Below, one piece after another: positions 1 through 64,000 of a stretch of DNA of 64,000 nucleotides. The notes below the pieces were generated by a model that had not been told where the DNA came from, searched no databases, and saw only the letters and a list, made by a program, of their open reading frames with translations. The DNA is taken from contig CBDETC010000002.1 of assembly GCA_965242845.1 (NCBI GenBank), positions 297,038 through 361,037 on the forward strand, given 5' to 3'. The DNA is from Balneolaceae bacterium. Its GTDB lineage: Bacteria; Bacteroidota; Rhodothermia; Balneolales; Balneolaceae. Positions within the stretch are counted from its first letter, which is position 1. Each line of letters starts with the position of its first letter. Both the position numbers and the translations under genes were made by a program.

Positions 1-644
1 ATTTCTCCACTATAGGTCTTTACCTGACCATCAAAAACCATAGTTTGAATTTGCTCCATCACTTCTTCCTTCCTATCTAAAACAGCCCTTTCTAAACTCC
101 TGGACCTTAAACTCAGATCTGTCTCGTATCTGCGGTCAGCAAACACTTCGTAGATTACTTCGAGTCCCAAATCCTGAGCAATTTGAGCAGATACAAAACC
201 CTCTGGTAGATATACCTTTGTGTTCCCTGCTACTGATTTAATAGTTGAAAGAACTGTTTCAGCCGTTTGCTGATCTTTTGCGGCATGATTATAAAGAGCT
301 CCATGAGGTTTGACATGATGAAGAGGTAAACCTTCCTTATGCAGAATATCGAGAAAAGTCTCTAGTTGGACTTTGATACTATCTGAAAGCTTTTCTGGGC
401 TGATGTCCATGACAACTCTTCCAAAATTTTCCCTATCCGGGTAACCAGGATGGGCACCTATGGCTACTTCATAGTTCTGAGCCATGATCATGGTGGTTCG
501 CATTGAGTGCCCATCCCCAATGTGTCCGCCACAAGCAATATTGCAGGATGAGATATAGGGCATTATGGCCTCATCCCTTAATCTATGCTCCGGGTTTTTC
601 CATTCTCCCAGATCACAGTTCAGGTCTATTCGCTTAGTACTCAT
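1..644 (-). CDS. pxpA: 5-oxoprolinase subunit A (PxpA, LamB/YcsF family); 3' end runs off the window
   Basis: Not in the supplied track because it is open at the window edge. My reverse-strand translation from the ATG at 644 gives MSTKRIDLNCDLGEWKNPEHRLRDEAIMPYISSCNIACGGHIGDGHSMRTTMIMAQ...AIGAHPGYPDRENFGR. This matches the LamB/YcsF blocks DLNxDxGE, NIACGxHxGD and GAHPxxPDRxxFGR. The ATG overlaps the stop of the upstream gene (ATGA). Confidence 0.85.
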   Translation of the reverse strand, partial: MSTKRIDLNCDLGEWKNPEHRLRDEAIMPYISSCNIACGGHIGDGHSMRTTMIMAQNYEVAIGAHPGYPDRENFGRVVMDISPEKLSDSIKVQLETFLDILHKEGLPLHHVKPHGALYNHAAKDQQTAETVLSTIKSVAGNTKVYLPEGFVSAQIAQDLGLEVIYEVFADRRYETDLSLRSRSLERAVLDRKEEVMEQIQTMVFDGQVKTYSGE

Positions 645-1873
645 AGAAAATGAAATACGGAATTAAGACTTCGAAAACTTATCAAAATGGTAACCAGAAT
701 CACTCCTAAAGCAAGAATATTCTGAAATCTTGAGTTTACATATGCACCCAATAAGGAGGATTTGTTCATGATATACAATAGAAAGCCTGCCACCAGGGGA
801 AGCAAAATACCGTTTGCTACCTGAGCAAACTGAATGATTTGAACGGGGTTAATCCCCAGCATCGAAAATATAACGCCAATAATAAGAATCACCATCCAGA
901 TAGATTTGAAACGAAAGGAAGAAGTCCCTTCTTCCCATCCCAGAATGCCTTTTGCAGCATAAGCCGCGGCAAGCGGAGCAGTAATTGCAGATGAAATTCC
1001 TGCAGCGAATAACCCAATCCCCAAGAAATATCCCGACCAACTTCCTAAAAGTGGTTCCAATTGAGCAGCCATATCAGCCGCATTTGAAATCCCTCTTTCT
1101 CCAAATAAAGCTGTAGCACTGGTAATGATAATACATGCTGAAATAAGACCTCCCAGAATTATAGCCACATTATTCTCTCTTCTTAACTCAGGGAGTTCAT
1201 CCGCACTTTTGTACTTATTTTGAACCACTGATGCATGCAAAAACAAGTTATAGGGTACTACAGTAGTTCCAATCAGTGCGACCACAGTAAGAAACTGGTC
1301 GGCCGAGGCCCTTGGAATTAGCAAGCCTTTCAGGATACCCACTAAGTCTGGCTGAACAACAATGGCGGTTGTAACAAAAACAAGGCTCATCAAGCCCACC
1401 AATGCGATAAGCGATCGCTCGATAATTTTTGAACTGCCCAATGAAAGTATTATAAAGGCAATGACACCGATAATTAGCGGGGGCATAGAAAAACTGATCC
1501 CTCCTATTTCTAATCGGAAATCTGATATTAATTCCTCGAAACCAAGTGCTGCTCCGGCAATATTTCCCCCCTCATAGGCAGCATTACCTATTACTATCGC
1601 TCCTAATACCAAACAAATTCCTAAAAAGCGGACTATTGGATTAGTTAGCTGCTCCCTTATCGCTTCCCCAAATCCTTTTTGTGTTACAACACCTAATCGA
1701 GCCGACATTTCCTGTAAAACAATGGTTGCAATCACAGAAAATAAAAGAGCCCATAGCAGCATGTATCCTGATCTAACCCCTGCCAGCGTGCAGACTGTAA
1801 CGGTACCTGGACCAATAAATGCAGCCGTCACCAAGGTACTTGGTCCGAAGTATTTCTTTAGGAATGAATTCAA
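641..1873 (-). CDS. Nramp-fold membrane transporter (YcsG-like branch, metal-site motifs substituted)
   Basis: 410-aa polytopic ORF. The TM1 block AAFIGPGTVTVCTLAG and TM6 block GTTVVPYNLFLHAS align to the Nramp/MntH blocks IDPGNFATNIQAG and GATVMPHVIYLHS, but with D->G, N->T, M->V and H->Y. Confidence 0.8.
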   Translation of the reverse strand: MNSFLKKYFGPSTLVTAAFIGPGTVTVCTLAGVRSGYMLLWALLFSVIATIVLQEMSARLGVVTQKGFGEAIREQLTNPIVRFLGICLVLGAIVIGNAAYEGGNIAGAALGFEELISDFRLEIGGISFSMPPLIIGVIAFIILSLGSSKIIERSLIALVGLMSLVFVTTAIVVQPDLVGILKGLLIPRASADQFLTVVALIGTTVVPYNLFLHASVVQNKYKSADELPELRRENNVAIILGGLISACIIITSATALFGERGISNAADMAAQLEPLLGSWSGYFLGIGLFAAGISSAITAPLAAAYAAKGILGWEEGTSSFRFKSIWMVILIIGVIFSMLGINPVQIIQFAQVANGILLPLVAGFLLYIMNKSSLLGAYVNSRFQNILALGVILVTILISFRSLNSVFHFL

Positions 1874-1956
1874 AACTATTTAAATGAGGCTATTTTATTT
1901 ATGAATCATTAAAACTATAATTGCTCGAAAGGAAGTGAAACCTTTTACCTAAATCA

Positions 1957-2382
1957 ATGGCGGAAAATAAAACAGTACCAACCTCTCTCAGTGTTAAGGA
2001 TTATCTAGATGCGATTGATCATCCACAGAGAAAGGAAGATTGCTTGGTTATCCACGATTTAATGAAAAAAATAACTGGCAAGGAACCTCAGATGTGGGGA
2101 AGTAGTATTGTTGGTTTTGGCACCTATCATTACAAATACGATAGCGGAAGGGAAGGGATCATGCTTACTACCGGTTTTTCGAACCGCAAACAAGCTATTA
2201 CCATTTATCTTGGAAGTGGATTTGACAGATATGATGAGCTTCTCAAGAAAGTAGGTAAGTTTAAAGCAAGTAAAGCATGTTTTTATATAAAGAGGCTTTC
2301 AGACATAGACATTGATGTACTATCCTTATTACTTTCAGAGTCTTTAACAGCCATTGAAAAAAAATACACTATCATTGACTAA
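1957..2382 (+). CDS. DUF1801 (YdhG-like) domain protein
   Basis: 141 aa. The block PQMWGSSIVGFGTYHYKYDSGREG...ITIYL is typical of DUF1801 proteins. Confidence 0.65.
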   Translation: MAENKTVPTSLSVKDYLDAIDHPQRKEDCLVIHDLMKKITGKEPQMWGSSIVGFGTYHYKYDSGREGIMLTTGFSNRKQAITIYLGSGFDRYDELLKKVGKFKASKACFYIKRLSDIDIDVLSLLLSESLTAIEKKYTIID

Positions 2383-2579
2383 AGCGAAGCAAACAGGCAT
2401 TGATTAACTATTTGAATTGGATTTGTTTTCTATGCCACATAAAAACAGTAACGAAATTTTCTCATTCGCTTATGAGAACATGTACTATAACTACCCCAGC
2501 TTCGTATCATGATGGAATTTATATCCATTTATCGGATTCAATAACAGAAGAGTAAAACGAAATCAGGTGATCATCTAGG

Positions 2580-3020
2580 ATGGAAAACAGCATTGAGTTA
2601 AAAACTACTATTTCTACTAACCCCGAAGGAGTTTGGGACGCACTAACAAACCCGGATAAAATTGAGCAATATATGTTTGGTGCGCGTTGCGAAAGTGACT
2701 GGAAGCCCGGTAGTAAAGCCAATTTTTTTGTTACTCAGGATGAAAAAGAAATAACAGTGACAAAAGGAGAAGTAATTCGTGTTCAGGAAAATAAACTATT
2801 GGAGCACACTCTTTTCCCTGCAAACTCAAATATTGACGACACCCCTGAAAACTATATTGTTATTCTTTACGAGCTAGACCCGATATCCGATTCTGAAACG
2901 GAGCTAACCATTACTCAAAAAGGATATAAATATGTTGAAAATGGACTCGAGCGATACATCGAAACGCAAAAGGGTTGGAAAGTAGCACTCCCTAAATTGA
3001 AAGAAGTGGCTGAAGAATAG
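2580..3020 (+). CDS. SRPBCC / AHSA1-like domain protein
   Basis: 146 aa. The N-terminus (IELKTTISTNPEGVWDALTNPDKIEQYMFG) resembles the Activator-of-Hsp90-ATPase-homologue / SRPBCC fold family. Confidence 0.6.
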   Translation: MENSIELKTTISTNPEGVWDALTNPDKIEQYMFGARCESDWKPGSKANFFVTQDEKEITVTKGEVIRVQENKLLEHTLFPANSNIDDTPENYIVILYELDPISDSETELTITQKGYKYVENGLERYIETQKGWKVALPKLKEVAEE

Positions 3021-3027
3021 CCTCCTC

Positions 3028-3819
3028 ATGTTTGATTTTCACTCCGATAAATCAGTCTACTTTAACTATCAGTACTATACTTCTAAAGAGTATATCATCC
3101 CCTTTCTAGAACGTACTTTTGAGCTTTCTCCATCTATGAAAGTGCTCGAAATTGGATGTGCCGAAGCCGGAGTACTTAAAGCTTTTACAGAACGTGGCCA
3201 TAATTGTGTGGGGATTGAACTCAGTGCCCACCGTGTAAAACTAGCTGAACAATTCTTATCAGAAGAAATCGAGAAAGACCAAATTCGATTTTTGACAAAG
3301 AACATCTATGACCTGGATGTACAAAAGGATATCGGGCATACCTTCGATCTGGTAATCCTCAAAGATGTGATCGAACACATTCATGACCAGGAGCGATTTT
3401 TTAGAGCACTACGACAATTGTTATCTCCCAAAGGGAAAATCTTCTTTGGCTTTCCACCCTGGCAAATGCCATTTGGAGGTCATCAACAAATCTGTTCAAA
3501 CAAATTCCTAAGCCTCCTTCCCTATTATCACCTGCTTCCGATGGGAGCTTATACTGGCGTACTAAAGGCGTTCGGAGAAACTGAAAAAAAGATAGCTGCT
3601 CTTGCAGAAATAAAGGAGACGGGCATTTCAATAGAGAGATTTGAGCGTATTTACAATGCTCAGAACTATACATTGCTAAAGAGACAGCTTTTTCTCTTCA
3701 ACCCGATTTACAAGTATAAGTTTAAGCTAACACCAAGAACTCAATTCGGAGTTATCGCAGGAATTCCATGGTTGAGAAATTTCCTTAGCACCTGTGCTTA
3801 TTATGTACTTGAAGCTTAG
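3028..3819 (+). CDS. class I SAM-dependent methyltransferase
   Basis: Motif I VLEIGCAEAG and post-I/II blocks (DLVILKDVIEHI). The stop codon overlaps the stop of the convergent gene. Confidence 0.7.
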   Translation: MFDFHSDKSVYFNYQYYTSKEYIIPFLERTFELSPSMKVLEIGCAEAGVLKAFTERGHNCVGIELSAHRVKLAEQFLSEEIEKDQIRFLTKNIYDLDVQKDIGHTFDLVILKDVIEHIHDQERFFRALRQLLSPKGKIFFGFPPWQMPFGGHQQICSNKFLSLLPYYHLLPMGAYTGVLKAFGETEKKIAALAEIKETGISIERFERIYNAQNYTLLKRQLFLFNPIYKYKFKLTPRTQFGVIAGIPWLRNFLSTCAYYVLEA

Positions 3820-4922
3820 ATAAGAGATAGCTTCTTGTCATAAAGCTCTATACAAGCTTTCCAGTCATAACCTTCTACAAGAGGTTGGGGAATAATTGAT
3901 TTTACCTGACTCCAGTTAATCAGCATGTTCTCCAACGCTTCAGCAAAACTACCTTCTTCATACAAACAGAGTTTTTTTAGCTCTTCAGAAAGATGCTCAG
4001 GATAAGCTAAGCGATCCGGAAGTAGCGGAATGCAATTGCAGTACATTGCCTCAACTACACTCCCACCAAAAAAATCCTGGATAGAAGTAATCGGAAGAAT
4101 ATCTGCCTTCCACAACCAGGAAGCATAATCGCTTCCTTTTTCAGTAAATCCCCAATGCAGGATTTCTTCTTTGAACAATTCCCTGGCAAGATTAAAAATG
4201 GGAGGTATTACATCGTTCTGCTCACCTAAAACCACCAGGTTAAAGGAAATGCCCTTCTTTTTTATATGATGCAGACCCTCGAAGAATTCCTCGGGATTTT
4301 TATCGTACTCCCATCGATGATTCCAGAGAATCACAGGGGCTGTATTCTTTGCTTCTACTCTGAATTTATCGAAACGAGATAAGTCCACTCCCAGGTGTAA
4401 CACCTCACTCTTTGCTTCTATTAGCTGGATATTGCCTTTATCCCGTTTATCAGGGAATTGGTTTAGAAAAGCAGGAAGTGCATTCAGAAAAGAATCTTTA
4501 TGGTATTGGGAATTGAAAAAGATTCTGTCCGCAGCCAATGCTGAAGCATAGTTAATAAATGCGTAATGATTATCCCGTCGATTCTTTACATCTCTGTCTT
4601 GAGGAGACCAGGGATAGGTGAGCTGATTTTCATGGAAATAAACACTCACAGGTATTCCAGCCGACTTTTTCCTTGTAAGCGCCAGAAAAGTGGTTAAATC
4701 AAGCATAGATGAAGCGACGATAGAGTCCGGCACCTTTTCAAGCTGATTGAATTGCTCAGCTAACGCAATCGCTCCTCCATGCATCCTCCACTTCCAGTGC
4801 CTTCCGGGCAGGCTTAGAATATCTACCTGATGAGCGGAGTGTTTCTTATACCCCTCGCACCATTGCTGATGGGATCCGGAAAAGAACGGTTCTATTAATA
4901 AAATGTGCCGGGTAGCAGACAT
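3816..4922 (-). CDS. DUF3524-domain glycosyltransferase, homologue of eukaryotic GTDC1
   Basis: 368 aa. Blocks ILLIEPFFSGSHQQW, YFHENQLTYPW, ILWNHRWEYDKNPEEFF and DFFGGSVVEAMYCNCIPLLPDRLAYPE parallel the GTDC1 blocks I recall (IIEAFYGGSHKQL, YFHENQLIYPV, WPHRWEHDKDPESFF, EFFGVAMLEAVYCGCYPL). Confidence 0.75.
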   Translation of the reverse strand: MSATRHILLIEPFFSGSHQQWCEGYKKHSAHQVDILSLPGRHWKWRMHGGAIALAEQFNQLEKVPDSIVASSMLDLTTFLALTRKKSAGIPVSVYFHENQLTYPWSPQDRDVKNRRDNHYAFINYASALAADRIFFNSQYHKDSFLNALPAFLNQFPDKRDKGNIQLIEAKSEVLHLGVDLSRFDKFRVEAKNTAPVILWNHRWEYDKNPEEFFEGLHHIKKKGISFNLVVLGEQNDVIPPIFNLARELFKEEILHWGFTEKGSDYASWLWKADILPITSIQDFFGGSVVEAMYCNCIPLLPDRLAYPEHLSEELKKLCLYEEGSFAEALENMLINWSQVKSIIPQPLVEGYDWKACIELYDKKLSLI

Positions 4923-4923
4923 A

Positions 4924-5949
4924 CTACCTAAGCTCCTGGATCGCCCGTTCTAATATCGTATCGATGCCGTTGACGGCATCAACAGTGCTAATCCAGACAG
5001 GAATATCAGGATAGATTCCGGTGTATTGATAATCACGACCTTCCGGAAGCTCTTTCTGCGTATTGGAAACGCGCATGCCCCAGCCGTTTGGTAATGCGGA
5101 TAAGATCGGATTTCCACTTCCCCCTCCAGTTGTATCACCAATTATAGTAGCATGAGGAATAGTTCTCATCCCAGAAATAAACCATTCTGTTGAGCTAAAG
5201 CTCCTTCGGTTTGAAAGAACGGCAACAGGTTTTAGATATCGGTCTCCTTCATAAACATCGGTAATTTTTTCCCACCAACCTGTAAAACTGGTTCTTGAAT
5301 CTGGTAATCGGCGCCGGGCTCGAAAAGATAGTCGACCTTCATCATTGAACCTGGAAACAATGATATCAGCATTATTGGAATTACCTCCTCCATTGGATCT
5401 CACATCTATAATAATACCATCTGTATCCCAAAGCAGGTCCAGTATATCATCGATAGCCAGGTAATTGGAAGTGGCCAGGCTACCCGTAAACGTACTTATT
5501 TTTATGTAGCCAATATTCTCCCCATCAATTATTCCATAATCGAGGGCATTATTGAAAGATTTATATTCACTAAAATAGCCGGAAATATCTTCCAGCTGGT
5601 TTTCAGGGTACTGATCATACCAACCCGTATAGCTTATTGCTCCTCCACTGCTAAAAAAGACATTGCTATGTCCGTCCTGAAGTACATTTATAAGCTCTGT
5701 TAGTGAGGCAGTCAATTCGCTGCTACTCGGTCTATCTATAATCCTTTGTCGATTTACCTGGTAAGCAGAATCAAAATCGACATCTAAATATTCAAAGAAA
5801 GAGAACTTGGAATCTACTTCATCATAAAAGATATCATATGTAATCAATGGGTCCCCTGAATCAACATCTGAACCCAGAAAAAGATCCCCACACTGAACAA
5901 GTGTAAAGCTTACCAAAAGGAGAAGTGCTATTCTTTTTAAAGCGTCCAA
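4924..5949 (-). CDS. S41-family peptidase, predicted lipoprotein
   Basis: Signal peptide with a lipobox-like LVQC. Contains the IIIDVRSNGGGNS block and a SNRRSFSSTEWF serine block typical of S41 (C-terminal-processing / IRBP-like) peptidases. Confidence 0.7.
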   Translation of the reverse strand: MDALKRIALLLLVSFTLVQCGDLFLGSDVDSGDPLITYDIFYDEVDSKFSFFEYLDVDFDSAYQVNRQRIIDRPSSSELTASLTELINVLQDGHSNVFFSSGGAISYTGWYDQYPENQLEDISGYFSEYKSFNNALDYGIIDGENIGYIKISTFTGSLATSNYLAIDDILDLLWDTDGIIIDVRSNGGGNSNNADIIVSRFNDEGRLSFRARRRLPDSRTSFTGWWEKITDVYEGDRYLKPVAVLSNRRSFSSTEWFISGMRTIPHATIIGDTTGGGSGNPILSALPNGWGMRVSNTQKELPEGRDYQYTGIYPDIPVWISTVDAVNGIDTILERAIQELR

Positions 5950-6698
5950 AATAAACCTGCCGTAAAATATCTTCTTAGAAGTTTTTGGGTTTCCGGGTCT
6001 TCAAAACGGTGATATTTAAGACGAAATTCGGCTTTAAACGTCACATTTTCTGATAAAGGAAACCAGCCTCTTAGTGAGCTGGTTAAACTGTTGTATTCAT
6101 GCCATCCCAGGTTATAATTCCTGTTCTCCCTCAAGCTTTCAGGCCGACTACCGTAGGAAAGAAATCCAACCCCAAGCTGATATTGAACAAACGATTCTTT
6201 CAACTCAAATTCGGTGAGCATATGAAGTACGGGACCAGCCACATTCATCTCATAAGAGAATTCCTGCTGCGAGCTCCAATTCGTACTTAGGAAATAATCA
6301 TAGTATGAAAAGTGACCCCCTTGGGAAATCCCGAGAAAGATATTCGCTTTATCAGTAGGTGAGTACACCTTCCGAAAATAGGAGATATCCATTTCATAGT
6401 TCATCCCCGTTAGCTGCTCCGTATTCGAACCATCCAGCCGCTCCATGGTAAAGTCGTGCTGGAGATAAGTAATCGTAAATTTATGCTTGTCTGATTGGTA
6501 GCTTATTTCGGGGTTTATCACTACAAAACCAGCCGACTCAAATCTAAACTGACTGAGAAGAAAATCCCGCTGGTCAAGAGATGTAGTTCCCATGTTGGCA
6601 CCAAAAAACCATTGTCCCTGAACACCGACACTCAGGATCAGGCTAAAACTCAGTATCAATAAACTTTTTTTAGCTCTTACCAACGCTGACTCTCCCAA
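5937..6698 (-). CDS. hypothetical outer-membrane beta-barrel-like protein
   Basis: Signal peptide (LLILSFSLILSVGVQGQ), alternating aromatic/hydrophilic strands and an aromatic C-terminus (FTAGLFWTL). Overlaps both neighbouring genes. Confidence 0.4.
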   Translation of the reverse strand: MGESALVRAKKSLLILSFSLILSVGVQGQWFFGANMGTTSLDQRDFLLSQFRFESAGFVVINPEISYQSDKHKFTITYLQHDFTMERLDGSNTEQLTGMNYEMDISYFRKVYSPTDKANIFLGISQGGHFSYYDYFLSTNWSSQQEFSYEMNVAGPVLHMLTEFELKESFVQYQLGVGFLSYGSRPESLRENRNYNLGWHEYNSLTSSLRGWFPLSENVTFKAEFRLKYHRFEDPETQKLLRRYFTAGLFWTL

Positions 6699-7129
6699 AA
6701 GTAGTAGTTATGTTCCTCATCCAGCGTCCATCCTGTTCGTGGATATAGCTGATTTCCTATATCATTGGTTTTCGCCGTTTCCAAATACATGCCGGCCGCT
6801 ACGGTATCTTTGCAAAGTTGTTTAGCACGTTCGATGAGTGCTTTTGAGAAACCCATTCCTCTGAATTCTGGAGCAACATATAAATCATTTAACACCCAAA
6901 GGCGCTTCATTCGGGTAGATGAGAATAACGGATATAGCTGGGTAAACCCTGTTGCCTGCCCATACTCATCTCTGGAAATAAAGATGACCGACTCTTCTTT
7001 CTCAATGCGCTCTCTGAGGAATTTACTGGCAGCCTCAACATCAGATTCCTGCTCATAAAATACCCTGTATCCATCAAAGAGGACTGCAAGGTCATTTAGA
7101 TCATCTATGTCAGCCTGATATACATTCAT
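6677..7129 (-). CDS. GNAT family N-acetyltransferase
   Basis: 150 aa. Contains an acetyl-CoA-binding block LYVAPEFRGMGFSKALIERAKQL (Q/RxxGxG/A type). Confidence 0.75.
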   Translation of the reverse strand: MNVYQADIDDLNDLAVLFDGYRVFYEQESDVEAASKFLRERIEKEESVIFISRDEYGQATGFTQLYPLFSSTRMKRLWVLNDLYVAPEFRGMGFSKALIERAKQLCKDTVAAGMYLETAKTNDIGNQLYPRTGWTLDEEHNYYFWESQRW

Positions 7130-7130
7130 A

Positions 7131-7841
7131 TTAATCGGGAAATGAAGTTAATCTCTTGAGTTGAATCGTGAGTTCATCTCTTTTCCAAACCATCTGGTTC
7201 TCATTTTCAAATGAAAGCGCCCAATAATCTAAGCTTTTCTTTTCATCATAGTACAGAATATCCAATGTTGGTCGATGTGCATCAACTCTCCACATGCCAG
7301 AAGTTCTGCCTTCAGAACCCATCATATTGATTAGATTATCCCATCTGATATGAAAAAACTGGTACTCCCCTTCGGCATAGGTACCCGTGATGTCCTTCTC
7401 ACCTTCCCATACAACATCTATTTGCCATAACCCTACCACATTAGTTCTTAAATCCTTTGGTATTTCCTCGATCCGTTGATACGTAACAATGACTTCTTCT
7501 CCATTCTCCATCCTTTTCCAATGCATCACACCATCACTTATGAAATTGACTGAGAAAGCACCAAATTCATCTTCAAAACCAGTAATTGTGGTTAATGAGA
7601 TTTCCGATTTCTCCTTATTGAAGGACCAGGTCCCATCACCATTTTGAAGCCATCCATTTCCCGTTGTGAAACTTCCATCTCCATTAAACAAACTCCATTT
7701 AGCAACTGGGGTTAATTCCTCGGTTCCAACCTTTACGTTCGTAGCCTCCCATAAACCGGAGATTTGGGCCTCAATCTGTAACGAACTTAGTACCAGAACT
7801 AAAGAGAGAAGCATAGTTACTTTTTTCATCTTACTTGTCAT
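7131..7841 (-). CDS. secreted hypothetical protein (lipocalin-like repeats)
   Basis: Signal peptide ending in EAQ. Two similar halves both begin GLWE/GLWQ, reminiscent of lipocalin-like domains. No family was recognised with confidence. Confidence 0.35.
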   Translation of the reverse strand: MTSKMKKVTMLLSLVLVLSSLQIEAQISGLWEATNVKVGTEELTPVAKWSLFNGDGSFTTGNGWLQNGDGTWSFNKEKSEISLTTITGFEDEFGAFSVNFISDGVMHWKRMENGEEVIVTYQRIEEIPKDLRTNVVGLWQIDVVWEGEKDITGTYAEGEYQFFHIRWDNLINMMGSEGRTSGMWRVDAHRPTLDILYYDEKKSLDYWALSFENENQMVWKRDELTIQLKRLTSFPD

Positions 7842-7871
7842 TGATTTAGATGGTCATTTGATTTTGAACGA

Positions 7872-8486
7872 TTAATTCTTGTCCAGCCACTGTGATAATC
7901 CCATAACATCTGATCTGATTTCTTCTCTCCAGGATTCTCCGAATTTCTCATCGAGATACTTAAATACCTGGAAATTGTAATCGACCATGCATTCACTACC
8001 TGGACTTACACAACCAAAGTCCTCGTATTTGAACCCATATTTTTTTTCATGAACCTCTTGGCCCCAAAATATAACAGGAGCTATTCCTCCCTGAATTAAT
8101 AACCTAGGTTTTCCAACTTCAATATCTCGATTCGCTTCTAGCTCATTGATTACACAATCAGCAATGGAGAGTAGATTCAAACCTTCAACAGGATGGTTCT
8201 TCACTACTATTTGGGTATCGATCTTTGAGCTTCCAAATCCCCAAAAATCAAAAGTGTATTTCCCTGGTTCTAGATTTTCTATTAGAAAATTACCCTTACT
8301 ATCTAGTTCAATTATTTTGTTAACTGGCCCATCTAGAATAAAGGTATAATCCTCTGGTGTATATCTATTAAACCCTACCAGAACTTCAATTGATCCTGCT
8401 ATATACAATGAATCTAATTTATTCTGTGCGAACGTGTTAAATCCGCTCCAGAGAAATATTAAAAGTATGCCAAGAGATTTCCCCAT
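7872..8486 (-). CDS. secreted hypothetical protein (CarboxypepD_reg-like N-terminal domain?)
   Basis: Signal peptide ending in FAQ, followed by a beta-sandwich-like segment (GKYTFDFWGFGSSKIDTQIVV) and a C-terminal Cys-containing domain. Confidence 0.3.
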   Translation of the reverse strand: MGKSLGILLIFLWSGFNTFAQNKLDSLYIAGSIEVLVGFNRYTPEDYTFILDGPVNKIIELDSKGNFLIENLEPGKYTFDFWGFGSSKIDTQIVVKNHPVEGLNLLSIADCVINELEANRDIEVGKPRLLIQGGIAPVIFWGQEVHEKKYGFKYEDFGCVSPGSECMVDYNFQVFKYLDEKFGESWREEIRSDVMGLSQWLDKN

Positions 8487-8492
8487 ACTTTA

Positions 8493-10049
8493 CTAACTGA
8501 TCTTATTTATAGTAGCCTCAGCCACCTTCTCCCCGTCTATCGCAGCTGAAATAATTCCACCGGCATATCCCGCTCCTTCACCACAAGGAAATAAACCTTT
8601 AATTCGAATGTGTTCTAAGCTTGTTCTGTCTCTGGGAATACGCACAGGTGATGATGTTCTGGTTTCTGGAGCATGAACGATAGCTTCATTGGTTAAGTAT
8701 CCCTTCATGGATGAATCAAAAGCTTTGAAACCCTCCTGCAAATGTTGGTAGATAAAATCTGGCAATATTTCTCCTAATTCAACGGAAGTAATTCCTGGCG
8801 CATAAGAGGTTTTGTGGAGGCTTCCCGACAATTTGCCTTCCGTAAAATCCACCAGTCGCTGCGCCGGTGCCGCTTGGGTTTTCCCTCCTGCTTCCCATGC
8901 TTGTTGCTCAATAGCTTCCTGAAATTTCATAGCTGCAAGCGGGCCATATTCTGAAAAAGCTTTGAAATCCTCTTCCTTAAGTTCTACTACAATTCCCGAA
9001 TTGGCGGTAGACCGGGCTCGACGCGATGAAGACCATCCATTGGTGACAATTTCACCAGGTTGGGTTGCACAAGGAGCGACTACTCCTCCCGGGCACATAC
9101 AAAACGAATAAACCCCTCTTCCGCCAACCTGTTTTACAATACTGTATGGGGATGGGGGCAGGTACTCTCCCCGGTCCTCACAACTATATTGAATCTGATC
9201 GATGAGTTGTTGAGCATGTTCAACCCTCACCCCGATTGCCAAAGGCTTTAATTCAATTTCAATCTCTTTTTGATGGAGCAACTCGAAGATATCTCTGGCT
9301 GAATGCCCGGTAGCCAGGATTACTTTTTTTGCATTGAATGTGTCTCCATCCAAGGTCTTTACTCCCTGTATTTGATCTCCTTCAATAAGTAAATCCGTAA
9401 CCCTGGTGTTGAAATGAATTTCTCCAGCCTGAGCCAAAATACATTCCCTGATATTGGCGATGATCTTTGGGAGTTTATTGGTCCCTATATGAGGATGAGC
9501 CTCCACAAGGATATTCTTCACTGCTCCAAAACCTACTAATAGCTCCAGGATTCGTTTAACATCTCCTCTCTTTTTTGATCGGGTGTAGAGTTTACCATCT
9601 GAATAGGTTCCAGCTCCTCCTTCTCCAAAACAATAATTAGAGTCTTCATTGACGATATGATCAACATTAATTCCCTTAAGATCTTTGATGCGCTCACGTA
9701 CATCTTTTCCTCTTTCAAGGATAATGGGCTTTTTACCAAGTTCAATGAGCCGAAGCGCAGCAAATAGTCCGGCTGGTCCTGCCCCGATGATGATCACTTC
9801 CTCCTGGTTAGAAACATCGGGGTAGTCAGGAAGAGGGATGGTTTCTTCTACAAAATCCTCATTAACGAATACCTGAACTTTCAGATTGATGATTACCTGT
9901 TTTTGGCGCGCATCAATCGACCTTTTTAAAATCTCAATATGGCGAATGTCATCACCGGGAATTCCCTCTTTCTTTGAGATATAGGTCTTAAGCTCCTCAG
10001 GCTGACCGGCTATCTCCGGTAAAACTCTGAGTTGGAGTTCATTTATCAT
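8493..10049 (-). CDS. NAD(P)/FAD-dependent oxidoreductase (COG2509-like FAD-dependent protein)
   Basis: 518 aa. Has a dinucleotide-binding motif VIIIGAGPAGLFAALRL...ILERG, and the length and architecture typical of the uncharacterised FAD-dependent dehydrogenase family. Confidence 0.7.
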   Translation of the reverse strand: MINELQLRVLPEIAGQPEELKTYISKKEGIPGDDIRHIEILKRSIDARQKQVIINLKVQVFVNEDFVEETIPLPDYPDVSNQEEVIIIGAGPAGLFAALRLIELGKKPIILERGKDVRERIKDLKGINVDHIVNEDSNYCFGEGGAGTYSDGKLYTRSKKRGDVKRILELLVGFGAVKNILVEAHPHIGTNKLPKIIANIRECILAQAGEIHFNTRVTDLLIEGDQIQGVKTLDGDTFNAKKVILATGHSARDIFELLHQKEIEIELKPLAIGVRVEHAQQLIDQIQYSCEDRGEYLPPSPYSIVKQVGGRGVYSFCMCPGGVVAPCATQPGEIVTNGWSSSRRARSTANSGIVVELKEEDFKAFSEYGPLAAMKFQEAIEQQAWEAGGKTQAAPAQRLVDFTEGKLSGSLHKTSYAPGITSVELGEILPDFIYQHLQEGFKAFDSSMKGYLTNEAIVHAPETRTSSPVRIPRDRTSLEHIRIKGLFPCGEGAGYAGGIISAAIDGEKVAEATINKIS

Positions 10050-10059
10050 ACATCGATCA

Positions 10060-11427
10060 TTACTGCACCCAAAAAGGTATTACAGATTCAAATTCCAGCT
10101 TTCTGCCTAAAGAATCCCTTAAAAAATCGGAGTCATCAACAGGTTGGCGCAGTACTTCGAGTTGGTTTTTAACAGGATTCAAACTATCCGGCATATTGAA
10201 GAATCCTCGATAGCCCGCCTGATCAGTTACCGGATGCCTGGCAAAAAATAAGTCACTGGGCAGGGTATCTCTTTCATTCACTACGAACATAAAGAATTGA
10301 TTCGCACAATCAATTTTCTGTTGATTAAGACTATCGCGCCGCTGAAAACTTCGAAGGCTGTCGGCAGGTTGTTCAATCACACATAGCTTCTCCATTTTCT
10401 TATCCATCATTTTCATATATGGAATGAATAAAGACAGCATTTCACCTTTATTTATTACTGGTGATTGAATGGTAGGCTCATTAAGAAATCCTCCCTCTAG
10501 TTCCGACTCATAGAAATCGGGATTATAAGTGGCCGTTAGAGAACGATCCTGGTAAAAAGATCGACTTTCGAAAGGATTGAATTGAAGTACTCCCAGAAAT
10601 GACTTCATAAACACAGTAAAGAATACTACAAACACCGCTATTGCATAAACCTGGAATTTCTTTGAAGACAGGTTCGACATAAAAGTCAGAATCAGGTACT
10701 GGATGGGTCTGAAGATAAAGGGATAAAATATTCTTCCCGTCCACCAGCTAAGCTTAAAATGTAGCTGTGCGAATTTCTCCCTCTCTCTAAAGCGCTTCAT
10801 GTTGAGAACAAGAGAAACTACAGATAAGAGTGTTAAAACCACGGCCAGAGCTGTCAGCATAACCCTGGAATAGAACTCGAAAATATCATCGGGCATGAAC
10901 ACTTTAACCCCATTCATAAGAAGGAAAAAGATGATATACAGTGCCCCTACCCCAATCATATAAAGCACAAACAGAAACGAAACGGAAAACACCATACTGG
11001 CTAGCCTGTCCGTCGCAAGAAGAAAGGAATCCTGGTTTCCAATGCGCTTTTCCATTTCAGATTTATACAGCTCGCTATTGGGAAGCCTTTCATACTGAAT
11101 ACCATCTTTGAATACCGACATTAAGCCAATCAACCCTACCCAAAAGGCTCGAACCACAAAATGAAAGATGAAGCCAAAGTTGAGCACTTTTAATGCGGTT
11201 AAGGCTACAGATACAGCAAGCATTGGAAGCAGGTCGTCAATAATTCCGATATCTACCTGGTAATTGAACCGATAGTATTGATAGAAATTCTCCACTACTC
11301 CTGGTAGTTGAAGGGTAGCAAAAATCGCAAGACCTGAAATTAATAATTCTGGCTCCCAGCTTTGCTCGGATACCCGCTGAAGCCAACTGTGATTAAATCC
11401 CTTTTTTTCTTTTTTTGAATCAGACAA
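10060..11427 (-). CDS. polytopic membrane protein, unknown function
   Basis: 455 aa. The N-terminal two-thirds contain several hydrophobic helices and the soluble C-terminal domain is about 170 aa. No motif recognised. Confidence 0.4.
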   Translation of the reverse strand: MSDSKKEKKGFNHSWLQRVSEQSWEPELLISGLAIFATLQLPGVVENFYQYYRFNYQVDIGIIDDLLPMLAVSVALTALKVLNFGFIFHFVVRAFWVGLIGLMSVFKDGIQYERLPNSELYKSEMEKRIGNQDSFLLATDRLASMVFSVSFLFVLYMIGVGALYIIFFLLMNGVKVFMPDDIFEFYSRVMLTALAVVLTLLSVVSLVLNMKRFREREKFAQLHFKLSWWTGRIFYPFIFRPIQYLILTFMSNLSSKKFQVYAIAVFVVFFTVFMKSFLGVLQFNPFESRSFYQDRSLTATYNPDFYESELEGGFLNEPTIQSPVINKGEMLSLFIPYMKMMDKKMEKLCVIEQPADSLRSFQRRDSLNQQKIDCANQFFMFVVNERDTLPSDLFFARHPVTDQAGYRGFFNMPDSLNPVKNQLEVLRQPVDDSDFLRDSLGRKLEFESVIPFWVQ

Positions 11428-11478
11428 TGTTTAGTCCTATTTATAGTCAGATCGAATTAATTCTCAACAAATATACCA

Positions 11479-12633
11479 TTGAATTATAGCATGTCAAGAT
11501 TAGTCATTCTTATTTCTTCAATTCTGATTCTTCAATCTTCATTCCTTATAGCACAGCCTTCGCTTGATGATAAGGTATATGGACTACTCATTGGTTCTGC
11601 TATTGGTGATGCAGCAGGCGGCCCAACCGAATTCGCTCCTCCACAACGAAGCGTTTGGGCTACTACCGACCAGAAGATTACAAAGGAAGGCTTAGATGAA
11701 CTTGGTGCACTTTTCAAACTTCGGGATTATCCTCGCCCTATCGAGCCTTTTGGGGTGTGGGAGAACCAGCCTCCTGCCGGAACCATAACGGATGACACAC
11801 GATTAAAAATGATTTTCTTCGATGCACTGGAAGCTTCAGATGGAAACATCACCAAAAAAGATATGGCCAGAGCTACGCTCGCCTTTGGGAATCAGCTTCC
11901 CGAAAAGTACCAGGTTATAAATAAAGAGTGGATGACAGAAATTGGCTATGCCTCTCGCTGGGCGGTGGGAGAACGTGAAAATGCTTATCCAACAGAACGT
12001 ATTTGGGGAGGCGTCCCTACTGTAATGGGTTCTATGTCTTTCCTTCCAGTTGCTACTTTATATCCAGGTGACCCAACCGAAGCCTACAGGAAAACCTATG
12101 AGCTCGGCTATTTCGATAATGGCATCGCAAAGGATATTAATTCGGCCATCGTTGCTGGTCTAGCAAATGCACTTACTGAAGGTGCCAGCTGGGAATCGAT
12201 AATTGAAACCATAAAAACGACCGATCCTTTTAATTATAATGGCACCCTGTATGTAAACCGGGCTACTACTCAATGGCTGGATAGAGCCTTGTCTATATCT
12301 GAAAGAGCTGATGGGAGCATAGCCCAACTCTACCAGCTTCTGGAATCTGAGCTACAAACAACTTATTGGTGGGAAGCCTGGGTTCCGCTGGTCGTTGTTT
12401 TTGCCGTAGCTGATTTCACCAACGGTCATCCAATGGCTTCTATGCAAATAATCCTTGAGTTTGGTCATGATACCGATTCCTATATGCAGGTGATGGGAGC
12501 TTTTCTTGGAGCTCTTCATGGAAGCGGTGTTTTTCCAGAAGGAATGGCTGATACCGTTAATACCCAGATGAAAGCCCAGTTCGGTGAGGATATAAGTGAC
12601 TGGATGAAGCTCGTTGAGGCTTATCAAAACTAG
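11479..12633 (+). CDS. ADP-ribosylglycohydrolase-family protein with N-terminal signal peptide
   Basis: GSAIGDAAGGPTEF and ITDDTRL blocks plus a C-terminal HDTDS block, all typical of the ARH family. The N-terminus LVILISSILILQSSFLIAQ looks like a cleavable signal peptide. Confidence 0.7.
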   Translation: MNYSMSRLVILISSILILQSSFLIAQPSLDDKVYGLLIGSAIGDAAGGPTEFAPPQRSVWATTDQKITKEGLDELGALFKLRDYPRPIEPFGVWENQPPAGTITDDTRLKMIFFDALEASDGNITKKDMARATLAFGNQLPEKYQVINKEWMTEIGYASRWAVGERENAYPTERIWGGVPTVMGSMSFLPVATLYPGDPTEAYRKTYELGYFDNGIAKDINSAIVAGLANALTEGASWESIIETIKTTDPFNYNGTLYVNRATTQWLDRALSISERADGSIAQLYQLLESELQTTYWWEAWVPLVVVFAVADFTNGHPMASMQIILEFGHDTDSYMQVMGAFLGALHGSGVFPEGMADTVNTQMKAQFGEDISDWMKLVEAYQN

Positions 12634-12738
12634 ACTACTGTGAAAACTTTTATCACAATGATTTCTAGTTAGCAGCCTCTATCTTAATGTCTCTTCGGAA
12701 TAATAAACTTTAATCATAGTACCTAATAAGCCTTCTTA

Positions 12739-12762
12739 GTCATTCCTGCGAAGGCAGGAATC
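12739..12762 (+). repeat. small palindromic (REP-like) element, copy 1
   Basis: GTCATTCCTGCGAAGGCAGGAATC forms a hairpin (ATTCCTGC / GCAGGAAT). Its reverse strand reads IPAFAGMT, the signature of a widely dispersed intergenic palindrome. Confidence 0.7.
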
Positions 12763-12805
12763 TAGATTAAGCTTTCTAAGGAGAATAGTAGTTTTAATCA
12801 AAATT

Positions 12806-12833
12806 CAGATTCCGGCTTTCGCGGCGGAATGAC
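12806..12833 (-). repeat. small palindromic (REP-like) element, copy 2 (inverted)
   Basis: The reverse complement is GTCATTCCGCCGCGAAAGCCGGAATCTG, the same GTCATTCC-hairpin-GGAATCT architecture as copy 1. The flanks also share an inverted AATAAG..CCTCTT segment. Confidence 0.65.
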
Positions 12834-12898
12834 CATGCTTAATACTAAAAAGAGGCTTCTTATTCGAACACGCATCACTTTACTCAAAATCCGCTTTT

Positions 12899-14068
12899 AT
12901 GAAATCTCTATTCCCTATTCTCATTCTACTCATCGCAACAGGAATTCATTGTGATTCTAATTCTTCCAATGGAGAAGAACCAGATACTTCCACCCTGGAG
13001 CCTACTTCTCTTTTCATAGGCACCTATACCAGAGATGAAGGCTGGGTAAATGGAAAAGCAGATGGAATTTATTCTGTTTCAATTTCAGAAGATGGTTCTC
13101 TTAGTGTAGCAGGAACCGCAGCGGAAGTAATTAACCCTTCTTTTGTAGCTGTTTCACCAGATCGTAACAATCTATATGCAGTTAGCGAGCTTGGAAGAGG
13201 GAATGAGCCTACCGGATATATCCATGCTTTCACTATTGAAGAAGACGGAAGCCTGACTTTTATTGAAAAATATCCTTCTAATGCACAATCTCCTGCGCAT
13301 GTAAGCGTGGATGCAACCGGGACTATGGTTTTTGCTTCTAATTATAATGGAGGAGTGGCTGTTGTTTATGCAAGAAACGAAGATGGGAGTTTAGAGTTTA
13401 AGCAGCAGCTTGATCATGAAGGATCAGGGCCGCATCCAAATCAAAACTCTTCTCATCCTCATATGGTGAAAATCAGCCCGGATAATAATTTCTTGTTCAT
13501 TCCTGATTTGGGAAGTGATAAGGTTTGGAGTTATTCCATTGATCATAGTTCGCAAACAGTCGCGAAAACGACTCAGGAGTTTGCTACTGTGGAAGCGGGT
13601 TCTGGTCCCCGACATATGGATTTCCATCCTACCTTGAATATCGCTTATGTAATGAATGAACTGAATAGTACGGTATCAGTGTTTTCGTACAATCCTGACA
13701 ACGGAACCCTTGAAGAACTTCAGGTTATTTCAACCTTACCAGAAGGCTTTTCTGATTGGAACTCGACTGCTGATATTCATGTGCATCCATCAGGGAACTT
13801 CTTGTTTGGATCTAATCGGGGACATAATAGCATTGTGAGTTTTAGTATCAATCCTACAACAGGATTGCTTACTGAATTAGATCATACTTCTACCCAGGGT
13901 GAATTCCCCAGAAACTTTGCCCTCCTTCCAAATGGCAATCAACTTTATGTAGCCAATCAGAACACAGACGATGTGTATGTGTTCAATATCGATGGAAACA
14001 CAGGAGCTTTAAGCTACTCCGGACAGAGTTTAGAAGTGCCTACTCCGGTGTGTGTGGTGTTTTATTGA
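12899..14068 (+). CDS. lactonase, 7-bladed beta-propeller family (6-phosphogluconolactonase-like), predicted lipoprotein
   Basis: GSGPRHMDFHP and LYVANQNTDDVYVF blocks with repeated blade pattern. N-terminal signal with a Cys (ATGIHC). Confidence 0.7.
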   Translation: MKSLFPILILLIATGIHCDSNSSNGEEPDTSTLEPTSLFIGTYTRDEGWVNGKADGIYSVSISEDGSLSVAGTAAEVINPSFVAVSPDRNNLYAVSELGRGNEPTGYIHAFTIEEDGSLTFIEKYPSNAQSPAHVSVDATGTMVFASNYNGGVAVVYARNEDGSLEFKQQLDHEGSGPHPNQNSSHPHMVKISPDNNFLFIPDLGSDKVWSYSIDHSSQTVAKTTQEFATVEAGSGPRHMDFHPTLNIAYVMNELNSTVSVFSYNPDNGTLEELQVISTLPEGFSDWNSTADIHVHPSGNFLFGSNRGHNSIVSFSINPTTGLLTELDHTSTQGEFPRNFALLPNGNQLYVANQNTDDVYVFNIDGNTGALSYSGQSLEVPTPVCVVFY

Positions 14069-14085
14069 TTTCTGTTTCGAGTCTT

Positions 14086-14658
14086 TTACCCAAAGCTCTT
14101 CAGCAAGATAAATACCAGTACCCCAGTCACTGAAACATATAGCCAGATTGGGAAGGTCCATTTTGAAACTTTGCGGTGTGTTTCAAATTTACCGGAAAAG
14201 GCGAAGAAGAAACTAGAAAGCACGAGAGGCACTACAAACACTGATAGCACGATGTGTGTTATCAATATGAAGAAGTAGATGGGTCTGATAAACCCTTCTC
14301 CCATGAACTTGGTATCCCCTACAAAATTATGATAGATCACATAGCTAACGAGGAATAAAGCCGAGGTAATAAAAGCGCTGATCATAAACCTCATGTGCTT
14401 CACATAATTCCTTCTTTTAATCTCCCGGAATCCCAACAAAAGAAATATGGTGCTTAACGCATTGAACGATGCATTCAATGCAGAGAGATTTTTCACCCAT
14501 GGAATTTCTGAAGCAGCCGGAGCCTTGAAATAGATCAGCCAAAAAAGAAATACTAAAGCTAGTACACTTACTCCTATTATTATGCCTAGCGCACGCTTTG
14601 TATTAACCTGTTCAAAAACTTTTAAGCTGTCCGGAAGTTCTACTTCGTGTTGCATCAA
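14086..14658 (-). CDS. DUF420 membrane protein (CtaM-like)
   Basis: 190 aa with 4-5 TM helices. The block LNASFNALSTIFLLLGFREIKRRNYVKHMRFMISAFITSALFLVSYVIYH matches the DUF420 pattern. Divergent from actA. Confidence 0.65.
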   Translation of the reverse strand: MMQHEVELPDSLKVFEQVNTKRALGIIIGVSVLALVFLFWLIYFKAPAASEIPWVKNLSALNASFNALSTIFLLLGFREIKRRNYVKHMRFMISAFITSALFLVSYVIYHNFVGDTKFMGEGFIRPIYFFILITHIVLSVFVVPLVLSSFFFAFSGKFETHRKVSKWTFPIWLYVSVTGVLVFILLKSFG

Positions 14659-14946
14659 TTAATTTATTTAATCCATTCTCTGTTGAGCGCCTTAAAGTTA
14701 AGGTAAACTTGCGCCAGTATTTGTCTTATTTCGTTTTATGAACCAAGTTTTTTGACGAAATGTTCTTATCTTCGCGACTAAAATTTTACTAACTAGTTCA
14801 TACTTCAAACCCGAGTTATTTAGAACGGATTTAAATAAGGGAAAGACCGCACTAACAGTACAATTCGAGTTAAAAATTCGATAGTTTTGCCCGGCTTCTT
14901 ATTGAGCATTCAAGCTCAGGTTTGAAAATAAAAATCAGCATTTTTT

Positions 14947-15591
14947 ATGGCGCAGATTTTCCCTAAGTGGACAAATCAAGTTCCTCGAAAATTACTAATC
15001 GGACTTATCGTCACTGCGAACGCAGTTATTCTTGGAATTTGGTACTTCTTCTCACCCGAATTTACCGATGTAGGTTACGCACCTGTTCAACCGGTTCCTT
15101 ACTCACACAAAATACATGTAGACAAACTTGGGCTCGATTGCCAATACTGTCACACATCTGTGTTTGAGTCTAAGCAGGCTAATGTTCCGCCTACTCAGAC
15201 TTGTATGAACTGCCATAATCAGATCAAAACGGACAGTGAGAAACTTGCTCCTATCCGTGAAAGCTGGGAAACTGGTAAACCAGTTGAATGGGTAAGAGTA
15301 AACAATCTTGCAGATTACGCTTACTTCAACCATGCTGCCCATGTAAATGTGGGAGTAGGCTGCGAAAGCTGCCATGGAAGAATTGACAAAATGGATGTGG
15401 TGTATCAAGCTGAACCATTAAGTATGAGTTGGTGCCTCGATTGCCATAGAGAACCCGAGAAGTATCTCCGCCCTGTTGAAGAAGTAACCACTATGGGTTA
15501 CAAAGCGGAGAACCAAAAAATACTTGGAAGCGAATTAGTTAAGAAAAATAATGTAAGCCCTCCTCAGTATTGCCAGGGCTGTCATTATTAA
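14947..15591 (+). CDS. actA: Alternative Complex III subunit ActA, pentahaem cytochrome c
   Basis: N-terminal TM anchor and five CXXCH motifs (CQYCH, CMNCH, CESCH, CLDCH, CQGCH). First gene of the act cluster. Confidence 0.85.
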   Translation: MAQIFPKWTNQVPRKLLIGLIVTANAVILGIWYFFSPEFTDVGYAPVQPVPYSHKIHVDKLGLDCQYCHTSVFESKQANVPPTQTCMNCHNQIKTDSEKLAPIRESWETGKPVEWVRVNNLADYAYFNHAAHVNVGVGCESCHGRIDKMDVVYQAEPLSMSWCLDCHREPEKYLRPVEEVTTMGYKAENQKILGSELVKKNNVSPPQYCQGCHY

Positions 15592-15623
15592 TAAGAAAGG
15601 ATAGTTGAACTTATAATCATCCA

Positions 15624-18600
15624 ATGAGCGAAGTTACACAGAATACATACTGGAAAAGCTTAAACGAATTAGCTCAGAATAAAGAATATCAAAATTTTGT
15701 TGAGCGTGAATTCCCTGAGAATGCCACTGAATTAAAAGATGGTGTTTCTAGAAAAGGATTCCTCCGAGTGATGGGAGCGTCTATCGCACTTGCAGGTTTT
15801 GCTGCATGCCGTCGACCGGTTCAAAAAATTCTTCCTTATTCTCAACAACCTGAAGACATTGTTCCCGGCATTCCTCTTTTTTATGCTACTGCAATGCCAT
15901 TTCAGGGTAACCTTACTGGGTTAGTGGTTGAAAACCACCAGGGACGACCAACTAAAGTTGAAGGAAATGACCTTCACCCTGCCAGTTCAGGAAATACCAA
16001 TTCTTATCATCAGGCATCAATCCTTGAAATGTATGATCCTGATCGCTCAAGAGGGCCGCTTCGTAATGGAAGTAAAGCCACAACGGACGAATTTATTAGC
16101 TTTGCTGGCGAGCATTTCTCTGATACAAATAAAAATATCCTATTTATATCAGAAGCCAATTCTTCCCCAACCTTCCAGGCACTTAAAGAAGAAGCACTAA
16201 ACAAATTCAGAAATGCCAGCTGGGTTACTTTCGAACCTTTTGGTGAGAATGCTATTGTTGAGGGAACCCAAATCGCTTTCGGAAGCAGACTCCGTACTCT
16301 ATATAATTACACGAACGCAGATGTAATTGTATCTCTGGACGATGACTTCCTTTCTCCTACGCATCCTAATAATGTTGAATACGCTCAGCAAGTTACGTCA
16401 CGAAGAAAAGTAACTAGCACCAGTGATTCAATGAGCCGAATCTATTCTGTTGAGAATGGATTTACTCTTACTGGCTCCTATGCAGATAACAGGCTAAGAG
16501 TCAAAGCTAGCGAAATTGAAGCTTTTGCAAATGCATTAGCAGGAGAGCTTTCTTCTAGAATTAGCGGACTTAACGCATTCAGTGAGGTTAATAACCCCTT
16601 CTCTGGAAGTGATTTTATTACGGTGATGGCTGATGATCTTGCTTCTAATGCAGGACGTTGCGCAGTTTCTATTGGTTTTGATCATTCACCGAGTGCTCAC
16701 GCTATCATCAATGCAATCAATGTGGCATTAGATAATGTTGGAAGCACTGTAAGTTATCTTGAAGTTCCATCCATTGATGATCAAAGTAATTTTGAAGCAT
16801 TTTCTAGTGCAGTAGCTGCACTTAATGCAGGTGATGTTGATACTGTTGTATTACTCAATACGAATCCCGTATTCACTGCTCCTGCTGATTTATCTTTTGC
16901 AAGTGCTCTTTCAAACGCTGGAGAAGTAATTCAGTTCGGAAGTTATAGAGATGAGAGCTCTAAAAATGCAAACTGGCATGTAGCTCGCTCTCATTACCTT
17001 GAGGCTTGGGGTGATGGATACTCATTCGGTGGTGCACGTTCTGTAATTCAACCACAGATTCAGCCATTATATGACTCTTTAAGTGATATCGAATTCCTTG
17101 GCGCTATTGTAAATGGAGAGAAAGTGTCTGGCCATGACCTGGTTAAAAACACTTTCAATGGATTTTACCGCACGAATTTTGAAAATCGCTGGAAAGATAT
17201 CCTTCACGATGGAATTGACATCACTGATGGATATAGAGCTGCGAATGTTCGACTAAGATCAGTTTCCTCGACCGATACCGCTCCTATTAATGGTATTGAA
17301 GTAGTAATTCGACCGGACTACTCTATTTATGATGGTCGCTTTGCAAACAATGGTTGGCTACAGGAACTCCCAGATCCGATGACTAAAATTACCTGGGATA
17401 ATGTTGCGCTTATGAGCCCAACTACTGCAGCAAGCATGGGCATTGAAAATGAAGACCTTGTTAATGTAGCAGTAAATGGAGCTGCGATCACTATTGCGGC
17501 ATGGATACAGCCAGGTCATGCTGATGATTCCATTACACTTAATGCAGGTTATGGAAAAGAAGGTATTGGACGTGTAGCTGACGTAACTTCTGATAGTTCT
17601 CAGCTTTTTGATAGTTCGATGGTATCAGGTGGAGTGAATGTATATCCCCTGGTACAGTCAAATGCTCTTCTATTTAATTCAGGAAGTATTTCAAAAGCTG
17701 GTGGCACTTACAGCATCGCTTGTGTTCAAGATCATCACAGTCTGGAAGGTCGTGATATGTATCGTCAGGCTACGCTTGAGAAATACAAGAAAACACCTGA
17801 ATACGCTTCATTCGCCTATGTTCATAAATATGAAGTTCCTGGTCAAAAGGAAGCAAATGAAAAAGGTGAAGATGATCTTATCTCCCTCTTTGATGAGCAA
17901 ACATACCCTGACTATGAGCCACAATGGGGAATGGCCATTGATTTGAACTCATGTTTTGGTTGTGGTGTATGTATTATTGCCTGCCAAAGTGAGAATAACA
18001 TTCCTGTTATTGGAAAAAGGGAAGTTAGTCGCGGTCGTGAAATGCATTGGATCAGAAATGACCGCTATTATATGGGCGACGAGCATGATCCTCAGGCAGT
18101 TCATCAGCCTGTTCCTTGTATGCACTGCGAATTGGCTCCTTGCGAGCAGGTTTGTCCGGTAGCTGCTACTACGCATAGTGATGACGGAATGAACCAAATG
18201 ACTTACAACCGCTGTATTGGTACTCGTTATTGCGCAAACAACTGCCCATTCAAGGTTAGAAGATTCAACTTCTTCAACTACCCAAAAGAATATCTGACTA
18301 CCGGAGAAGATCCAGATATCATCCAAATGGCGATGAATCCTGAAGTAACTGTTCGTTTCAGAGGGGTAATGGAAAAATGTACGTACTGTGTACAACGAGT
18401 TAACCGGGCGAAAATCAATACTAAAATTGAAACTGGTTCTCCAAAGCCTGCAGATGGCACTGTGCAAACGGCTTGTCAGCAAGCTTGTCCTGCTGATGCC
18501 ATTTATTTTGGAGACTTGACTGATAAGGACAGCGAAGTTTCAAAAATGAAGTACAACGAAAGAAATTATCTGATGCTGGAAGAACTGAATGTTCGTCCAA

Positions 18601-18677
18601 GAACATCTTATATCGCCAAATTGACCAATCCGAATCCGGCATTGGTAGATGAGTCTAAACAGGAAGCTGCCCACTAA
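15624..18677 (+). CDS. actB: ACIII subunit ActB (molybdopterin-oxidoreductase-like domain fused to a 4Fe-4S ferredoxin domain, Tat-variant signal)
   Basis: 1017 aa. Tat-like [17 protein letters not shown], with RK in place of RR. The C-terminal third has Cys clusters [37 protein letters not shown] and CQQACP. Confidence 0.85.
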
Positions 18678-20104
18678 TGAGTAAATACGAATACATACCG
18701 GAACCCGCTCTTGTTAAGGGAAATCACGATTTTGCCAGTATTACCAAGCTGGTAACCGATGTAAACCTTCGGCCCACCCCAAAATTATGGTACCTATTCA
18801 TGCTTATGTCGAATGCTCTTCTTGGAGTATTCCTTTTCGCCGTTGGATACCTAATTTGGGAAGGAACCGGAATCTGGGGTCTGATGAACCCTGTTGGTTG
18901 GGGATGGGCGATTATCAACTTTGTATGGTGGGTTGGTATTGGTCACGCCGGAACCTTGATTTCAGCCATTCTATTCCTCTTTAGGCAGGATTGGCGTACC
19001 GCGATCAACCGTTTTGCTGAAGCAATGACCATTTTCGCGGTAATCTGTGCCTTGATGTTTCCAGGTATTCACGTAGGTCGAATTTGGGTTATTTACTGGG
19101 TATTCCCACTGCCGAATCAAATGGCAATGTGGCCAAATTTCAACTCTCCCCTTCTTTGGGACGTGTTTGCCGTTTCTACGTATTTCACAGTTTCTTTGCT
19201 TTTCTGGTATGTAGGTCTAGTTCCGGATTTTGCTACGCTGCGCGACAAAGCTACTGATAAAGTTCGACAGATAGCCTATGGTATCGCCTCATTAGGATGG
19301 ACCGGAAGTGGTCGAGCATGGTGGAATTACGAAAAAGCTTATATGATTTTAGCCGGTTTGGCTACTCCACTGGTACTTTCTGTACATACCATTGTATCCT
19401 TTGACTTCGCCGTTTCAATGATTCCGGGATGGCATACTACCATCTTCCCTCCTTATTTCGTTGCTGGTGCGATTTTCTCAGGTTTTGCCATGGTACTAAC
19501 CTTGATGCTTGTTGCCCGAAAGGTGTATGGCATGGAAGACATCATGACGGATGACCACATGGAGAAGATGAATATCATTATCCTGGTAACCGGTTCCATG
19601 GTAGGTTTTGCCTATATGATGGAGTTCTTCATTGCATGGTATAGCGGTGTGGAATATGAAAAAGCAATTTTCATGCTTCGAGCGACAGGGCCTTATGCCT
19701 GGGCATACTGGATTATGATGTTGTGTAATGTGATTTCTCCTCAGGTATTCTGGTCGAAGAAATTAAGACGTAATGTTAAGTTCACTTTCTTTATTTCCAT
19801 TGTAGTGAACATTGGTATGTGGTTTGAGCGATTTGTAATTACAGTGACTTCACTCGCTACCGACTATTTGCCTTCGTCGTGGGATTACTTCTCACCTACT
19901 ATTTGGGATGTACTTACTTATGTAGGAACCTTCGGAATTTTCTTCACTTTCTTCCTTGCATTCTTGCGCTTCCTGCCAATGATTGCGATTGCAGAAATTA
20001 AAGCGGTGATGCCACAGGCTGATCCTCATAATTATGACGAGGAAACCCAGGAGTATCATCCTCACGAAATTGAAGTTCCAACCCCTAAAGCTGAAACGGT
20101 ATAA
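18677..20104 (+). CDS. actC: ACIII subunit ActC (NrfD/PsrC-like quinol-interacting membrane subunit)
   Basis: 475-aa polytopic protein in the canonical position after actB. The ATG overlaps the actB stop (TAATG). Confidence 0.8.
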
Positions 20105-20109
20105 ATACT

Positions 20110-20655
20110 ATGAGTAAAGAGACCAATACTAAGCTTTACGGCATCCTGGCTGAATTCAAAAACCCAAAGGCGTTAATCGACGCTTCTAAAAAAGTGGTTG
20201 AAGCCGGATATGATAAATTTGATACCTACGCTCCTTTTCCTATCCATGGAATCGACAAGGCAATGAGCCTTAAGAAATCTAAACTTGGATGGATTGTACT
20301 TGGGCACGGTTTACTTGGCTTCAGTGGAGCTATACTTATGATGTACTGGATGTCAGCAATTGACTATCCAATTAACATTAGTGGTAAGCCATTTTTTAAT
20401 GCACCTGCATGGGTACCTGTTACTTTTGAATTAACGGTACTTCTCTCTGCTTTTGGTGCGGTGTTTGGAATGTTCTTCTTAAACGGACTTCCAAGACTAA
20501 ACAACCCTTTGTTTAATGTTGAGCGCTTCAAAAAGGCCACTGATGATGGTTTCTTTGTATGTATTGAAGCAAAAGACAGCAAATTCCAGGAAGATTTGGT
20601 TCGCCAGCTTTTTGAAGAAGCTGGAGCTACTCATATCGAGGAAGTGTATGACTAA
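20110..20655 (+). CDS. actD: ACIII subunit ActD (DUF3341)
   Basis: 181 aa with a soluble N-terminal domain (LYGILAEFKNP...YDKFDTYAPFPIHG) followed by two TM helices. Canonical position in the cluster. Confidence 0.75.
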   Translation: MSKETNTKLYGILAEFKNPKALIDASKKVVEAGYDKFDTYAPFPIHGIDKAMSLKKSKLGWIVLGHGLLGFSGAILMMYWMSAIDYPINISGKPFFNAPAWVPVTFELTVLLSAFGAVFGMFFLNGLPRLNNPLFNVERFKKATDDGFFVCIEAKDSKFQEDLVRQLFEEAGATHIEEVYD

Positions 20656-21679
20656 CAGTAACCACCGAATATCATTCATGCATTTAAAAAAGACATTATC
20701 CATTGTTGTGCTTGGTGCTGTGCTTGTGGGATGTAGAGGTACTATCTCTGAGAAATCAGCTATCCATCCTAACATGAACATGGATCAGCAACCCAGAAAA
20801 GAAGCGCAAGAAGAAAATGCGTTCTTTGAGGATGGTCGTTCAATGAGACCTCCTGTTGAAGGAACCGTTGCTCGTGGTTACCGAAAAGCTGACCTCGCTT
20901 ATTATGAAGGAGTAGACGAAAATGGTGATTGGATTGCTGAATCACCTGTAGAATTCACTAAATCCTTCCTTTATAGAGGAAAAGAGCGCTACGAAATTTA
21001 CTGTACCCCTTGCCACGGTATCGTTGGTGACGGACAGGGAATCATTATGACTGGCCAATACGGATACGTACCTGCTCCTACTTTCCATCAGGATAGATTA
21101 AGAGAAGCTCCGGATGGAGAACTTTATTCTGCTATCTATAATGGAGTAAGAAACATGCCTTCTTATGCTCATCAGGTTAAAGTTGAAGATAGATGGGCAA
21201 TCGTAGGATATATCCGAGCATTGCAAGCAAGTCAAAATGCGAGCGAAGAAGAACTCGCTGACTATGATATTGATATGGATGAATTACAAGCTGAGTTCAC
21301 TGCTGAGCAGGAACGGTTAGAAGCTCTCGCTGAAGCCCGAACTCCTCAAGATGTGGGAGAAGTTGTTGCTACTGCCGCCAGAGGGCAAGAATTAATTACT
21401 CAATATGCTTGTGCTGTTTGCCACTCAAACGATGGAAGCGCACTGGTAGGCCCATCTTGGTTAAATGTTTATGGCAGTGAAGGCCAGGTGGTAACAGAAG
21501 CAGGTGAAACGATTACTGTTGTTAAGGATGATGAGTATCTCATCGAATCGATTGTTAATCCATACGCAAAAATTGTGGACGGGTATGATCCTCTTATGGC
21601 TAATGCCTATGGTTCTCTTTCCGAAAGTGACCTGCAATCAATCGTGGAATACCTGAAAACCATCACGGACAATAACTAA
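20648..21679 (+). CDS. actE: ACIII subunit ActE, lipoprotein cytochrome c with an extra C-terminal class-I cytochrome c domain (two haem sites)
   Basis: Lipoprotein-like signal KKTLSIVVLGAVLVGC. CTPCH at 21002-21016 and CAVCH at 21410-21424. I chose the start at 20648 (ATG 8 nt inside the actD end); 20678 is an alternative. The track start at 20516 overlaps actD by 140 nt and was rejected. Confidence 0.75.
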   Translation: MTNSNHRISFMHLKKTLSIVVLGAVLVGCRGTISEKSAIHPNMNMDQQPRKEAQEENAFFEDGRSMRPPVEGTVARGYRKADLAYYEGVDENGDWIAESPVEFTKSFLYRGKERYEIYCTPCHGIVGDGQGIIMTGQYGYVPAPTFHQDRLREAPDGELYSAIYNGVRNMPSYAHQVKVEDRWAIVGYIRALQASQNASEEELADYDIDMDELQAEFTAEQERLEALAEARTPQDVGEVVATAARGQELITQYACAVCHSNDGSALVGPSWLNVYGSEGQVVTEAGETITVVKDDEYLIESIVNPYAKIVDGYDPLMANAYGSLSESDLQSIVEYLKTITDNN

Positions 21680-21705
21680 GAGATTTTTGCTTAAACACAT
21701 ACACA

Positions 21706-22920
21706 ATGAGTCATAAGCCTACAATAACAGATTCTTTACAATTCGCCCAAGACACCAAGCTTCCTAAGATTTTATTCGGAATTGGAATCACAGCTTTGGT
21801 ACTCAGCGCTATTGGCGGTTTTTTTAATGCTGAACAGTTTTTCTTCTCTTACCTGGTAAGTTTCACCTTTTTTACTGGAATTGCCCTGGCTTCTGTTTTC
21901 ATGGTAATGTTCCATCATATTACCAAGTCTAAATGGGGAGTAGTAGTAAGGAGAATTCCAGAAACATTTGGATCTAACCTAAAATGGTGGGCAATCGCTT
22001 TCTTACCAATTCTTGGTGGAATGTCTATTCTTTATCACCATTGGACTGACCCAACCCTCTTTGACCCTAATTCACCGAATTACGACTACATAGTTGCTGG
22101 AAAGGAAGCATATTTAAACACTCCTTTCTTCATTATTCGACAAGTTATCTACTTCGCCATCTGGGGATATGTAGGACACAAACTTTATAAAGCTTCCGTT
22201 GAGCTTGAAAAAACAGGTGATTGGGGAATCACCACATTGATGAGAAAAATCAGTGCCCCTGCTATTCCGTTATTTGGTTTATCTATAGCTTTTGCCAGTT
22301 TCGATTGGTTAATGTCTCTGGATCCACACTGGTTTTCCACTATGTTTGGTGTGTATTTCTTCGCCATTAGTTTCCAGAGCTTCTGGGCTATTATGATCTT
22401 GATGGTATTCTTCCTCCAGAGAAATGGATATTTAAAGAACACGATCGGTCAGGCTCATCTCTACGATCTTGGTGCATGGCTCTTTGCTTTCACTGTATTC
22501 TATGCATATATCGCATTCAGCCAATTCCTGTTGATCTATTATGCTAACCTTCCGGAAGAAACACTCTGGTTTTACCACAGAATGGAAGGTAGTTGGAAAT
22601 ACATCACTTACGGTCTTTTGCTTTTCCGTTTTGTGTTACCATTCCTTGTACTGTTGAACAGAGAACAAAAGCATAGAAGAGGAATTTTAAGATTCGTGGC
22701 TATTGTAGTGGTGGTAATGCACTTCCTTGAAATCTACTGGATTGCCATGCCTACACTTAATGAGCATGGAATTCATTTTAGCTGGATCGATATAACCACA
22801 TTCTTAGGCCTTGGCGGAATTTTCTTTGGACTATTCTTCCACAAATTCAAACAAAACAGCATGATTCCAGAGAATGACCCAAAACTGGACGAATGCCTTG
22901 AAAAAACGTATCACCATTAA
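21706..22920 (+). CDS. actF: ACIII subunit ActF (second NrfD-like membrane subunit)
   Basis: 404-aa polytopic protein in the canonical position after actE. Confidence 0.7.
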   Translation: MSHKPTITDSLQFAQDTKLPKILFGIGITALVLSAIGGFFNAEQFFFSYLVSFTFFTGIALASVFMVMFHHITKSKWGVVVRRIPETFGSNLKWWAIAFLPILGGMSILYHHWTDPTLFDPNSPNYDYIVAGKEAYLNTPFFIIRQVIYFAIWGYVGHKLYKASVELEKTGDWGITTLMRKISAPAIPLFGLSIAFASFDWLMSLDPHWFSTMFGVYFFAISFQSFWAIMILMVFFLQRNGYLKNTIGQAHLYDLGAWLFAFTVFYAYIAFSQFLLIYYANLPEETLWFYHRMEGSWKYITYGLLLFRFVLPFLVLLNREQKHRRGILRFVAIVVVVMHFLEIYWIAMPTLNEHGIHFSWIDITTFLGLGGIFFGLFFHKFKQNSMIPENDPKLDECLEKTYHH

Positions 22921-22933
22921 TTTTTGATCGATT

Positions 22934-23317
22934 ATGTCGAATCACATTGAAGATTCAAAGACGAAGATTTCTTTAACCTCTGGAGATGATGTTACTTTAG
23001 AGACTGTAGATAGTTCATTCGCGGGAGCAGTAAGTCATGGTGTGAATGACGATGCCATGGACTTTGGAAAGCTCTTCTTTTGGTCAGGATTAGGGATTGT
23101 TACTGTTATCGTTTTTGTTGTTGGATTAATCTTTTTCGCTCAATTCAGTTTCTTTAATGCACAAAAAACTGTTTCTGAAAACAGCTCTTACCTGGAAATC
23201 ACAGAAATGAGAGCAACTCAAAATGAGCAACTAAATTCTTTTGGCGTAGTTGACCTGGAAGATGGTGTATACCACATTCCTATCGATGAAGCCATCAATA
23301 ATATAGCTGTCGATTAA
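22934..23317 (+). CDS. small single-TM protein of unknown function inside the respiratory operon
   Basis: 127 aa with an acidic N-terminus, one TM (LFFWSGLGIVTVIVFVVGLIFFA) and a C-terminal soluble segment ending VYHIPIDEAINNI. Gaps to both neighbouring genes are 13 nt or less. Confidence 0.5.
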   Translation: MSNHIEDSKTKISLTSGDDVTLETVDSSFAGAVSHGVNDDAMDFGKLFFWSGLGIVTVIVFVVGLIFFAQFSFFNAQKTVSENSSYLEITEMRATQNEQLNSFGVVDLEDGVYHIPIDEAINNIAVD

Positions 23318-23323
23318 TTACTG

Positions 23324-24157
23324 ATGAGACGCATTGCACTGTTAGCATTTTATTTGCCTGCAGTGCTCATGATTCCTTTTCAAGCCGAAGCTCAACTTAA
23401 CAAAGAGCAGCCTGAAGCACTGCAAGGCGTTGGAGTAGATGAATACTTAGGAGAATACATTCCTTTAGATGCCAAATTCTCAAATTCATCAGGCGATAGT
23501 ATAACTATTGGCTCCCTCCTCTCTGATGGCAAACCCGTTATTCTAAATCCTCTTTATTACGAGTGCCCAATGCTATGCGGTCTGGTAATAGATGGTGTGT
23601 TAAATGTAGCAGATGATCTGGCATGGCAGGTTGGTAAGGATTACGACATCATCTCTTTTAGCATTGATCCTGAAGAAAATCATGAATTAGCAGCTAGTTA
23701 CAAAGAAAAATACCTTTCCAAACTAAATCAGCCACGCGCACAGGAAGGATGGTATTTTTTAACTGGAGAGAAAAAAGAAATTGATAAAATTATTGATGCC
23801 ATTGGCTTTAAGTACAATGAAGTGGAAGGAACCGGAGAGTTCGCACATAGCGCAGCAATTATAATGCTGAGCCCAGAAGGGAAAATCACTCGCTATCTAT
23901 ATGGTATCCAATACAATGAGTTTGATGTACGCAATGCACTGTATGAATCAGCCGATGGAAAGATCGGAAGTACCCTCGAGAAGGTGCTTATGTTTTGCTA
24001 TCAATTTGATCCAAATTCCAATAGTTATGTACCCGTAGCCATCAATATTATGAAGGTTGGCGGCTTGGCTACACTAATAATTCTTGGTATCTTTCTCAGC
24101 CTCTTTTGGCTTCGCGAAAGATCAAAAAAAGTAACCACTAATATCGATTTCCAATAA
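23324..24157 (+). CDS. SCO (Sco1/SenC) family copper chaperone
   Basis: CPMLC (CxxxC) motif in a thioredoxin-like context, with a conserved His (FAHSAAIIMLSPEGK). Has an N-terminal signal peptide and an extra C-terminal TM helix. Confidence 0.8.
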   Translation: MRRIALLAFYLPAVLMIPFQAEAQLNKEQPEALQGVGVDEYLGEYIPLDAKFSNSSGDSITIGSLLSDGKPVILNPLYYECPMLCGLVIDGVLNVADDLAWQVGKDYDIISFSIDPEENHELAASYKEKYLSKLNQPRAQEGWYFLTGEKKEIDKIIDAIGFKYNEVEGTGEFAHSAAIIMLSPEGKITRYLYGIQYNEFDVRNALYESADGKIGSTLEKVLMFCYQFDPNSNSYVPVAINIMKVGGLATLIILGIFLSLFWLRERSKKVTTNIDFQ

Positions 24158-25098
24158 TGGGCAGACTATTCGATTTCATGCTCCCGGAAAACAAATCTCC
24201 GCTTACGGCAGATTCTACCGACGGGCTTTTTCACTTCATCAACGAAGTGAGTCTCATCTTCTTAATTGGTATAACAATTGCACTTGTTTACTTCGCCATT
24301 AAGTACAAAAGAAAATCAGAGGACGACAAAACTCCTGTAATCACGCACAACAACACACTTGAAATTACCTGGTCGGTAATCCCTCTTCTTATTGTGATGG
24401 TAGTCTTTGGATGGGGATACTCAGGATGGCTAAACCTAAAAGCTGTTCCTGATGATGCATACGAGATTCATGTGACAGGTTTTAAGTGGAACTGGAGTGT
24501 GAGCTATGAAAATGGAGCACAGACTTTAAATGAAATTCACGTCCCAAAAGGACGGCCCATTAAACTGGTTATGCAGTCGCGTGATGTCCTTCACTCCTTC
24601 TTCGTACCTGATTACAGGGTAAAGCACGATGTGGTTCCTGGACGATATACTTATGTGTGGTTCCAGGCTGAGGAATCTGGTGAGTCTGTAGTATTCTGTA
24701 CCGAGTATTGCGGAACCAGTCATTCCGATATGTTAGCTAAAGTAATTGTTCATGAGCCAGAAGATTTTGAAACCTGGTTAGAGCTAAATGGCGGTGGCAT
24801 TCAGGGAACACCGGTAGAACAAGGTCAGCAATTAGTTGAGCTACAGGGATGTCAAACCTGCCACTCTGTGGATGGTTCACCAATGATTGGTCCTTCATTC
24901 AAAGGTATTTGGGGCAGAACAGAGCAACTTGCAGATGGCAGTACTTACACTGTTGATGAGAATTATATCAGAGAATCTATTCTTTACCCTGGAGAGAAAG
25001 TCGTTGCTGGATATGACAATGTAATGACTCCTTATGAGGGCAGACTTAGCGACGATGAAATCACAAACATCATTGAATATTTAAAAACTCTTGAGTGA
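24157..25098 (+). CDS. ctaC: cytochrome c oxidase subunit II with fused C-terminal cytochrome c (caa3 type)
   Basis: CuA site HSFFVP...[14 protein letters not shown]-terminal CQTCH at 24850-24864. The ATG overlaps the sco stop (TAATG). Confidence 0.9.
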
Positions 25099-25099
25099 T

Positions 25100-26833
25100 A
25101 TGGCGGTAGCGGAAACTAAAAATATGACTACACTACAGGTAAAAAGGTTCATTCCTTCTGAGAATCCTACGAATACCTATCTAACAGATGAAAAGGGTGT
25201 CTGGGCATGGATGACTACCGTTGACCACAAGAAGATCGGGATCATGTATCTCGTATCTGTTGCAATCTTCTTTGCAGTAGCTGGTTTTTTAGCTATTGCA
25301 TTAAGAACTGAGCTTTGGACTCCAGCAAAGACTTTTATTGAAGCTGATACTTACAACCAGCTTTTCACCATCCATGGTGCATTAATGGTATTCTTTGTTT
25401 TGATTCCAAGTATTCCCGCAGCACTTGGGAACTTTGTATTGCCGATGCAATTAGGTGCAAAAGACGTAGCCTTTCCGAGATTAAACCTGGCTAGTTTCTA
25501 CATCTATGTGATTGGAGCGGTATTCACGTTCATCTCTCTTTTGAATAATGGCTTTGATACAGGCTGGACGTTTTACACACCTTACAGCTCTGATGCGAAC
25601 TCATTAGGAGTAATTTGGGTAACTCTTGGGGTATTCATCCTTGGTTTCTCTTCGATTCTGACGGGTACAAACTTCATTACCACCATACATAAGCTGAGAG
25701 CACCAGGTATTACCTGGAACCGGCTTCCATTGAATATTTGGGCATTATATGCTACTTCCATTATCCAGGTACTGGCAACTCCGGTACTTGCAATTACCAT
25801 CCTTCTTCTTTCAATGGAGAACATTTTGGATATCGGGATTTTTGATCCGGCCAAAGGTGGTGACCCAGTATTATACCAGCACTTCTTCTGGTTCTATTCC
25901 CACCCTGCTGTATATATCATGATTGTTCCGGGCTTTGGAATCATTTCTGAGGTTATCTCAACCTTCTCTAAGAAAACAGTATTCGGATATTGGGCGATTG
26001 CGCTTTCGTCTTTGGCCATTGCATTTATTGGTTTCCTTGTATGGGGACACCATATGTTCACTTCAGGACAATCTGCAGTAGCTACTACTGTATTTTCATT
26101 CCTAACCTTCCTGGTAGGTATCCCAACGGGTATCAAGATTTTTAACTGGATAGCGACCCTGTATAAAGGCTCGATCGATATGAAGACGCCGATGTTGTAT
26201 GTCTTCATTTTCTTGTTCTTATTTTCTATCGGTGGTTTTACCGGTATTATGCTTGGAGCACTTTCTGTAGACATCCACCTTCATGATACTTATTACGTGG
26301 TGGCTCACTTCCATTATGTGATGATGGGTGGAACCTTAATTGCTCTGTTAGCAGGCCTGCATTACTGGTGGCCAAAGATGACTGGTAAGATGTACAATGA
26401 AATGTGGGGTAAGATTGCAGCTGTATTAGTCTTTATTGGCTTTAATATGACCTTCCTTCCACAGTTTATTATGGGAGCACAAGGAATGCCAAGACGTTAT
26501 TACAACTATATTGATCAATTCCAGCCATTCCATCAGACCTCTACGATTGGATCTTATATACTTGGAGTAGCTTTCCTGATCATCTTGGTGTACCTACTTC
26601 ATTCTTTATTTGCAGGTAAGAAGGCCCCTTCAAACCCATGGAATAGCAGGGCATTGGAATGGCAATCAACTTCACCTCCAGATTTCCACAACTTCAGTCA
26701 TACTCCTGTTGTAATCAACGGGCCTTATGACTACCACAAGCCAATGGAAGAATTCCAGCTTGGACTAGCAGTTTCACACAACGGTCATGGGGAACACCAT
26801 GAGACGGAAACTCAAGAAACTGAAAAAGCTTAA
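25100..26833 (+). CDS. ctaD: cytochrome c oxidase subunit I (A2-type haem-copper oxidase)
   Basis: WGHHMFTSG and HFHYV histidine blocks across 12 TM helices. Helix VI reads [11 protein letters not shown] chose the ATG at 25100; the track ORF begins at a TTG at 25091 that overlaps the ctaC stop. Confidence 0.9.
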
Positions 26834-26856
26834 TTAACCTTATACCTAAACACTAA

Positions 26857-27522
26857 ATGGCGAATCATTCAGCTTCCCAACCAGCTCATGTTCAGCATCA
26901 TTTTGTGGATTCAGATCAACAGTTTGAATCAGCAAAAATGGGGATGTGGGTCTTTTTGGTAAACGAAATCCTCTTTTTCGGCGGGCTATTCTGTGCTTAT
27001 ATCATATTCAGAGCATGGTATCCTGAACTTTTTACACAAGCAGCTCTAGAACTCAATAAACTTTGGGGAGGAGTAAACACCGTAGTTCTTATTGGTAGTT
27101 CTTTAACCGTAGCTATGGCTATTCGTTCTGCTCAAAAGAATCAAATACGTGGATTACGAATCAATCTTTTGATCACTATAGCGCTTGCATGTGTCTTTAT
27201 GGTCATCAAGTACTTCGAATATGAGCATAAATTACACTTAGGTATTGCTCCTGGTTCTTTCTGGAATCCTACTGCAGAAGTTTTGCATGAGCTTTCGCAT
27301 CCTAAGGCGAATATTTTCTTCGGCATCTACTATATGATGACCGGCATTCACGGTCTTCACGTATTAGTTGGTATCGGCTTAATGATTTGGTTGTATATCC
27401 GAGCTGGTAAAGGACACTTCAGTAGTGAGTACTACACACCTGTCGAGATTACCGGGCTGTACTGGCACCTGGTTGACTTGATCTGGATTTTCCTATTCCC
27501 ACTACTTTACTTAATTGAATGA
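26857..27522 (+). CDS. ctaE: cytochrome c oxidase subunit III
   Basis: 221 aa, 5-7 TM helices. Blocks GIYYMMTGIHGLHVLVG and TGLYWHLVDLIWIFLFPLLY are typical of subunit III. Confidence 0.85.
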   Translation: MANHSASQPAHVQHHFVDSDQQFESAKMGMWVFLVNEILFFGGLFCAYIIFRAWYPELFTQAALELNKLWGGVNTVVLIGSSLTVAMAIRSAQKNQIRGLRINLLITIALACVFMVIKYFEYEHKLHLGIAPGSFWNPTAEVLHELSHPKANIFFGIYYMMTGIHGLHVLVGIGLMIWLYIRAGKGHFSSEYYTPVEITGLYWHLVDLIWIFLFPLLYLIE

Positions 27523-27535
27523 GAGGTTTTTAGAA

Positions 27536-27850
27536 ATGAGCGAACACAATCACGAACACCACGTTTCTTCAGTGAAACAACTTTGGGCAGTAGGTACTGC
27601 ATTATTTATCCTAACTATATTGACGGTTGTAGTTTCCAATCTCGGGCTACCCGCTCCTTTTGATATTATCTCAGCACTAATCATTGCTTTTGGTAAAGCA
27701 TATTTAGTAGCTGCATTCTTTATGGGATTATATTGGGACAATAAGTTTAACACCCTCCTTCTTATTGGAGCTTTTGTATTCTTCATTATCATGGTAACCA
27801 TAACCATGCTGGATACTATGTTCCGAAACGATGTAGTCCCATCTTTCTAA
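27536..27850 (+). CDS. cytochrome c oxidase subunit IV (prokaryotic COX4 family)
   Basis: About 104 aa with three TM helices and a His-rich N-terminus, in the canonical position after subunit III. The ATG at 27536 is preferred over the in-frame TTG at 27515. Confidence 0.6.
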   Translation: MSEHNHEHHVSSVKQLWAVGTALFILTILTVVVSNLGLPAPFDIISALIIAFGKAYLVAAFFMGLYWDNKFNTLLLIGAFVFFIIMVTITMLDTMFRNDVVPSF

Positions 27851-27870
27851 TCGAAAGAACATTCATTTTA

Positions 27871-27905
27871 AAAGCCCTCTCGCTTTAGCGTGGGGGCTTT
27901 TTTTA
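27871..27905 (+). terminator. rho-independent terminator closing the act-sco-cta operon
   Basis: AAAGCCCTCTCGC-TTTA-GCGTGGGGGCTTT forms a 13-position stem (one mismatch, one G-U) followed by a T-run, 20 nt after the subunit IV stop. Confidence 0.8.
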
Positions 27906-27924
27906 TATTCAAACAAAAAAGCTT

Positions 27925-28800
27925 ATGACCCTTTCCAAAACTACCCTAGGACCCTTTGAACTCTATTCGATAGAAACAGGAGACATCAAACTTGATGGAG
28001 GGGCTATGTTTGGAGTAGTTCCAAAAACACTTTGGTCGAGAGGTATCCCTGCCGATGAGAAAAATCGTATTTCAATGACAATGAGATGTCTTCTTATTAA
28101 ATCCAATCAAACAGGGAAAGTTTACCTCATTGACAATGGAGTAGGTACCAAATTCAATGAAAAAATGATGGGCATCTATCAGATCGATTTCTCTCAAAAG
28201 ACATTGCTTGGTTCTTTAGAAGCTCAGGGTTTCACTCCTGATGATATAACCGATATCATTTTTACTCATCTTCACTTCGACCATTGCGGGGGTACTACTC
28301 ATTTCAACGAGTCGAATGAAATAGCTTTCACTTTTCCGAATGCAATATATCACGTAACTAAACGGCATTTTGAAACAGCTACGAATCCTAATGCACGTGA
28401 AAAAGCCAGCTTCCTTTCAGATAATATCAATCCTTTGAAGAATCATCCGAACCTGAATTTGGTTGAAGATAATCATGAGTACGAACCTGGATTAGGTTCG
28501 ATAGTTGTAAATGGCCATACATTGGGACAACAGCTGCCAAAAATTGAAGGAGATGGCAAAACCATCGTATTTGTCGCTGATTTACTTCCTACACATGTTC
28601 ACTTGCCCTTGCCATGGGTAATGGGTTACGACATGCGGCCTATTGAAACACTAAATGAAAAAAAGGATTTCCTTGAAAAAGCGGTGTCTAATAATTGGAA
28701 CCTTTTTCTTGAACATGATTTAGAGGTAGAAATCATTAAAATCGGAAAAGAATCGAATAAATATATTATTACAGAAAAACTCCCTTTATCTGATCTTTAA
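27925..28800 (+). CDS. MBL-fold metallo-hydrolase
   Basis: HLHFDHCGG (HxHxDH) motif plus downstream His/Asp blocks. Confidence 0.75.
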   Translation: MTLSKTTLGPFELYSIETGDIKLDGGAMFGVVPKTLWSRGIPADEKNRISMTMRCLLIKSNQTGKVYLIDNGVGTKFNEKMMGIYQIDFSQKTLLGSLEAQGFTPDDITDIIFTHLHFDHCGGTTHFNESNEIAFTFPNAIYHVTKRHFETATNPNAREKASFLSDNINPLKNHPNLNLVEDNHEYEPGLGSIVVNGHTLGQQLPKIEGDGKTIVFVADLLPTHVHLPLPWVMGYDMRPIETLNEKKDFLEKAVSNNWNLFLEHDLEVEIIKIGKESNKYIITEKLPLSDL

Positions 28801-28860
28801 CGACAATTTTTAACCAAGATTTATAGTTTTTGATTGGGTAAAGTAGTTTCTTGATAAGCA

Positions 28861-31800
28861 ATGGAAAAAACTAATCCTGAATATTCTTCCCTCCAATTAA
28901 AAGAGATTCTTCAGAAAGCTCATCAAAGCTATAATCGAAGTAGCTTCCTGAGTATTGTTTTCGGTGGAGTTCTTGTGTTAATCCCCTGGCTATGTGTTCT
29001 TATTTTAATTGAACACATGTTCTATTTATCTCCAGGACTAAAAACGCTGGCTATTTTCGGAGCTTTACTCATTTCCGCTTTAGTGATTTGGAAGGGTTAT
29101 TCAATACGGAATGGAATTTCTTTCATCGAGTTCTATAGAAGCTTCGCTCGTTCATCAAATATTCCTGAGCTAAGCTATGCCCTTGACCTCGAAAAAACTG
29201 GCAATGCTCATCCGAAACTCGTTGAAGCAGCCATTTATAAAAACCTTGAGCAGATTGAAAGGAATTTATTCGTTGAATCTTTAAGCCAGTTTTTGACTCA
29301 ATCCGAAAGGGTCAAAGCGTCTAGAAGAAAAATGGCTCTATCAATAAGTGTGCTCCTTGTATTTGCCCTTACATCCTTTTCTTTTGACTCAGCTGGTAAA
29401 CGCGTTGGATTTTTCTGGCAAGAATTTGAAAAGCCAAATCCATTTAGTTTTAGCATCACCCCTGGCAATAGCACTCTTGAACAAGGAGCTCCATTCACTG
29501 TAATGGTTCAATTTGAAGGTGAAATACCAGAAGAAGTAGTTTTATATATGAAAACTCCTGTGGAGCAAAGCTTCAGAGCCAGGGATATGCAGTGGGATCT
29601 AAATACTATATTTTCTTCATCACCCTTCGATTTAAGTAACAATCTGGAATATTATGTAGAAATGGATGGGTACAAGAGTGAGAGTTTTTCCATTGATGTG
29701 CAGTTACGTCCACGATTTTCAGAACTTACTGCGATAGTCATTCCTCCTGCTTATACCAATCTTGACACAACTTCATTTACCTATCCATTTTCTAATATAC
29801 AGGGTTATGAAGGATCTGAGCTGATTCTATCGGGTATTATAAATAAACCTCTCTCTACTCTTCTACTAAATAGTAGTCAACAAATCGACTCACTGTCTTC
29901 TATCTCCAGCCAGTTTAACCACTCTATCACCATCACAGAAAATGATACACTTTGGTTTGGACTGGAAGATAATTCTGGTCTTAGTAATAGCAATACCTTT
30001 GAGTTTGTGCTACAAGCCATTCAGGATGAACACCCCTATGTTGAGCTAATTGAACCTTCAGCTTCTTTTGAGGCTGTAGAGCCCACAACAATCGAGTTAC
30101 TTTTCAGGGCTAGTGATGACTTTGATCTTACGAAAGCCTCACTTAATTATGAGCTTACGAAAGCATTCGTAAATACTCCCTATTCCGTTTCAACCGCTCT
30201 TGAACGACCTAGAAATGGAGCACTACAGTCTTTTATTTGGGATGTTAGCGATCTTAATCTTTCTCCAAAGGATGAGATCACCTTTTGGGTAGAGGTAACT
30301 GACAATGATGGATATAATGGGTATAAGACGAGCAAGTCACAGGAAATAACACTCACTGTTCCATCACTAGTCGACTATTTTGAAGGACTGGAAGAACGAG
30401 AAAGCGAGGTAGAAACTGATCTGGAAGATATTTCTGATGCATTCCAAGAAATGAGTGAGCAGTACGACACCTTCAAAGAACAGCTAAAAGAAAATCCTCA
30501 AATTGATTATGAAGATCAGCGGCAACTCGAAGAGGTGCTGGAACAACAAGAAGATATTCAGGAACGAATAGATGAATTAAACGAAAAGTTTGACGAGTTG
30601 AAGGAAGAGCTGAGTGAGAAGAATATGCTTTCCGAAGAAACACTCGAAGCTTATGATGAACTCAAAGAACTAATGGAACAAATTGATGATCCTGCGTTCA
30701 GAGAGGCGCTGGAAAAGCTTCAAGAGCAGATGAGTGAAATGAGCCCTGAACAACTTCGACAAGCTCTTCAGGAGGCTGAATTCAATGAAGAACTTTACCG
30801 TCAGAGATTGGAAAGAACTCTTGAATTGTTCAAAAACCTGAAGATGCAATCTGATCTCGAAAAACTTGCCGAGTCTTATGAGGATATGGCTCGTCAGGAA
30901 GAAGAACTTTCTCAAGATGAGTTTTCTCCCGAAATGGAAGAGCAACAGAAGGAAGATGCCATTAAGGAATTGGAGCAACTTTCGGAGCAGCTAGAAAAAC
31001 TTTCTGAGAATATGACCTCAGAGAATGAACAAGCCGTCCAGGAGCTACAAGAAAAATCCGAAGAAGAGATTGAAGCTATTAAAGAAAAAGTTGAAGAGAT
31101 ACTTCAGGATATTGAAGAAGCCTTGGAAAATGGTATCACTGAAGCCCAAAAGGAAAATATTGAGAGCAAGCGGCAAGAGCTGAAAAATAGATTGTCCAAC
31201 CTGGCAGAGGAGACAAGAAATACAGCTAATCAAATTCAGCAGCAGCAGGAACAAATTGATATGGCTGGACTGACTTATATTTTGTATTCCCTACTTAATC
31301 TTTCGATTGAGCAAGAAGATCTTGTCAGCTATGCTAGTAATACCGAAAATAGAAGTCAGGCCTTTGTCACCTATGCCAGAGATCAGAAGAATGTTGAAGA
31401 TATCTTTATTTCACTTTCAGATTCTTTGTTCGAGTTATCCAAATCTGTGCCCCAGCTTTCAAACATGGTTCTTCAGAAGAAAGAAGAAGTAGAATTAAGA
31501 CTTTCTGGTTCTCTTGAACAAATGGCAGAAAGAAGTCAGAGTAAAGCATCAGTAGCATCTCGTCAAGCTTTAGGGGGGATTAACGATTTGGCATTTATGA
31601 TTGCCAATTTGCTCGAACAAGATCCGAATAACCAGGGAGAAGGCTCCGGTAGCGGGCAGCCTTCCATGGAGCAAATGATTGAGCAGATGCAACAAATGGG
31701 TGAAAACCAACAGCAGCTTAATCAGCAGTTACAGGATATGATTAACGAGATGCAGGGTGAACGTTTGACCCAGGATCAAATGGAAAGACTTGACCAAATC

Positions 31801-32226
31801 TCAAAACAGCAAAACCAGATTAGAAAACAACTACAGGAAATGCAGCGAAGTGGTCAGCTAGACGGCGGAGATCAGCTAGGTAGCGAAATCGAGAGAATGA
31901 TTGAAGAAATGGAAGATACCATTAACGATTTACGAGGAGGAGCATTAGACCCTACTCTTATAGAGCGTCAACAGAATATCTTGTCAAGAATGCTGGAAGC
32001 TGAAGACGCACTCCAGGAACGTGACGAGGAAGAAAAAAGAGAAGGAGAATCTGGAAATGATTTACAACGTGCTACCCCTCCCGAACTAACTCTTGAGGAG
32101 TTGGAAAAACAAATCAGAAACAGACTTAATGACCCAAACTTCACTAAGTACTCACCTGATTATCAGCGATTGATTGAAAAGTACTTCGAACTCCTAAAGA
32201 CGATTCAGGAACGAGAGATTCAGTAA
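28861..32226 (+). CDS. large membrane-anchored protein with a very long acidic/Gln-rich coiled-coil region (architecture reminiscent of DUF4175)
   Basis: 1121 aa. N-terminal TM helices at about residues 28-80 and about 160-175, then a beta-rich middle region. The E/Q/L-rich heptad-like sequence runs from about residue 505 to about residue 790 (around 30.4-31.2 kb) and resumes from about residue 920 to about residue 1075 (around 31.6-32.1 kb). A non-heptad segment (AGLTYILYSLLNLS...) separates the two blocks. Confidence 0.5.
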   Translation: MEKTNPEYSSLQLKEILQKAHQSYNRSSFLSIVFGGVLVLIPWLCVLILIEHMFYLSPGLKTLAIFGALLISALVIWKGYSIRNGISFIEFYRSFARSSNIPELSYALDLEKTGNAHPKLVEAAIYKNLEQIERNLFVESLSQFLTQSERVKASRRKMALSISVLLVFALTSFSFDSAGKRVGFFWQEFEKPNPFSFSITPGNSTLEQGAPFTVMVQFEGEIPEEVVLYMKTPVEQSFRARDMQWDLNTIFSSSPFDLSNNLEYYVEMDGYKSESFSIDVQLRPRFSELTAIVIPPAYTNLDTTSFTYPFSNIQGYEGSELILSGIINKPLSTLLLNSSQQIDSLSSISSQFNHSITITENDTLWFGLEDNSGLSNSNTFEFVLQAIQDEHPYVELIEPSASFEAVEPTTIELLFRASDDFDLTKASLNYELTKAFVNTPYSVSTALERPRNGALQSFIWDVSDLNLSPKDEITFWVEVTDNDGYNGYKTSKSQEITLTVPSLVDYFEGLEERESEVETDLEDISDAFQEMSEQYDTFKEQLKENPQIDYEDQRQLEEVLEQQEDIQERIDELNEKFDELKEELSEKNMLSEETLEAYDELKELMEQIDDPAFREALEKLQEQMSEMSPEQLRQALQEAEFNEELYRQRLERTLELFKNLKMQSDLEKLAESYEDMARQEEELSQDEFSPEMEEQQKEDAIKELEQLSEQLEKLSENMTSENEQAVQELQEKSEEEIEAIKEKVEEILQDIEEALENGITEAQKENIESKRQELKNRLSNLAEETRNTANQIQQQQEQIDMAGLTYILYSLLNLSIEQEDLVSYASNTENRSQAFVTYARDQKNVEDIFISLSDSLFELSKSVPQLSNMVLQKKEEVELRLSGSLEQMAERSQSKASVASRQALGGINDLAFMIANLLEQDPNNQGEGSGSGQPSMEQMIEQMQQMGENQQQLNQQLQDMINEMQGERLTQDQMERLDQISKQQNQIRKQLQEMQRSGQLDGGDQLGSEIERMIEEMEDTINDLRGGALDPTLIERQQNILSRMLEAEDALQERDEEEKREGESGNDLQRATPPELTLEELEKQIRNRLNDPNFTKYSPDYQRLIEKYFELLKTIQEREIQ

Positions 32227-32233
32227 TCCGGCT

Positions 32234-32977
32234 TTATTTCTTATTTCTCTCTACAATTTTGTGATAAGCCTGTACCACAGCCCTCGTTGACTGACCGCTC
32301 ATAACTTCTGAAACTTCTTTTGTTTGCTCTATTGCATTGGCTGGAGAAAACGGCATACCCACAATAGTTAATCCAGGAATATCTCCAGAGGAATCTCCGA
32401 TATAGGCTACCTCATCGAGCTTCAGATTAAGATAATCACAGAGCATGGATATCCCTTTCCCCTTATTAGCGCCGGTCTGAATAATATTCACCGAAACTTC
32501 AGTTTTATGTACTTCAAAGCTGGGAAATTGATCATGTATAAATTTTACTGCCAGGTCATAAATCCTATCAATAATAGTAGAATCTGGGTGAATAAATCCT
32601 ACATCAGTAAATTTAGTGAACTCAGGAATTACCCCGCTATATACACTAAAAATTTCCTCTTGAGCCCACTTTCTTATTTCAGCGATCTGATCCTTGGCGA
32701 TATCATCAAATGACTCAGACCAAATGAGCTCATTCTTTTTAACATCATACATCCCTCCTCCGCTTTCGAAAATAAAGGGGAGAGATACTCCTAAAATCTG
32801 TGCCTGAGCTTCTGCATAGGGCATTGGCCTTCCGGTACAAATAGTTAGAGGTGGTATAAATTCATCGTTGGCACTTTGGAGATTTAATGCTCTCAGCTCA
32901 GTATATGCTCCCCAATCTGGAGTTTGGAATGGATCAGTTACGCAGCCATCAAGATCCGTAATGAATAATTTGATCAT
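32234..32977 (-). CDS. HAD-superfamily (IIB-like) phosphatase
   Basis: N-terminal FITDLDGCVTD (DxDGT motif I) and C-terminal GDSSGD motif IV. Its ATG abuts the stop of the upstream VWA gene. Confidence 0.6.
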   Translation of the reverse strand: MIKLFITDLDGCVTDPFQTPDWGAYTELRALNLQSANDEFIPPLTICTGRPMPYAEAQAQILGVSLPFIFESGGGMYDVKKNELIWSESFDDIAKDQIAEIRKWAQEEIFSVYSGVIPEFTKFTDVGFIHPDSTIIDRIYDLAVKFIHDQFPSFEVHKTEVSVNIIQTGANKGKGISMLCDYLNLKLDEVAYIGDSSGDIPGLTIVGMPFSPANAIEQTKEVSEVMSGQSTRAVVQAYHKIVERNKK

Positions 32978-33997
32978 TTATTTCTCTTCTTTGTATGCAG
33001 GAACCAATACAGAAACAACGAAGCAAACCAGAGCTAAAGCTCCCATCCACTGGTATTGATTTTTAAAATCGGCATACTCCTGACTAGAGAATTCTCCTTT
33101 TTCCAACTCATCAACCCTGGCGAGAAAAGCATCAATTCCATCGTTACCCCTTTCAATTTCGTAATAATTCCCATTTCCCTTTGCTGCTATCTGCCTTAAC
33201 ACATCGCGTTGTAATGCTGTAGTTACTACTTTTCCGTCCCTGTCTCGCTTATAGCCTATCAATTGACCTGTTTCATTTTCATATAGAGGGATAGTAGTAC
33301 CTTCAGAAGAACCGATACCAAGAGTATAAATTGAAATAGAATTTCCGATAAGACTTTCAAGTGATTCCTCAAAAGATTGACCATGATCTTCCCCATCCGA
33401 TATGATGAGTAATACTTTAGCTGCCTCAGTAGCATTCTCTTCTAATGACTCAAAGGCGGAAAGTGCTGTCTCCATGGCCGATTGAAAATCTGTAGCAGAG
33501 CTTGGCATCTGATCCGTATCTACAATTTCCAAAAATAACCGGAGAGCAGAATAATCAAGCGTCATTGGACTTTGCAAATAAGCCTCACCAGTGAAAACAA
33601 TCAATCCAACCCGGTCTCCTTTCAACCTCTCTATCAATCGATTTATCTCGAACTTAGCTTTTTCCAATCTGCTTGGGCGAACATCCTCTGCATTCATACT
33701 CGCAGAAAGATCAAGTGCAATCAGCATATCTACACCGCGTCGCTTTACCTCACGAACTTCAGTCCCAATTTTTGGACCAGCTAAAGAGGTTATCAAAAAA
33801 AGCAAGCCTAGTAATGTCAAAACCGTTTTAGTAATAGCTCCAAATGACCAGAATCCTCTTCTTAACGATTGGAATAATTCATCCTCAAAAAAGGATTGCT
33901 GTGCTTTTTGAATAGACCGATTTTTGGTCCACATCAAAAGGACCAAAATGGGGATAGCGAGTAAAAGCCAAAGATATAGTGAGTTCTCCCAAATCAT
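32978..33997 (-). CDS. VWA-domain membrane protein (BatA-like)
   Basis: N-terminal TM pair typical of the BatA N-terminus (LYLWLLLAIPILVLLMW), a VWA MIDAS block DMLIALDLSASM and a C-terminal TM helix. Confidence 0.75.
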   Translation of the reverse strand: MIWENSLYLWLLLAIPILVLLMWTKNRSIQKAQQSFFEDELFQSLRRGFWSFGAITKTVLTLLGLLFLITSLAGPKIGTEVREVKRRGVDMLIALDLSASMNAEDVRPSRLEKAKFEINRLIERLKGDRVGLIVFTGEAYLQSPMTLDYSALRLFLEIVDTDQMPSSATDFQSAMETALSAFESLEENATEAAKVLLIISDGEDHGQSFEESLESLIGNSISIYTLGIGSSEGTTIPLYENETGQLIGYKRDRDGKVVTTALQRDVLRQIAAKGNGNYYEIERGNDGIDAFLARVDELEKGEFSSQEYADFKNQYQWMGALALVCFVVSVLVPAYKEEK

Positions 33998-34034
33998 ACA
34001 CTCTAAAGATACGTTCCCATATACTTGAGCTCAA

Positions 34035-35315
34035 CTATTGGACGATTACAACTTGTAAATCCATCAAGTTTTTTCCGGTTAAACCTGTTTTGATAATCGT
34101 CCCCATTTGTTCATGGAAGTGGTACGAATCATTATTCTGTAGATATTCCTCTGGTGATATCTTCTTTTTTCTAGCTTTTAATGTGGTATAAGAATCCACA
34201 ATAGCTCCAGCAGCGTCTGTAGGTCCATCTATACCATCCGTACCAATACTGAGTATAGAGATAGAGTGCTGACCCTCTATCGATAATGCAGACATCAAAG
34301 CCAATTCTTGATTCCTCCCCCCCTTACCTTTGCCCTTCACATTTACTGTACTTTCACCATAAAAAAATAGCGCTGCCGGTTTTTGAATAGGGTCATTAGT
34401 ACTCAAAACTGATATAGCTTTGCTACAGATTTCCTTTGAAACTATTCTTACATCTTCATTATATGCTCTCTCAGCAACCCAGGTATTAAAGCCTGCCTCT
34501 TTATAAATCTGCTCAACTTCCGAGATAAAATCAGTGGCTTTAGATACTACATGAACTTCATGATTTGGGTGGTCATTTATTCTTGGCTTAGGTGTATCAG
34601 GTATCAACCCTTCAATTCCCTTCGATATATGATTCCGAACCGAAGTAGGGAGTCGATCCCAGAGTTCACATTTATTTAGAACATCTAACGCGTCTACAAA
34701 AGTTGAAGAATCACAAATAGTAGGCGCACCTCCAATAGTCTCAAGATCATCTCCTGGAACATCAGACTCAATAATTGTAATCAAGTTGACGTGATGAAGT
34801 GCTTGTGCTAGCTGACCTCCTTTAAGAAGGCAAAGATGCTTACGAACAACATTTATATCCTTAATGGGAGCCCCCGAGTTTAGCAAAAGCTTATAGGTAA
34901 AAGCGAGCTCTTCCTCATTAATACCATTTGGAGGGATACTGAGCATTGATGAAGCCCCACCTGAAAGAAAGAATACTACTGTTTCACCAGCAGGAATTTT
35001 CTTTGCGAGCTCAAGAAGTTCATAGGAAGCAGCAATGGTATTAGAATCCGGATAAGGATGTGAGCCTCGAAATATTTGAATATTTCCTAAGGCTATTGGT
35101 TCATTACGAGTGATTAGTAATCCATCAATAACTTGAGGATTTTCATGCTTAAGCAGCTCTTTTAATAATGAACCAGAGCCTTTACCTGCCCCAAGCACCC
35201 AAATAGGCTTATTAGTATTAAGTATAGGAACCTTAACACTTATACTAGAAGACTCTTGTAGTAATGCTAAACAATCTTCAAAAAAGGGATATGTTGAGTT
35301 GTTTAGGTTACTCAA
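34035..35315 (-). CDS. glycerate kinase, DUF4147/MOFRL family (glycerate 2-kinase / hydroxypyruvate-reductase-like)
   Basis: 426 aa with GAGKGSG near the N-terminus and the MOFRL signature GKGGRNQELAL...GTDGIDGPTDAAGA. Confidence 0.8.
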   Translation of the reverse strand: MSNLNNSTYPFFEDCLALLQESSSISVKVPILNTNKPIWVLGAGKGSGSLLKELLKHENPQVIDGLLITRNEPIALGNIQIFRGSHPYPDSNTIAASYELLELAKKIPAGETVVFFLSGGASSMLSIPPNGINEEELAFTYKLLLNSGAPIKDINVVRKHLCLLKGGQLAQALHHVNLITIIESDVPGDDLETIGGAPTICDSSTFVDALDVLNKCELWDRLPTSVRNHISKGIEGLIPDTPKPRINDHPNHEVHVVSKATDFISEVEQIYKEAGFNTWVAERAYNEDVRIVSKEICSKAISVLSTNDPIQKPAALFFYGESTVNVKGKGKGGRNQELALMSALSIEGQHSISILSIGTDGIDGPTDAAGAIVDSYTTLKARKKKISPEEYLQNNDSYHFHEQMGTIIKTGLTGKNLMDLQVVIVQ

Positions 35316-35790
35316 GTTTTCCAGTTTTTTTTAAGTAGGCTAATCCCACCAATCCTAACGAACATAAAGGAACTAAATATCTGGATAAGAGATCTGGAAC
35401 CAATAGAAAGTTGTGATAAAAATTTATTCCAATTGCCAAAAAGAAGAATGAGATCAATCCTGAGATAACATGAATACCAGCTAGTATTAAATATTCATTC
35501 TTCCCAGCCCCTACTAAAACCAACCCTAGTACTGAGAATAAAAAAAATGATCCAAAAGGGATTTTATATTGCCAATTATAGCTCGACTCTTCGGATTGTT
35601 CATAGAAAGTAAAACCAACAGAAGACTGAGCAAAAAAAGCTATGTTAGAGTCCTCTTCAACTAATCCATATGTATTTGGCAGTATACTCCCTAAATGCAC
35701 ATCATGTATCGCTGATCTTACTTTCCTAACGCCAAGAAAGTAAATTGCCACTATTACTATAAATAGCAATAATTTTTTAAGCAGAGGCAT
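35308..35790 (-). CDS. exosortase F system-associated membrane protein (putative)
   Basis: 160 aa, about 4 TM helices. Lies immediately downstream of and overlaps the XrtF-like gene by 14 nt, as expected for the XrtF partner family. Assigned from context and size, not from a motif. Confidence 0.55.
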   Translation of the reverse strand: MPLLKKLLLFIVIVAIYFLGVRKVRSAIHDVHLGSILPNTYGLVEEDSNIAFFAQSSVGFTFYEQSEESSYNWQYKIPFGSFFLFSVLGLVLVGAGKNEYLILAGIHVISGLISFFFLAIGINFYHNFLLVPDLLSRYLVPLCSLGLVGLAYLKKTGKLE

Positions 35791-36307
35791 TTTCTAAGTC
35801 AATAGAAGATTTAAAATCACCATCACTAAACTTTACCCAGGTCATCCACATAACGAAAATGACGATATAGAAAATCGTAGTAGTAGAATAATCATGGGTA
35901 AAATCAAAAAACTCAACCCACTCTTCTTGAGTAATCGCTAGAATGACAATCCTAAAAATATTTACAATATAGATTACTCCAATACCCAACAAACAAAAGC
36001 TGACTCTATTTCTCCAATCACCTGGATAAGCCAGAATAAACCCTAGGAAGAGTCCAATAGCTGAAATACCTGTACATCCATCTACCAGTTCTATTCCCCG
36101 GTTTTCCCCTATCCCTAAAGTTCTATGTATTGACCAGGTTTCATATCCTAGTGCTTGTATTACCCCCGAGCTAACGCTTACAATATTCAGTGACAACCAC
36201 TCGTCTAGCCTACCATCAGGTAAAAGCCATAGCTCGTAAACCACATACCATACAATGAAGATTCCTAAAGCTTTAAGAATGAATTGTGTAATTGGAGATT
36301 TAAGCAT
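35777..36307 (-). CDS. xrtF: exosortase family protein XrtF
   Basis: 176 aa polytopic protein. Has the exosortase-type catalytic arrangement Cys (VDGCTGISAIGLF), Arg (NIFRIVILA) and His (FTHDY). Small size and FCB-group context fit the XrtF clade. Confidence 0.7.
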   Translation of the reverse strand: MLKSPITQFILKALGIFIVWYVVYELWLLPDGRLDEWLSLNIVSVSSGVIQALGYETWSIHRTLGIGENRGIELVDGCTGISAIGLFLGFILAYPGDWRNRVSFCLLGIGVIYIVNIFRIVILAITQEEWVEFFDFTHDYSTTTIFYIVIFVMWMTWVKFSDGDFKSSIDLENASA

Positions 36308-36310
36308 GGT

Positions 36311-37510
36311 TTAATGTAAAGCTTTTGCAATAGTTTTAACCACTTTTTCTTGTTGACTCTCATTGAGTTCTGGGTAAATTGGAATCGATAATGCCTGGCG
36401 ACTTAAGCATTCTGAGATCGAACAATCTTCAGGCTTATAGCCCAATTCAGAAAAACACTCTTGCATATGCAGTGAAACGGGATAATAGATAGCGGAGCCA
36501 ATACCTGCTTCTTTTAAAGCTTCCATCACCTTCTCTCTGTTCTTTACTCTTAGCGTATATTGATGGTAAATATGTCTTCCGCCAATTTCAGGATCACCAG
36601 TGGTTTCTATCGGGAGAAAAACTTTCCCAGCCTGCAATTCACTGTCTCTTTGCAAAGGCTGCACAAGCCCGTATTCATGAAAAAGTGAGCTATAATTCAT
36701 TGCTTTGTCTCGTCGAGCATGAGACCATTGATCTAGGTATCTCAGTTTAATAGATAGCACTGCTGCCTGTATAGCATCGAGGCGACTATTTATTCCTACA
36801 TATTTGTGATAATATTTAGGTTGAGCTCCATGAAGACGTAGGATATCTAATTTTTGAGCTAACTCTTCATTATTGGTCGTAACTAACCCAGCGTCTCCAT
36901 AAGCACCTAGGTTTTTGCTTGGGAAGAAACTAAAACACCCTATGTCCCCAATATTACCAGCTTGTATACCTTGATACATCGAACCAATTGATTGAGCTGC
37001 ATCTTCAATAACATGTAAACCGAATTCTCTTGCTATCTCCATTATAGGATTCATTTCAGCTACTTGACCATATAGATGAACAGGAATAATAGCTTTTACC
37101 TTATTGAGATCAGGTTGAATACGATTGTATGTAGATCCCTTTCCTCGAAGGAATTCTTCAACTTTTGATGGATCTAAATTAAAAGTCACCGGATCGATAT
37201 CAATAAATACTGGTATTGCTCCTAACCTATGTACAGCACCTGCAGTAGCAAAAAAAGTGAACGGAGGAAGAATGACATAGTCTCCCGGTTTAATCCCAAT
37301 CGCCATTAATGAAAGTAAGAGTGCATCAGATCCAGAAGCGCATCCAAATGCGAACTCTGATTGACAGTACTTTGCAGCTTCTTTTTCGAATTCCTTTACA
37401 AAATCACCCATTATAAAGTGCTGCGATTCCAACACTTTTTTTATCGAGGGTTCTATTTCACCTCTTATTGTTTCGTATTGAGCTTTAAGATCTAGAAGAG
37501 GGATATTCAT
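36311..37510 (-). CDS. DegT/DnrJ/EryC1 PLP-dependent aminotransferase (WbpE-like, UDP-3-keto-GlcNAcA aminotransferase)
   Basis: Family blocks [17 protein letters not shown] and [16 protein letters not shown] (PLP Lys). Specificity is inferred from the adjacent WbpB- and WbpD-like genes. Confidence 0.7.
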
Positions 37511-38091
37511 GACTCTAGCACAAAAACCTGGCCATTTTTAAGTTGATATCGTTCACCTGTTTCTTCACAAACTGCATTATCTCTATCGTCAAAAAATAAA
37601 CGATTTCCAGCTTTTGAAACCCATCCTATTTGCTTTCCAGGATTTCCTACTACCAAAGCAAACGCAGAAACATTTTTTGTAACAACAGTTCCAGCACCAA
37701 TAAATGAGTATTCACCTATCTCATTTCCACAAATAATAGTCGCGTTTGCCCCTATCGATGCCCCTTTTCGGACAACAGTAGTTTTATACTCGTCTTTCCT
37801 TTCAACATGACTTCTCGGGTTAATTACATTAGTAAATACCATACTTGGCCCGCAAAACACGTCATCTTCAAGTACCACAGCATCATAGATAGAGACATTA
37901 TTCTGTACTCTGACGTTATCACCAATCAAAACATGATTACCAATAAACACATTTTGCCCAAAGACACAGTTTTTCCCAATCTCTGCATTAGGCATGATGT
38001 GTGCCCAATGCCAAACTTTAGTTCCAGTTCCGATACTATCCGGATTTTCTACTATAGCAGTTGCGTGGATAAAAAAGTTATTCTCGGGCAT
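37507..38091 (-). CDS. hexapeptide-repeat N-acetyltransferase (WbpD/WlbB-like)
   Basis: Left-handed beta-helix repeats. The block [31 protein letters not shown]...[20 protein letters not shown] closely parallels WlbB/WbpD as I recall them. Confidence 0.75.
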
Positions 38092-38099
38092 TTTCGAAC

Positions 38100-39128
38100 C
38101 TATTTAATAAATCCTGCAGATTTATAAATTCGTTCTATGATACTAACTACTTTCATTCCGTCAAAAGAAGTTGCCGTAGGTTCTTCTTCATTATTTAATA
38201 CATCAGCTATGTTTTCAAAAACATAATGATGGTTAGCAGCACTACCTTTATAAGGTCCATAATCATTAGGGGGATTGGTGGCAGGTAGAGTGGGCATTTC
38301 ATAACCTTCGATATGACAATACTCTATTTCGTTCATGTATTGTCCTCCTACTTTAAAACTCCCTTTAGTTCCAACAACTGTAATGCTGCTCTCCATGTTT
38401 TTATCCCAACATGAAGTAGAATAATTAATAGAGCCCATTCCTCCATTTATAAACTCAAATTGAGCAAAACCCGAATCATCAAAATCCTGTAATTCTGGAT
38501 GAGTAAAATTCTTCACTATCGCTCTTGGATTTTCTATATCTCCAAATACCCAATACATAATATCAATAAAGTGACTGAATTGAGTAAAAAGAGCCCCACC
38601 ATCTAGTTCCTTGCTACCCTTCCAATCACTCACCTTATAGTATCTATCGTCTCGGTTCCAGTAACAGTTCACCTGAACCATTAGAGTTTCTCCTATAACC
38701 CCGTTATCAACAATTTCTTTCATCCAGACAGAAGGAGGGCTATATCGATTTTGTTTTACTACAAATACTTTTTTACCTGATTTTCTTTCAGCTTCTAAAA
38801 TGCGTTTCGCTTCTTCTACTGATAAAGCCATGGGTTTTTCAATCATTACATGATAACCACGATCCAAAAGTAGTACAGCATACTTTGCATGAAACCCATT
38901 TGGAGTAGCAATAGTAACTACATCCGATTCTCCCTTATCCTCATCCAAAAAACTATTTATAGAATTATAAGAAACACACTCTAAATCTAGAGCAGCTACA
39001 GATTCAAATCGTTTAAGATTAGTATCAGTAACAGAGATAAGCTTTGACTGCTCATACTCCTGTATAATTTTAGCATGGCGTTGGCCAATTCTACCAAAAC
39101 CTAATACTGAAAATTGAATAGGACTCAC
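38100..39128 (-). CDS. Gfo/Idh/MocA oxidoreductase (WbpB-like UDP-GlcNAcA 3-dehydrogenase)
   Basis: N-terminal Rossmann motif [13 protein letters not shown] and an EKPM block. Specificity is inferred from context. Confidence 0.65.
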
Positions 39129-39139
39129 TTAATCTTCAT

Positions 39140-40318
39140 TTAATCTTTTCCAAATAGATCGCGTGTATACACCTTTTCTTCTACATCTCGGATTTCTTCT
39201 ACCATCCGATTTGCAACAATTACATCAGACAGCTCTTTGAATTCATTCAGATCTCTAATTACTCTGGAATGAAAAAACTCTTCTTCTTTCAGATAAGGTT
39301 CATAAATAACAACTTCAATTCCTTTTGCCTTTATCCGTTTCATAATACCTTGAATTGCGCTCGCCCTAAAATTGTCCGACCCTTGTTTCATTACAAGCCT
39401 GTAAACCCCTACAATCTCTGGACTATTCTTTAGAACTTGATCTGCAATAAAGTCTTTTCTGGTTCTATTGGCATCTACAATAGCCCGTATCAGATTGTTT
39501 GGAACATCTCTGAAGTTAGCAAGCAATTGCTTGGTATCTTTAGGCAAACAATACCCTCCATATCCAAAAGAAGGATTATTATAATGGTCTCCAATTCTTG
39601 GATCTAAGCCTACTCCCTTTATAACCTGAACAGTGCTTAAATTGTGAGACTCACAATATGAATCCAGTTCATTAAAGTAAGCCACTCTCATCGCCAAGTA
39701 AGTATTAGAAAATAATTTAATGGCCTCCGCTTCAGTCGAATCCGTAAACAATACTGATATCTCTTCTAATGGTTTTTCAGCTCCTTCAATTAATAGATCA
39801 GCAAAAACCTTGGCCCTATCCGATTGTTCTCCAACAACAATTCTCGAGGGATGTAAATTATCATAAAGCGCCTTACCCTCTCGTAAAAATTCAGGGGAGA
39901 ATAGAATGTTATCACAGTTAAACTCTTCTTTTGCATGCTTTACATAACCAACAGGAATGGTTGACTTAATCACCATTGTAGCTTCAGGATTAATACTGAG
40001 AACATCTTTTATCACAGCTTCTACTGATCTAGTATCGAACTTATCCGTTTCGGAATTATAATTCGTAGGAGTAGCGATAATAATAAAGTCAGCTTCTTCG
40101 TAAGCCTCTGTTTTATCTACAGTAGCATGGAGATTTAACTGTTTTTCAGATAAAAACCCCTCTATTTCAGGATCACTTATTGGTGATTTCCTACTATTAA
40201 TTTGATCTACTTTTTCCTTGATTATATCTAGAGCTACAACTTTATGATGTTGAGATAATAAAACGGCTAATGATAAACCAACATATCCAGTTCCAGCAAC
40301 TGCAATTTTCATTTCCAA
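39140..40318 (-). CDS. ugd: UDP-glucose 6-dehydrogenase
   Basis: About 390 aa. [19 protein letters not shown], catalytic [10 protein letters not shown] and the length typical of the short Ugd class. Alternative start at 40312. Confidence 0.75.
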
Positions 40319-40344
40319 ACTCCTAAGATGATTTCACTAATTTG

Positions 40345-41667
40345 TTATGCTTTAAATACCTTATTTCTATTGTACTCAGTTAAAACTGAGTAGACGTTTC
40401 TTGAATCAACAATACAACTACTCCAGCTCAACAATTCTTCGTAATTAACATCCGAATGATCAGTCACAATTAACACTGAATCATAAGACCCAACGTAATC
40501 TTTCTTCCATTCAATACTTTTAGTCCCTTTCCAATTCATATGCTCTCTGGTAGAAGGAATTATAGGAATCCAAGGATCATAATAATCCACCTCTGCACCT
40601 AATTCTACTAACTTATCCATTATTGGAAATGATGGAGACTCTCTCATGTCATCTACGTTAGGTTTATATGCAATTCCTAGCACCAAAATCTTACTTCCTT
40701 TTACTGACTTTGACTGTTCATTCAAGGCAAGGATAAGTTTATTAATTACAAACTGCGGCATTGCGTTATTCACTTCCCCTGCTAGTTCAATAAATCTTGT
40801 ATTTAATCCAAATTCTCTCGCCTTCCAGGTAAGATAAAATGGATCTATGGGAATACAATGTCCACCAAGCCCGGGTCCTGGCGTAAATTTCATAAATCCA
40901 AATGGCTTTGTAGCTGCTGCTTCTATTACCTCATGAATATCAATTCCCATTGCATCCATCACCACCTTCATTTCATTCACGAGTGCAATATTAACAGAAC
41001 GAAAAATATTCTCCAGTAGTTTTGCAGACTCTGCAACCTTGGCTGAAGAAACGGGAATAACCTTATCGATTGCTTCACGATATAAAGCAACCGCTATTTC
41101 TCGAGCTTTTTTTGTAGAAGCTCCAACAAGTTTTGGAATACTTTGAGTATCAAAATCCGGATTTCCCGGATCCTCCCGCTCTGGGCTGTACGCTATGTAA
41201 AAATCTTCCCCCTCCACTAACCCTGATTCCTTTTGCAATATTCCAGTGAGGAGTTCATCCGACGTTCCCGGCCAAGTTGTAGATTCTAATACTACAAGCT
41301 GATCTTTCTTTAAATACAAAGAAATACTTCTCGTTGTTTCTTCTACATAGGTCATATCCGGCTCGCGGAAATGATCTAAAGGAGTGGGGACACAGATAAG
41401 AATAGCATCGACTTTTGCTAATTCTTTAAAATCTGAGGTTACACTACAACGATCAGATTCTGAAAGAATAAACATCTCATTATCTGAAAAATGCTTTATA
41501 TAGCTCTTCCCTGATTCGATTAACTTAATTTTATCTTCGTCAATATCAAATCCGTAAACAGGGAATCCTGAAGAATGGAAGGTTTTAAGTAATGGAAGAC
41601 CTACATAACCTAATCCGATAATACCAACCGTATAATCTTTAGTTTTTATTCTTTCTCTAATATGCAA
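40345..41667 (-). CDS. nucleotide-sugar 6-dehydrogenase (WbpA/TviB-like, UDP-N-acetyl-hexosamine dehydrogenase)
   Basis: 440 aa with VGIIGLGYVGLPL and GLGGHCIPIDP catalytic Cys blocks. Uses a TTG start; there is no in-frame ATG upstream of the Rossmann motif. Confidence 0.65.
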   Translation of the reverse strand: MHIRERIKTKDYTVGIIGLGYVGLPLLKTFHSSGFPVYGFDIDEDKIKLIESGKSYIKHFSDNEMFILSESDRCSVTSDFKELAKVDAILICVPTPLDHFREPDMTYVEETTRSISLYLKKDQLVVLESTTWPGTSDELLTGILQKESGLVEGEDFYIAYSPEREDPGNPDFDTQSIPKLVGASTKKAREIAVALYREAIDKVIPVSSAKVAESAKLLENIFRSVNIALVNEMKVVMDAMGIDIHEVIEAAATKPFGFMKFTPGPGLGGHCIPIDPFYLTWKAREFGLNTRFIELAGEVNNAMPQFVINKLILALNEQSKSVKGSKILVLGIAYKPNVDDMRESPSFPIMDKLVELGAEVDYYDPWIPIIPSTREHMNWKGTKSIEWKKDYVGSYDSVLIVTDHSDVNYEELLSWSSCIVDSRNVYSVLTEYNRNKVFKA

Positions 41668-41682
41668 AATTGGAGCTTTCTT

Positions 41683-41721
41683 AAAATAAAAATGGCACAG
41701 AAGGTATAAATTTCTGTGCCA
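41683..41721 (-). terminator. rho-independent terminator between two polysaccharide transcription units
   Basis: The minus strand reads TGGCACAGAA-ATTTATACC-TTCTGTGCCA, a 10-bp stem followed by TTTTTATTTT, 25 nt after the stop of the sugar-transferase gene. Confidence 0.75.
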
Positions 41722-41745
41722 AATTAAGATATAATTCTTTGATGA

Positions 41746-42444
41746 TTATCTAGCGCCTCTGCCTATTAACACATTTTTAGCAATTACGAATAATAATTTA
41801 ATATCCAGCATAAACGAAGCTGAATTTACATAAAGCACATCCATTTTCATCCAATTCTTGAAATCTGTTTCTTTTCTAAAGTAGGCTTGCCAAATACACC
41901 CAAGACCGGGTTTCATTTTAAAGCGATTTAATTCCTCTTCAGAATATACATCCAGTGGAGTTGATAATGGACGTGGCCCAATGAGAGTCATATTACCTTT
42001 CAAAATATTAAATAATTGAGGTAACTCGTCAATACTGGTTTTTCTAAGGAATTTCCCAATTTTTGTGACTCTGGGATCATTATCAGTTTTAAAGAGCTTT
42101 CCTCCTTTCATTTCATTCAGGTGGCTAAATTTATGCTGAAGCGAATGAGCTCCATCAACCATCGTTCTGAATTTATAAATAGAAAAGGGCATTCCAGAAT
42201 GACCATATCGGGTATGTTTAAACAAAACCGGCCCCTTTGAAGTAATTTTAATAGCTATAGCAACCGTTAAGAGAAATGGAGATAAAGAAATTACGGCACA
42301 TAAAGCTAGAAAATATTCCGAAAAGTACTTGATTTTTATATAGTTAGTTTCTTTAGGAGCTATATAAAATACTGCCTTTCTCTCTTTTTTTAACCCCGAT
42401 ACTGTCAAGTCTTCTATCTGGAAATTTTGTAGCAACTCTTCCAT
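41746..42444 (-). CDS. undecaprenyl-phosphate sugar-phosphate transferase (bacterial sugar transferase family, small PglC/WbaP-C type)
   Basis: 232 aa with one N-terminal TM. Blocks KFRTM, DELPQLFNILKGNMTLIGPRP and KPGLGCIWQ. Confidence 0.85.
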   Translation of the reverse strand: MEELLQNFQIEDLTVSGLKKERKAVFYIAPKETNYIKIKYFSEYFLALCAVISLSPFLLTVAIAIKITSKGPVLFKHTRYGHSGMPFSIYKFRTMVDGAHSLQHKFSHLNEMKGGKLFKTDNDPRVTKIGKFLRKTSIDELPQLFNILKGNMTLIGPRPLSTPLDVYSEEELNRFKMKPGLGCIWQAYFRKETDFKNWMKMDVLYVNSASFMLDIKLLFVIAKNVLIGRGAR

Positions 42445-42536
42445 ATAAACACTTATTTAAAATTGATCGATGAAACTAATGTTAATTAGCTAGATTATCA
42501 ATATTTCTTAGGAATGATATTATTTCTTATAAATAT

Positions 42537-43613
42537 TTAATATTCCATTAATACATCTTTATATAGGTGGATCATTTTATCAACCGAGTTATGCCAATCA
42601 TAATACTCCAACACCCTTTCTCTCCCTGAATTACCTAATTTTTTTCTTATTTTCTCATTCAAGTAAAGTTCTTCCAATGCAGCAGCAGCAGCATTAATAT
42701 TCTCTTTTGGAACAATTATCCCCGTTTTCGACTCCTCTACTACTTCTGGGAGTCCTCCCGCATTAGATACCAAAACTGGAACTTCCATTGCAGACGCTTC
42801 TAAAATAGCAACACCAAAACTTTCAGAATCTAGTCTACTCAAGGCTGCAAAAACATCAAACTTTTGTATCCATAAATGCACTTTTCTGTGAGGTACCCTT
42901 CCAATAAACTCACAATCAGATTCAACTCCTAAACTTATAGCTAGTTTTTGTAGCTTTTTCTTTTTAGACCCATCCCCAACTATGTATAGCTTTATATTCT
43001 TTTCAGGGTAACGTTTACGAAACTTCGCAAATGAGGCAATGAGAATATCAATGCCATATTTGTCTTCAAGCCACTTCACTGTTCCAATAATAAACTCTTC
43101 TTTTTTTTTATCAGGACTGGACGTTTTTATAGGTTTGAATTGCTTCGTATCAATACCAAATGGTGTAATGACAATTTCACGATCAATATATTTTTTTATT
43201 TGCTTTGCCATTATTAGACTTGTAGAGCATATAGCTGCTGCTTCTTTTAAGTTTTTTTCAACAATTGACCGAAAAATATTTTTGTTGGTATCATCATAAA
43301 TATCACTACCTAACACTGAAATAATGTGTGGTTTAAAACCAGTCATTCTGCCCAAAAAACTGTGACCAAGAGCGTAAAAGGAATGTATAATATCTGGTTG
43401 AATTCTCGCTATCTCTTTTCTTAGAAAAGGGATATTTAGAATGTATCCATAAGGGTTCCTGAAAGGAAGTTTTCTAAGCCGCACTTCTGAATTAAGACTT
43501 TCAATCGGATCATGCATGGTAAATAAGTCAACAATAACTCCTCTTCTTGAAAGTGAGTTTGCCCATCTGATAATATGAATGGAGGCTTGAGATCCAATGA
43601 GAGCAACATGCAT
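42537..43613 (-). CDS. glycosyltransferase family 4
   Basis: GT-B architecture with an E-x7-E block ESFGVAILEASAMEVPVLVSNAGGLPEVV. Confidence 0.8.
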   Translation of the reverse strand: MHVALIGSQASIHIIRWANSLSRRGVIVDLFTMHDPIESLNSEVRLRKLPFRNPYGYILNIPFLRKEIARIQPDIIHSFYALGHSFLGRMTGFKPHIISVLGSDIYDDTNKNIFRSIVEKNLKEAAAICSTSLIMAKQIKKYIDREIVITPFGIDTKQFKPIKTSSPDKKKEEFIIGTVKWLEDKYGIDILIASFAKFRKRYPEKNIKLYIVGDGSKKKKLQKLAISLGVESDCEFIGRVPHRKVHLWIQKFDVFAALSRLDSESFGVAILEASAMEVPVLVSNAGGLPEVVEESKTGIIVPKENINAAAAALEELYLNEKIRKKLGNSGRERVLEYYDWHNSVDKMIHLYKDVLMEY

Positions 43614-43617
43614 TAAA

Positions 43618-44907
43618 TCACCTTATTATAAATTTTTTGAATAATGTAATCGGATACAGAAATGATAGAAAGAGTTCCCTTGATAAATCCTTTGTTTCTT
43701 TAAAAAAACTAAAGAAAAGCATACCTCCAAGAAACCAACTTAAGATAAATGCAAATGATGAACCGATAATCCCTACTTTATCAATCAATATTATGTTTAA
43801 TACAACCGACAGTAAAGTTGTTAAAAACATTGACATAAGATACAAAAGTGTTTGATTTTTAATGACTAGCCAAGCCTTTATACCATCATTCAAAAAAATG
43901 AACGGTAGCCCAAAAATAAGTATTTGAAATACCTTCCCTCCTCCTTGGTATAGCTCTCCAAAAACTATTTGTACTAGAAAATCAGAAAAAGGAGCAAACA
44001 GTATTACCAAACAGATTGAAATGCTTGTTGTATAACCAAACATTTTTTTTGCTAAAAAATAATATCTTTCATTTTCTTCTGTAGCTGTTAGAACTGAAAT
44101 AAATGAAAGTGATATAGCAGATGAGATGAATGTCCAAATACTTACCATCTTCATTGAAGCTGAATAGATACCTAATGAGCTTAGATCAAGCATAGATTCT
44201 ATAATAAATCTATCAATAAGTAAAGAACAGGTAAATATCAGTTTTGCAAGAATCATGAACCCACCTGTTTTTATTATTCTTTTCTGGATGGAAGTAAACG
44301 AACTAAAGAAAACAGGTTTTATGTGTTTTCTGAACACAATTAAAAAACCAATACCTGCACAAAAAAGCTGCAAAGCATAAGTCACTGCAAACCAAATAAT
44401 ATTGGATGAATTTATAATCAGAATTACATTGACAAACATATACAGTATTTGAGCTATAAGCTGAACTCTGACTGTATATTTAACCTGTAGACGAGAATGA
44501 AACCAAAGTTCAAAGGCCTCAAATGAACGAAACAAAATCCCCAGGCCGCATATTAAGGCGATGAACTTAATTAACATCGGTATTTCAAAAGCAAATAAGA
44601 CTAATGCTAGAATACCATAAAGCAATAAATTCCCAACAAGCATTAGCTGGAAAGCAGCAGATGAAACAAGCCCGTCATCTAATTCTAGTTGCTTAATCTT
44701 TTTTATCACAACTTCTTTCAGTCCTTGGGACCAAAAAAGCATCATTAACTCAGCTATGGCAATACCATAAACAAGTTTACCATATACTTCTGGACCAAGA
44801 TAACGAGCAATCCATGCGGTAATAAAAAAGGCGAGAATTAAACGTATAACTCTATAGCCAAATATCCAGGTTATATTTTTAAGAACTGCATCTTTTAGGC
44901 GCTTCAA
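43618..44907 (-). CDS. oligosaccharide flippase (Wzx / polysaccharide-biosynthesis-protein family), copy 2
   Basis: 429 aa, about 12 TM helices. N-terminal block ILAFFITAWIARYLGPEVYGKL is typical of Wzx-type flippases. Confidence 0.7.
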   Translation of the reverse strand: MKRLKDAVLKNITWIFGYRVIRLILAFFITAWIARYLGPEVYGKLVYGIAIAELMMLFWSQGLKEVVIKKIKQLELDDGLVSSAAFQLMLVGNLLLYGILALVLFAFEIPMLIKFIALICGLGILFRSFEAFELWFHSRLQVKYTVRVQLIAQILYMFVNVILIINSSNIIWFAVTYALQLFCAGIGFLIVFRKHIKPVFFSSFTSIQKRIIKTGGFMILAKLIFTCSLLIDRFIIESMLDLSSLGIYSASMKMVSIWTFISSAISLSFISVLTATEENERYYFLAKKMFGYTTSISICLVILFAPFSDFLVQIVFGELYQGGGKVFQILIFGLPFIFLNDGIKAWLVIKNQTLLYLMSMFLTTLLSVVLNIILIDKVGIIGSSFAFILSWFLGGMLFFSFFKETKDLSRELFLSFLYPITLFKKFIIR

Positions 44908-44934
44908 ACTTATCCGCTTTATTTTTTGACCAAA

Positions 44935-46239
44935 CTACCAGTTTATTCCTTCCAGATTAGAGAATTTTTTGGAATGTTGGTTACGCGTCAATTCAATAAA
45001 GTATTTGTCTTCATACTTACCGGGAAGATCGATGTATCTTGAATCTTTGTGTGAAATAATAACAACCTCGGCTGACTCAATTACCTTATCCATATCAGAT
45101 TTTAAGAGTTGACCAATATGGGGTAAATGTTCATCAATGTAAGTCTTATTGATACCTAAAAGATTGGTATATGCAATGTTCCTATCGTAAATAGAAATGT
45201 TCATTCCCTTTCCAAGTAAACCTTCAGCTACATCAACATATGGACTATACCTCAAGTCATCAGTACCCTCTTTAAAAGAAAGACCTAGTATGGCAACATT
45301 CTTTACTTTTAAAGACACTATCTTTTGAATTGCCTTCCTTTTTAAAGACTCATTGGTACCCGGTACAGAAGTAAGCATTGGTATTTCTACGAACTCTTTT
45401 TTACCCAGATATATTAATCCACTCAAGTCTTTTGGTAAGCATGATCCCCCATAGGCAAATCCTGGTTTTGTATAAGCCTTACCTAGATTTAGCTTACCGT
45501 CTTTAGCAAAGAGATTCATCACATCATGAGAATCCACTCCTAATTCTTTACAAATACCTCCCACTTCATTTGCAAACGATATTTTGACAGCGTGCCACGA
45601 ATTATTAACAAACTTTATAATTTCGGCTACATTGACATGTACTTCCTCAACCGGCGCTTCCAGATCTATATAGATATCTCTTGCCATTTTCGAAGCCTCT
45701 CCTGATTCCGAGCCTATAACAGTAACAGGGGGCTCGAAATAATCCGCTACCGCAGTCCCTTCTCTTAAAAACTCAGGATTCGATATAACTGCAAAATCTT
45801 CCCCAATGCGTTTCCCTGATTTGCTGGCAATTATTTCCTCCACAATTGCACAAGTTCCTGGAGGAACTGTACTCCTAACGGCTACTACATGAAATTCTTC
45901 TTTATTCAGCAGTACCTCCCCAATCTGGGTTGCAACATTTTTAACATAATCTAAATCCATAATCCCTGTGGCAGCTACAGGAGTTCCAACACAAATGAAG
46001 CTAAAACTGGAATTTTTTACTGCCTCTTCAACTGATGTTGTTGCTCGGATTAATCCTTCATCGTTTCCCTTTTTGATAAGTTCGTCAATCCCCTCTTCTA
46101 TGATTGTTGCTTTGCCCTGATTAATAAGACTGACTTTATGCTCTGAAACATCAACCCCTATGACTTGATGTCCCATTTTTGACAAGCATCCCAAACTTAC
46201 ACATCCTACGTAGCCAAGTCCAAAAACTGAAATCTTCAT
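44935..46239 (-). CDS. GDP-mannose 6-dehydrogenase (AlgD-like)
   Basis: The N-terminus MKISVFGLGYVGCVSLGCLSKMGHQVIGVDVSEHKVSLINQGKATIIEEG closely parallels AlgD as I recall it (MRISIFGLGYVGAVCAGCL..GHEVIGVDVS..K..LINQGKSPIVEPG). Catalytic YGGSCLPKD. Confidence 0.7.
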   Translation of the reverse strand: MKISVFGLGYVGCVSLGCLSKMGHQVIGVDVSEHKVSLINQGKATIIEEGIDELIKKGNDEGLIRATTSVEEAVKNSSFSFICVGTPVAATGIMDLDYVKNVATQIGEVLLNKEEFHVVAVRSTVPPGTCAIVEEIIASKSGKRIGEDFAVISNPEFLREGTAVADYFEPPVTVIGSESGEASKMARDIYIDLEAPVEEVHVNVAEIIKFVNNSWHAVKISFANEVGGICKELGVDSHDVMNLFAKDGKLNLGKAYTKPGFAYGGSCLPKDLSGLIYLGKKEFVEIPMLTSVPGTNESLKRKAIQKIVSLKVKNVAILGLSFKEGTDDLRYSPYVDVAEGLLGKGMNISIYDRNIAYTNLLGINKTYIDEHLPHIGQLLKSDMDKVIESAEVVIISHKDSRYIDLPGKYEDKYFIELTRNQHSKKFSNLEGINW

Positions 46240-46242
46240 TAT

Positions 46243-47259
46243 CTATTTGCTCAAGTATTTTTTTACTAATTCATACATCATATAAGTAACATCCACCCAT
46301 TTCTCTTGAAGGTTATTTCTGTACTCCTCTTGTGAAAAATCAAAGCTTATAGTTCCTCGTAAAGAATCAGATAGATCAGCGGGTGAAACTACAAAAAACC
46401 TACCTTCTTTTTGAATAAATCTATTCGCTGCCATGTCTCTGAAACCCACATAAAAACTTGGAACGCCAAGCATTGCTCCTTCCCTGGCCATACTATCTCC
46501 AGAAGATACAATTGCCTTAGAATAATACATCAATGAATGAATATCCGGAACCGGTTCTTCAAGAATAGTCCAGTCTTTAGGATAATGATTTTTGTGCGTC
46601 TTATTTTCAAGTGATAGAATCACTTTAACACCTTTTGGGAATCTATCTGAAACACTTGCAATTGTAGCCGAATCTTGCCCCATATAATTTAAAGTTCCGT
46701 TATCTACTTCCCTTACAAAAATATAACCCTTCTTTTCAAGTTCGTATTCCTTTAAAATATGTGGCTTAGGATTAAAATAACTTGGCGAAAGATACGCCCA
46801 CTCTTTTAAAGCCCTATATGTCTTGACTGAGGTACCACTGAAATCAGTAATCTCAGGGTAGTAAACTTCAGAACTTGTTTTCTGTTCAAGCCAAAGATTT
46901 ATTCTCCTTTCTGGATCATCGTAGAATTGAAGATTAGGAATCCCTCTTAGTTTACAACCTAGCCCGGTAACAAAAGCATCGACACCAAGCATAAGTTTGA
47001 TATTTTTTTTATTTAGAAGTGAATAACCTTTAAAGAATTTTAAAATATTAGCATCGAAAATTATCGAAGCTTTTGTCCCCTTATGCGACCCTATATCGTA
47101 TGAAGGAATTCCTTCAAATTCTGTCATTATAATTTTGGGTAATTTACCTCTTTTTATGTAGGATATTATCACTTCAAACCCATCATTTTTTAACTTGAGT
47201 ATTACCGGCTTAAAAAAATTTACATGAGCTACATGTTTTATATCAAAAAGAACAGTCAT
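46243..47259 (-). CDS. DUF354 domain protein (GT-B/epimerase-like fold, function unknown)
   Basis: 338 aa. The N-terminus FDIKHVAHVNFFKPVILKLKNDGFEV matches the DUF354 opening pattern (D-I-x-x-x-x-H-V-x-F-F-x-P-x-I-x-x-L-x-x-x-G-H-E-V). Confidence 0.5.
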   Translation of the reverse strand: MTVLFDIKHVAHVNFFKPVILKLKNDGFEVIISYIKRGKLPKIIMTEFEGIPSYDIGSHKGTKASIIFDANILKFFKGYSLLNKKNIKLMLGVDAFVTGLGCKLRGIPNLQFYDDPERRINLWLEQKTSSEVYYPEITDFSGTSVKTYRALKEWAYLSPSYFNPKPHILKEYELEKKGYIFVREVDNGTLNYMGQDSATIASVSDRFPKGVKVILSLENKTHKNHYPKDWTILEEPVPDIHSLMYYSKAIVSSGDSMAREGAMLGVPSFYVGFRDMAANRFIQKEGRFFVVSPADLSDSLRGTISFDFSQEEYRNNLQEKWVDVTYMMYELVKKYLSK

Positions 47260-48179
47260 AGTAACTGTGTATAGATAGTATAAATTTCGTCCGCAATTCT
47301 ATTATTGTCGTAATAAAATACTTGTTCATTATTTTTAATTCTCTCTCTTTTCAGCAATATCTCCGAAAGTGCCTTAGATAATTGATCCTCATCTTCATCA
47401 CAAACGATTGTATTGTCGGAACCATGTAGAATTCTGCTTACTTCACCCACATTTGTAGCAACTACAGGCAATCTAAAGTATAACGCTTCTTTTATTACCT
47501 GAGGAGAGCCCTCCATTCGGCTAGTTAGGAGAAGAGCATCAGAAGCACACATTAGAAGATTTACCTCTTCTCTGGAATACCCAGATAATTCAACTAAAGA
47601 AAGATCTGAAAATGATTCTGCTTGCGAGTTTATAACTGCTTTTGCTAACTCAGGATTCTTTTCAGGCCGGTTAAAACTAGAGGCAAATAAAACTTTATAT
47701 GAAGATTGATCCCAACCAAGCTTTTCCCTAGCAAAAGACTTTGAATACGCTTTTTCATTTAAATTAATACCACAAGGAATTACTGAACGATTTAATGAAA
47801 ATACTTTATTACTTAAACTTTTAGTAACAAAAATTGAGTGTTGCGACAACAAAATTGCAATCTGAGAGAATATCCTGTGCAGAATATTGTTTATGTCACT
47901 TCCATGTAAAGTAATAACCCTTTTTTTAGAAAAAGTTAAACAGGAAACCAGCCCAGATAAACCATAATGAGAATGTATTATATTTATTTCATTACCTTTA
48001 CTTCTTAAGAATTTTTTTAAACGAAAACTTTCCTTTAAATAACCCCTTAGTCCAGATTTATTTACGAAAAAAAACTCAAACTCAATTTTAGAATATTTTT
48101 TCTTAATAGTATTTACTTGTTCTTCGATAAATGGATGAAGTCTTCCAGCTTTACCATTTGCGACAATAAGTACTTTCAT
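47256..48179 (-). CDS. glycosyltransferase family 4 (short)
   Basis: E-x7-E block EGSPQVIKEALYFRLPVVATNVG. Confidence 0.7.
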   Translation of the reverse strand: MKVLIVANGKAGRLHPFIEEQVNTIKKKYSKIEFEFFFVNKSGLRGYLKESFRLKKFLRSKGNEINIIHSHYGLSGLVSCLTFSKKRVITLHGSDINNILHRIFSQIAILLSQHSIFVTKSLSNKVFSLNRSVIPCGINLNEKAYSKSFAREKLGWDQSSYKVLFASSFNRPEKNPELAKAVINSQAESFSDLSLVELSGYSREEVNLLMCASDALLLTSRMEGSPQVIKEALYFRLPVVATNVGEVSRILHGSDNTIVCDEDEDQLSKALSEILLKRERIKNNEQVFYYDNNRIADEIYTIYTQLL

Positions 48180-48189
48180 CTTGTAAATA

Positions 48190-49485
48190 TTATAGATCTT
48201 TAGAGAGATATTTTTGATCTCCTGAATATTGGGAATTCTTCATATATCCTAACAGTGCCCCAATTAATCCAAAAAGAAGTGAATTGTAACTTATTACATG
48301 CAAACCTCCAGTATATGTAACTGATAGTTTGAAAATGATTAGCATCATTAATGTTGAATACAAAAGTTTATCTTTGTCTTCAGTCAAATAATAGTTTCTT
48401 GATTTATAACATTGAAAGAAGGTATTAAATAAAAAGCCAAAATAGATTACGAATCCGAATATGCCCATACCATATAACACTCTGGCGTAGTCGGTATGTA
48501 AAGGTCTTCTCACTCCAGCGCCAGGTACCAATCCATAATCAGCATACATATCTTTACCTAAAAGACTATGTATTGGCTCTTCAAAAGACATTACAAGATC
48601 AAAAGCAACAGGGATTTCCCTAGTTCTTGCTTCTTGTTCGATTACTTCTGTAGAAAGTCCTCTATTTCTGGACTCAAATCTGGTAATGATATCACCAATA
48701 AAAAATGAAACCGAAATTCCACCGAATAATACTAACAATATTAAATATTTAAGCCCGGTACTTTTATTTCTATAGAAAAAAAGAAACACTAAATAGCCGA
48801 TGATCATTACCAAAATTGCTGTTCTTCTGCCCGAAGCAAATACAAACACTAGTGAAATAGAACATAAAAGAAGGAACAACCACTTTTTAGTATTATTTTT
48901 ATTGTAGAAAAAATATAGTGGTAAGAGAACAAAAACTAATGAGATCTGTAAAAGAAAATCACCTACAATATCTCCTGTATTGATAAGATCAACACCAGAT
49001 CTATTCCTATAAAGATTCCCCAAGTCAAAAATATTTGCTGCAAAAGTATATAATATATATATGAATAATATGATTGGGAATTTATCTACAATTTGTTTTA
49101 CTGAAATACCTTTACTTCTAAATAAATCATACATTAAAACCATGTAGATGACATAAGAAATTACTCTAAGGTGTACTCTTATTGTTTTCCCTAAATCATC
49201 TGAAAGAGGAATTATTAAAGTAGTATAAAAAACGAAAAGAACTGGAAAAACAGATACAATGTATATGCTAAAACCTCTTTTATATAAATAGTAGATAAAT
49301 ATTAAATATGTAATTGAAGCCCGTATTATTGCTGTTTCACCGACTGACTCATCCAAATATCCAACAACATCAAAAAAGACATTGAACACAATTAAATAAA
49401 TTAAAACTTGCTCCTTCTTGATGCTTACCAACGATAAAAAAGCCAAAATGGATGAAAATAAAAGTGAATAGATTACGAAGGTCAC
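48190..49485 (-). CDS. O-antigen polymerase / ligase-family membrane protein (Wzy-like)
   Basis: 431 aa, about 10-12 TM helices with one larger loop. Lies between glycosyltransferases. It is the only such protein in the locus. Confidence 0.55.
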   Translation of the reverse strand: MTFVIYSLLFSSILAFLSLVSIKKEQVLIYLIVFNVFFDVVGYLDESVGETAIIRASITYLIFIYYLYKRGFSIYIVSVFPVLFVFYTTLIIPLSDDLGKTIRVHLRVISYVIYMVLMYDLFRSKGISVKQIVDKFPIILFIYILYTFAANIFDLGNLYRNRSGVDLINTGDIVGDFLLQISLVFVLLPLYFFYNKNNTKKWLFLLLCSISLVFVFASGRRTAILVMIIGYLVFLFFYRNKSTGLKYLILLVLFGGISVSFFIGDIITRFESRNRGLSTEVIEQEARTREIPVAFDLVMSFEEPIHSLLGKDMYADYGLVPGAGVRRPLHTDYARVLYGMGIFGFVIYFGFLFNTFFQCYKSRNYYLTEDKDKLLYSTLMMLIIFKLSVTYTGGLHVISYNSLLFGLIGALLGYMKNSQYSGDQKYLSKDL

Positions 49486-50669
49486 TCCAAAAAACCCCCA
49501 TAAATCTTATCATATTCTTTATCTACATTAAATTCAGAAAATTTAGATACTGCCACTTTCCTAACCTGACTTTTTAGGAGGTCCAAATTACCTTGATTAA
49601 GAATATCAAGAATAAGATTTGAATAAGAATCAACTTTATCGCTATAACCTGTGCCTATATCACAACCTTCTAAGATATAATCTGATAAACCTTCAACCTC
49701 TCTGAGAATTGGAACCACTTCACTAGACATTGCTTCAAGTACCACATTCGGAAGGCCTTCACTTTCACTTGGGAATAAAAGAAAATCCGAAATGGATAAA
49801 TAAGTATGAACATCTTCTATTACACCGAGCAATGAAATCACATCTTGCATTTCATACTCTGCAATTTTCTTTTTGAAGAAATCGTGCAGTTCGGCTTCCA
49901 GTATATTTGACGGGTTATTTCCAATTATCAAACATTTAAAATCCAGATTTGCCTCTTTTAATTTTAACAAAATATCGGGTATTAAATGAGCTCCTTTTCT
50001 ATGTATAAGGCTTCCCACAAAAGTTAAGATATACTTATTCTCAAAACTAAATTTCTTTTTTGCGATCTCTTTATCATTGTATATTAATGGCTTGAATTTT
50101 TCGCTATTCACAGATCTCGGTATTAATACGAGTTTAGATTCATTTATCCCACCCTTAATTGCATCATTATATAGTTGTGGGGAAAGGCAAACTATTTGAT
50201 CTGCTAATCGATATACAATTTTCCTTCTTAACCGGCTAATATTAAATATTTCACCCATTCCTAGTGTAGGATTATCCCCTCCCATTCTAGTTAATTCTAC
50301 TATAATTTTTCCTTTAAAAATTAGCTTAATAATAATTGTAGAAATACTTGAATCCCACGTTGAAGAAAATGCATGATAAATGTCAGCTCTTTGATTTTTA
50401 GATAGCAAGAACAATATGTTTATGAATTTAAATATTATTGAAATTGTTCTTGTATATTTATTAGAATAAAATAAATCATTTATTCTTAGTATTTTATCAT
50501 CTTTTATAATAAAATCTTCGGCAAGTTTATCTTCAGTTGCAGTTAGAATATTGACACGATGTTGCCTTTTTTCAGCACGTACGGCAATCTTAACACACGC
50601 TCTTCCCGCACCTGAATAATCTGGCGGAATATGTCTACTAATAAATAGAATTTTTGTTTTCTTGCTCAC
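49482..50669 (-). CDS. glycosyltransferase family 4
   Basis: E-x7-E block ESEGLPNVVLEAMSSEVVPI. The N-terminal half is a GT-B domain. Confidence 0.75.
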   Translation of the reverse strand: MSKKTKILFISRHIPPDYSGAGRACVKIAVRAEKRQHRVNILTATEDKLAEDFIIKDDKILRINDLFYSNKYTRTISIIFKFINILFLLSKNQRADIYHAFSSTWDSSISTIIIKLIFKGKIIVELTRMGGDNPTLGMGEIFNISRLRRKIVYRLADQIVCLSPQLYNDAIKGGINESKLVLIPRSVNSEKFKPLIYNDKEIAKKKFSFENKYILTFVGSLIHRKGAHLIPDILLKLKEANLDFKCLIIGNNPSNILEAELHDFFKKKIAEYEMQDVISLLGVIEDVHTYLSISDFLLFPSESEGLPNVVLEAMSSEVVPILREVEGLSDYILEGCDIGTGYSDKVDSYSNLILDILNQGNLDLLKSQVRKVAVSKFSEFNVDKEYDKIYGGFLE

Positions 50670-51690
50670 TTTTATAAACTTCTAAAAACTTTTTTGTTAT
50701 CGCTTCCACGTTGTGATATTTATAAACGTAATTTTGAGATTTACGCTTTTTATCATCTAGCTCATCTTCTGATAATTCAATGAGCTCCGAAAGCTTATCG
50801 GCAATTTGTTGAGCATCCGGAATTATATTTATAACCGGGCAATTAGTAGTTTGAAGATAATCCATGGCTACCTCCTCACTACCGCTCAAAACTATCACCC
50901 CATATTGCATTGAAAAAATAGCGTTCATTCCGTACGAATAGGATAAGCACTGGTCTATGAGTATATCAGTATCTTTTAATAATTCAATGTATTCCTTGAA
51001 AGGCATTCGCTTAACGATCTGAACCTGGACTCGGTTTTCATATTTTTCAGAAATGTTTTGTAGTGCTTCATAAATGTAAGAGGCTCCTTTAAAGTCTTCT
51101 CTTGTAACACCAAAAAGTATCTTAATCTGTGTATCTGTTATCTTAATTTTTCTTTTTTTTGTCAGGGACCCAGGCAAGGGGATGGGTTCAGCTATATTAT
51201 CATAAAACTTATACCCTAAGTAATAGCTATAAGCTGAAGGTACAATTTTATCCATTTTTTCTATGAAGTAAGAATGTAATTTCTTTCTGTACCAAGGAAA
51301 TTCTGTATTTATTAGCGGAAAATACTCTAGTTCTTTACCAGCCTTAATATAGTTTGGATCAGTACCACACGCATAAAGAATCTTCTTCCTGTTTAGCAAT
51401 AGGATAATCTGAGGTATACCAAATAAATAATAATAAGGAGGAAATACTGATGAGTTAATGAATTGAACTACATCAAACCTGGTTAACCTTGGAAGTAGAG
51501 TAAATAAATAAAAACAGTTAACTATTTTATACCATTTATTATGTGGAACAATTTTTGAGCGAATGTCATAATTCAAGCTTTTGAATGAATCGCCATCTGC
51601 AAATATTGTTACCGAATAACCTTGCTGAATCAACTCTTTTTTTAAATTATTATGAACCCCACTGAATTCCCCAAACAATAGTATTTTCAT
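50638..51690 (-). CDS. putative glycosyltransferase (GT-B-like), family not recognised
   Basis: 350 aa. The N-terminus MKILLFGEFSGVHNNLKKEL is Rossmann-like. The call rests on context only. Overlaps the downstream gene by 32 nt. Confidence 0.35.
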   Translation of the reverse strand: MKILLFGEFSGVHNNLKKELIQQGYSVTIFADGDSFKSLNYDIRSKIVPHNKWYKIVNCFYLFTLLPRLTRFDVVQFINSSVFPPYYYLFGIPQIILLLNRKKILYACGTDPNYIKAGKELEYFPLINTEFPWYRKKLHSYFIEKMDKIVPSAYSYYLGYKFYDNIAEPIPLPGSLTKKRKIKITDTQIKILFGVTREDFKGASYIYEALQNISEKYENRVQVQIVKRMPFKEYIELLKDTDILIDQCLSYSYGMNAIFSMQYGVIVLSGSEEVAMDYLQTTNCPVINIIPDAQQIADKLSELIELSEDELDDKKRKSQNYVYKYHNVEAITKKFLEVYKSEQENKNSIY

Positions 51691-52967
51691 TTTTTCAGAT
51701 AATTTCTAAGTAAGTAAATGAGAAGTATAAAATGGAATATAAATCGAATTGCATGCGTCCAAACTACTCCTTCTAATCCCATTTGATCTATTAAGAAAAT
51801 ACTCAAGAAATAATTTACCAATGCTGTATATATCTGCATCCCAATAAACATCATTGTTTTGGCTTTCGCTAACATTATATAACCGATAAGCCACGCCATT
51901 ACTCGAAAAAAATCTCCAATTAACTGAGGCAAAAATAGCTTCTCCATTTGAAGAAACTCGGATGAATAAAGAATGACGATTACAAACTCTCGGGTGAAAT
52001 ACATAACCACTAAAACAATCATCAATACTGGAGCTATCATTTTATAACCATCAAATAACTCTTTTCTTACTAAAGCCTTTTCTTTCAAAGAAGATAACTT
52101 AGGAAGATAATAGATCGAAAGTGTTGCTGTTATTAAGCCCATATAAGACTTTGAAATCTTCCATAAACCATCCCAATAACCAGCTTCATCAATAGATAAA
52201 TTTTCTGAAATATGACTTCTTATGCCAATTTGTACCAATGGAGGAATAACCATTGAACTAATAGCCATAAGAGTATACTTAGAAAGTTTTATAGCATATT
52301 CCTTTTCAATTTTCTTGTTGAAAAGTTTTTTGTGAAACCAGTCTGATTTCAGAACAAAAGCCAAAGAAAGAAAAAAAACAACAGACTGGGAAAGTGCCAG
52401 CGACAACAATGCTCCGAAAACCCCATAGAAATAGGCAAGTGTAACAGTTAAAATCAGTCCCGTGAGGTTTGTTGAAATTTTAACTGCTACCAGTTTTTTT
52501 ATTTCACCATTCCCATTTAAAATGCTTACTAATAGGGTATTTAATCCAAATAAAACTACCGTGCCACCAAATACTTTAAGTACAATATTATACTCCAAAG
52601 TATTAAAAAGACTATTACTCAGGTATTTTGAGAAAAAGAATGTAGCGGCTCCAATAAGCAATGTAGAAATGAGAGTAATTCTAAGCGAAGTTGATAACAC
52701 CCTCGTTTTCTCAGTCAAATTATCCCTTACTTCTGCAACATATTTCACTACCCCTTGTTGAATCCCCCCCGTAGCAATAGAAGTACTAATGCTTATAAAG
52801 TTCTGGAATTGACTTATCATAGCAATTCCACTGGGACCAACTAGCAGTGCGATTATTTTATTTAATACTAACCCCGATATAAGACCTATTGAAGTGCCGA
52901 TACCCGTATAAAAACTAGTATTGACCATTTCATTTCTCTTAACTTTTTTATAAAGCCTACTGATCAA
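51687..52967 (-). CDS. O-antigen translocase (WzxE-like flippase), copy 1
   Basis: 426 aa, about 12 TM helices. The block LLVGPSGIAMISQFQNFISISTSIATGGIQQGVVKYVAE parallels E. coli WzxE (FGPAGLGLAANFRQLITVLGVLAGAGIFNGVTKYVAQ, from memory). Confidence 0.75.
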   Translation of the reverse strand: MISRLYKKVKRNEMVNTSFYTGIGTSIGLISGLVLNKIIALLVGPSGIAMISQFQNFISISTSIATGGIQQGVVKYVAEVRDNLTEKTRVLSTSLRITLISTLLIGAATFFFSKYLSNSLFNTLEYNIVLKVFGGTVVLFGLNTLLVSILNGNGEIKKLVAVKISTNLTGLILTVTLAYFYGVFGALLSLALSQSVVFFLSLAFVLKSDWFHKKLFNKKIEKEYAIKLSKYTLMAISSMVIPPLVQIGIRSHISENLSIDEAGYWDGLWKISKSYMGLITATLSIYYLPKLSSLKEKALVRKELFDGYKMIAPVLMIVLVVMYFTREFVIVILYSSEFLQMEKLFLPQLIGDFFRVMAWLIGYIMLAKAKTMMFIGMQIYTALVNYFLSIFLIDQMGLEGVVWTHAIRFIFHFILLIYLLRNYLKK

Positions 52968-53863
52968 TATTTTTTCTTTAAAAGTTCATTTGCTGTTTCC
53001 CAACCATCAAGTTCATAACCTAATTCTTGAAAAAGCTGAATATCTTCTTCTAAGTATTCAACAAGAAATGAAAGATCCGTCTCTACAAGTTTGATATTCT
53101 TTTTAATCGGATTTTTTATTTTTTGAGATCTATGTCTTCGCCCTAAAAAGTAACTAACCTCCAATCTAATCAAGCTCTTTAACTTATTGAAGTATTCTAG
53201 TAACGATGTAGAGCTTTCTTTTTTTGAAACATTTCTGCTTGTTTTGTTTTTGTGATCTGCAGCAATGGTTGCAAAATTATTTAATCCCAAAAATTGAGCA
53301 ATAATGTTTCTTTGATTATCCCAGTCATCAAATAACTGTTCAAATTTTAATACCAGAACTTTTTCTAGTCCAAATTCACTTATAATTTTTTTTAAGTACT
53401 TACCGTATTTAGAAGCTTCTATATAGGTTTTGTAATTACCATTATAGTGTAAACTTGGATCATGCATACCGAGACCATTTTTTAAAATTTCATCTTTAAA
53501 AGGTTCTTTAACTAAATTTAAGGATACCATCCAATTGTAATGGGAAACCACTCTTTCAAATGGGTCTCTACATATGACAATAAATTTAGCATTAGGTGTA
53601 TCCCTTTTTATTCGTTCTATAGCCTTTGGATAAACCGAGTATGCAGTCGATGAATCTAGAACATATTTTTTATTTTGTTCAGGTACACCAAATATTTTAT
53701 TAATAAATAAATCTCTATGCTTGTAAAGATGATTTTTCGCATAAATTTGAGGTTCTTTATTGATACCAACATGAATCTGAGAATGCTGAGATAACATTGC
53801 ATGTAATGAGCTTGTACCACATTTAGGGAAACCTGCTATAAACAAATTTGGCTTATAGTTCAT
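52964..53863 (-). CDS. PAPS-dependent sulfotransferase
   Basis: 5'-phosphosulfate-binding loop [10 protein letters not shown] and 3'-phosphate-binding block [13 protein letters not shown]. Confidence 0.75.
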
Positions 53864-54966
53864 AGTCTATATTGATTAACTGATCCAATTACATAATCAA
53901 CCTCAACATCTTCCATCACGGGGCTTATTGGTAAACTAACAACCTCTCTATGGAGTTTTTCTGTTATTGGAACATTGTAATTGTGCAACTCAGGGTATCC
54001 GTCTTGCTTATTTGGAGGAATAGGGTAATGAATTAAAGTTCCTATCCCCTTATCGGCCAGAAATTCCATAAAATTTTCACGATCCTTGACTCGTAAAACG
54101 AATAAATGCCATACATGACCTCTTTCGTTAACTACATTTGGGAGTATGACATGATCATTATTAATTCCAGAAAGATACCTTTTAGCTACCGCCCTGCGCT
54201 GTTCTATTTCATTATCCAAAAATTTAAGTTTCACTCTTAAAACCGCAGCCTGGATCTCATCTAAACGACTGTTATACCCTCTATACTTATTGTGGTATTT
54301 TTTCTCACTTCCATAATTTCTAAGAGCTGAACATACTTCTATTAATCCATCATCATTTGAACAAATTGCTCCTGCGTCTCCTAAAGCACCTAAATTCTTA
54401 CCTGGATAAAAACTAAACCCAGATGCATCACCTAAAGCTCCGGTTTTTATATTATTAAAGTACGCTCCATGTGATTGAGCGCAATCTTCAAGTAGTTTTA
54501 AGCTATATTTTTTACATAGTTCGCCAATTCTTTCTTCATAAGCATTTTGCCCATACAAATGAACAATCATAATCGCTTTGGTTTTCGTCGATATATGTTT
54601 TTCTATCTCGTTTTCATCAATATTATAAGACGATATATCCGGTTCAATTAGAATTGGTGTAAGGTCACAATCTAAAATAGCCAAAATAGTGGCTATATAT
54701 GTATTAGCAGGCACGATGATTTCATCTCCAGCTTCCATGAATCCCATTTCCATGTAAGCCTTCAGAATAATCTTTAGAGCATCAAGTCCATTACCAACGC
54801 CAAGAGTGTGTTTTACTCCAACATATTCTGAAAATTCCTCTTCAAATTCCTTTAATTCGTTTCCCAATAGATACCATCCAGAACATACAACCCTATTGAC
54901 TGCCTTTTCAAGCTCGTCGAGATATGGACTGTTAATATCTTTAAGACTTAAAAATGGGACCTTCAT
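53860..54966 (-). CDS. DegT/DnrJ/EryC1 aminotransferase (FdtB/QdtB-like dTDP-3-keto-6-deoxyhexose aminotransferase)
   Basis: Blocks [17 protein letters not shown] and [16 protein letters not shown]. Specificity is inferred from the neighbouring FdtA- and FdtC-like genes. Confidence 0.7.
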
Positions 54967-55514
54967 ACTTTATTGATTTTATTATTTTTTGATATCCAAA
55001 TTTCTCCATTTTTATCTCTCCATTTATTTTTCTCTAATTTTTCCATTTTGCTACCATCATCATTTAACCATGAAATGATTTTTGCAGGAGATCCAATTAC
55101 AAGTGCCCGTTCTGGTATCGATTTTGTAACCAACGAGCCAGCACCTACTAAAGAAAATTTTCCGATACTGATTCCACCGAGAATAATTGCGCCAGCACCA
55201 ATTGAAGCTTTACTCTTAATAACCGTTCTTTGAAATTCTTCAGGGTACTGTTTACTTCTAGGAACCTTATCATTAGTGAATGTAACATTAGGCCCAATGA
55301 ATACATCGTCTTCAATGGTAATACCATCCCAAATTTGTACTCCTGGCTTGATTGTAACATTATTACCGATTGTGACATCATTCTCAATAAAGACATGACA
55401 ATTTATATTACAGCTATTTCCGATTTTTGCTCCTTTCAGAATTATTGAATATTGCCAAACACTTGTGTCACTACCAATAAACTCTGTTTGTACTTCAGCC
55501 GAATTATGAATCAT
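54963..55514 (-). CDS. hexapeptide-repeat acetyltransferase (FdtC/QdtC-like)
   Basis: 183 aa with left-handed beta-helix repeats ([52 protein letters not shown]). Confidence 0.7.
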
Positions 55515-55920
55515 TTGTATTTAGTTCTAAATATTCAGAATAATTGCGGATGTAATCATTTTCATCATATTGATGTGATGCAAGAACAAGACAAATTGAT
55601 CCGGATGAAAAGTTTATTTCAGAAGCCCAAATACCAGGAGGAATATGTAACCCCAGATACGGTCTGTTTAATTGAACAATTCTCTTTACTCTTGAGTCAT
55701 CTAAAAGCACTTCAAAAGCTCCACTTGCAGCAATCAAAAGCTGGTGGCATTCTTTGTGGGAATGTGCACCCCTAGACTCCCCACCAGGGATATCGTACAG
55801 ATAGAAAACCCTTTTTACATCAAATGGTAGTAAGCCATCGTTATTAATGGAGGTAATGCTCCCGCTCATACCATCAATCTTAGGTAAGGTGACCAGTGAG
55901 CAATCAAATACTGAGGTCAT
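55504..55920 (-). CDS. FdtA/QdtA/WxcM-like cupin (sugar 3,4-ketoisomerase), paralogue B
   Basis: 138 aa. Blocks FDVKRVFYLYDIPGGESRGAHSHKECHQLLIAASGAF and YDENDYI. Confidence 0.7.
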   Translation of the reverse strand: MTSVFDCSLVTLPKIDGMSGSITSINNDGLLPFDVKRVFYLYDIPGGESRGAHSHKECHQLLIAASGAFEVLLDDSRVKRIVQLNRPYLGLHIPPGIWASEINFSSGSICLVLASHQYDENDYIRNYSEYLELNTNDS

Positions 55921-56327
55921 TCCAAATACTCCTTAAAAAAATCAAAATCACTTATATAATCACTCTCATTGAATTCATGACTAGAGGCATGCAATGATAA
56001 AGCGTTTGTAGAATAGTTTTCTAAATGTCGCCATGTTTTTGCAGGCACATAAAGACCATAATAGGATCTATTCAAATTAAATTTTTCTTCTTTAGCATCT
56101 GGATGAGTTATTATAACATCAAAAGATCCACTTAAAGCAATAATAAACTCATCCTGGCTATGATAAGCATGCCCACCTCTTGTCTGACCACCTGGCACAT
56201 CGTATGTCCAGAATACTCTTTTTATTTCAAATGGAAGTTGGATATAATTTTCAAAGAAGGTAAGGTTCCCTCGAGGATCAAATATTTTTGGCAACTCAAT
56301 TATTTGAACTTTGTTATCCATTTTCAA
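55917..56327 (-). CDS. FdtA/QdtA/WxcM-like cupin (sugar 3,4-ketoisomerase), paralogue A
   Basis: 136 aa. Blocks [37 protein letters not shown] and FNESDYI. ATGA overlap with paralogue B. Confidence 0.7.
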
Positions 56328-57183
56328 CTAACTTTCTTAAATATTTTCCATAACCATTCTTTCGCAATTCATCCGCTTTTTTCAACATTTCTTTTTCACC
56401 AATCCAACCCTCTCTCCAAGCAATTTCCTCTAAACAAGCAATTTTATAGCCTTGTCTTCTTTCAATAATTTCAACAAACTGTGCAGCTTCCATCATCGCA
56501 TCATGAGTACCTGTGTCAAGCCATGCGTATCCACGGCCCAAAACTTCTACATTCAGACAATCCAGTTCTAAATAAGCTTGATTTACTGATGTGATTTCTA
56601 ATTCACCTCTGGCTGAAGGTTTAATATTTTTAGCTATATCAACTACTTTATTATCATAAATATATAGACCTGTTACTGCGATATTACTTTTTGGTGTTAC
56701 TGGTTTTTCTTCAATGGACAATGCTTTATTTGCTTCATCGATTTCTACAACACCAAACCGTTCAGGGTCTGCAACATTGTAGCCAAATACCGTAGCGCCT
56801 GATAAGTCATGGACCGCCTGTTTCATTTTTCTTCCGAAGCCAGGACCATAAAATATATTATCACCTAAGATTAACGTCACATTATCTTCTTCAATAAAAC
56901 CTTCCCCGATAATAAACGCTTGAGCTAGTCCGTCCGGACTTGGCTGTACGGCATATTTTAGTGAAATACCCCAATCGGAACCATCACCTAAAAGTCTTTT
57001 AAAACTATCCGAATCTTCTGGAGTTGTGATGATTAACACCTCTTTAATCCCGGCAAGCATAAGAATCGATAAAGGATAGTAGATCATAGGCTTATCATAT
57101 ACCGGCATTAATTGTTTGCTAATAGCCTTTGTTACCGGATACAACCTTGTTCCACTTCCACCAGCAAGAATAATTCCTTTCAT
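56314..57183 (-). CDS. rfbA: glucose-1-phosphate thymidylyltransferase
   Basis: [39 protein letters not shown] is the canonical RmlA N-terminus. 289 aa. Confidence 0.9.
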
Positions 57184-58235
57184 ATCAGAGCTTTTATACC
57201 TAATCGTTCTAAATTATAATTTTCTTCTGTTACTGCTTCAACCCATTCCATATTTTTGAGATACCATTTAACTGTAGCCTTAATTCCAGATTCAAAAGTC
57301 TCTTTAGGTTTCCACCCTAACTCCCTTTCAATTTTAGAAGCGTCAATTGCATATCTAAAATCATGGCCTGGTCTATCTGTTACAAAAGAGATTTGTTCCC
57401 GATACTTGGTTTTTTTGGGAACTAATTCATTCAAAGTGTCGCAGATTGTATTAACCACATCAATATTTCGTTTCTCGTTATGCCCTCCAATATTATATGT
57501 CTCACCTGGCAAACCAGTTTGTATCACTTTTATTAAGGCTCTTGTATGGTCATCAACATATAACCAATCTCTTATATTTTTCCCATCTCCGTAAACTGGA
57601 ATATCCTTTCCTTGAAGTGCTTTTAGAATAACAACAGGAATTAGTTTTTCTGGAAACTGATATGGGCCGTAATTGTTTGAGCAATTAGTAATTATCGTTG
57701 GCAGCTTGTAAGTATGGTACCATGCCCTAACTAAATGATCTGAAGCTGCTTTACTTGAAGAGTATGGGGAACGAGGATCATAAGAAGTATTTTCAGTAAA
57801 AAAACCAGTATCCCCTAACGTACCATACACTTCATCGGTAGAAACATGCAAAAATCGAAATCTATCTTTTTTTTCTTTTCTCAAAGATTTCCAGTAAGAA
57901 AGTGCCTCTTCTAAAAGAGTATGCGTTCCCACAACATTTGTTTGTATAAATTCAGCAGAACCATCAATCGATCTGTCTACATGAGATTCTGCAGCTAAAT
58001 GGTAAACAAAATCAGGTTTATGCTTTCGGAATACTTCTGCAATTGCTTTTTTATCACAAATATCAATTTGTTCAAAAAAATAATTAGGCAAAGAACTTAC
58101 TGTTTTCAAAGATTCTAAATGACCAGCATAAGTAAGCTTGTCAATATTGACTACTGTATTTCTTTTATCCTCAACCAGTAATCGGACAAGAGAAGAACCA
58201 ATAAAACCCGCCCCCCCTGTAACTACAATTTTCAT
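57180..58235 (-). CDS. rfbB: dTDP-glucose 4,6-dehydratase
   Basis: [34 protein letters not shown] and [12 protein letters not shown] blocks. 351 aa. Confidence 0.9.
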
Positions 58236-58242
58236 TTTACAA

Positions 58243-59196
58243 CTATTTTTTTTGGTTTTGAAGATGCCATTCCCAAAATTTTTCCAGCCCTTTTTCTAAG
58301 GAATATTTCGGATTATAATCTAACAGTTTTTCAGCTTTTAGAATATCAGCCCAGGTTTGTTTTACATCACCAGGTTGTTCTTCAGCAAAGATTTTTTTTG
58401 CTGTTATTTGAATAGTTTTCTCAATTTCATTGACTAACTCGTTCAATTTAATTGTTTTATTATTCCCCAGGTTAATGATCTCAAACTGTGAATCTTTGTA
58501 TTCGATTGCAGAAACTATCCCATCAACAATATCTGCTACGTAAGTATAATCCCTTCTTGTAGTACCATCGCCGAAGAGTGTTATTTCTTCTCCATTTTTA
58601 ATCAAACTAAAAAATTTATTAATTGCTAAATCCGGTCTTTGCCTTGGACCATAAACAGTAAAAAATCTGAGAGCTAAGAACTGTATGCCAAACAAATGAC
58701 TATATACATGTCCCATCAATTCGCCACTTACTTTCGTACTTGCATATGGACTAATTGGCTCCAAAACATGGTCACTTTCGGACCATGGAACATTTTTATT
58801 TTTTCCATAAACACTACTTGAAGAAGCAAAAATGAATTTACGTATTTTTTTTTGACGCGCGATTTCCAAGAGGTTTTGAGTTCCTGAAACATTTACATCC
58901 TGATACTCAATTGGATTTTCCAATGAAGGCCTTACACCTGCTTTGGCCGCTAAATGAATAATAATCTCAACATCTTCAGAAAAGAAACTAGAAATATTCT
59001 TATCCCTAATATCGGATTCTATCAATTGGTATTTATTCCCATATTTAAAATGCCCTTTTATATTGCTCTCTTTGATTTTGCGTAAATAGTAGGCATCAAA
59101 GTTGTCAATATTAATAATAGAATGACCCTTTTTTAGCAACTCATCGATCAAATGAGAGCCAATAAATCCCGCCCCACCGGTAACTACAATTTTCAT
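58243..59196 (-). CDS. SDR-family NAD-dependent epimerase/dehydratase (UDP-glucuronate 4-epimerase-like)
   Basis: [23 protein letters not shown] (YxxxK) and [18 protein letters not shown]. The exact substrate cannot be determined from the sequence. Confidence 0.6.
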
Positions 59197-59330
59197 AATT
59201 ATTTGAATTTATAATTCCCGTACCTAAAGTTTTTTGTTAATGAATAGTGATTCGTAAGTATGTAATCATCTGCATAAAAGAAGAATTATGAACCATGTTA
59301 CTTAAAAGGAAGTACCTTTTCGAACAAAAC

Positions 59331-59879
59331 TTAATTGCCATTTAATCTTTCGATTAAAATAACAGTAGAAGCTATTGCTGTAACTGTTGATGCAAATACC
59401 CCAAGATAATCCCGGAAGGATGGCCTTCTTTTTACTCGAACCGATATAGTATTGTTATTTTTAAGCTTAAATGCCCACATATCTTCTGGAAAGGACTCTT
59501 CAAATCTATATGTGAATTCTTCAACTAATTCATATTTATTAGTCTCTTTATTCAACTCATGCACATAAATTTCTACCCTCATTTTAGACCAATCTAAATT
59601 AGTCTGACCATCTCTAATCGTAATCATTCCTCCACTGTATGATAACAAATCAATGAGTTTCGTTCCCTTTGGAACAAGGTATCTTCCAGCACTATTCACA
59701 TCGCCCCATAAATTTAAAGAATCAGCTAATTCACCTGGTTCAGCTATTCGAATTATTCTCTCTGCCAATCTAAACTGTTGTGACCTATTCAATTGATCTT
59801 GTTGTGCAAAAACTAATTTAACATCAACACATAAAATTGTGATTAGAATGAAAAAAATGGACAGAAACTTATTTAACAT
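59331..59879 (-). CDS. short SLBB-domain protein (minimal Wza-like polysaccharide export component?)
   Basis: 182 aa with a signal peptide (VFAQ). One SLBB-like block LNLWGDVNSAGRYLVPKGTKLIDLLSYSGG...NNTISVRV and a C-terminal hydrophobic helix (LGVFASTVTAIASTVILI). Confidence 0.45.
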   Translation of the reverse strand: MLNKFLSIFFILITILCVDVKLVFAQQDQLNRSQQFRLAERIIRIAEPGELADSLNLWGDVNSAGRYLVPKGTKLIDLLSYSGGMITIRDGQTNLDWSKMRVEIYVHELNKETNKYELVEEFTYRFEESFPEDMWAFKLKNNNTISVRVKRRPSFRDYLGVFASTVTAIASTVILIERLNGN

Positions 59880-59944
59880 ACTCTTTTTGGCAAATGGTTT
59901 AAGCTTATAATATACTTTTTTTTAAGCTCCATATTTATGGAAAT

Positions 59945-60646
59945 TTACACTCTCATCAGACGCCTGGCTTCACTTCTTGTAAATCCAAGCTTCATCAGAC
60001 CTGTTAAATTATTTTCTATATCATACTCTACCCTAATGTTTTTATATACCTCACTAGCTGTATCTACGATACAGCATGATGCGCGATAATCACCATCTCT
60101 TGATTGCCCTACACTACCCGGGTTTATCAAAAATTTCCCATCCCTTTGATATTTACTAACACCAAATTTCTCTGAAACCATTGCTGGTTTATGTGTATGA
60201 CCTATAAAACATAGATGAGTATTATTTTTATCTATTATATCCCGCGCTTGGAAAGCACTCTCTACGTATACCCATTTTTCAGGATTTATTGGTGTAGAAT
60301 GTGCTGCTATCCATTCATCTTTGACTAAGGTAAGCGGTAATGATTTCAACCAAGACATTTGGTCTATAGAAATCAAGGATCTGGTAATTTCAATAAGTTT
60401 TCGATTTGGTAATCTAAAATGATTTAGAGACAAATCACCTACTACTCCAGCATCATGATTTCCTTTAACAGTAGGAATATCTCTTTCCATAATTATTTGA
60501 ATACACTCAGCAGGATTTGGACCATATCCAACCAGATCACCTAGACAAATCCATTGGTCTGGAGATTCTGCATCTAAAACTTCTAAAACTTTGCTAAGGG
60601 CGGGCAAATTACCATGAATATCAGATATAACTGCTATTTTGGCCAT
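59945..60646 (-). CDS. metallophosphoesterase (calcineurin-like, YfcE/MJ0936-type)
   Basis: Motifs IAVISDIHGN, CLGDLVGYGP, KGNHD and FIGHTH. Confidence 0.8.
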   Translation of the reverse strand: MAKIAVISDIHGNLPALSKVLEVLDAESPDQWICLGDLVGYGPNPAECIQIIMERDIPTVKGNHDAGVVGDLSLNHFRLPNRKLIEITRSLISIDQMSWLKSLPLTLVKDEWIAAHSTPINPEKWVYVESAFQARDIIDKNNTHLCFIGHTHKPAMVSEKFGVSKYQRDGKFLINPGSVGQSRDGDYRASCCIVDTASEVYKNIRVEYDIENNLTGLMKLGFTRSEARRLMRV

Positions 60647-60752
60647 TATTAATGAATAGAATCTTCGGGGTTCACATTATAAAAGCAATAAGCCTTAAAA
60701 TTAACTATTTCTTTGTTATCTTTGAAGTTTTAAAATTGTAATAATTCAGCTT

Positions 60753-63080
60753 ATGAATTTGAACGGCAATAACGGTTTTTCAGGCCCAGCAAATAATGGC
60801 AGCAATACAGTGAATGAAAAAGAGCAAGAGGTAGACTTAATTAAAATCCTAAATCTACTTTTCCTAAATAAGTGGAAAATTATTTTTATAACCCTCATTG
60901 GTGGCATCATAGCGGTAGTTTATGCAATTAATCAAATACCTATATACGAAGGAAAGGGAACTCTTATCATCTCTCAGAATCAAAACCGGTATTCATATGC
61001 TGGCTCAGACCTATCAAGCCTTCTGACCACCACATATGGGATAGGTGTGGGTAGCACTATCGCAAATGAATTACAGATTCTACGTTCGATAAAACAAAGT
61101 TATGAGTTGGCTGAAAGAATAAATGATATACATTACGATAAACAGGGTAATAAATTTCCAATTCTATGGAGAGCATACCCAGATGATTCTACTTCTATTG
61201 GAATAGATACCGTTGCTGCCAGGTATAAGGATTTTATTCGTTTTGATAGAATAGACCCTCAATCTGATGTCATTGGGATTTCTTTTGAGAGCCCTTCTTC
61301 AGAAGAAGCCGCTGTTATTGTCAATCAAACAATGGAAGCTTATACTGAATTATCGACAGATCAGAATCGAACTATGGCAGTTTCTGCTTTGTCTTTTCTT
61401 CGTGAAGAACGAGATAGAATTGGTGAAGAATTGATAAGTGTTGAAGACTCTTTAAGAGTATTTATGAATACAACTAATCTTGTTTCTGTAAATCAACAGG
61501 CTCAAAGCTTAATTGAAGAAACAGCCGATATTGTAACGCAGAGACAAACAGCAAAGATTAGTTTAATCTCTATTAATTCTGCTATTGATCAATACGAAAG
61601 TCAATTAAATGAAATCCGTCCCGGGCTTGCCGATCAATATACATCAGCAATTGCTCCTACCTTACAGAGGTATCAAATAGCCTTATCTGAACTGGAAACT
61701 GAAAAGCTTATGATTAAGGTAAAGAATCCGAATATTTCAGATACAAATCCCGAGCTTTCTAGAATTAACTCAAGAATTAATTCAATTAAGGAGCAGATAC
61801 TGGATTTAACAAATTCTTTTTTACAATCTGATTCCGAACTATATCTAAGTATCGCTTCAGGAGGGTCTGGTGTCCAGAAAATCTCTGAACTTTCCAGTAA
61901 ACTGATAGAACTTAGAGTCGAAAAAATTCAGTTGGAAAGCAGATCTGAGGTTCTCGATTCTTATTACTACCAGTTGAACTCTGAATTTGAATCACTCCCG
62001 GACAATATTATTAAACTTTCCAGATTACAAAGGGATGTAAAGATAAATGAAGAGCTATATTTACTTGTTTCTAATCAATTTGCTGAAATGAGTTTATGGG
62101 AGAAAACACAATTTGGAATGGGTAGACCCCTGGATTATGCTCTACCCCCTAAGAAACCAATTAGTCCCAGAAAAAAAATAATCACTTTTATCGGTTTACT
62201 CCTTGGAGGAGTATTAGGAGTTGGATTTGTTTTTATTAGAGAATTATTTGATGATAGAATCACCTCTACAGACACAATCAAAGACTTTAAACTGCCACTT
62301 TTGGGTACTATACCAGATTTCTCAATTTTGGATGGACTCAATTCGAATGATCGTCAATTTATCGATGATAAATCTGTGTCCAATCAATTAATTACGTTTC
62401 TAGATCATATCTCTCCAATTTCTGAAGCGTATCGCAGACTTAGAATCAATGTAGTATATGCTAACCCAGATAAGGTTCACAGAGTAATAATGGTAACTAG
62501 TGCTACCAAAGGGGAAGGAAAGAGCACATTAGCTGCTAATCTTGCTGTAACTTTTTCTGAAGCTGAAAAAAGCGTGCTTTTAATTGATCTTGATTTACGA
62601 AGACCTACACAACACAAGATTTTCGGGGAAAACAGAGAACCAGGGTTAACGGATTCCTTATTTGAAACTATCAAAATCAGTGATATTACTAGGGAGACAA
62701 TTGCTCCAAATGTTGATTTAATCACTGTTGGTAAAAAGACTCCTGAGCCTGCCACCGTATTGGATAGTAAGAGATTGAAACAGTTAATAGACAAGCTTTC
62801 TGAGCGGTATGATCACATTATACTTGATACCGCTCCATATGGAATTATTTCGGATTCTGCTTCTTTATTGCGACTTGTAGATGGGATCGTGGTAGTATCT
62901 AGATTTAATATAACTACTAAAAAAGAGTTGAAATACACACTTGAAGGTTTAAGTCACTTAAATGCTGATGTACTTGGCGTGGTGTTGAACGCTTTTGATC
63001 CAAAAAAGAGTACAGATTATTATACTAACTACTCCTATTATAAACGCACATATAGTGAATATTATCAGGAAGAAGTCTAA
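60753..63080 (+). CDS. polysaccharide co-polymerase / tyrosine autokinase (Wzc/GumC-like)
   Basis: 775 aa: TM, long periplasmic coiled region, second TM, then a kinase domain with Walker A VTSATKGEGKST, Walker A' LLIDLDLRRP and Walker B IILDTAP. Tyr-rich tail DYYTNYSYYKRTYSEYYQEEV. Confidence 0.85.
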   Translation: MNLNGNNGFSGPANNGSNTVNEKEQEVDLIKILNLLFLNKWKIIFITLIGGIIAVVYAINQIPIYEGKGTLIISQNQNRYSYAGSDLSSLLTTTYGIGVGSTIANELQILRSIKQSYELAERINDIHYDKQGNKFPILWRAYPDDSTSIGIDTVAARYKDFIRFDRIDPQSDVIGISFESPSSEEAAVIVNQTMEAYTELSTDQNRTMAVSALSFLREERDRIGEELISVEDSLRVFMNTTNLVSVNQQAQSLIEETADIVTQRQTAKISLISINSAIDQYESQLNEIRPGLADQYTSAIAPTLQRYQIALSELETEKLMIKVKNPNISDTNPELSRINSRINSIKEQILDLTNSFLQSDSELYLSIASGGSGVQKISELSSKLIELRVEKIQLESRSEVLDSYYYQLNSEFESLPDNIIKLSRLQRDVKINEELYLLVSNQFAEMSLWEKTQFGMGRPLDYALPPKKPISPRKKIITFIGLLLGGVLGVGFVFIRELFDDRITSTDTIKDFKLPLLGTIPDFSILDGLNSNDRQFIDDKSVSNQLITFLDHISPISEAYRRLRINVVYANPDKVHRVIMVTSATKGEGKSTLAANLAVTFSEAEKSVLLIDLDLRRPTQHKIFGENREPGLTDSLFETIKISDITRETIAPNVDLITVGKKTPEPATVLDSKRLKQLIDKLSERYDHIILDTAPYGIISDSASLLRLVDGIVVVSRFNITTKKELKYTLEGLSHLNADVLGVVLNAFDPKKSTDYYTNYSYYKRTYSEYYQEEV

Positions 63081-63120
63081 AGAAGGAATCACTTCTCAAC
63101 CTTACATTATTGATGAATAC

Positions 63121-63157
63121 AAAAAAAGCCCGCATGTATACATGCGGGCTTTTTTTG
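63121..63157. terminator. bidirectional rho-independent terminator between the convergent wzc-like gene and cysN
   Basis: Perfect palindrome GCCCGCATGTA|TACATGCGGGC, flanked by an A7 run on the left and a T7 run on the right. Confidence 0.85.
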
Positions 63158-63176
63158 TTGAAAAGACAATCCCTGC

Positions 63177-64000
63177 TTAAATAATCATTCCCGCACCAAC
63201 AGTTACATTAGTAAACTCATCTACAATAATTAGGCTACCAGTCGATCTGTTCTTCTTGTAACTGTCAAAAAACAACGGAGCTGTTGTTCTGATTTTAATC
63301 CTTCCTATGTCATTCAGGCCTATGTCAAAATCATCTTCTTTTCTATGAAGAGTATTTATATCAACCTTATACTTGATCTCTTTTACAATACAACGAGCTT
63401 CTTTTGTGGTGTGCTTAATTGTATACTTTCCATTTAATTGGAGTGGCTGCTGATTTAGCCAACATACCATTAGATCAATATCTTGCCCAGTTTGAGGCTG
63501 GTTATCAGGTTTTGCAATCATGTCCCCTCTACTAATATCAATATCGTCTTCCAATGTGATTGAAACAGACATGGGCTGATATGCTTCTCCGATCTCTTCA
63601 GCATGGTTATGAATGGATTTTATCTTCGAAGTAAACCCAGATGGCAAAGCAATAACTTCATCACCGGGTTTAAAAACACCGCCTTCTACCCTACCCGCGT
63701 ATCCCCGATAGTCAATATGATCTTTGGATTGTGGACGAACAACCCATTGAACTGGAAATCTTGAATCGATATGATTGTAATCACTATTTACTGCTACATT
63801 CTCAAGAGTATAGAGTAGAGTTGAACCTTTATACCAATCCATATTTGTTGATTTCTCAACTACATTGTCACCATAAAGCGCACTTATAGGGATATAATGG
63901 ATATCCGGCACATCTAGTTTAGAAGAAAATTCCTTGTATTGGCTTACCACTTTATCGAATGCTTCTTCACTATAATCAACCAGGTCCATTTTGTTTACGC
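63177..64000 (-). CDS. cysN: sulfate adenylyltransferase subunit 1 (CysN), C-terminal two-thirds; 5' end lies beyond the window
   Basis: The frame stays open to the window edge. Upstream of the track Met the frame reads VNKMDLVDYSEEAF, which is the NKxD G4 motif and matches E. coli CysN (VAVNKMDLVDYSEETF, from memory). EF-Tu-like domains II/III follow. There is no fused APS-kinase domain at the C-terminus. Confidence 0.85.
   Translation of the reverse strand, partial: VNKMDLVDYSEEAFDKVVSQYKEFSSKLDVPDIHYIPISALYGDNVVEKSTNMDWYKGSTLLYTLENVAVNSDYNHIDSRFPVQWVVRPQSKDHIDYRGYAGRVEGGVFKPGDEVIALPSGFTSKIKSIHNHAEEIGEAYQPMSVSITLEDDIDISRGDMIAKPDNQPQTGQDIDLMVCWLNQQPLQLNGKYTIKHTTKEARCIVKEIKYKVDINTLHRKEDDFDIGLNDIGRIKIRTTAPLFFDSYKKNRSTGSLIIVDEFTNVTVGAGMII

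Follow-up and report, generated by a model that had tools for sequence, protein, structure and literature searches.

An open reading frame (ORF) on the minus strand of the window (the whole 64-kb stretch of DNA that was analysed) is, by its sequence, an intact new member of an already catalogued family, the homologues of vertebrate QTMAN (GTDC1). On balance, its product is probably a cytoplasmic, retaining glycosyltransferase for queuosine at position 34 (Q34) of tRNA. It would be a soluble GT-B enzyme orthologous to animal QTMAN and would transfer a hexose from a nucleotide sugar to the cyclopentenediol of queuosine (Q) at position 34 of one or more tRNAs with GUN anticodons. Its donor, its acceptor and the tRNA that it targets are inferred, as is that it has activity at all. 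The features that bear on this reading are as follows.

3816..4922, minus strand: QTMAN/GTDC1-family glycosyltransferase gene, paralogue A of the genome; uninterrupted ORF of 368 aa
4386..4904, minus strand: QTMAN_N (PF12038) N-terminal domain, residues 7-179; whole profile matched in Pfam
4623..4634, minus strand: HENQ motif, H97-E98-N99-Q100; identical in at least 98% of 82 bacterial and vertebrate sequences
3903..4370, minus strand: C-terminal GT1/GT4-type nucleotide-sugar-binding domain, residues 185-340; from PF00534, PF13692 and fold matches
4299..4316, minus strand: R203-W-E-Y-D-K208, the R-x4-K donor-phosphate motif of GT4-type enzymes; from the alignment
4924..5949, minus strand: S41-family peptidase gene, upstream neighbour; its stop codon (TAG) ends 1 nt before the glycosyltransferase ATG

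The domain content of the 368-aa product was determined with Pfam. The N-terminal half matches the QTMAN_N profile (formerly DUF3524) over positions 2-168 of 168, with an E-value of 5.9e-64 and 215.3 bits against a gathering cut-off of 25. Residues 185-340 match Glycos_transf_1 (PF00534; E 4.1e-11, 43.2 bits against a cut-off of 26.4), and PF13692 is also matched in this domain (6.1e-07, 30.2 bits). A search of NCBIfam with the ORF returned no model at its cut-off, and none of any known GT4 function.

The earlier note had proposed, from pairs of similar sequence blocks, that the ORF is a homologue of animal GTDC1. We used a human GTDC1 sequence as a search probe only, and vertebrate QTMAN sequences were taken from the protein database. 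The probe was listed at 100% identity to database entry P0391, with one residue different in our 82-sequence alignment, and it shares 96% identity with a macaque protein that bears the name tRNA-queuosine alpha-mannosyltransferase. Many vertebrate proteins of that name in the database matched the probe. BLASTP aligned the ORF with macaque QTMAN over both domains, at 31% identity in the N-terminal domain (188 aa, E 4e-25) and 38% in the C-terminal domain (163 aa, E 2e-33). Together with the Pfam order of QTMAN_N and GT1, this two-domain match bears out the proposed homology. All four pairs of blocks quoted in the note (YFHENQLTYPW/YFHENQLIYPV, WNHRWEYDKNPEEFF/WPHRWEHDKDPESFF, LHWGF/LHWGY and FFGGSVVEAMYCNCIPL/FFGVAMLEAVYCGCYPL) are found in the macaque alignment.

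Vertebrate QTMAN is the tRNA-queuosine alpha-mannosyltransferase (Zhao et al., Cell 2023, as cited in PMC11755703 and bioRxiv 10.64898/2026.06.28.735034). The donor of animal QTMAN is GDP-mannose. In human QTMAN, the K296A substitution is reported to abolish manQ formation (bioRxiv 10.64898/2026.06.28.735034, with reference to Zhao et al. 2023). K208 of the ORF is aligned to this human K296.

To examine residue conservation, we aligned 82 sequences, of which 69 come from bacteria of many phyla and 5 from vertebrates; the other 8 belong to the second Balneolales paralogue described below. Across bacteria and vertebrates, 46 positions are at least 95% identical, and 22 of these lie in the N-terminal half. 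The conserved residues of this half include S17-H18, W43, W45-R46, Y95, H97-E98-N99-Q100, R116, D132 and K171, with H97 present in all 82 sequences. Those of the C-terminal domain include W200, R203-W204, D207, F284-F285 and A292; R203, W204 and D207 are invariant. We take R203-x4-K208 and D283-x7-E291 to be the donor-binding motifs of GT4-type enzymes, and in our model R203/K208 and D283...E291 would hold the donor. GT-B enzymes bind the acceptor with the N-terminal half, and QTMAN_N is presumed to be the acceptor-binding half here. Since 22 conserved positions sit in this half, its residues argue for the same kind of acceptor in bacteria and vertebrates. H18, W43, W45, R46 and H97-Q100 would hold Q34 and the anticodon loop.

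An AlphaFold2 model of the product (pLDDT 92.9, pTM 0.90, from a 63-sequence alignment) consists of two Rossmann-like halves. When the model was compared with the PDB in Foldseek, every named top match was a retaining GT-B enzyme (GlgM, glycogen synthase, sucrose-phosphate synthase, MshA, BshA, OtsA, PimA and WaaG). With TM scores of 0.40-0.71 and identities of 10-16%, these matches would fit an alpha-transferase, though the similarity is generic. A sequence search of the PDB with the ORF gave only a weak, generic GT1 match (E 0.007). Since no close sequence relative was found among the solved structures, we conclude that the PDB holds no QTMAN structure.

Alternatively, the gene could encode a cytoplasmic enzyme that glycosylates some unrelated small molecule (for example a compatible solute, a low-molecular-weight thiol precursor or a pterin glycoside), with the animal enzyme recruited to tRNA later. 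In favor of this, the structures that match best are GT-B enzymes acting on small molecules (MshA, BshA, sucrose-phosphate synthase, GlgM, OtsA and tetrahydrobiopterin glucosyltransferase). Vertebrate QTMAN also stands on a long separate branch of our tree, equidistant from all bacterial groups, with vertebrates as the only eukaryotes included. However, the structural matches are generic, as their scores show, and the acceptor-side domain is specific to the family, with the same key residues in vertebrates and bacteria. We consider a small-molecule acceptor unlikely and favor Q34 of tRNA. Due to the same long branch, equidistant from every bacterial group, an attempt to place vertebrate QTMAN within bacterial diversity was dropped.

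The gene had been described in the earlier note as the last member of a tight envelope-protein gene array, and caution about a tRNA role had been advised on these grounds. The description is accurate. Eight co-directional, tightly spaced genes form the array, with a strong sigma-70-like site upstream of its first gene, and the glycosyltransferase ATG follows 1 nt after the S41 TAG. Because this distance is so short, the S41 peptidase gene and the glycosyltransferase gene are probably co-transcribed in the host. The caution did not hold up, since the array neighbours are confined to the host genus. Only there does the gene adjoin those for the S41 peptidase, two small secreted proteins and an outer-membrane-like protein of 253 aa; relatives with 65-68% identity lack these envelope genes at the site, as do other phyla. 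Elsewhere in Balneolaceae, the gene either comes after one for a COG2509 FAD protein, in some cases with a GNAT gene as well, or is divergent from Rrf2 regulator genes. A Saprospiraceae relative has yet another set of neighbours.

For a wider survey, 875 ORFs from 80 loci in at least 10 phyla were clustered. The sole recurring neighbour was an alpha/beta-hydrolase directly downstream, seen at 13 of the 80 loci, mostly in Saprospiraceae. The alpha/beta-hydrolase near the gene in Chloroflexota had no detectable relationship to the Saprospiraceae protein. A tgt gene was within 7 kb at one of the 80 loci, and no Q gene recurred. Linkage to solute or thiol pathway genes was seen at none of these loci, which counts against the small-molecule explanation. 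As nothing recurs except this mostly Saprospiraceae hydrolase, the neighbourhood was dropped as a functional clue, and the context argues for neither an envelope role nor a tRNA role.

An envelope or polysaccharide glycosyltransferase, acting with the upstream secreted and outer-membrane proteins, is another possible explanation for the gene. It would account for the position at the end of the co-directional array, 1 nt past the S41 gene and behind the sigma-70-like site, and JGI's automatic label for the protein reads 'involved in cell wall biosynthesis'. This explanation is at odds with the restriction of the envelope neighbours to the host genus, and no polysaccharide or glycan cluster surrounds the gene at any of the 80 loci. 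Neither a signal peptide nor a membrane segment is present in the protein, whose first Rossmann strand starts from residue 6. Nor does its spread as a core gene, at about 50% identity between phyla, resemble that of surface-glycan transferases. We therefore regard an envelope role as the least likely of the rivals, and as very improbable. A tRNA-Q34 glycosyltransferase is still the reading that we favor.

The family is large: over 6,000 relatives were found, and some 1,000 clusters (50% identity) reach E≤1e-30. Identity to the ORF is 81-82% for proteins from Balneolaceae metagenome-assembled genomes (MAGs) and about 50% for family members of Bacteroidota, Thermodesulfobacteriota, Chloroflexota, KSB1 and other groups. 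Balneolaceae proteins are likewise about 50% identical to members from Desulfuromonadales, KSB1 and Chloroflexota. The protein tree largely tracks taxonomy. Of 151 high-quality genomes from the host's class, 147 have the family, a core gene of the class with a housekeeping-like distribution. It was absent from all 14 model genomes searched, including E. coli and B. subtilis. Fifty diverse carrier genomes from at least 10 phyla were examined for Q genes; queA was found in 48 and tgt in 47, and the three exceptions with no detected tgt are MAGs of unstated completeness.

NCBI and UniRef label the bacterial members 'tRNA-queuosine alpha-mannosyltransferase (domain-containing protein)' by homology, and Pfam, too, names the family after the animal enzyme (QTMAN_N). 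That no substrate is on record for bacterial DUF3524 proteins, as had been stated before, still holds. The literature searched contained no paper mentioning DUF3524 or bacterial QTMAN, no assay of a bacterial member and no report of glycosylated queuosine from any bacterium.

Whether the host can supply Q34 was a point raised in the earlier note, and the genome gave a positive answer. The closest relatives of the host are Balneolaceae, and its genome is 98.9% complete in 3 contigs. It contains tgt, two copies of queA, an intact queG with a natural TAA end and yhhQ, a gene for a YhhQ-family precursor transporter, along with all four tRNAs with GUN anticodons (tRNA-Asp, Asn, His and Tyr). We did not find queH, queF or a convincing queC in the genome, and therefore the host probably imports or salvages preQ1 and finishes Q on the tRNA. 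Its TGT has a canonical pocket of the preQ1 type, where LDEC and GGLSVGE provide Cys158 and Val233 (Z. mobilis numbering). These two residues are determinants of preQ1 versus queuine specificity in TGT (PMC3660597). In our model, Q would be supplied by preQ1 uptake through YhhQ, followed by the canonical TGT, QueA and QueG. No preQ1 riboswitch or other Rfam element was found near the host Q genes.

Co-occurrence with the Q pathway was then counted in 251 Chloroflexota genomes, filtered at 90% completeness or higher. The family was present in 22 of these genomes, TGT in 220 and QueA in 177. All 22 carriers were TGT-positive, so the family was found in 22 of 220 TGT-positive and none of 31 TGT-negative genomes. 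The absence from the TGT-negative genomes is a further point against an unrelated small molecule as acceptor. The co-occurrence with TGT is statistically weak, marginally above background (22/22 compared to 88%, p ~0.05, among related genomes that are not independent). QueA was present in 4 of the 22 carriers and missing from the other 18. The family was found in 4 of 177 genomes with both TGT and QueA versus 18 of 43 with TGT but not QueA.

These QueA-less carriers first seemed to be evidence against a Q acceptor, which is offset by the kind of TGT that they have. In 10 of 10 sequenced TGTs from QueA-less carriers, FDEL was found instead of FDEC, together with a 22-residue insert and GGSLG(A/G/S/E)(N/D)K instead of GGL(A/S)VGE. 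The GGSLG-type TGT is without Val233 and Glu235. This non-canonical subtype (at least 73% identity) occurred in 19 genomes, all without QueA, and 17 of the 19 contained the family; these 17 are probably one clade. The nearest relatives of the subtype, at 55-56% identity, keep the GGSLG motif and the insert, and in two genomes their genes directly adjoin the gene for Qng1, a queuine-releasing enzyme. The eighteenth QueA-less carrier has Qng1 and the Qng1-linked type of TGT. A direct co-occurrence of Qng1 with the family in Chloroflexota was rejected, since Qng1 was present in only one of the 22 carriers. The simplest reading is that the QueA-less carriers insert queuine directly, as eukaryotes do, and so would have Q34 without QueA. 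This Q-based reading depends on the queuine-type TGT, which we infer from its motifs and relatives. A queuine-type TGT and a QTMAN homologue in the absence of QueA would make a gene content that resembles the eukaryotic set.

A further possible explanation for the gene is that the enzyme glycosylates a different acceptor related to 7-deazaguanine. This could be queuine or queuosine in free form, glycosylated for storage, export or the control of salvage; it could also be epoxy-Q or preQ1 within tRNA, or a 7-deazaguanine base in another nucleic acid. Such an acceptor would agree with the co-occurrence in Chloroflexota with TGT but not with QueA, and the acceptor domain is conserved, yet gives no sign here that the acceptor is tRNA-bound. 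However, the sole characterised member acts on Q34 in tRNA, according to the papers cited above for the vertebrate enzyme. PreQ1 has no hydroxyl acceptor, and the QueA-less carriers have a TGT type that in other genomes is associated with queuine salvage; such salvage would provide Q in its complete form. An acceptor of this kind seems improbable to us compared to Q34 of tRNA, which we continue to prefer.

The host genome contains a second family member, paralogue B, on another contig. It is 39% identical to the ORF in the window, paralogue A. Paralogue B is 74-89% conserved across Balneolales genera and forms a long, order-specific branch. It often follows mutL, but this linkage is not general, being kept in Fodinibius and not in Gracilimonas. 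The donor motif of the B clade carries fixed changes, K208R among them (WNQRWQFDR versus WNHRWEYDK). Paralogue A is canonical, nests among Bacteroidota sequences and is present only in some Balneolaceae genera. Two paralogues were seen only in Balneolaceae among the 50 diverse carriers, and within the class only in some Balneolaceae genera. The queA gene is present in two copies in all 75 sampled Balneolales and, with the exception of one family, in one copy elsewhere in the class. We considered whether the queA duplication is tied to the QTMAN duplication and rejected this, since two queA copies are present whether a genome has one, two or no QTMAN-like gene and the pattern traces to a single shared node. 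Rather speculatively, Balneolaceae could make two different decorated queuosines with paralogues A and B, a parallel to manQ and galQ in animals. Paralogue B would then differ in the sugar, the target tRNA or both, and may be connected with the second QueA copy of the sampled Balneolales. We think this doubtful.

For the 64-kb window alone, this is an ordinary finding, one more intact member of a family already named in databases. What is new here is the second, diverged paralogue in the genome and the pattern in Chloroflexota, where the gene is accompanied by a non-canonical TGT, probably of the queuine type, and not by QueA. The irrelevance of the envelope-array context is a further useful addition. 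Queuosine that bears a sugar is regarded as an animal feature. If bacteria share this chemistry, the modification would be ancient and widespread, because the family is core in Rhodothermia/Balneolales and many other phyla have it. In that case, the animal enzyme would be of bacterial origin, and cultivable bacteria, or E. coli, which is free of the family, would offer a simple system to study the role of the sugar on Q.

The ORF is an ordinary member next to the bacterial DUF3524/QTMAN-domain entries of NCBI and UniRef, and nothing sets it apart except that its host genome has two paralogues. With the GT4-type retaining GT-B enzymes (MshA, BshA, PimA, WaaG, GlgM and the glycogen and sucrose-phosphate synthases), it shares the overall predicted fold and the R-x4-K and E/D-x7-E donor-binding motifs. 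It differs from them in its low identity and modest TM scores (10-16% and 0.40-0.71, as given above) and in an N-terminal domain that is its own Pfam family. A bacterial enzyme that decorates Q34 is GluQRS (YadB), which adds glutamate to Q34 of tRNA-Asp. The ORF product would have the same target, the cyclopentenediol of Q34 in bacterial tRNA. GluQRS is a paralogue of aminoacyl-tRNA synthetases, in contrast to a glycosyltransferase, and the two are unrelated in fold and chemistry.

Vertebrate QTMAN has the same domain order, QTMAN_N and then GT1, with 31-38% identity across both domains. The two proteins share the HENQ, W-x-H-R-W-E-x-D-K and F-F-G...E-A-x-Y-C motifs, the N-terminal S-H and W-x-W-R motifs and the essential lysine (K296 in human, K208 in the bacterial ORF), and a retaining GT-B fold is predicted. 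The vertebrate protein differs in a low-complexity insert of about 100 aa between the domains (human ~183-285), which is absent from the bacterial protein. Along with the long vertebrate branch in the tree, this insert counts against the Q34 reading. The route to the acceptor would also differ, since animals insert queuine whereas the host bacterium makes Q on the tRNA from preQ1.

Of the genes for making queuosine (Q), the whole source genome (98.9% complete) has tgt, queA and queG, together with a gene for a YhhQ-family transporter. A search of it for queC, queF and queH found none of the three. The source bacterium looks like an obligate preQ1 salvager. QueA is present as two full-length paralogues, which score 418.7 and 379 bits. 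This duplication occurs in all 75 Balneolales genomes sampled, and the rest of the class Rhodothermia has a single copy, with the exception of one family. The genome also encodes a second member of the QTMAN family, paralogue B, which is 39% identical to the glycosyltransferase encoded in the window. The features outside the window are as follows (G000 is the source genome, C1 to C3 its contigs, and L numbers are loci):

L002:904-2010 (G000:C1), minus strand: QTMAN-family paralogue B, 368 aa, immediately downstream of mutL
G000:C3:904287-904787: YhhQ-family transporter
L004, G000:C2:832894-833934, minus strand: queA copy 1
L005, G000:C3:43956-44939, plus strand: queA copy 2

Clade-wide substitutions in paralogue B are concentrated in its donor motif (H202Q, E205Q, Y206F and K208R), and in the source genome's copy HENQ is replaced by HENL.

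Two features of the window flank the glycosyltransferase gene:

3028-3819, plus strand: class I SAM-methyltransferase gene, convergent with the glycosyltransferase gene
4924-8486, minus strand: four-gene block that separates the glycosyltransferase gene from the COG2509 FAD-protein/GNAT genes

The convergent genes share 4 nt at their 3' ends (3816-3819), and the methyltransferase gene keeps this neighboring position only in three Balneolaceae loci. The four-gene block, found at that position in the source genus only, encodes an S41 peptidase, an outer-membrane-like protein of 253 aa and two secreted proteins of 236 aa and 204 aa; a Pfam search of the four products left three without any family.

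Among 251 Chloroflexota genomes, 19 hold a non-canonical TGT subtype marked by FDEL, GGSLGxxK and a 22-aa insert following DSGGFQVFSL (loci L091-L100, L127 and L128, from genomes including G413, G445 and G300). QueA is missing from all 19, and 17 of them have a QTMAN homologue. A search for Qng1/DUF2419 (PF10343) detected it in 68 of the 251 Chloroflexota genomes; the 14 model prokaryotes searched gave no hit. This protein, chiefly familiar from eukaryotic queuine salvage, is encoded immediately beside related GGSLG-type TGTs in two genomes, G207 and G433 (L123 and L124).

Follow-up and report, generated by a model that had tools for sequence, protein, structure and literature searches.

ActE, the lipoprotein exit subunit of alternative complex III (ACIII), carries a second cytochrome c domain in the Balneolaceae genome analysed here, joined to the C-terminal end of the usual haem domain by an acidic tether. 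This two-domain protein is the common form of ActE in Balneolaceae, and its extra domain probably works as a tethered electron carrier from ACIII to the caa3 oxidase, and possibly to a cbb3 oxidase. That role is suggested by the architecture of the protein, by its conservation and by the precedent of related complexes. The dihaem ActE with its tethered c domain varies, in a modest but new way, a theme known from other built-in electron shuttles. Below, "the window" designates the whole stretch of 64,000 nucleotides that was analysed.

Architecture of ActE and of its operon

The gene and the parts of its product are positioned as follows in the window:

20648..21679, plus strand: actE, encoding a 343-aa two-haem lipoprotein subunit of ACIII (the end coordinate includes the stop codon)
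20723..20734, plus strand: lipobox LVGC, residues 26-29, with Cys29 as the predicted lipidated residue
20735..21235, plus strand: canonical ActE haem domain, residues ~30-196 (Pfam, PDB sequence matches, Foldseek)
21236..21370, plus strand: acidic Ala/Glu-rich tether, residues 197-241, ~45 residues (AlphaFold2 model, homologue alignment)
21371..21676, plus strand: extra class-I cytochrome c domain, residues 242-343 (PF00034, 1W2L match, Foldseek)

The first haem site, CTPCH, lies at 21002-21016 (residues 119-123) and the second, CAVCH, at 21410-21424 (residues 255-259). The sequence-only reading had described this succession of lipobox, first haem site, acidic linker and second haem site, and both the translation and Pfam bear it out: PF13442 matches residues 110-189 and PF00034 residues 243-339. 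The Pfam search found no COX2 or cupredoxin match in this ActE, and no curated NCBIfam model reached its cut-off. Where database names are given to the homologues they are generic, i.e. "c-type cytochrome" or "mono/diheme cytochrome c family protein". The true start of actE is possibly the Met located 10 codons downstream (20678), which is the start site of many homologues; this leaves the two-domain finding unaffected.

The assignment to ActE relies on the position in the act cluster, on the homology to solved ActE chains including the CXXCH and its Met, and on the lipobox, from which lipidation is predicted. The sequence matches 6F0K_E, and also 6LOD_E, 8K9E_E and 6BTM_E (Roseiflexus, Chloroflexus and Flavobacterium ActE chains), while Foldseek retrieved 6F0K_E, 8K9E_E and 6LOD_E with the canonical haem domain. 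The match to ActE of Rhodothermus marinus (6F0K chain E, 209 aa) covers residues 20-203, the full length of the monohaem protein (E 2.8e-68; 57% identity in Foldseek). C119, C122, H123 and M170 are invariant among the ActE homologues aligned. Cys29 is kept by all 39 homologues and aligns with the lipobox region of R. marinus ActE. The two proteins further share their operon position, their lipobox and the Sco and caa3 genes downstream. They differ beyond about residue 209, where the monohaem R. marinus protein stops and ActE of the window goes on for 140 further residues, which form the tether and the second haem domain. A canonical ActE has one CXXCH in ~160-210 aa; here we found two CXXCH in 343 aa, so the protein is an ActE orthologue of variant architecture and not the canonical form.

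The C-terminal part was proposed to be a complete extra class-I cytochrome c domain, which the PF00034 match and the structural comparison both confirm. Its best solved relative is 1W2L, the c domain of subunit II of the R. marinus caa3 oxidase (E 1.3e-18, 44% identity). Its AlphaFold2 (AF2) model superimposes on 1W2L with a Foldseek TM of 0.89 and an rmsd of 1.9 Å, the CXXCH and the axial Met being aligned. This axial residue is Met317 (21596-21598), a distal Met ~55 residues beyond the CXXCH. The domain thus presents the CXXCH, distal Met and fold of 1W2L-like class-I domains, but instead of being fused C-terminally to a COX2 cupredoxin it is fused to ActE. The cupredoxin to which 1W2L is fused is the CuA domain of an oxidase, i.e. 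of the acceptor; the domain of the window sits on the exit subunit of ACIII, i.e. on the donor. The finding also shows the 1W2L-type c domain to be a widely reused building block, which occurs single, in tandem, on CoxB and on ActE. Weak matches were also obtained to 7RH6 (actinobacterial QcrC) and 3M97 (Paracoccus denitrificans c552). QcrC, the dihaem cytochrome cc of bcc-aa3 supercomplexes, and Paracoccus c552, which is membrane-anchored and has an acidic linker, are functional analogues: a c domain that is tethered or comes second, on the quinol oxidase or beside it, stands in for a diffusible cytochrome c. The two belong with the unrelated bc-type complex III, and their likeness to the extra domain of ActE is that of the generic class-I fold.

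The carrier domain had been described as flexible and tethered. The AF2 model of ActE, built on 39 homologues, has a low overall confidence (pLDDT 64.7, pTM 0.41) and with such a pTM it is uninformative on the relative placement of the two haem domains. Within the linker it contains a helix of 21 residues (residues 210-230, 21275-21337) with low-confidence segments on either side, including a hinge at residues 231-237. The tether is thus predicted to be largely helical rather than simply floppy. Of the initial proposal, a built-in carrier stays plausible, while the predicted helix at residues 210-230 speaks against plain flexibility. Between genera the linker identity ranges from 34 to 84%; its acidic, Ala/Glu/Leu-rich pattern is kept, and positions D209 and A230 are near-invariant.

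The neighbouring genes of the window are:

14947-15591, plus strand: actA, 214 aa, five CXXCH, no extra N-terminal c domain
15624-18677, plus strand: actB, act cluster
18677-20104, plus strand: actC, act cluster
20110-20655, plus strand: actD (PF11821, E 1e-67)
21706-22920, plus strand: actF, directly after actE
22934-23317, plus strand: small single-pass ORF in the actG position
23324-24157, plus strand: Sco, between the small ORF and coxB
24157-25098, plus strand: coxB, caa3 subunit II (TIGR02866, E 1.7e-57)
24799..25095, plus strand: C-terminal cytochrome c domain of CoxB, residues 215-313, with CQTCH at 24850-24864
25091-26833, plus strand: coxA
26857-27522, plus strand: coxC
27515-27850, plus strand: coxD

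The act, Sco and caa3 genes are all on one strand with tight junctions. We retrieved 43 related loci for comparison. The order actD-actE-actF is common to more than 40 related loci, and the same gene order as in the window was found in loci L003, L006 and L007. Over the 43 loci, the synteny of act genes, small ORF, Sco and caa3 genes is identical in lineages with a two-domain ActE and in lineages with a monohaem ActE, the caa3 genes always being downstream of act at the loci examined. Among the monohaem cases with this synteny are a sister family (L006, ActE of 199 aa) and a Rhodothermus-like genome (L007, 209 aa). CoxB carries a c domain at all loci compared, in both kinds of lineages. Since relatives combine the same synteny with a monohaem ActE of ~200 aa, the extension of ActE is the only difference.

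Distribution of the two-domain ActE

To follow the two-domain form across lineages, 401 genomes sampled from the phylum were surveyed. A match over residues 1-342 of ActE, i.e. the two-domain form, was present in 59 of the 60 Balneolaceae genomes sampled. Outside the family it was found in one genome only (G308), from a sister family of the same order. In every other sampled family of the order, class and phylum the match is limited to residues ~15-205, corresponding to the monohaem form. Consistently, the best 120 homologues from a collection of 5.8 billion proteins are 321-497 aa long and all have both Pfam domains; those with a named source are from Balneola, Gracilimonas or Balneolales. 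The sequence-only reading had asked whether such an ActE is the common and already described state of the lineage. It is common in the family; as for its being already described, the openly accessible literature yielded no account of a dihaem ActE or a Balneolaceae ACIII, and ACIII reviews in subscription journals (e.g. by Refojo and co-workers) may mention one.

In a tree of the ActE N domain, the two-domain proteins of Balneolaceae form one clade (97/93), and G308 stands on a long branch. This single clade fits a single gain of the extra domain at or near the base of Balneolaceae, which would be the simplest history. ActE would then have acquired, at about that point, a C-terminal tether and a His/Met-ligated c domain of the type of caa3 subunit II.

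Trihaem ActE proteins exist in uncultured relatives (P0115, P0136 and P0164, the last named Balneolales bacterium). They resemble ActE of the window by their C-terminal extension with further monohaem c domains and differ by the number of domains and the lineage. In P0115 and P0136 the third c domain is joined through a Ser/Thr/Glu-rich low-complexity linker of ~65-75 residues. The C-terminal extension of ActE with c domains is thus a recurring theme. Two other candidates were discarded. P0185 (155 aa, Fodinibius) could have been a free-standing sister cytochrome, but its N terminus is the ActE linker, and an ActE that was split or given a wrong start is the most likely identity. P0158 (422 aa) was rejected as an ActE because the domain at its N-terminal end is a generic one of the cbb3 c type.

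Relation to the cytochrome c domain of CoxB

The block-for-block alignment that the sequence-only reading had drawn between the extra domain and the C-terminal c domain of CoxB is real. In a single BLASTP comparison, residues 245-339 of ActE and 222-312 of CoxB show 42% identity and 63% positives (E 5e-20), a similarity far beyond chance at the sequence level, and the two domains belong to the same subfamily. But the further proposal, that the extra domain is specially matched to its own CoxB, does not survive a wider comparison. An exhaustive HMMER search with the 104-aa extra domain against 1.84 billion representative proteins returned 3762 clusters at E <= 1e-3, of which 752 reach E <= 1e-10. 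Among them are anchored cytochromes c of small size, CoxB proteins bearing one, two or three c domains, and multi-domain proteins. The own CoxB is outscored by some 80 single-domain proteins of this library. The mean identity of the ActE C-terminal domain (ActE-C) is 43% to the CoxB c domain (CoxB-c) of its own family; it is 41% when CoxB-c is taken from other families and 40% with unrelated representatives. Within the family it reaches 50% among ActE-C domains and 60% among CoxB-c domains. In terms of sequence, the alignment is the signature of a large domain subfamily and not of a special match, since 43% against a background of 40-41% reflects subfamily membership.

One may still consider that the extra domain derives from a recent duplication of the c domain of its own CoxB, which would have moved 3 kb upstream to join actE when the family arose, the two having since co-evolved as a matched donor-acceptor pair. 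Besides the shared subfamily, this is favoured by the own 3.9-Mb genome, in which the extra domain, itself apart, matches CoxB-c and nothing else. It is also favoured by the basal genera of the family, whose ActE-C scores better against CoxB-c than against ActE-C of the window (for L025, E 1.7e-29 and 1.1e-22 respectively). On the other side, the identity to the own-family CoxB-c is just that of the subfamily background, and in every genome some unrelated protein is nearer to ActE-C than the own CoxB-c.

Trees of the extra domain bear on the same question. They rest on 98 columns, a length at which deep nodes, the time of a duplication and its donor are beyond resolution. In a clean set of 85 rows, made of the loci plus 20 outgroup representatives, 20 of 21 family ActE-C form a clade (96/93) that is sister to the whole class-wide radiation of CoxB-c and lies outside it, which disfavours the copy. 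With the same set, however, forcing family ActE-C and family CoxB-c into one clade costs 3.7 lnL units only (AU p 0.41), a result that the copy can claim for itself. A separate test of the monophyly of family ActE-C does not reject it (p 0.45). A quick tree of 301 rows places 20 of 22 ActE-C in one clade (97% SH-aLRT), and the group holding this clade, on a branch with 95% SH-aLRT, excludes the CoxB-c of the lineage, again at variance with a copy. A recent copying from CoxB, for which a phylogeny had been suggested as the arbiter, is thus neither supported nor rejected by these alignments, and an older split, or a faster evolution of ActE-C after copying, would give the same picture. Taking both sides together we regard the recent copy with a matched pair as rather doubtful.

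A more careful tree of 144 rows puts ActE-C and CoxB-c in one poorly resolved group (84/94), and so disagrees with the 301-row tree on their separation. AU tests made with these 144 rows gave p values of 0.040 for family ActE-C plus family CoxB-c as a clade and 0.034 for all ActE-C plus all CoxB-c of the loci. Both were set aside because fragments of CoxB or ActE from the same lineages are probably present among the unlabelled database representatives, which penalises the constraint.

Proposed role in the respiratory chain

The own genome is 98.9% complete, and in it we found neither a cytochrome b of a bc1/b6f complex nor a HiPIP. Its c-type cytochromes are only a handful. Two of them are small lipoprotein cytochromes c, of 196 and 127 aa, encoded away from the act and caa3 genes. 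A complete cbb3 operon is also present (L049); its CcoNO is a fusion and its CcoP is monohaem.

We think it probable that the extra domain is a tethered carrier, and the route of electrons would then be as follows. Quinol would be oxidised at ActC and the electrons passed to the FeS1 cluster, then through the five haems of ActA to the fixed haem of ActE, the end of the ActA-ActE haem wire; this first part is deduced from the homology to solved complexes. In R. marinus the fixed haem of ActE has a potential of about +165 mV. From the fixed haem they would pass to the tethered haem domain of ActE, which would deliver them to haem c of CoxB and on to CuA of the presumably co-transcribed caa3, then to haem a and a3-CuB. 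A side branch from the tethered domain to the cbb3 oxidase is possible. The tethered domain would in this way replace a diffusible cytochrome c or a HiPIP.

The lack of a bc1/b6f cytochrome b and of a HiPIP in this genome, together with its few c-type cytochromes, amounts to a need for a carrier and counts for this role. So do, by analogy, two precedents. In Flavobacterium johnsoniae ACIII, ActA (6BTM; PMC8552683) bears an extra mobile monohaem c domain, likewise tethered to ACIII and thought to take electrons to the oxidase with no need of a soluble carrier. In R. marinus, ACIII reduces caa3 directly through a monohaem ActE with no soluble carrier (PMC5928083). The F. johnsoniae domain differs by its location, at the N-terminal end of ActA and not at the C-terminal end of ActE, and by its partner: the aa3 oxidase of F. 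johnsoniae is devoid of c domain (PMC8552683), whereas the window combines a plain pentahaem ActA with an oxidase having its own c domain.

Other points count against the carrier. The R. marinus case cuts both ways: transfer from ACIII to caa3 is direct there with a monohaem ActE. For the same reason the hard-wired quinol-to-O2 chain cannot be credited to the extra domain, as had been proposed, the R. marinus chain being already hard-wired in its absence (PMC5928083). The caa3 of the window, moreover, already bears its own tethered c domain, so that a further one may add little. The lipoprotein cytochromes of 196 and 127 aa could be carriers. A tether predicted to be mostly helical also fits a fixed, docked position.

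A possible alternative, which we hold to be distinctly less likely than the tethered carrier to caa3, is that of a branch point. The fixed haem of ActE would feed caa3 directly and the tethered domain would mainly carry electrons to other acceptors such as cbb3 or a dihaem peroxidase-like protein. It agrees with the complete cbb3 operon in a genome that has no bc1 complex or HiPIP to feed it. It also agrees with the two known systems, ActE donating directly to caa3 in R. marinus and being proposed to serve other acceptors in F. johnsoniae (PMC5928083, PMC8552683). Against it, the distributions do not follow each other: the search for a cbb3 oxidase was positive in 36 of 48 Balneolaceae genomes when two-domain ActE is in 59 of 60, and cbb3 is also present in the monohaem families f2, f4, f6 and f9. 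Because of this mismatch, cbb3 as the sole reason for the extra domain was discarded.

It is unlikely, in our view, that the extra domain is part of a static wire, docked permanently on ACIII and adding one haem to it, possibly at the place where, on the periplasmic side, an unassigned density lies above ActE in the map of the R. marinus complex (PMC5928083). This density is an argument in favour, as is the presence in the tether of a conserved predicted helix of 21 residues in place of a low-complexity sequence. But low-confidence segments flank this helix in the AF2 model, and in P0115 and P0136 the low-complexity linker of the third domain is of a kind typical of mobile domains.

A broader scheme can be drawn, with ActE as a distribution hub. 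The captured carrier would serve both caa3 and the unlinked cbb3 in a cell with neither bc1 nor HiPIP, and perhaps devoid of a dedicated soluble cytochrome c; the domain would occupy the site of the R. marinus density, and the trihaem relatives, by their long disordered linkers, would be versions with a longer reach. We give this scheme as a speculation that we find improbable as a whole.

Beside the arrangements of F. johnsoniae and R. marinus, the association of a pentahaem ActA, a dihaem ActE and a caa3 oxidase is a third configuration of ACIII and oxidase, with c domains on both partners. In all other respects ACIII and the oxidase closely resemble those solved in R. marinus, so that setting one against the other comes near to a domain-addition experiment made by nature. 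The comparison between the two could reveal whether a tethered carrier extends the reach, changes the rate or opens a branch towards a second oxidase, and cultured Balneolaceae (Balneola, Gracilimonas) make the role of the extra domain testable.

Whatever its partner, the extra domain is clearly under strong purifying selection, as judged from coding sequences. The closest pair, the window and locus L009, has a dS of ~0.85, below saturation. Its dN/dS amounts to 0.025 in the extra domain, to 0.043 in the N domain of ActE and to 0.069 in the linker. The 22 extra domains examined, drawn from 16 genera, without exception retain both the CXXCH and the axial Met, which suggests that the domain carries a covalently bound haem. 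With these motifs retained, such a dN/dS and a presence in nearly all genomes of the family (59/60), a decaying or haem-less appendage with no part in electron transfer is effectively excluded at the level of sequence.

ActE neighbours and the cbb3 oxidase

Two ORFs follow actE in the window, and the genome carries a cbb3 oxidase operon outside it:

window 21706-22920, ActF, 404 aa
window 22934-23317, 127-aa single-pass ORF between actF and sco
G000:C3:655000-666000 (locus L049, own genome), cbb3 oxidase operon

For ActF no Pfam-A or NCBIfam model matched at E <= 0.01; its identity is clear from its position and from synteny. The 127-aa ORF, which gave no Pfam or NCBIfam match, is probably the equivalent of ActG: an ORF of similar size occupies the same slot between actF and sco at locus L003 and in the Rhodothermus-like genome (L007). 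Among the sampled family genomes, a single one (G368, genus g14, 2.4 Mb) lacks an ActE match.

The cbb3 operon encodes a fused CcoN-CcoO (726 aa), CcoQ, a monohaem CcoP (201 aa), CcoG, CcoH, CcoI and CcoS. Of the 48 family genomes sampled for it, 12 yielded no such operon. Since neither cytochrome b nor HiPIP was found in the window's own genome, ACIII is its only evident quinol:cytochrome c oxidoreductase.

Fused and trihaem forms of ActE

Other families in the phylum have actD and actE joined in a single ORF of 379-387 aa, whose product starts with the membrane hairpin of ActD and continues as a monohaem ActE:

L004:1431-2570, minus strand, fused actD-actE ORF
L005:1959-3122, minus strand, fused actD-actE ORF

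Such fusions account for the open frames of ~380-420 aa around many of the phylum-level ActE matches.

Three ActE proteins are trihaem, i.e. composed of the ActE core and two c domains of the 1W2L type (1W2L being the c domain of R. marinus caa3 subunit II): P0115 (497 aa), P0136 (491 aa) and P0164 (464 aa), the last of which is named Balneolales bacterium MAG. A low-complexity linker of ~65-75 residues, rich in Ser, Thr and Glu, attaches the second c domain of P0115 and of P0136. No trihaem ActE was found among the 60 sampled genomes of Balneolaceae.

Tandem copies and possible exchange of the c domain

In many CoxB proteins of public collections (P0124-P0127, P0129, P0134 and others) the 1W2L-type c domain is repeated in tandem, with two or three copies that correspond to the caa3 “cc” and “ccc” forms, and P0122 (938 aa) carries seven. 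In P0128 (351 aa), encoded on a 3.5-kb metagenome contig, an unrelated N-terminal region precedes two c domains, one closest to the family CoxB-c type and the other to the Balneola-type ActE-C; this protein could be either a true fusion or an assembly chimera.

For the ActE of L012 (genome G232, genus g5) the trees of the two domains conflict: the N-terminal domain clusters with the window's genus group (98/94), whereas within the Balneola-type cluster the C-terminal domain pairs with that of locus L019 (99/92). The conflict suggests domain exchange or conversion within Balneolaceae.

Follow-up and report, generated by a model that had tools for sequence, protein, structure and literature searches.

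Exosortase X, a four-span membrane partner and a glycerate kinase-like protein encoded at the end of a surface-polysaccharide locus in a Balneolaceae bacterium

Classical exosortases, which sort proteins, are as a norm encoded in polysaccharide loci (PMC12188702). In the PEP-CTERM/XrtA (EpsH) system, the exosortase gene lies among those for Wzc-type, Wzx, Wzy and glycosyltransferase proteins of an exopolysaccharide locus, an arrangement shared by the locus described here. [quoted passage not shown] Another precedent is found in P. gingivalis and T. forsythia, where a WbpA/B/E/D-type pathway and Vim proteins produce the sugar that constitutes the attachment point of sortase-processed T9SS cargo, and it has been speculated that exosortase systems operate likewise (Veith et al. 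2020; PMC7468200). Our literature search found no publication on exosortase X (XrtX), and neither its partner nor its linkage to a kinase nor its genomic context seems to have been described so far.

The region analyzed here, from an uncultured member of the Balneolaceae, forms the distal end of a ~27-kb surface-polysaccharide locus of the Wzx/Wzy/Wzc type and is contained in a 64-kb stretch of DNA hereafter called the window (table 1). Upstream lie genes for a Bac_transf priming enzyme, for glycosyltransferases of type GT4, for a Wzy-like polymerase and for two flippases of the Wzx type, together with DUF354, a sulfotransferase, another Ugd and a dTDP-3-acetamido-sugar set (RmlA, RmlB, two FdtA, acetyltransferase and aminotransferase). 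All open reading frames and junctions given in the initial annotation were found again in the same places, including the TTG start of the WbpA-like gene. Overlap or abutment of genes is the rule along the whole minus-strand run: the exosortase ATG follows the aminotransferase stop after 3 nt, the exosortase gene shares 14 nt with the partner gene, which in turn shares 8 nt with the kinase gene, and the gaps to the subsequent VWA and HAD genes are 37 and 0 nt, respectively. The convergent DUF4175 gene is syntenic context and lies outside the unit.

Table 1. Features of the distal part of the polysaccharide locus (positions in the window)
Feature	Position	Strand	Evidence
DUF4175 membrane protein, convergent	28861..32226	+	PF13779 32.4 bits
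HAD-IIB phosphatase	32234..32977	-	TIGR01484 HAD-SF-IIB 44.7 (cut-off 41.8); Hydrolase_3
BatA/BatB-like membrane-anchored VWA protein	32978..33997	-	VWA_2 and VWA domains
MOFRL-type glycerate 2-kinase-like protein, TTG start overlapping partner stop	34035..35315	-	DUF4147 and MOFRL domains
XrtX-associated 4-TM partner, unmodelled family	35308..35790	-	HMM; directly downstream of xrtX
Exosortase X (XrtX), ~5 membrane spans	35777..36307	-	NF046081 199.4 bits (cut-off 170)
WbpE-like sugar 3-aminotransferase, DegT family	36311..37510	-	PF01041 368 bits
WbpD/WlbB-like 3-N-acetyltransferase	37507..38091	-	Hexapeptide repeats
WbpB/WlbA-like UDP-GlcNAcA 3-dehydrogenase	38100..39128	-	GFO_IDH_MocA domains
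UDP-glucose 6-dehydrogenase-like protein (Ugd)	39140..40318	-	TIGR03026 350 bits, above cut-off
WbpA-like NDP-N-acetyl-hexosamine 6-dehydrogenase, TTG start	40345..41667	-	TIGR03026 406 bits (cut-off 189.8)
Intrinsic-terminator-like hairpin and U-run	41683..41721	-	Read directly from sequence
Upstream Wzx/Wzy polysaccharide genes	41746..59196	-	
Wzc-like kinase	60753-63080	+	

The 176-aa product of the exosortase gene had initially been placed within the exosortase family under the label XrtF. The first part of this assignment holds and the second does not, for the protein scores 85.5 bits with the XrtF model TIGR04128, narrowly under its cut-off of 90, and exceeds that of the XrtX model NF046081. 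Further matches are to TIGR04178 (69.8 bits, cut-off 23) and to PF09721 (47.1 bits, covering only positions 106-251 of the 254 in the Pfam model), while TIGR02602 gives only 22.7 bits. The reported Cys/Arg/His arrangement is present in the motifs VDGCTGIS, NIFRIV and FTHDY, and the catalytic residues Cys78, Arg119 and His138 show no variation among 23 homologues. On these matches the protein is a genuine exosortase and belongs to XrtX, the family catalogued for Balneolaceae; it is a short-form enzyme nearest to XrtF with its triad intact. It covers the full length of NF046081 and agrees with this family in triad, length (~175 aa) and Balneolaceae distribution, without any difference at the protein level. 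Homologues carrying organism names come from Balneolaceae or its genera, the exceptions being a few MAG loci entered under Rhodothermia, Bacteroidota, Chitinophagales or simply 'bacterium'. XrtF, the second-best model, shares with XrtX the short form, a gene for a small polytopic partner immediately downstream and the lack of known cargo, but the described XrtF system belongs to F. johnsoniae (Bacteroidota) whereas the window lineage is Balneolaceae. With the 8-TM PEP-CTERM/XrtA enzymes, XrtX has the catalytic signature in common (TIGR04178); it lacks their N-terminal half, however, and the window contains no PEP-CTERM protein.

The 160-aa partner gave no match in Pfam, NCBIfam or PDB, and its proposed membership of the XrtF-associated family fails at HMMER sensitivity, the corresponding model matching neither the window protein nor 41 orthologues nor 10 distant relatives, although the position directly downstream of the exosortase is alike. 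Its conserved features are an RPxR-like motif past TM1, PFGxFFL in TM2 and D...RYxxP in TM4, with R25, Y138 and P141 invariant and D133 nearly so. Matches to the partner HMM lie directly downstream of xrtX in ~58 of 80 loci, and a set of 1.84 billion proteins contains 131 cluster representatives of the family; distant homologues of the partner adjoin other short exosortases (loci L084, L089 and L091) or stand alone in capsule/EPS loci (L085, L087 and L090). To judge from these comparisons, the partner is a fast-evolving 4-TM protein of an uncatalogued family.

Gene neighbourhoods were compared in 54 species-level Balneolaceae genomes having at least 8 kb on each side of xrtX. In 45 of the 54 loci the partner gene follows xrtX within 300 nt, and in 45 the kinase gene lies on the same strand no more than 1.5 kb downstream; the overlap of kinase start and partner stop is kept in 43 of 47 genomes. 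Linkage of xrtX to wbp genes is not unique to one genome, since wbp genes flank it in 33 of the 54, but always together with the unrelated downstream VWA and DUF4175 genes: the pattern WPGVD accounts for 33 loci and W (wbp) alone for none. Of the 54 loci, 36 have DUF4175 together with the VWA/HAD genes. Because of this constant company, the wbp adjacency is, as far as gene order can tell, indistinguishable from inherited block synteny. It is also dispensable, because Gracilimonas retains WbpB orthologues while its xrtX and kinase genes sit elsewhere. The wbp locus of G. sediminicola (CP175953), at 3.36-3.38 Mb, keeps the order WbpB-WbpE-[GIY-YIG]-VWA-cupin-HAD-DUF4175-MBL-COX, that of the window apart from the missing cassette, and xrtX and the kinase gene are found ~1.7 Mb away at 1.65-1.67 Mb; in G. 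tropica, xrtX, partner and kinase are flanked by a sulfotransferase gene and one of the OmpA family, with the wbp locus on a different contig. This relocation was probably a single evolutionary event. The position of the cassette behind wbpE is best regarded as the ancestral gene order in many Balneolaceae rather than an obligatory coupling. Considering the 43 retained overlaps, the joint movement of the kinase in Gracilimonas and the block synteny of the wbp genes, the comparison indicates that xrtX, partner and kinase are an evolutionarily cohesive three-gene unit with overlapping stop and start codons. Since the partner is absent from some Gracilimonas genomes and one distant clade, and the kinase from clades such as L049, L067 and L074, neither is strictly required. 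The kinase had been singled out as an additional clue, and the retained overlap and joint movement bear this out.

Upstream of the cassette, model scores and solved relatives make the proposed set of WbpA/B/D/E-type enzymes plus Ugd credible. The WbpA-like protein has three UDPG_MGDP_dh Pfam domains and among solved structures comes nearest to dehydrogenases of the UDP-ManNAc type (4r16, 2e-66), its exact substrate being deduced from context only; Ugd scores 645.6 bits with NF011631, under the cut-off of 757. The best solved relatives of the WbpB-like protein, each aligned near full length, are 3q2k (9e-54) and 3q2i (2.5e-50), which we take to be WlbA of Bordetella and Chromobacterium; its orthologues are annotated at source as 'WlbA' or 'UDP-N-acetyl-2-amino-2-deoxyglucuronate dehydrogenase'. 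Residues 7-187 of the WbpD-like protein match 3mqg (2e-71), a 'lipopolysaccharides biosynthesis acetyltransferase' that is presumably WlbB, and the WbpE-like protein has solved relatives in QdtB (3frk, 2e-82) and WbpE (3nyu/3nu7, 3e-75). The predicted WbpB-, WbpD- and WbpE-like functions are thereby supported by the solved WlbA, WlbB and WbpE structures. Genes from 41667 to 36311 would then supply precursors of the UDP-GlcNAc3NAcA type and UDP-GlcA. The four enzyme types are common to the UDP-2,3-diacetamido-uronic acid pathways of P. aeruginosa (WbpA/B/E/D) and Bordetella (WlbA/B/C) and are encoded here in one co-directional run, but with the Ugd gene interleaved and without a WbpI/WlbD 2-epimerase.

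Downstream, the glycerate kinase matches PDB 2b8n ('glycerate kinase, putative', 1.4e-72), scores under the cut-offs of the archaeal NCBIfam equivalog models, and has an identical 426-aa counterpart in the public protein collection. The VWA protein has membrane spans at its N- and C-terminus and scores 141 bits with BatB_Lepto and 113 bits with BatA_Lepto, both under cut-offs; its gene still adjoins xrtX in the most distant clades. The HAD protein falls under the cut-offs of phosphoglycolate-phosphatase models.

We consider it fairly probable that, at this distal end of the polysaccharide locus, an xrtX-partner-kinase cassette has kept its ancestral order, and that XrtX sorts exported proteins. 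By analogy with its family, XrtX would most likely be an inner-membrane cysteine transpeptidase that cuts the C-terminal membrane anchor off one or more exported proteins and then hands these to an acceptor in the envelope or matrix, with the 4-TM partner as accessory subunit; the spacing of the genes suggests that the glycerate kinase is co-transcribed and hence co-expressed with both. PEP-CTERM-like tails are indeed absent from all open reading frames of the window, as first reported, and from 1.4 Mb of related flanks, stretches that are uninformative for the rest of the genome. The lack of such tails counts against a sorting role for XrtX. The polysaccharide locus does not favour a glycan over a protein substrate, since protein-sorting exosortases usually reside in such loci (PMC12188702).

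It is rather unlikely that xrtX and its partner have no functional relation to either the sugar genes or the kinase and are kept close to them only by compact packing and a shared promoter. The tight junctions usual throughout the minus-strand run would fit such hitch-hiking, as would the equal synteny of the VWA, HAD, DUF4175 and MBL genes and the wbp genes with xrtX, and the resemblance of the kinase and HAD protein to ordinary enzymes of glycerate/phosphoglycolate salvage. However, the kinase accompanied xrtX when the Gracilimonas cassette moved and stays within a few kb of it at L043, L044 and L056, where the loci are rearranged, and partner-family genes recur in polysaccharide loci on unrelated contigs.

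Less likely still is an action of XrtX on, or with, a glycan containing the Wbp sugar, for instance with a 2,3-diamino-uronic acid acceptor ('linking sugar') for cargo C-termini, cf. PorU/A-LPS. The closest precedent would be PorU with its Wbp-derived linking sugar: there, as here, an FCB-group bacterium has both a pathway of the WbpA/B/E/D type and a transpeptidase that processes C-termini. Besides the 3-nt junction in the window, 11 of the 54 genomes have a wbpE match ending at most 10 nt upstream of xrtX, and in 21 the next gene upstream on the same strand (up to 100 nt) belongs to the Wbp pathway; this neighbour varies between wbpE, wbpD and wbpA, wbp genes flank both sides in L046 and L063, and the retention of WbpB where xrtX is unlinked in Gracilimonas would agree with a shared role. 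Yet PorU is unrelated to exosortases, the XrtX-sugar link is hypothetical, and a scan of the genes at 32-63 kb gave no Pfam or NCBIfam matches of VimA type (FemAB-like), VimE type (deacetylase/esterase) or PorU type. Moreover, the fully N-acetylated Wbp product has no free amine, the pathway may persist for LPS or type IX anchoring independently of XrtX, distant xrtX loci are placed among housekeeping genes, the adjacency behaves as block synteny, and in G. sediminicola the cassette lies 1.7 Mb from the wbp genes.

That the neighbouring BatA-like VWA protein is the dedicated substrate or functional partner of XrtX is very improbable: its conserved motif, C-terminal membrane span and short charged tail (highly conserved as GEFSSQEYADFKNQYQW, the span and then PxYRKK), and the persistence of VWA/HAD genes in the deepest XrtX clades, divergent arrangements included (L049, L067, L068 and L073-L077), are outweighed by conservation over its whole length (50-96% identity), so that the tail is not special, by a long, non-basic tail past the span in a distant clade, by the Leptospira BatB model running 18 positions past the aligned region, by the C-terminal span usual in BatA/BatB proteins, and by the separation of xrtX and VWA gene in Gracilimonas.

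The terminator previously described between the priming sugar transferase and WbpA-like genes is real. Its stem arms UGGCACAGAA and UUCUGUGCCA form 10 bp around a 9-nt loop (41721-41693), followed by a T-run at 41692-41683 (U-run in the transcript), and the hairpin folds with -16.9 kcal/mol (z = -3.9); our automatic scan missed it solely because its loop limit was 8. That a new unit begins immediately after it finds no support here, since the 15 nt from T-run to TTG leave no space for a promoter. At the corresponding place, L006 has no hairpin, L003 a different one and L009 a near-identical one.

The 176-aa protein had been labelled XrtF in the initial annotation, a name that its homologues still carry in JGI pipelines, but its score with the exosortase F model TIGR04128 (85.5 bits) lies below the curated cut-off of 90, whereas the exosortase X model NF046081 recognizes it with 199.4 bits (E = 3.7e-59; cut-off 170), the match spanning protein residues 4-161 and model positions 2-162 of 168. 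It also matches the exosortase/archaeosortase signature TIGR04178 (69.8 bits; cut-off 23) and scores only 22.7 bits with TIGR02602, the model for 8-TM exosortases of the PEP-CTERM/XrtA type (cut-off 105.55). The Pfam family PF09721 (Exosortase_EpsH, 254 positions) is aligned over its C-terminal half only, positions 106-251, and the protein is therefore a short-form exosortase. Residues Cys78, Arg119 and His138 are unchanged across 23 homologues. On the basis of the HMM scores and this invariant triad, the protein is a true exosortase, XrtX by current curated models and the nearest sister of XrtF; its earlier placement within the family is thus upheld under a different clade name. A PDB search returned no solved structure for XrtX or its partner, and no publication on XrtX or on Balneolaceae exosortases turned up in a literature search. 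XrtX itself is already catalogued; what is new is the composition of its cassette, the unmodelled family of its partner and the natural experiment provided by Gracilimonas.

Our ORF table reproduces every coordinate of the initial annotation, and the junctions, as read in the sequence, bear out its gene calls and spacings. The exosortase ATG at 36307 lies 3 nt from the stop of the aminotransferase gene wbpE, xrtX overlaps the partner gene by 14 nt (35777-35790), the partner overlaps the TTG-initiated kinase gene by 8 nt (35308-35315), and a 37-nt gap lies ahead of the VWA gene, which is followed by the HAD gene after 0 nt.

Features of the window, in window positions
Feature	Position	Strand	Remarks
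Housekeeping genes	first 28 kb		
Respiratory cluster	14947-27850		1017-aa molybdopterin/4Fe-4S protein of alternative-complex-III type
DUF4175 and metallo-beta-lactamase-fold (MBL) genes			downstream side of the unit; DUF4175 gene convergent, MBL gene next
HAD	32234-32977	-	class IIB
VWA	32978-33997	-	BatA/BatB-like, scores below cut-offs
Kinase	34035-35315	-	
Partner	35308-35790	-	160 aa, four predicted membrane spans
xrtX	35777-36307	-	176 aa
WbpE-like aminotransferase	36311-37510	-	
WbpD/WlbB-like acetyltransferase	37507-38091	-	
WbpB/WlbA-like oxidoreductase	38100-39128	-	
Ugd	39140-40318	-	
WbpA-like dehydrogenase	40345-41667	-	440 aa
Hairpin	41721-41683	-	UGGCACAGAA, 9-nt loop, UUCUGUGCCA, then UUUUUAUUUU; read from sequence
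Wzx/Wzy/Wzc-type polysaccharide locus	41.7-63 kb		priming Bac_transf, several GT4 glycosyltransferases; two Wzx-type flippases, Wzy-like polymerase, DUF354, second Ugd, sulfotransferase; RmlA/RmlB/FdtA/acetyltransferase/aminotransferase set; divergent Wzc-like kinase
Sulfotransferase gene	52964-53863		
Tandem FdtA/WxcM-C-like ORFs	55504-56327		138 and 136 aa; RmlA/RmlB on one side, acetyltransferase/aminotransferase pair on the other
182-aa ORF	59331-59879		N-terminal signal-like and C-terminal hydrophobic segments; marginal SLBB match (E about 1e-3); after Metallophos gene, beside Wzc-like gene

The genes for XrtX, partner and kinase form a cohesive unit, which is the minimal cassette of the XrtX family of Balneolaceae. 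The kinase, to which the initial annotation had pointed as an additional clue, proves to be a real component: its predicted start overlaps the partner stop in 43 of 47 loci, it stays near xrtX in Gracilimonas, and in the loosened loci L043, L044 and L056 it still lies within a few kb of xrtX. Its DUF4147 and MOFRL domains (189 and 128 bits, respectively), together with a match to the glycerate kinase structure 2b8n (1.4e-72), predict a MOFRL glycerate 2-kinase, the cut-offs of the archaeal equivalog models not being reached (214 vs 550). The partner is missing in some Gracilimonas genomes and in the most distant clade, represented by locus L074, in which xrtX stands among housekeeping genes, divergent from VWA-HAD, and partner, kinase and EPS genes are absent. 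In several Gracilimonas-like genomes lacking the partner (L021, L022, L026, L028, L034, L038 and L071) the kinase follows xrtX after ~200-250 nt; in three genomes (L020, L039 and L058) the partner is broken into two ORFs, which may reflect frameshifts or pseudogenes.

The partner has zero matches in Pfam, NCBIfam or PDB. Its identification with the XrtF-associated protein (model TIGR04127) is not supported at HMMER sensitivity: no NCBIfam match was found at E <= 10 for the window protein, nor for 41 orthologues, and 10 distant relatives are likewise without a match at E <= 0.01. A split 8-TM exosortase in which the partner supplies the N-terminal half was likewise rejected, since 0 of 41 members match PF09721 even at E <= 10. 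An exhaustive profile search of 1.84 billion proteins retrieved only 131 cluster representatives at E <= 1e-3, mostly of 150-180 aa, although some are truncated fragments and three are long, repetitive proteins; the motifs RPxR, PxFGFFFL and YxxP are common even to the weakest matches. Among six distant members looked up, three (L084, L089 and L091) immediately follow other short exosortases, 39-54% identical to XrtX, and three occur in capsule/EPS contexts on contigs where no exosortase is called next to them: that of L087 (8001-8516) comes behind GT2 in a Wza-ABC-epimerase locus, that of L085 (6640-7173) behind Metallophos, close to Wzc, and that of L090 (1466-1993) behind DUF354, all retaining RPxR and YxxP. 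These contexts link the partner family to polysaccharide loci at large rather than to the Wbp sugar specifically; it recurs in such loci whether or not an exosortase is present. The L085 protein occupies a position equivalent to that of the 182-aa ORF of the window, which, when compared with the partner family, is not a homologue.

In species-representative genomes, 80 XrtX loci were retrieved, nearly all labelled Balneolaceae or its genera (Balneola, Gracilimonas, Aliifodinibius and Halalkalibaculum), with a few MAGs filed under Rhodothermia, Bacteroidota, Chitinophagales or 'bacterium'. Neighbourhoods were counted for the 54 of them in which xrtX has 8 kb or more on either side.

Genes found near xrtX in the 54 loci
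Neighbour of xrtX	Loci
Partner <= 300 nt downstream	45/54
Kinase <= 1.5 kb downstream, same strand	45/54
VWA <= 5 kb	40/54
HAD <= 5 kb	40/54
DUF4175 <= 10 kb	36/54
At least one of WbpA/B/D/E	34/54
All four Wbp genes	21/54
wbpE <= 100 nt upstream	19/54
wbpE <= 10 nt upstream	11/54

The coupling of xrtX to the wbp genes, on which the initial annotation had built its interpretation, is thus recurrent but not obligatory, as the two are uncoupled in Gracilimonas. When loci are coded for the presence of at least two of WbpA/B/D/E (W), partner (P), kinase (G), VWA (V) and DUF4175 (D), the full combination W+P+G+V+D is found in 33 of the 54 loci, and W without V and D in none. Because W always comes with V and D, the wbp linkage, although widespread, cannot be separated statistically from the conservation of a larger block of synteny in which unrelated genes take part; the link with the rare-sugar genes amounts to ancestral gene order and does not prove a function. 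Within the block, the immediate upstream neighbour of xrtX varies between wbpE, wbpD, wbpA and an inserted Wza-like gene on the opposite strand, and in two loci (L046 and L063) wbp genes flank the cassette on both sides. The most divergent clades, too, have the VWA and HAD genes adjoining xrtX, in some cases divergently oriented.

Gracilimonas loci keep the xrtX(-partner)-kinase arrangement, with wbp, VWA and HAD genes not nearby. The trio of G. tropica is flanked by a sulfotransferase and an OmpA-family gene, and its WbpB orthologue lies on a different contig, in a locus that retains wbpE, VWA, HAD and the large convergent gene. In the complete chromosome of G. sediminicola (CP175953), xrtX-kinase is found at 1.65-1.67 Mb and the wbp locus at 3.36-3.38 Mb, the latter reading WbpA-Ugd-Wza(-)-WbpB-WbpE-(GIY-YIG)-VWA-cupin-HAD-DUF4175(-)-MBL(-)-COX, which is the order of the window minus the cassette. 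The GIY-YIG-domain ORF of this locus (99 aa, L083:12546-12845) occupies the wbpE/VWA interval, the exact site of the cassette in the window, and may be a remnant of the cassette's removal. Both Gracilimonas wbp loci (L081 and L083) contain a cupin (MannoseP_isomer) ORF and lack a called WbpD-like acetyltransferase of hexapeptide type between WbpB and WbpE; their sugar may differ from that predicted for the window. These results offer genetic targets in cultured strains of Gracilimonas and Balneola.

As to the sugar itself, three enzymes of the window have strong structural matches: the WbpB-like oxidoreductase to 3q2k (9e-54) and 3q2i, which are of WlbA type, the WbpD-like acetyltransferase to WlbB-type 3mqg (2e-71), and the WbpE-like aminotransferase to QdtB and WbpE structures (WbpE 3nyu, 3e-75). 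These solved-structure matches predict enzymes of the WbpB/WlbA, WbpE/WlbC and WbpD/WlbB types. The WbpA-like protein belongs to the NDP-sugar dehydrogenase subfamily (406 bits), its nearest solved enzymes being of UDP-ManNAc or GalNAc type, and is an NDP-N-acetyl-hexosamine dehydrogenase of uncertain substrate. The scanned genes of the 32-63 kb interval gave no Epimerase_2 match that would indicate a WbpI/WlbD 2-epimerase, and so the gluco rather than the manno form is predicted, provided that no epimerase gene lies elsewhere. Further along the polysaccharide locus, the tandem FdtA/WxcM-C-like ORFs point to a dTDP-3-acetamido-3,6-dideoxyhexose branch.

Judging from its family, XrtX would be a membrane cysteine transpeptidase. 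Its sister system XrtF is needed for biofilm formation in Flavobacterium, its substrate and acceptor being unknown: deletion of either gene of the pair in F. johnsoniae reduces surface colonization, strongly decreases biofilm and abolishes zorbs (PMC10936215). Classical protein-sorting exosortases are typically encoded within EPS loci (PMC12188702), and the xrtX of the window shares this location with the PEP-CTERM/XrtA system. In T9SS, a sugar of the Wbp/Vim pathway is the linking residue for cargo attachment by the sortase PorU, and a similar amino-acid-modified sugar has been speculated to occur in exosortase systems (Veith et al. 2020; PMC7468200). By analogy, XrtX might use such a linking sugar in a reaction like that of PorU with A-LPS, at the inner membrane; the 3-nt wbpE-xrtX junction fits this idea, which we nevertheless regard as rather improbable. 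Against it, scans of Pfam and NCBIfam families at 32-63 kb gave no match of the VimA (FemAB-like) or VimE (deacetylase/esterase) types; moreover, the Wbp product would be fully acetylated, without a free amine, the wbp-xrtX adjacency behaves like synteny, and wbp and xrtX are uncoupled in Gracilimonas. The fuller version, in which a Wbp-derived 2,3-diamino-uronic-acid residue of the adjacent polysaccharide would be the acceptor and kinase and partner would prepare or present it, must be considered a long shot; should it hold, an 'orphan' exosortase clade would have its long-missing acceptor. The present results narrow what a glycan-acceptor hypothesis has to explain, and a glycan rather than a protein as the substrate of XrtX, as hypothesized initially, finds no direct support in them.

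With respect to protein cargo, no ORF with a PEP-like motif followed up by both a membrane span and basic tail was found in the 64-kb window, as already reported in the initial annotation, or in 1.4 Mb of flanks from the 80 loci. Outside polytopic proteins, a C-terminal span with charged tail is present only in the BatA-like VWA protein, which in the window and its orthologues (~55 loci) ends with the strongly conserved motif GEF(S/A)SQEYAD(F/Y)KNQYQ, a membrane span and P-x-Y-(R/K)-(R/K). The VWA protein is unlikely to be the cargo of XrtX, because this tail is no more conserved than the remainder of the protein and, in distant clades, is extended and not basic. The partner also has a C-terminal membrane span, but its tails are variable and it was rejected as cargo.

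The hairpin ahead of wbpA, previously described as a clean terminator with a new unit starting directly behind it, is real (-16.9 kcal/mol, z = -3.9), and was missed by a consensus scan because the loop limit of the latter is 8. The start of a unit at this point is not established, since the T-run ends just 15 nt ahead of the TTG at 41667, which leaves no room for a promoter; the hairpin may thus be a leaky terminator or a piece of leader. A near-identical hairpin occurs at the same place in locus L009 (4489-4575), between the priming transferase gene and wbpA, and is bordered by an A-run and a U-run, giving it a bidirectional shape. Locus L003 has an unrelated GC-rich hairpin in this place (4126-4195) and L006 has none, so that the position is kept but the sequence is not. 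Promoter scanning found no enrichment of sigma-70-like sites (28 observed vs 37.7 expected) or of the Bacteroidota-type -7 motif TAnnTTTG (60 vs 73.6), with no such motif just upstream of wbpA and xrtX, and Rfam and tRNA scans of the whole window gave no RNA element. Some ORFs of the respiratory cluster of the window have C-termini that resemble cytochrome oxidase subunits, and the same COX genes come after the MBL gene in G. sediminicola.
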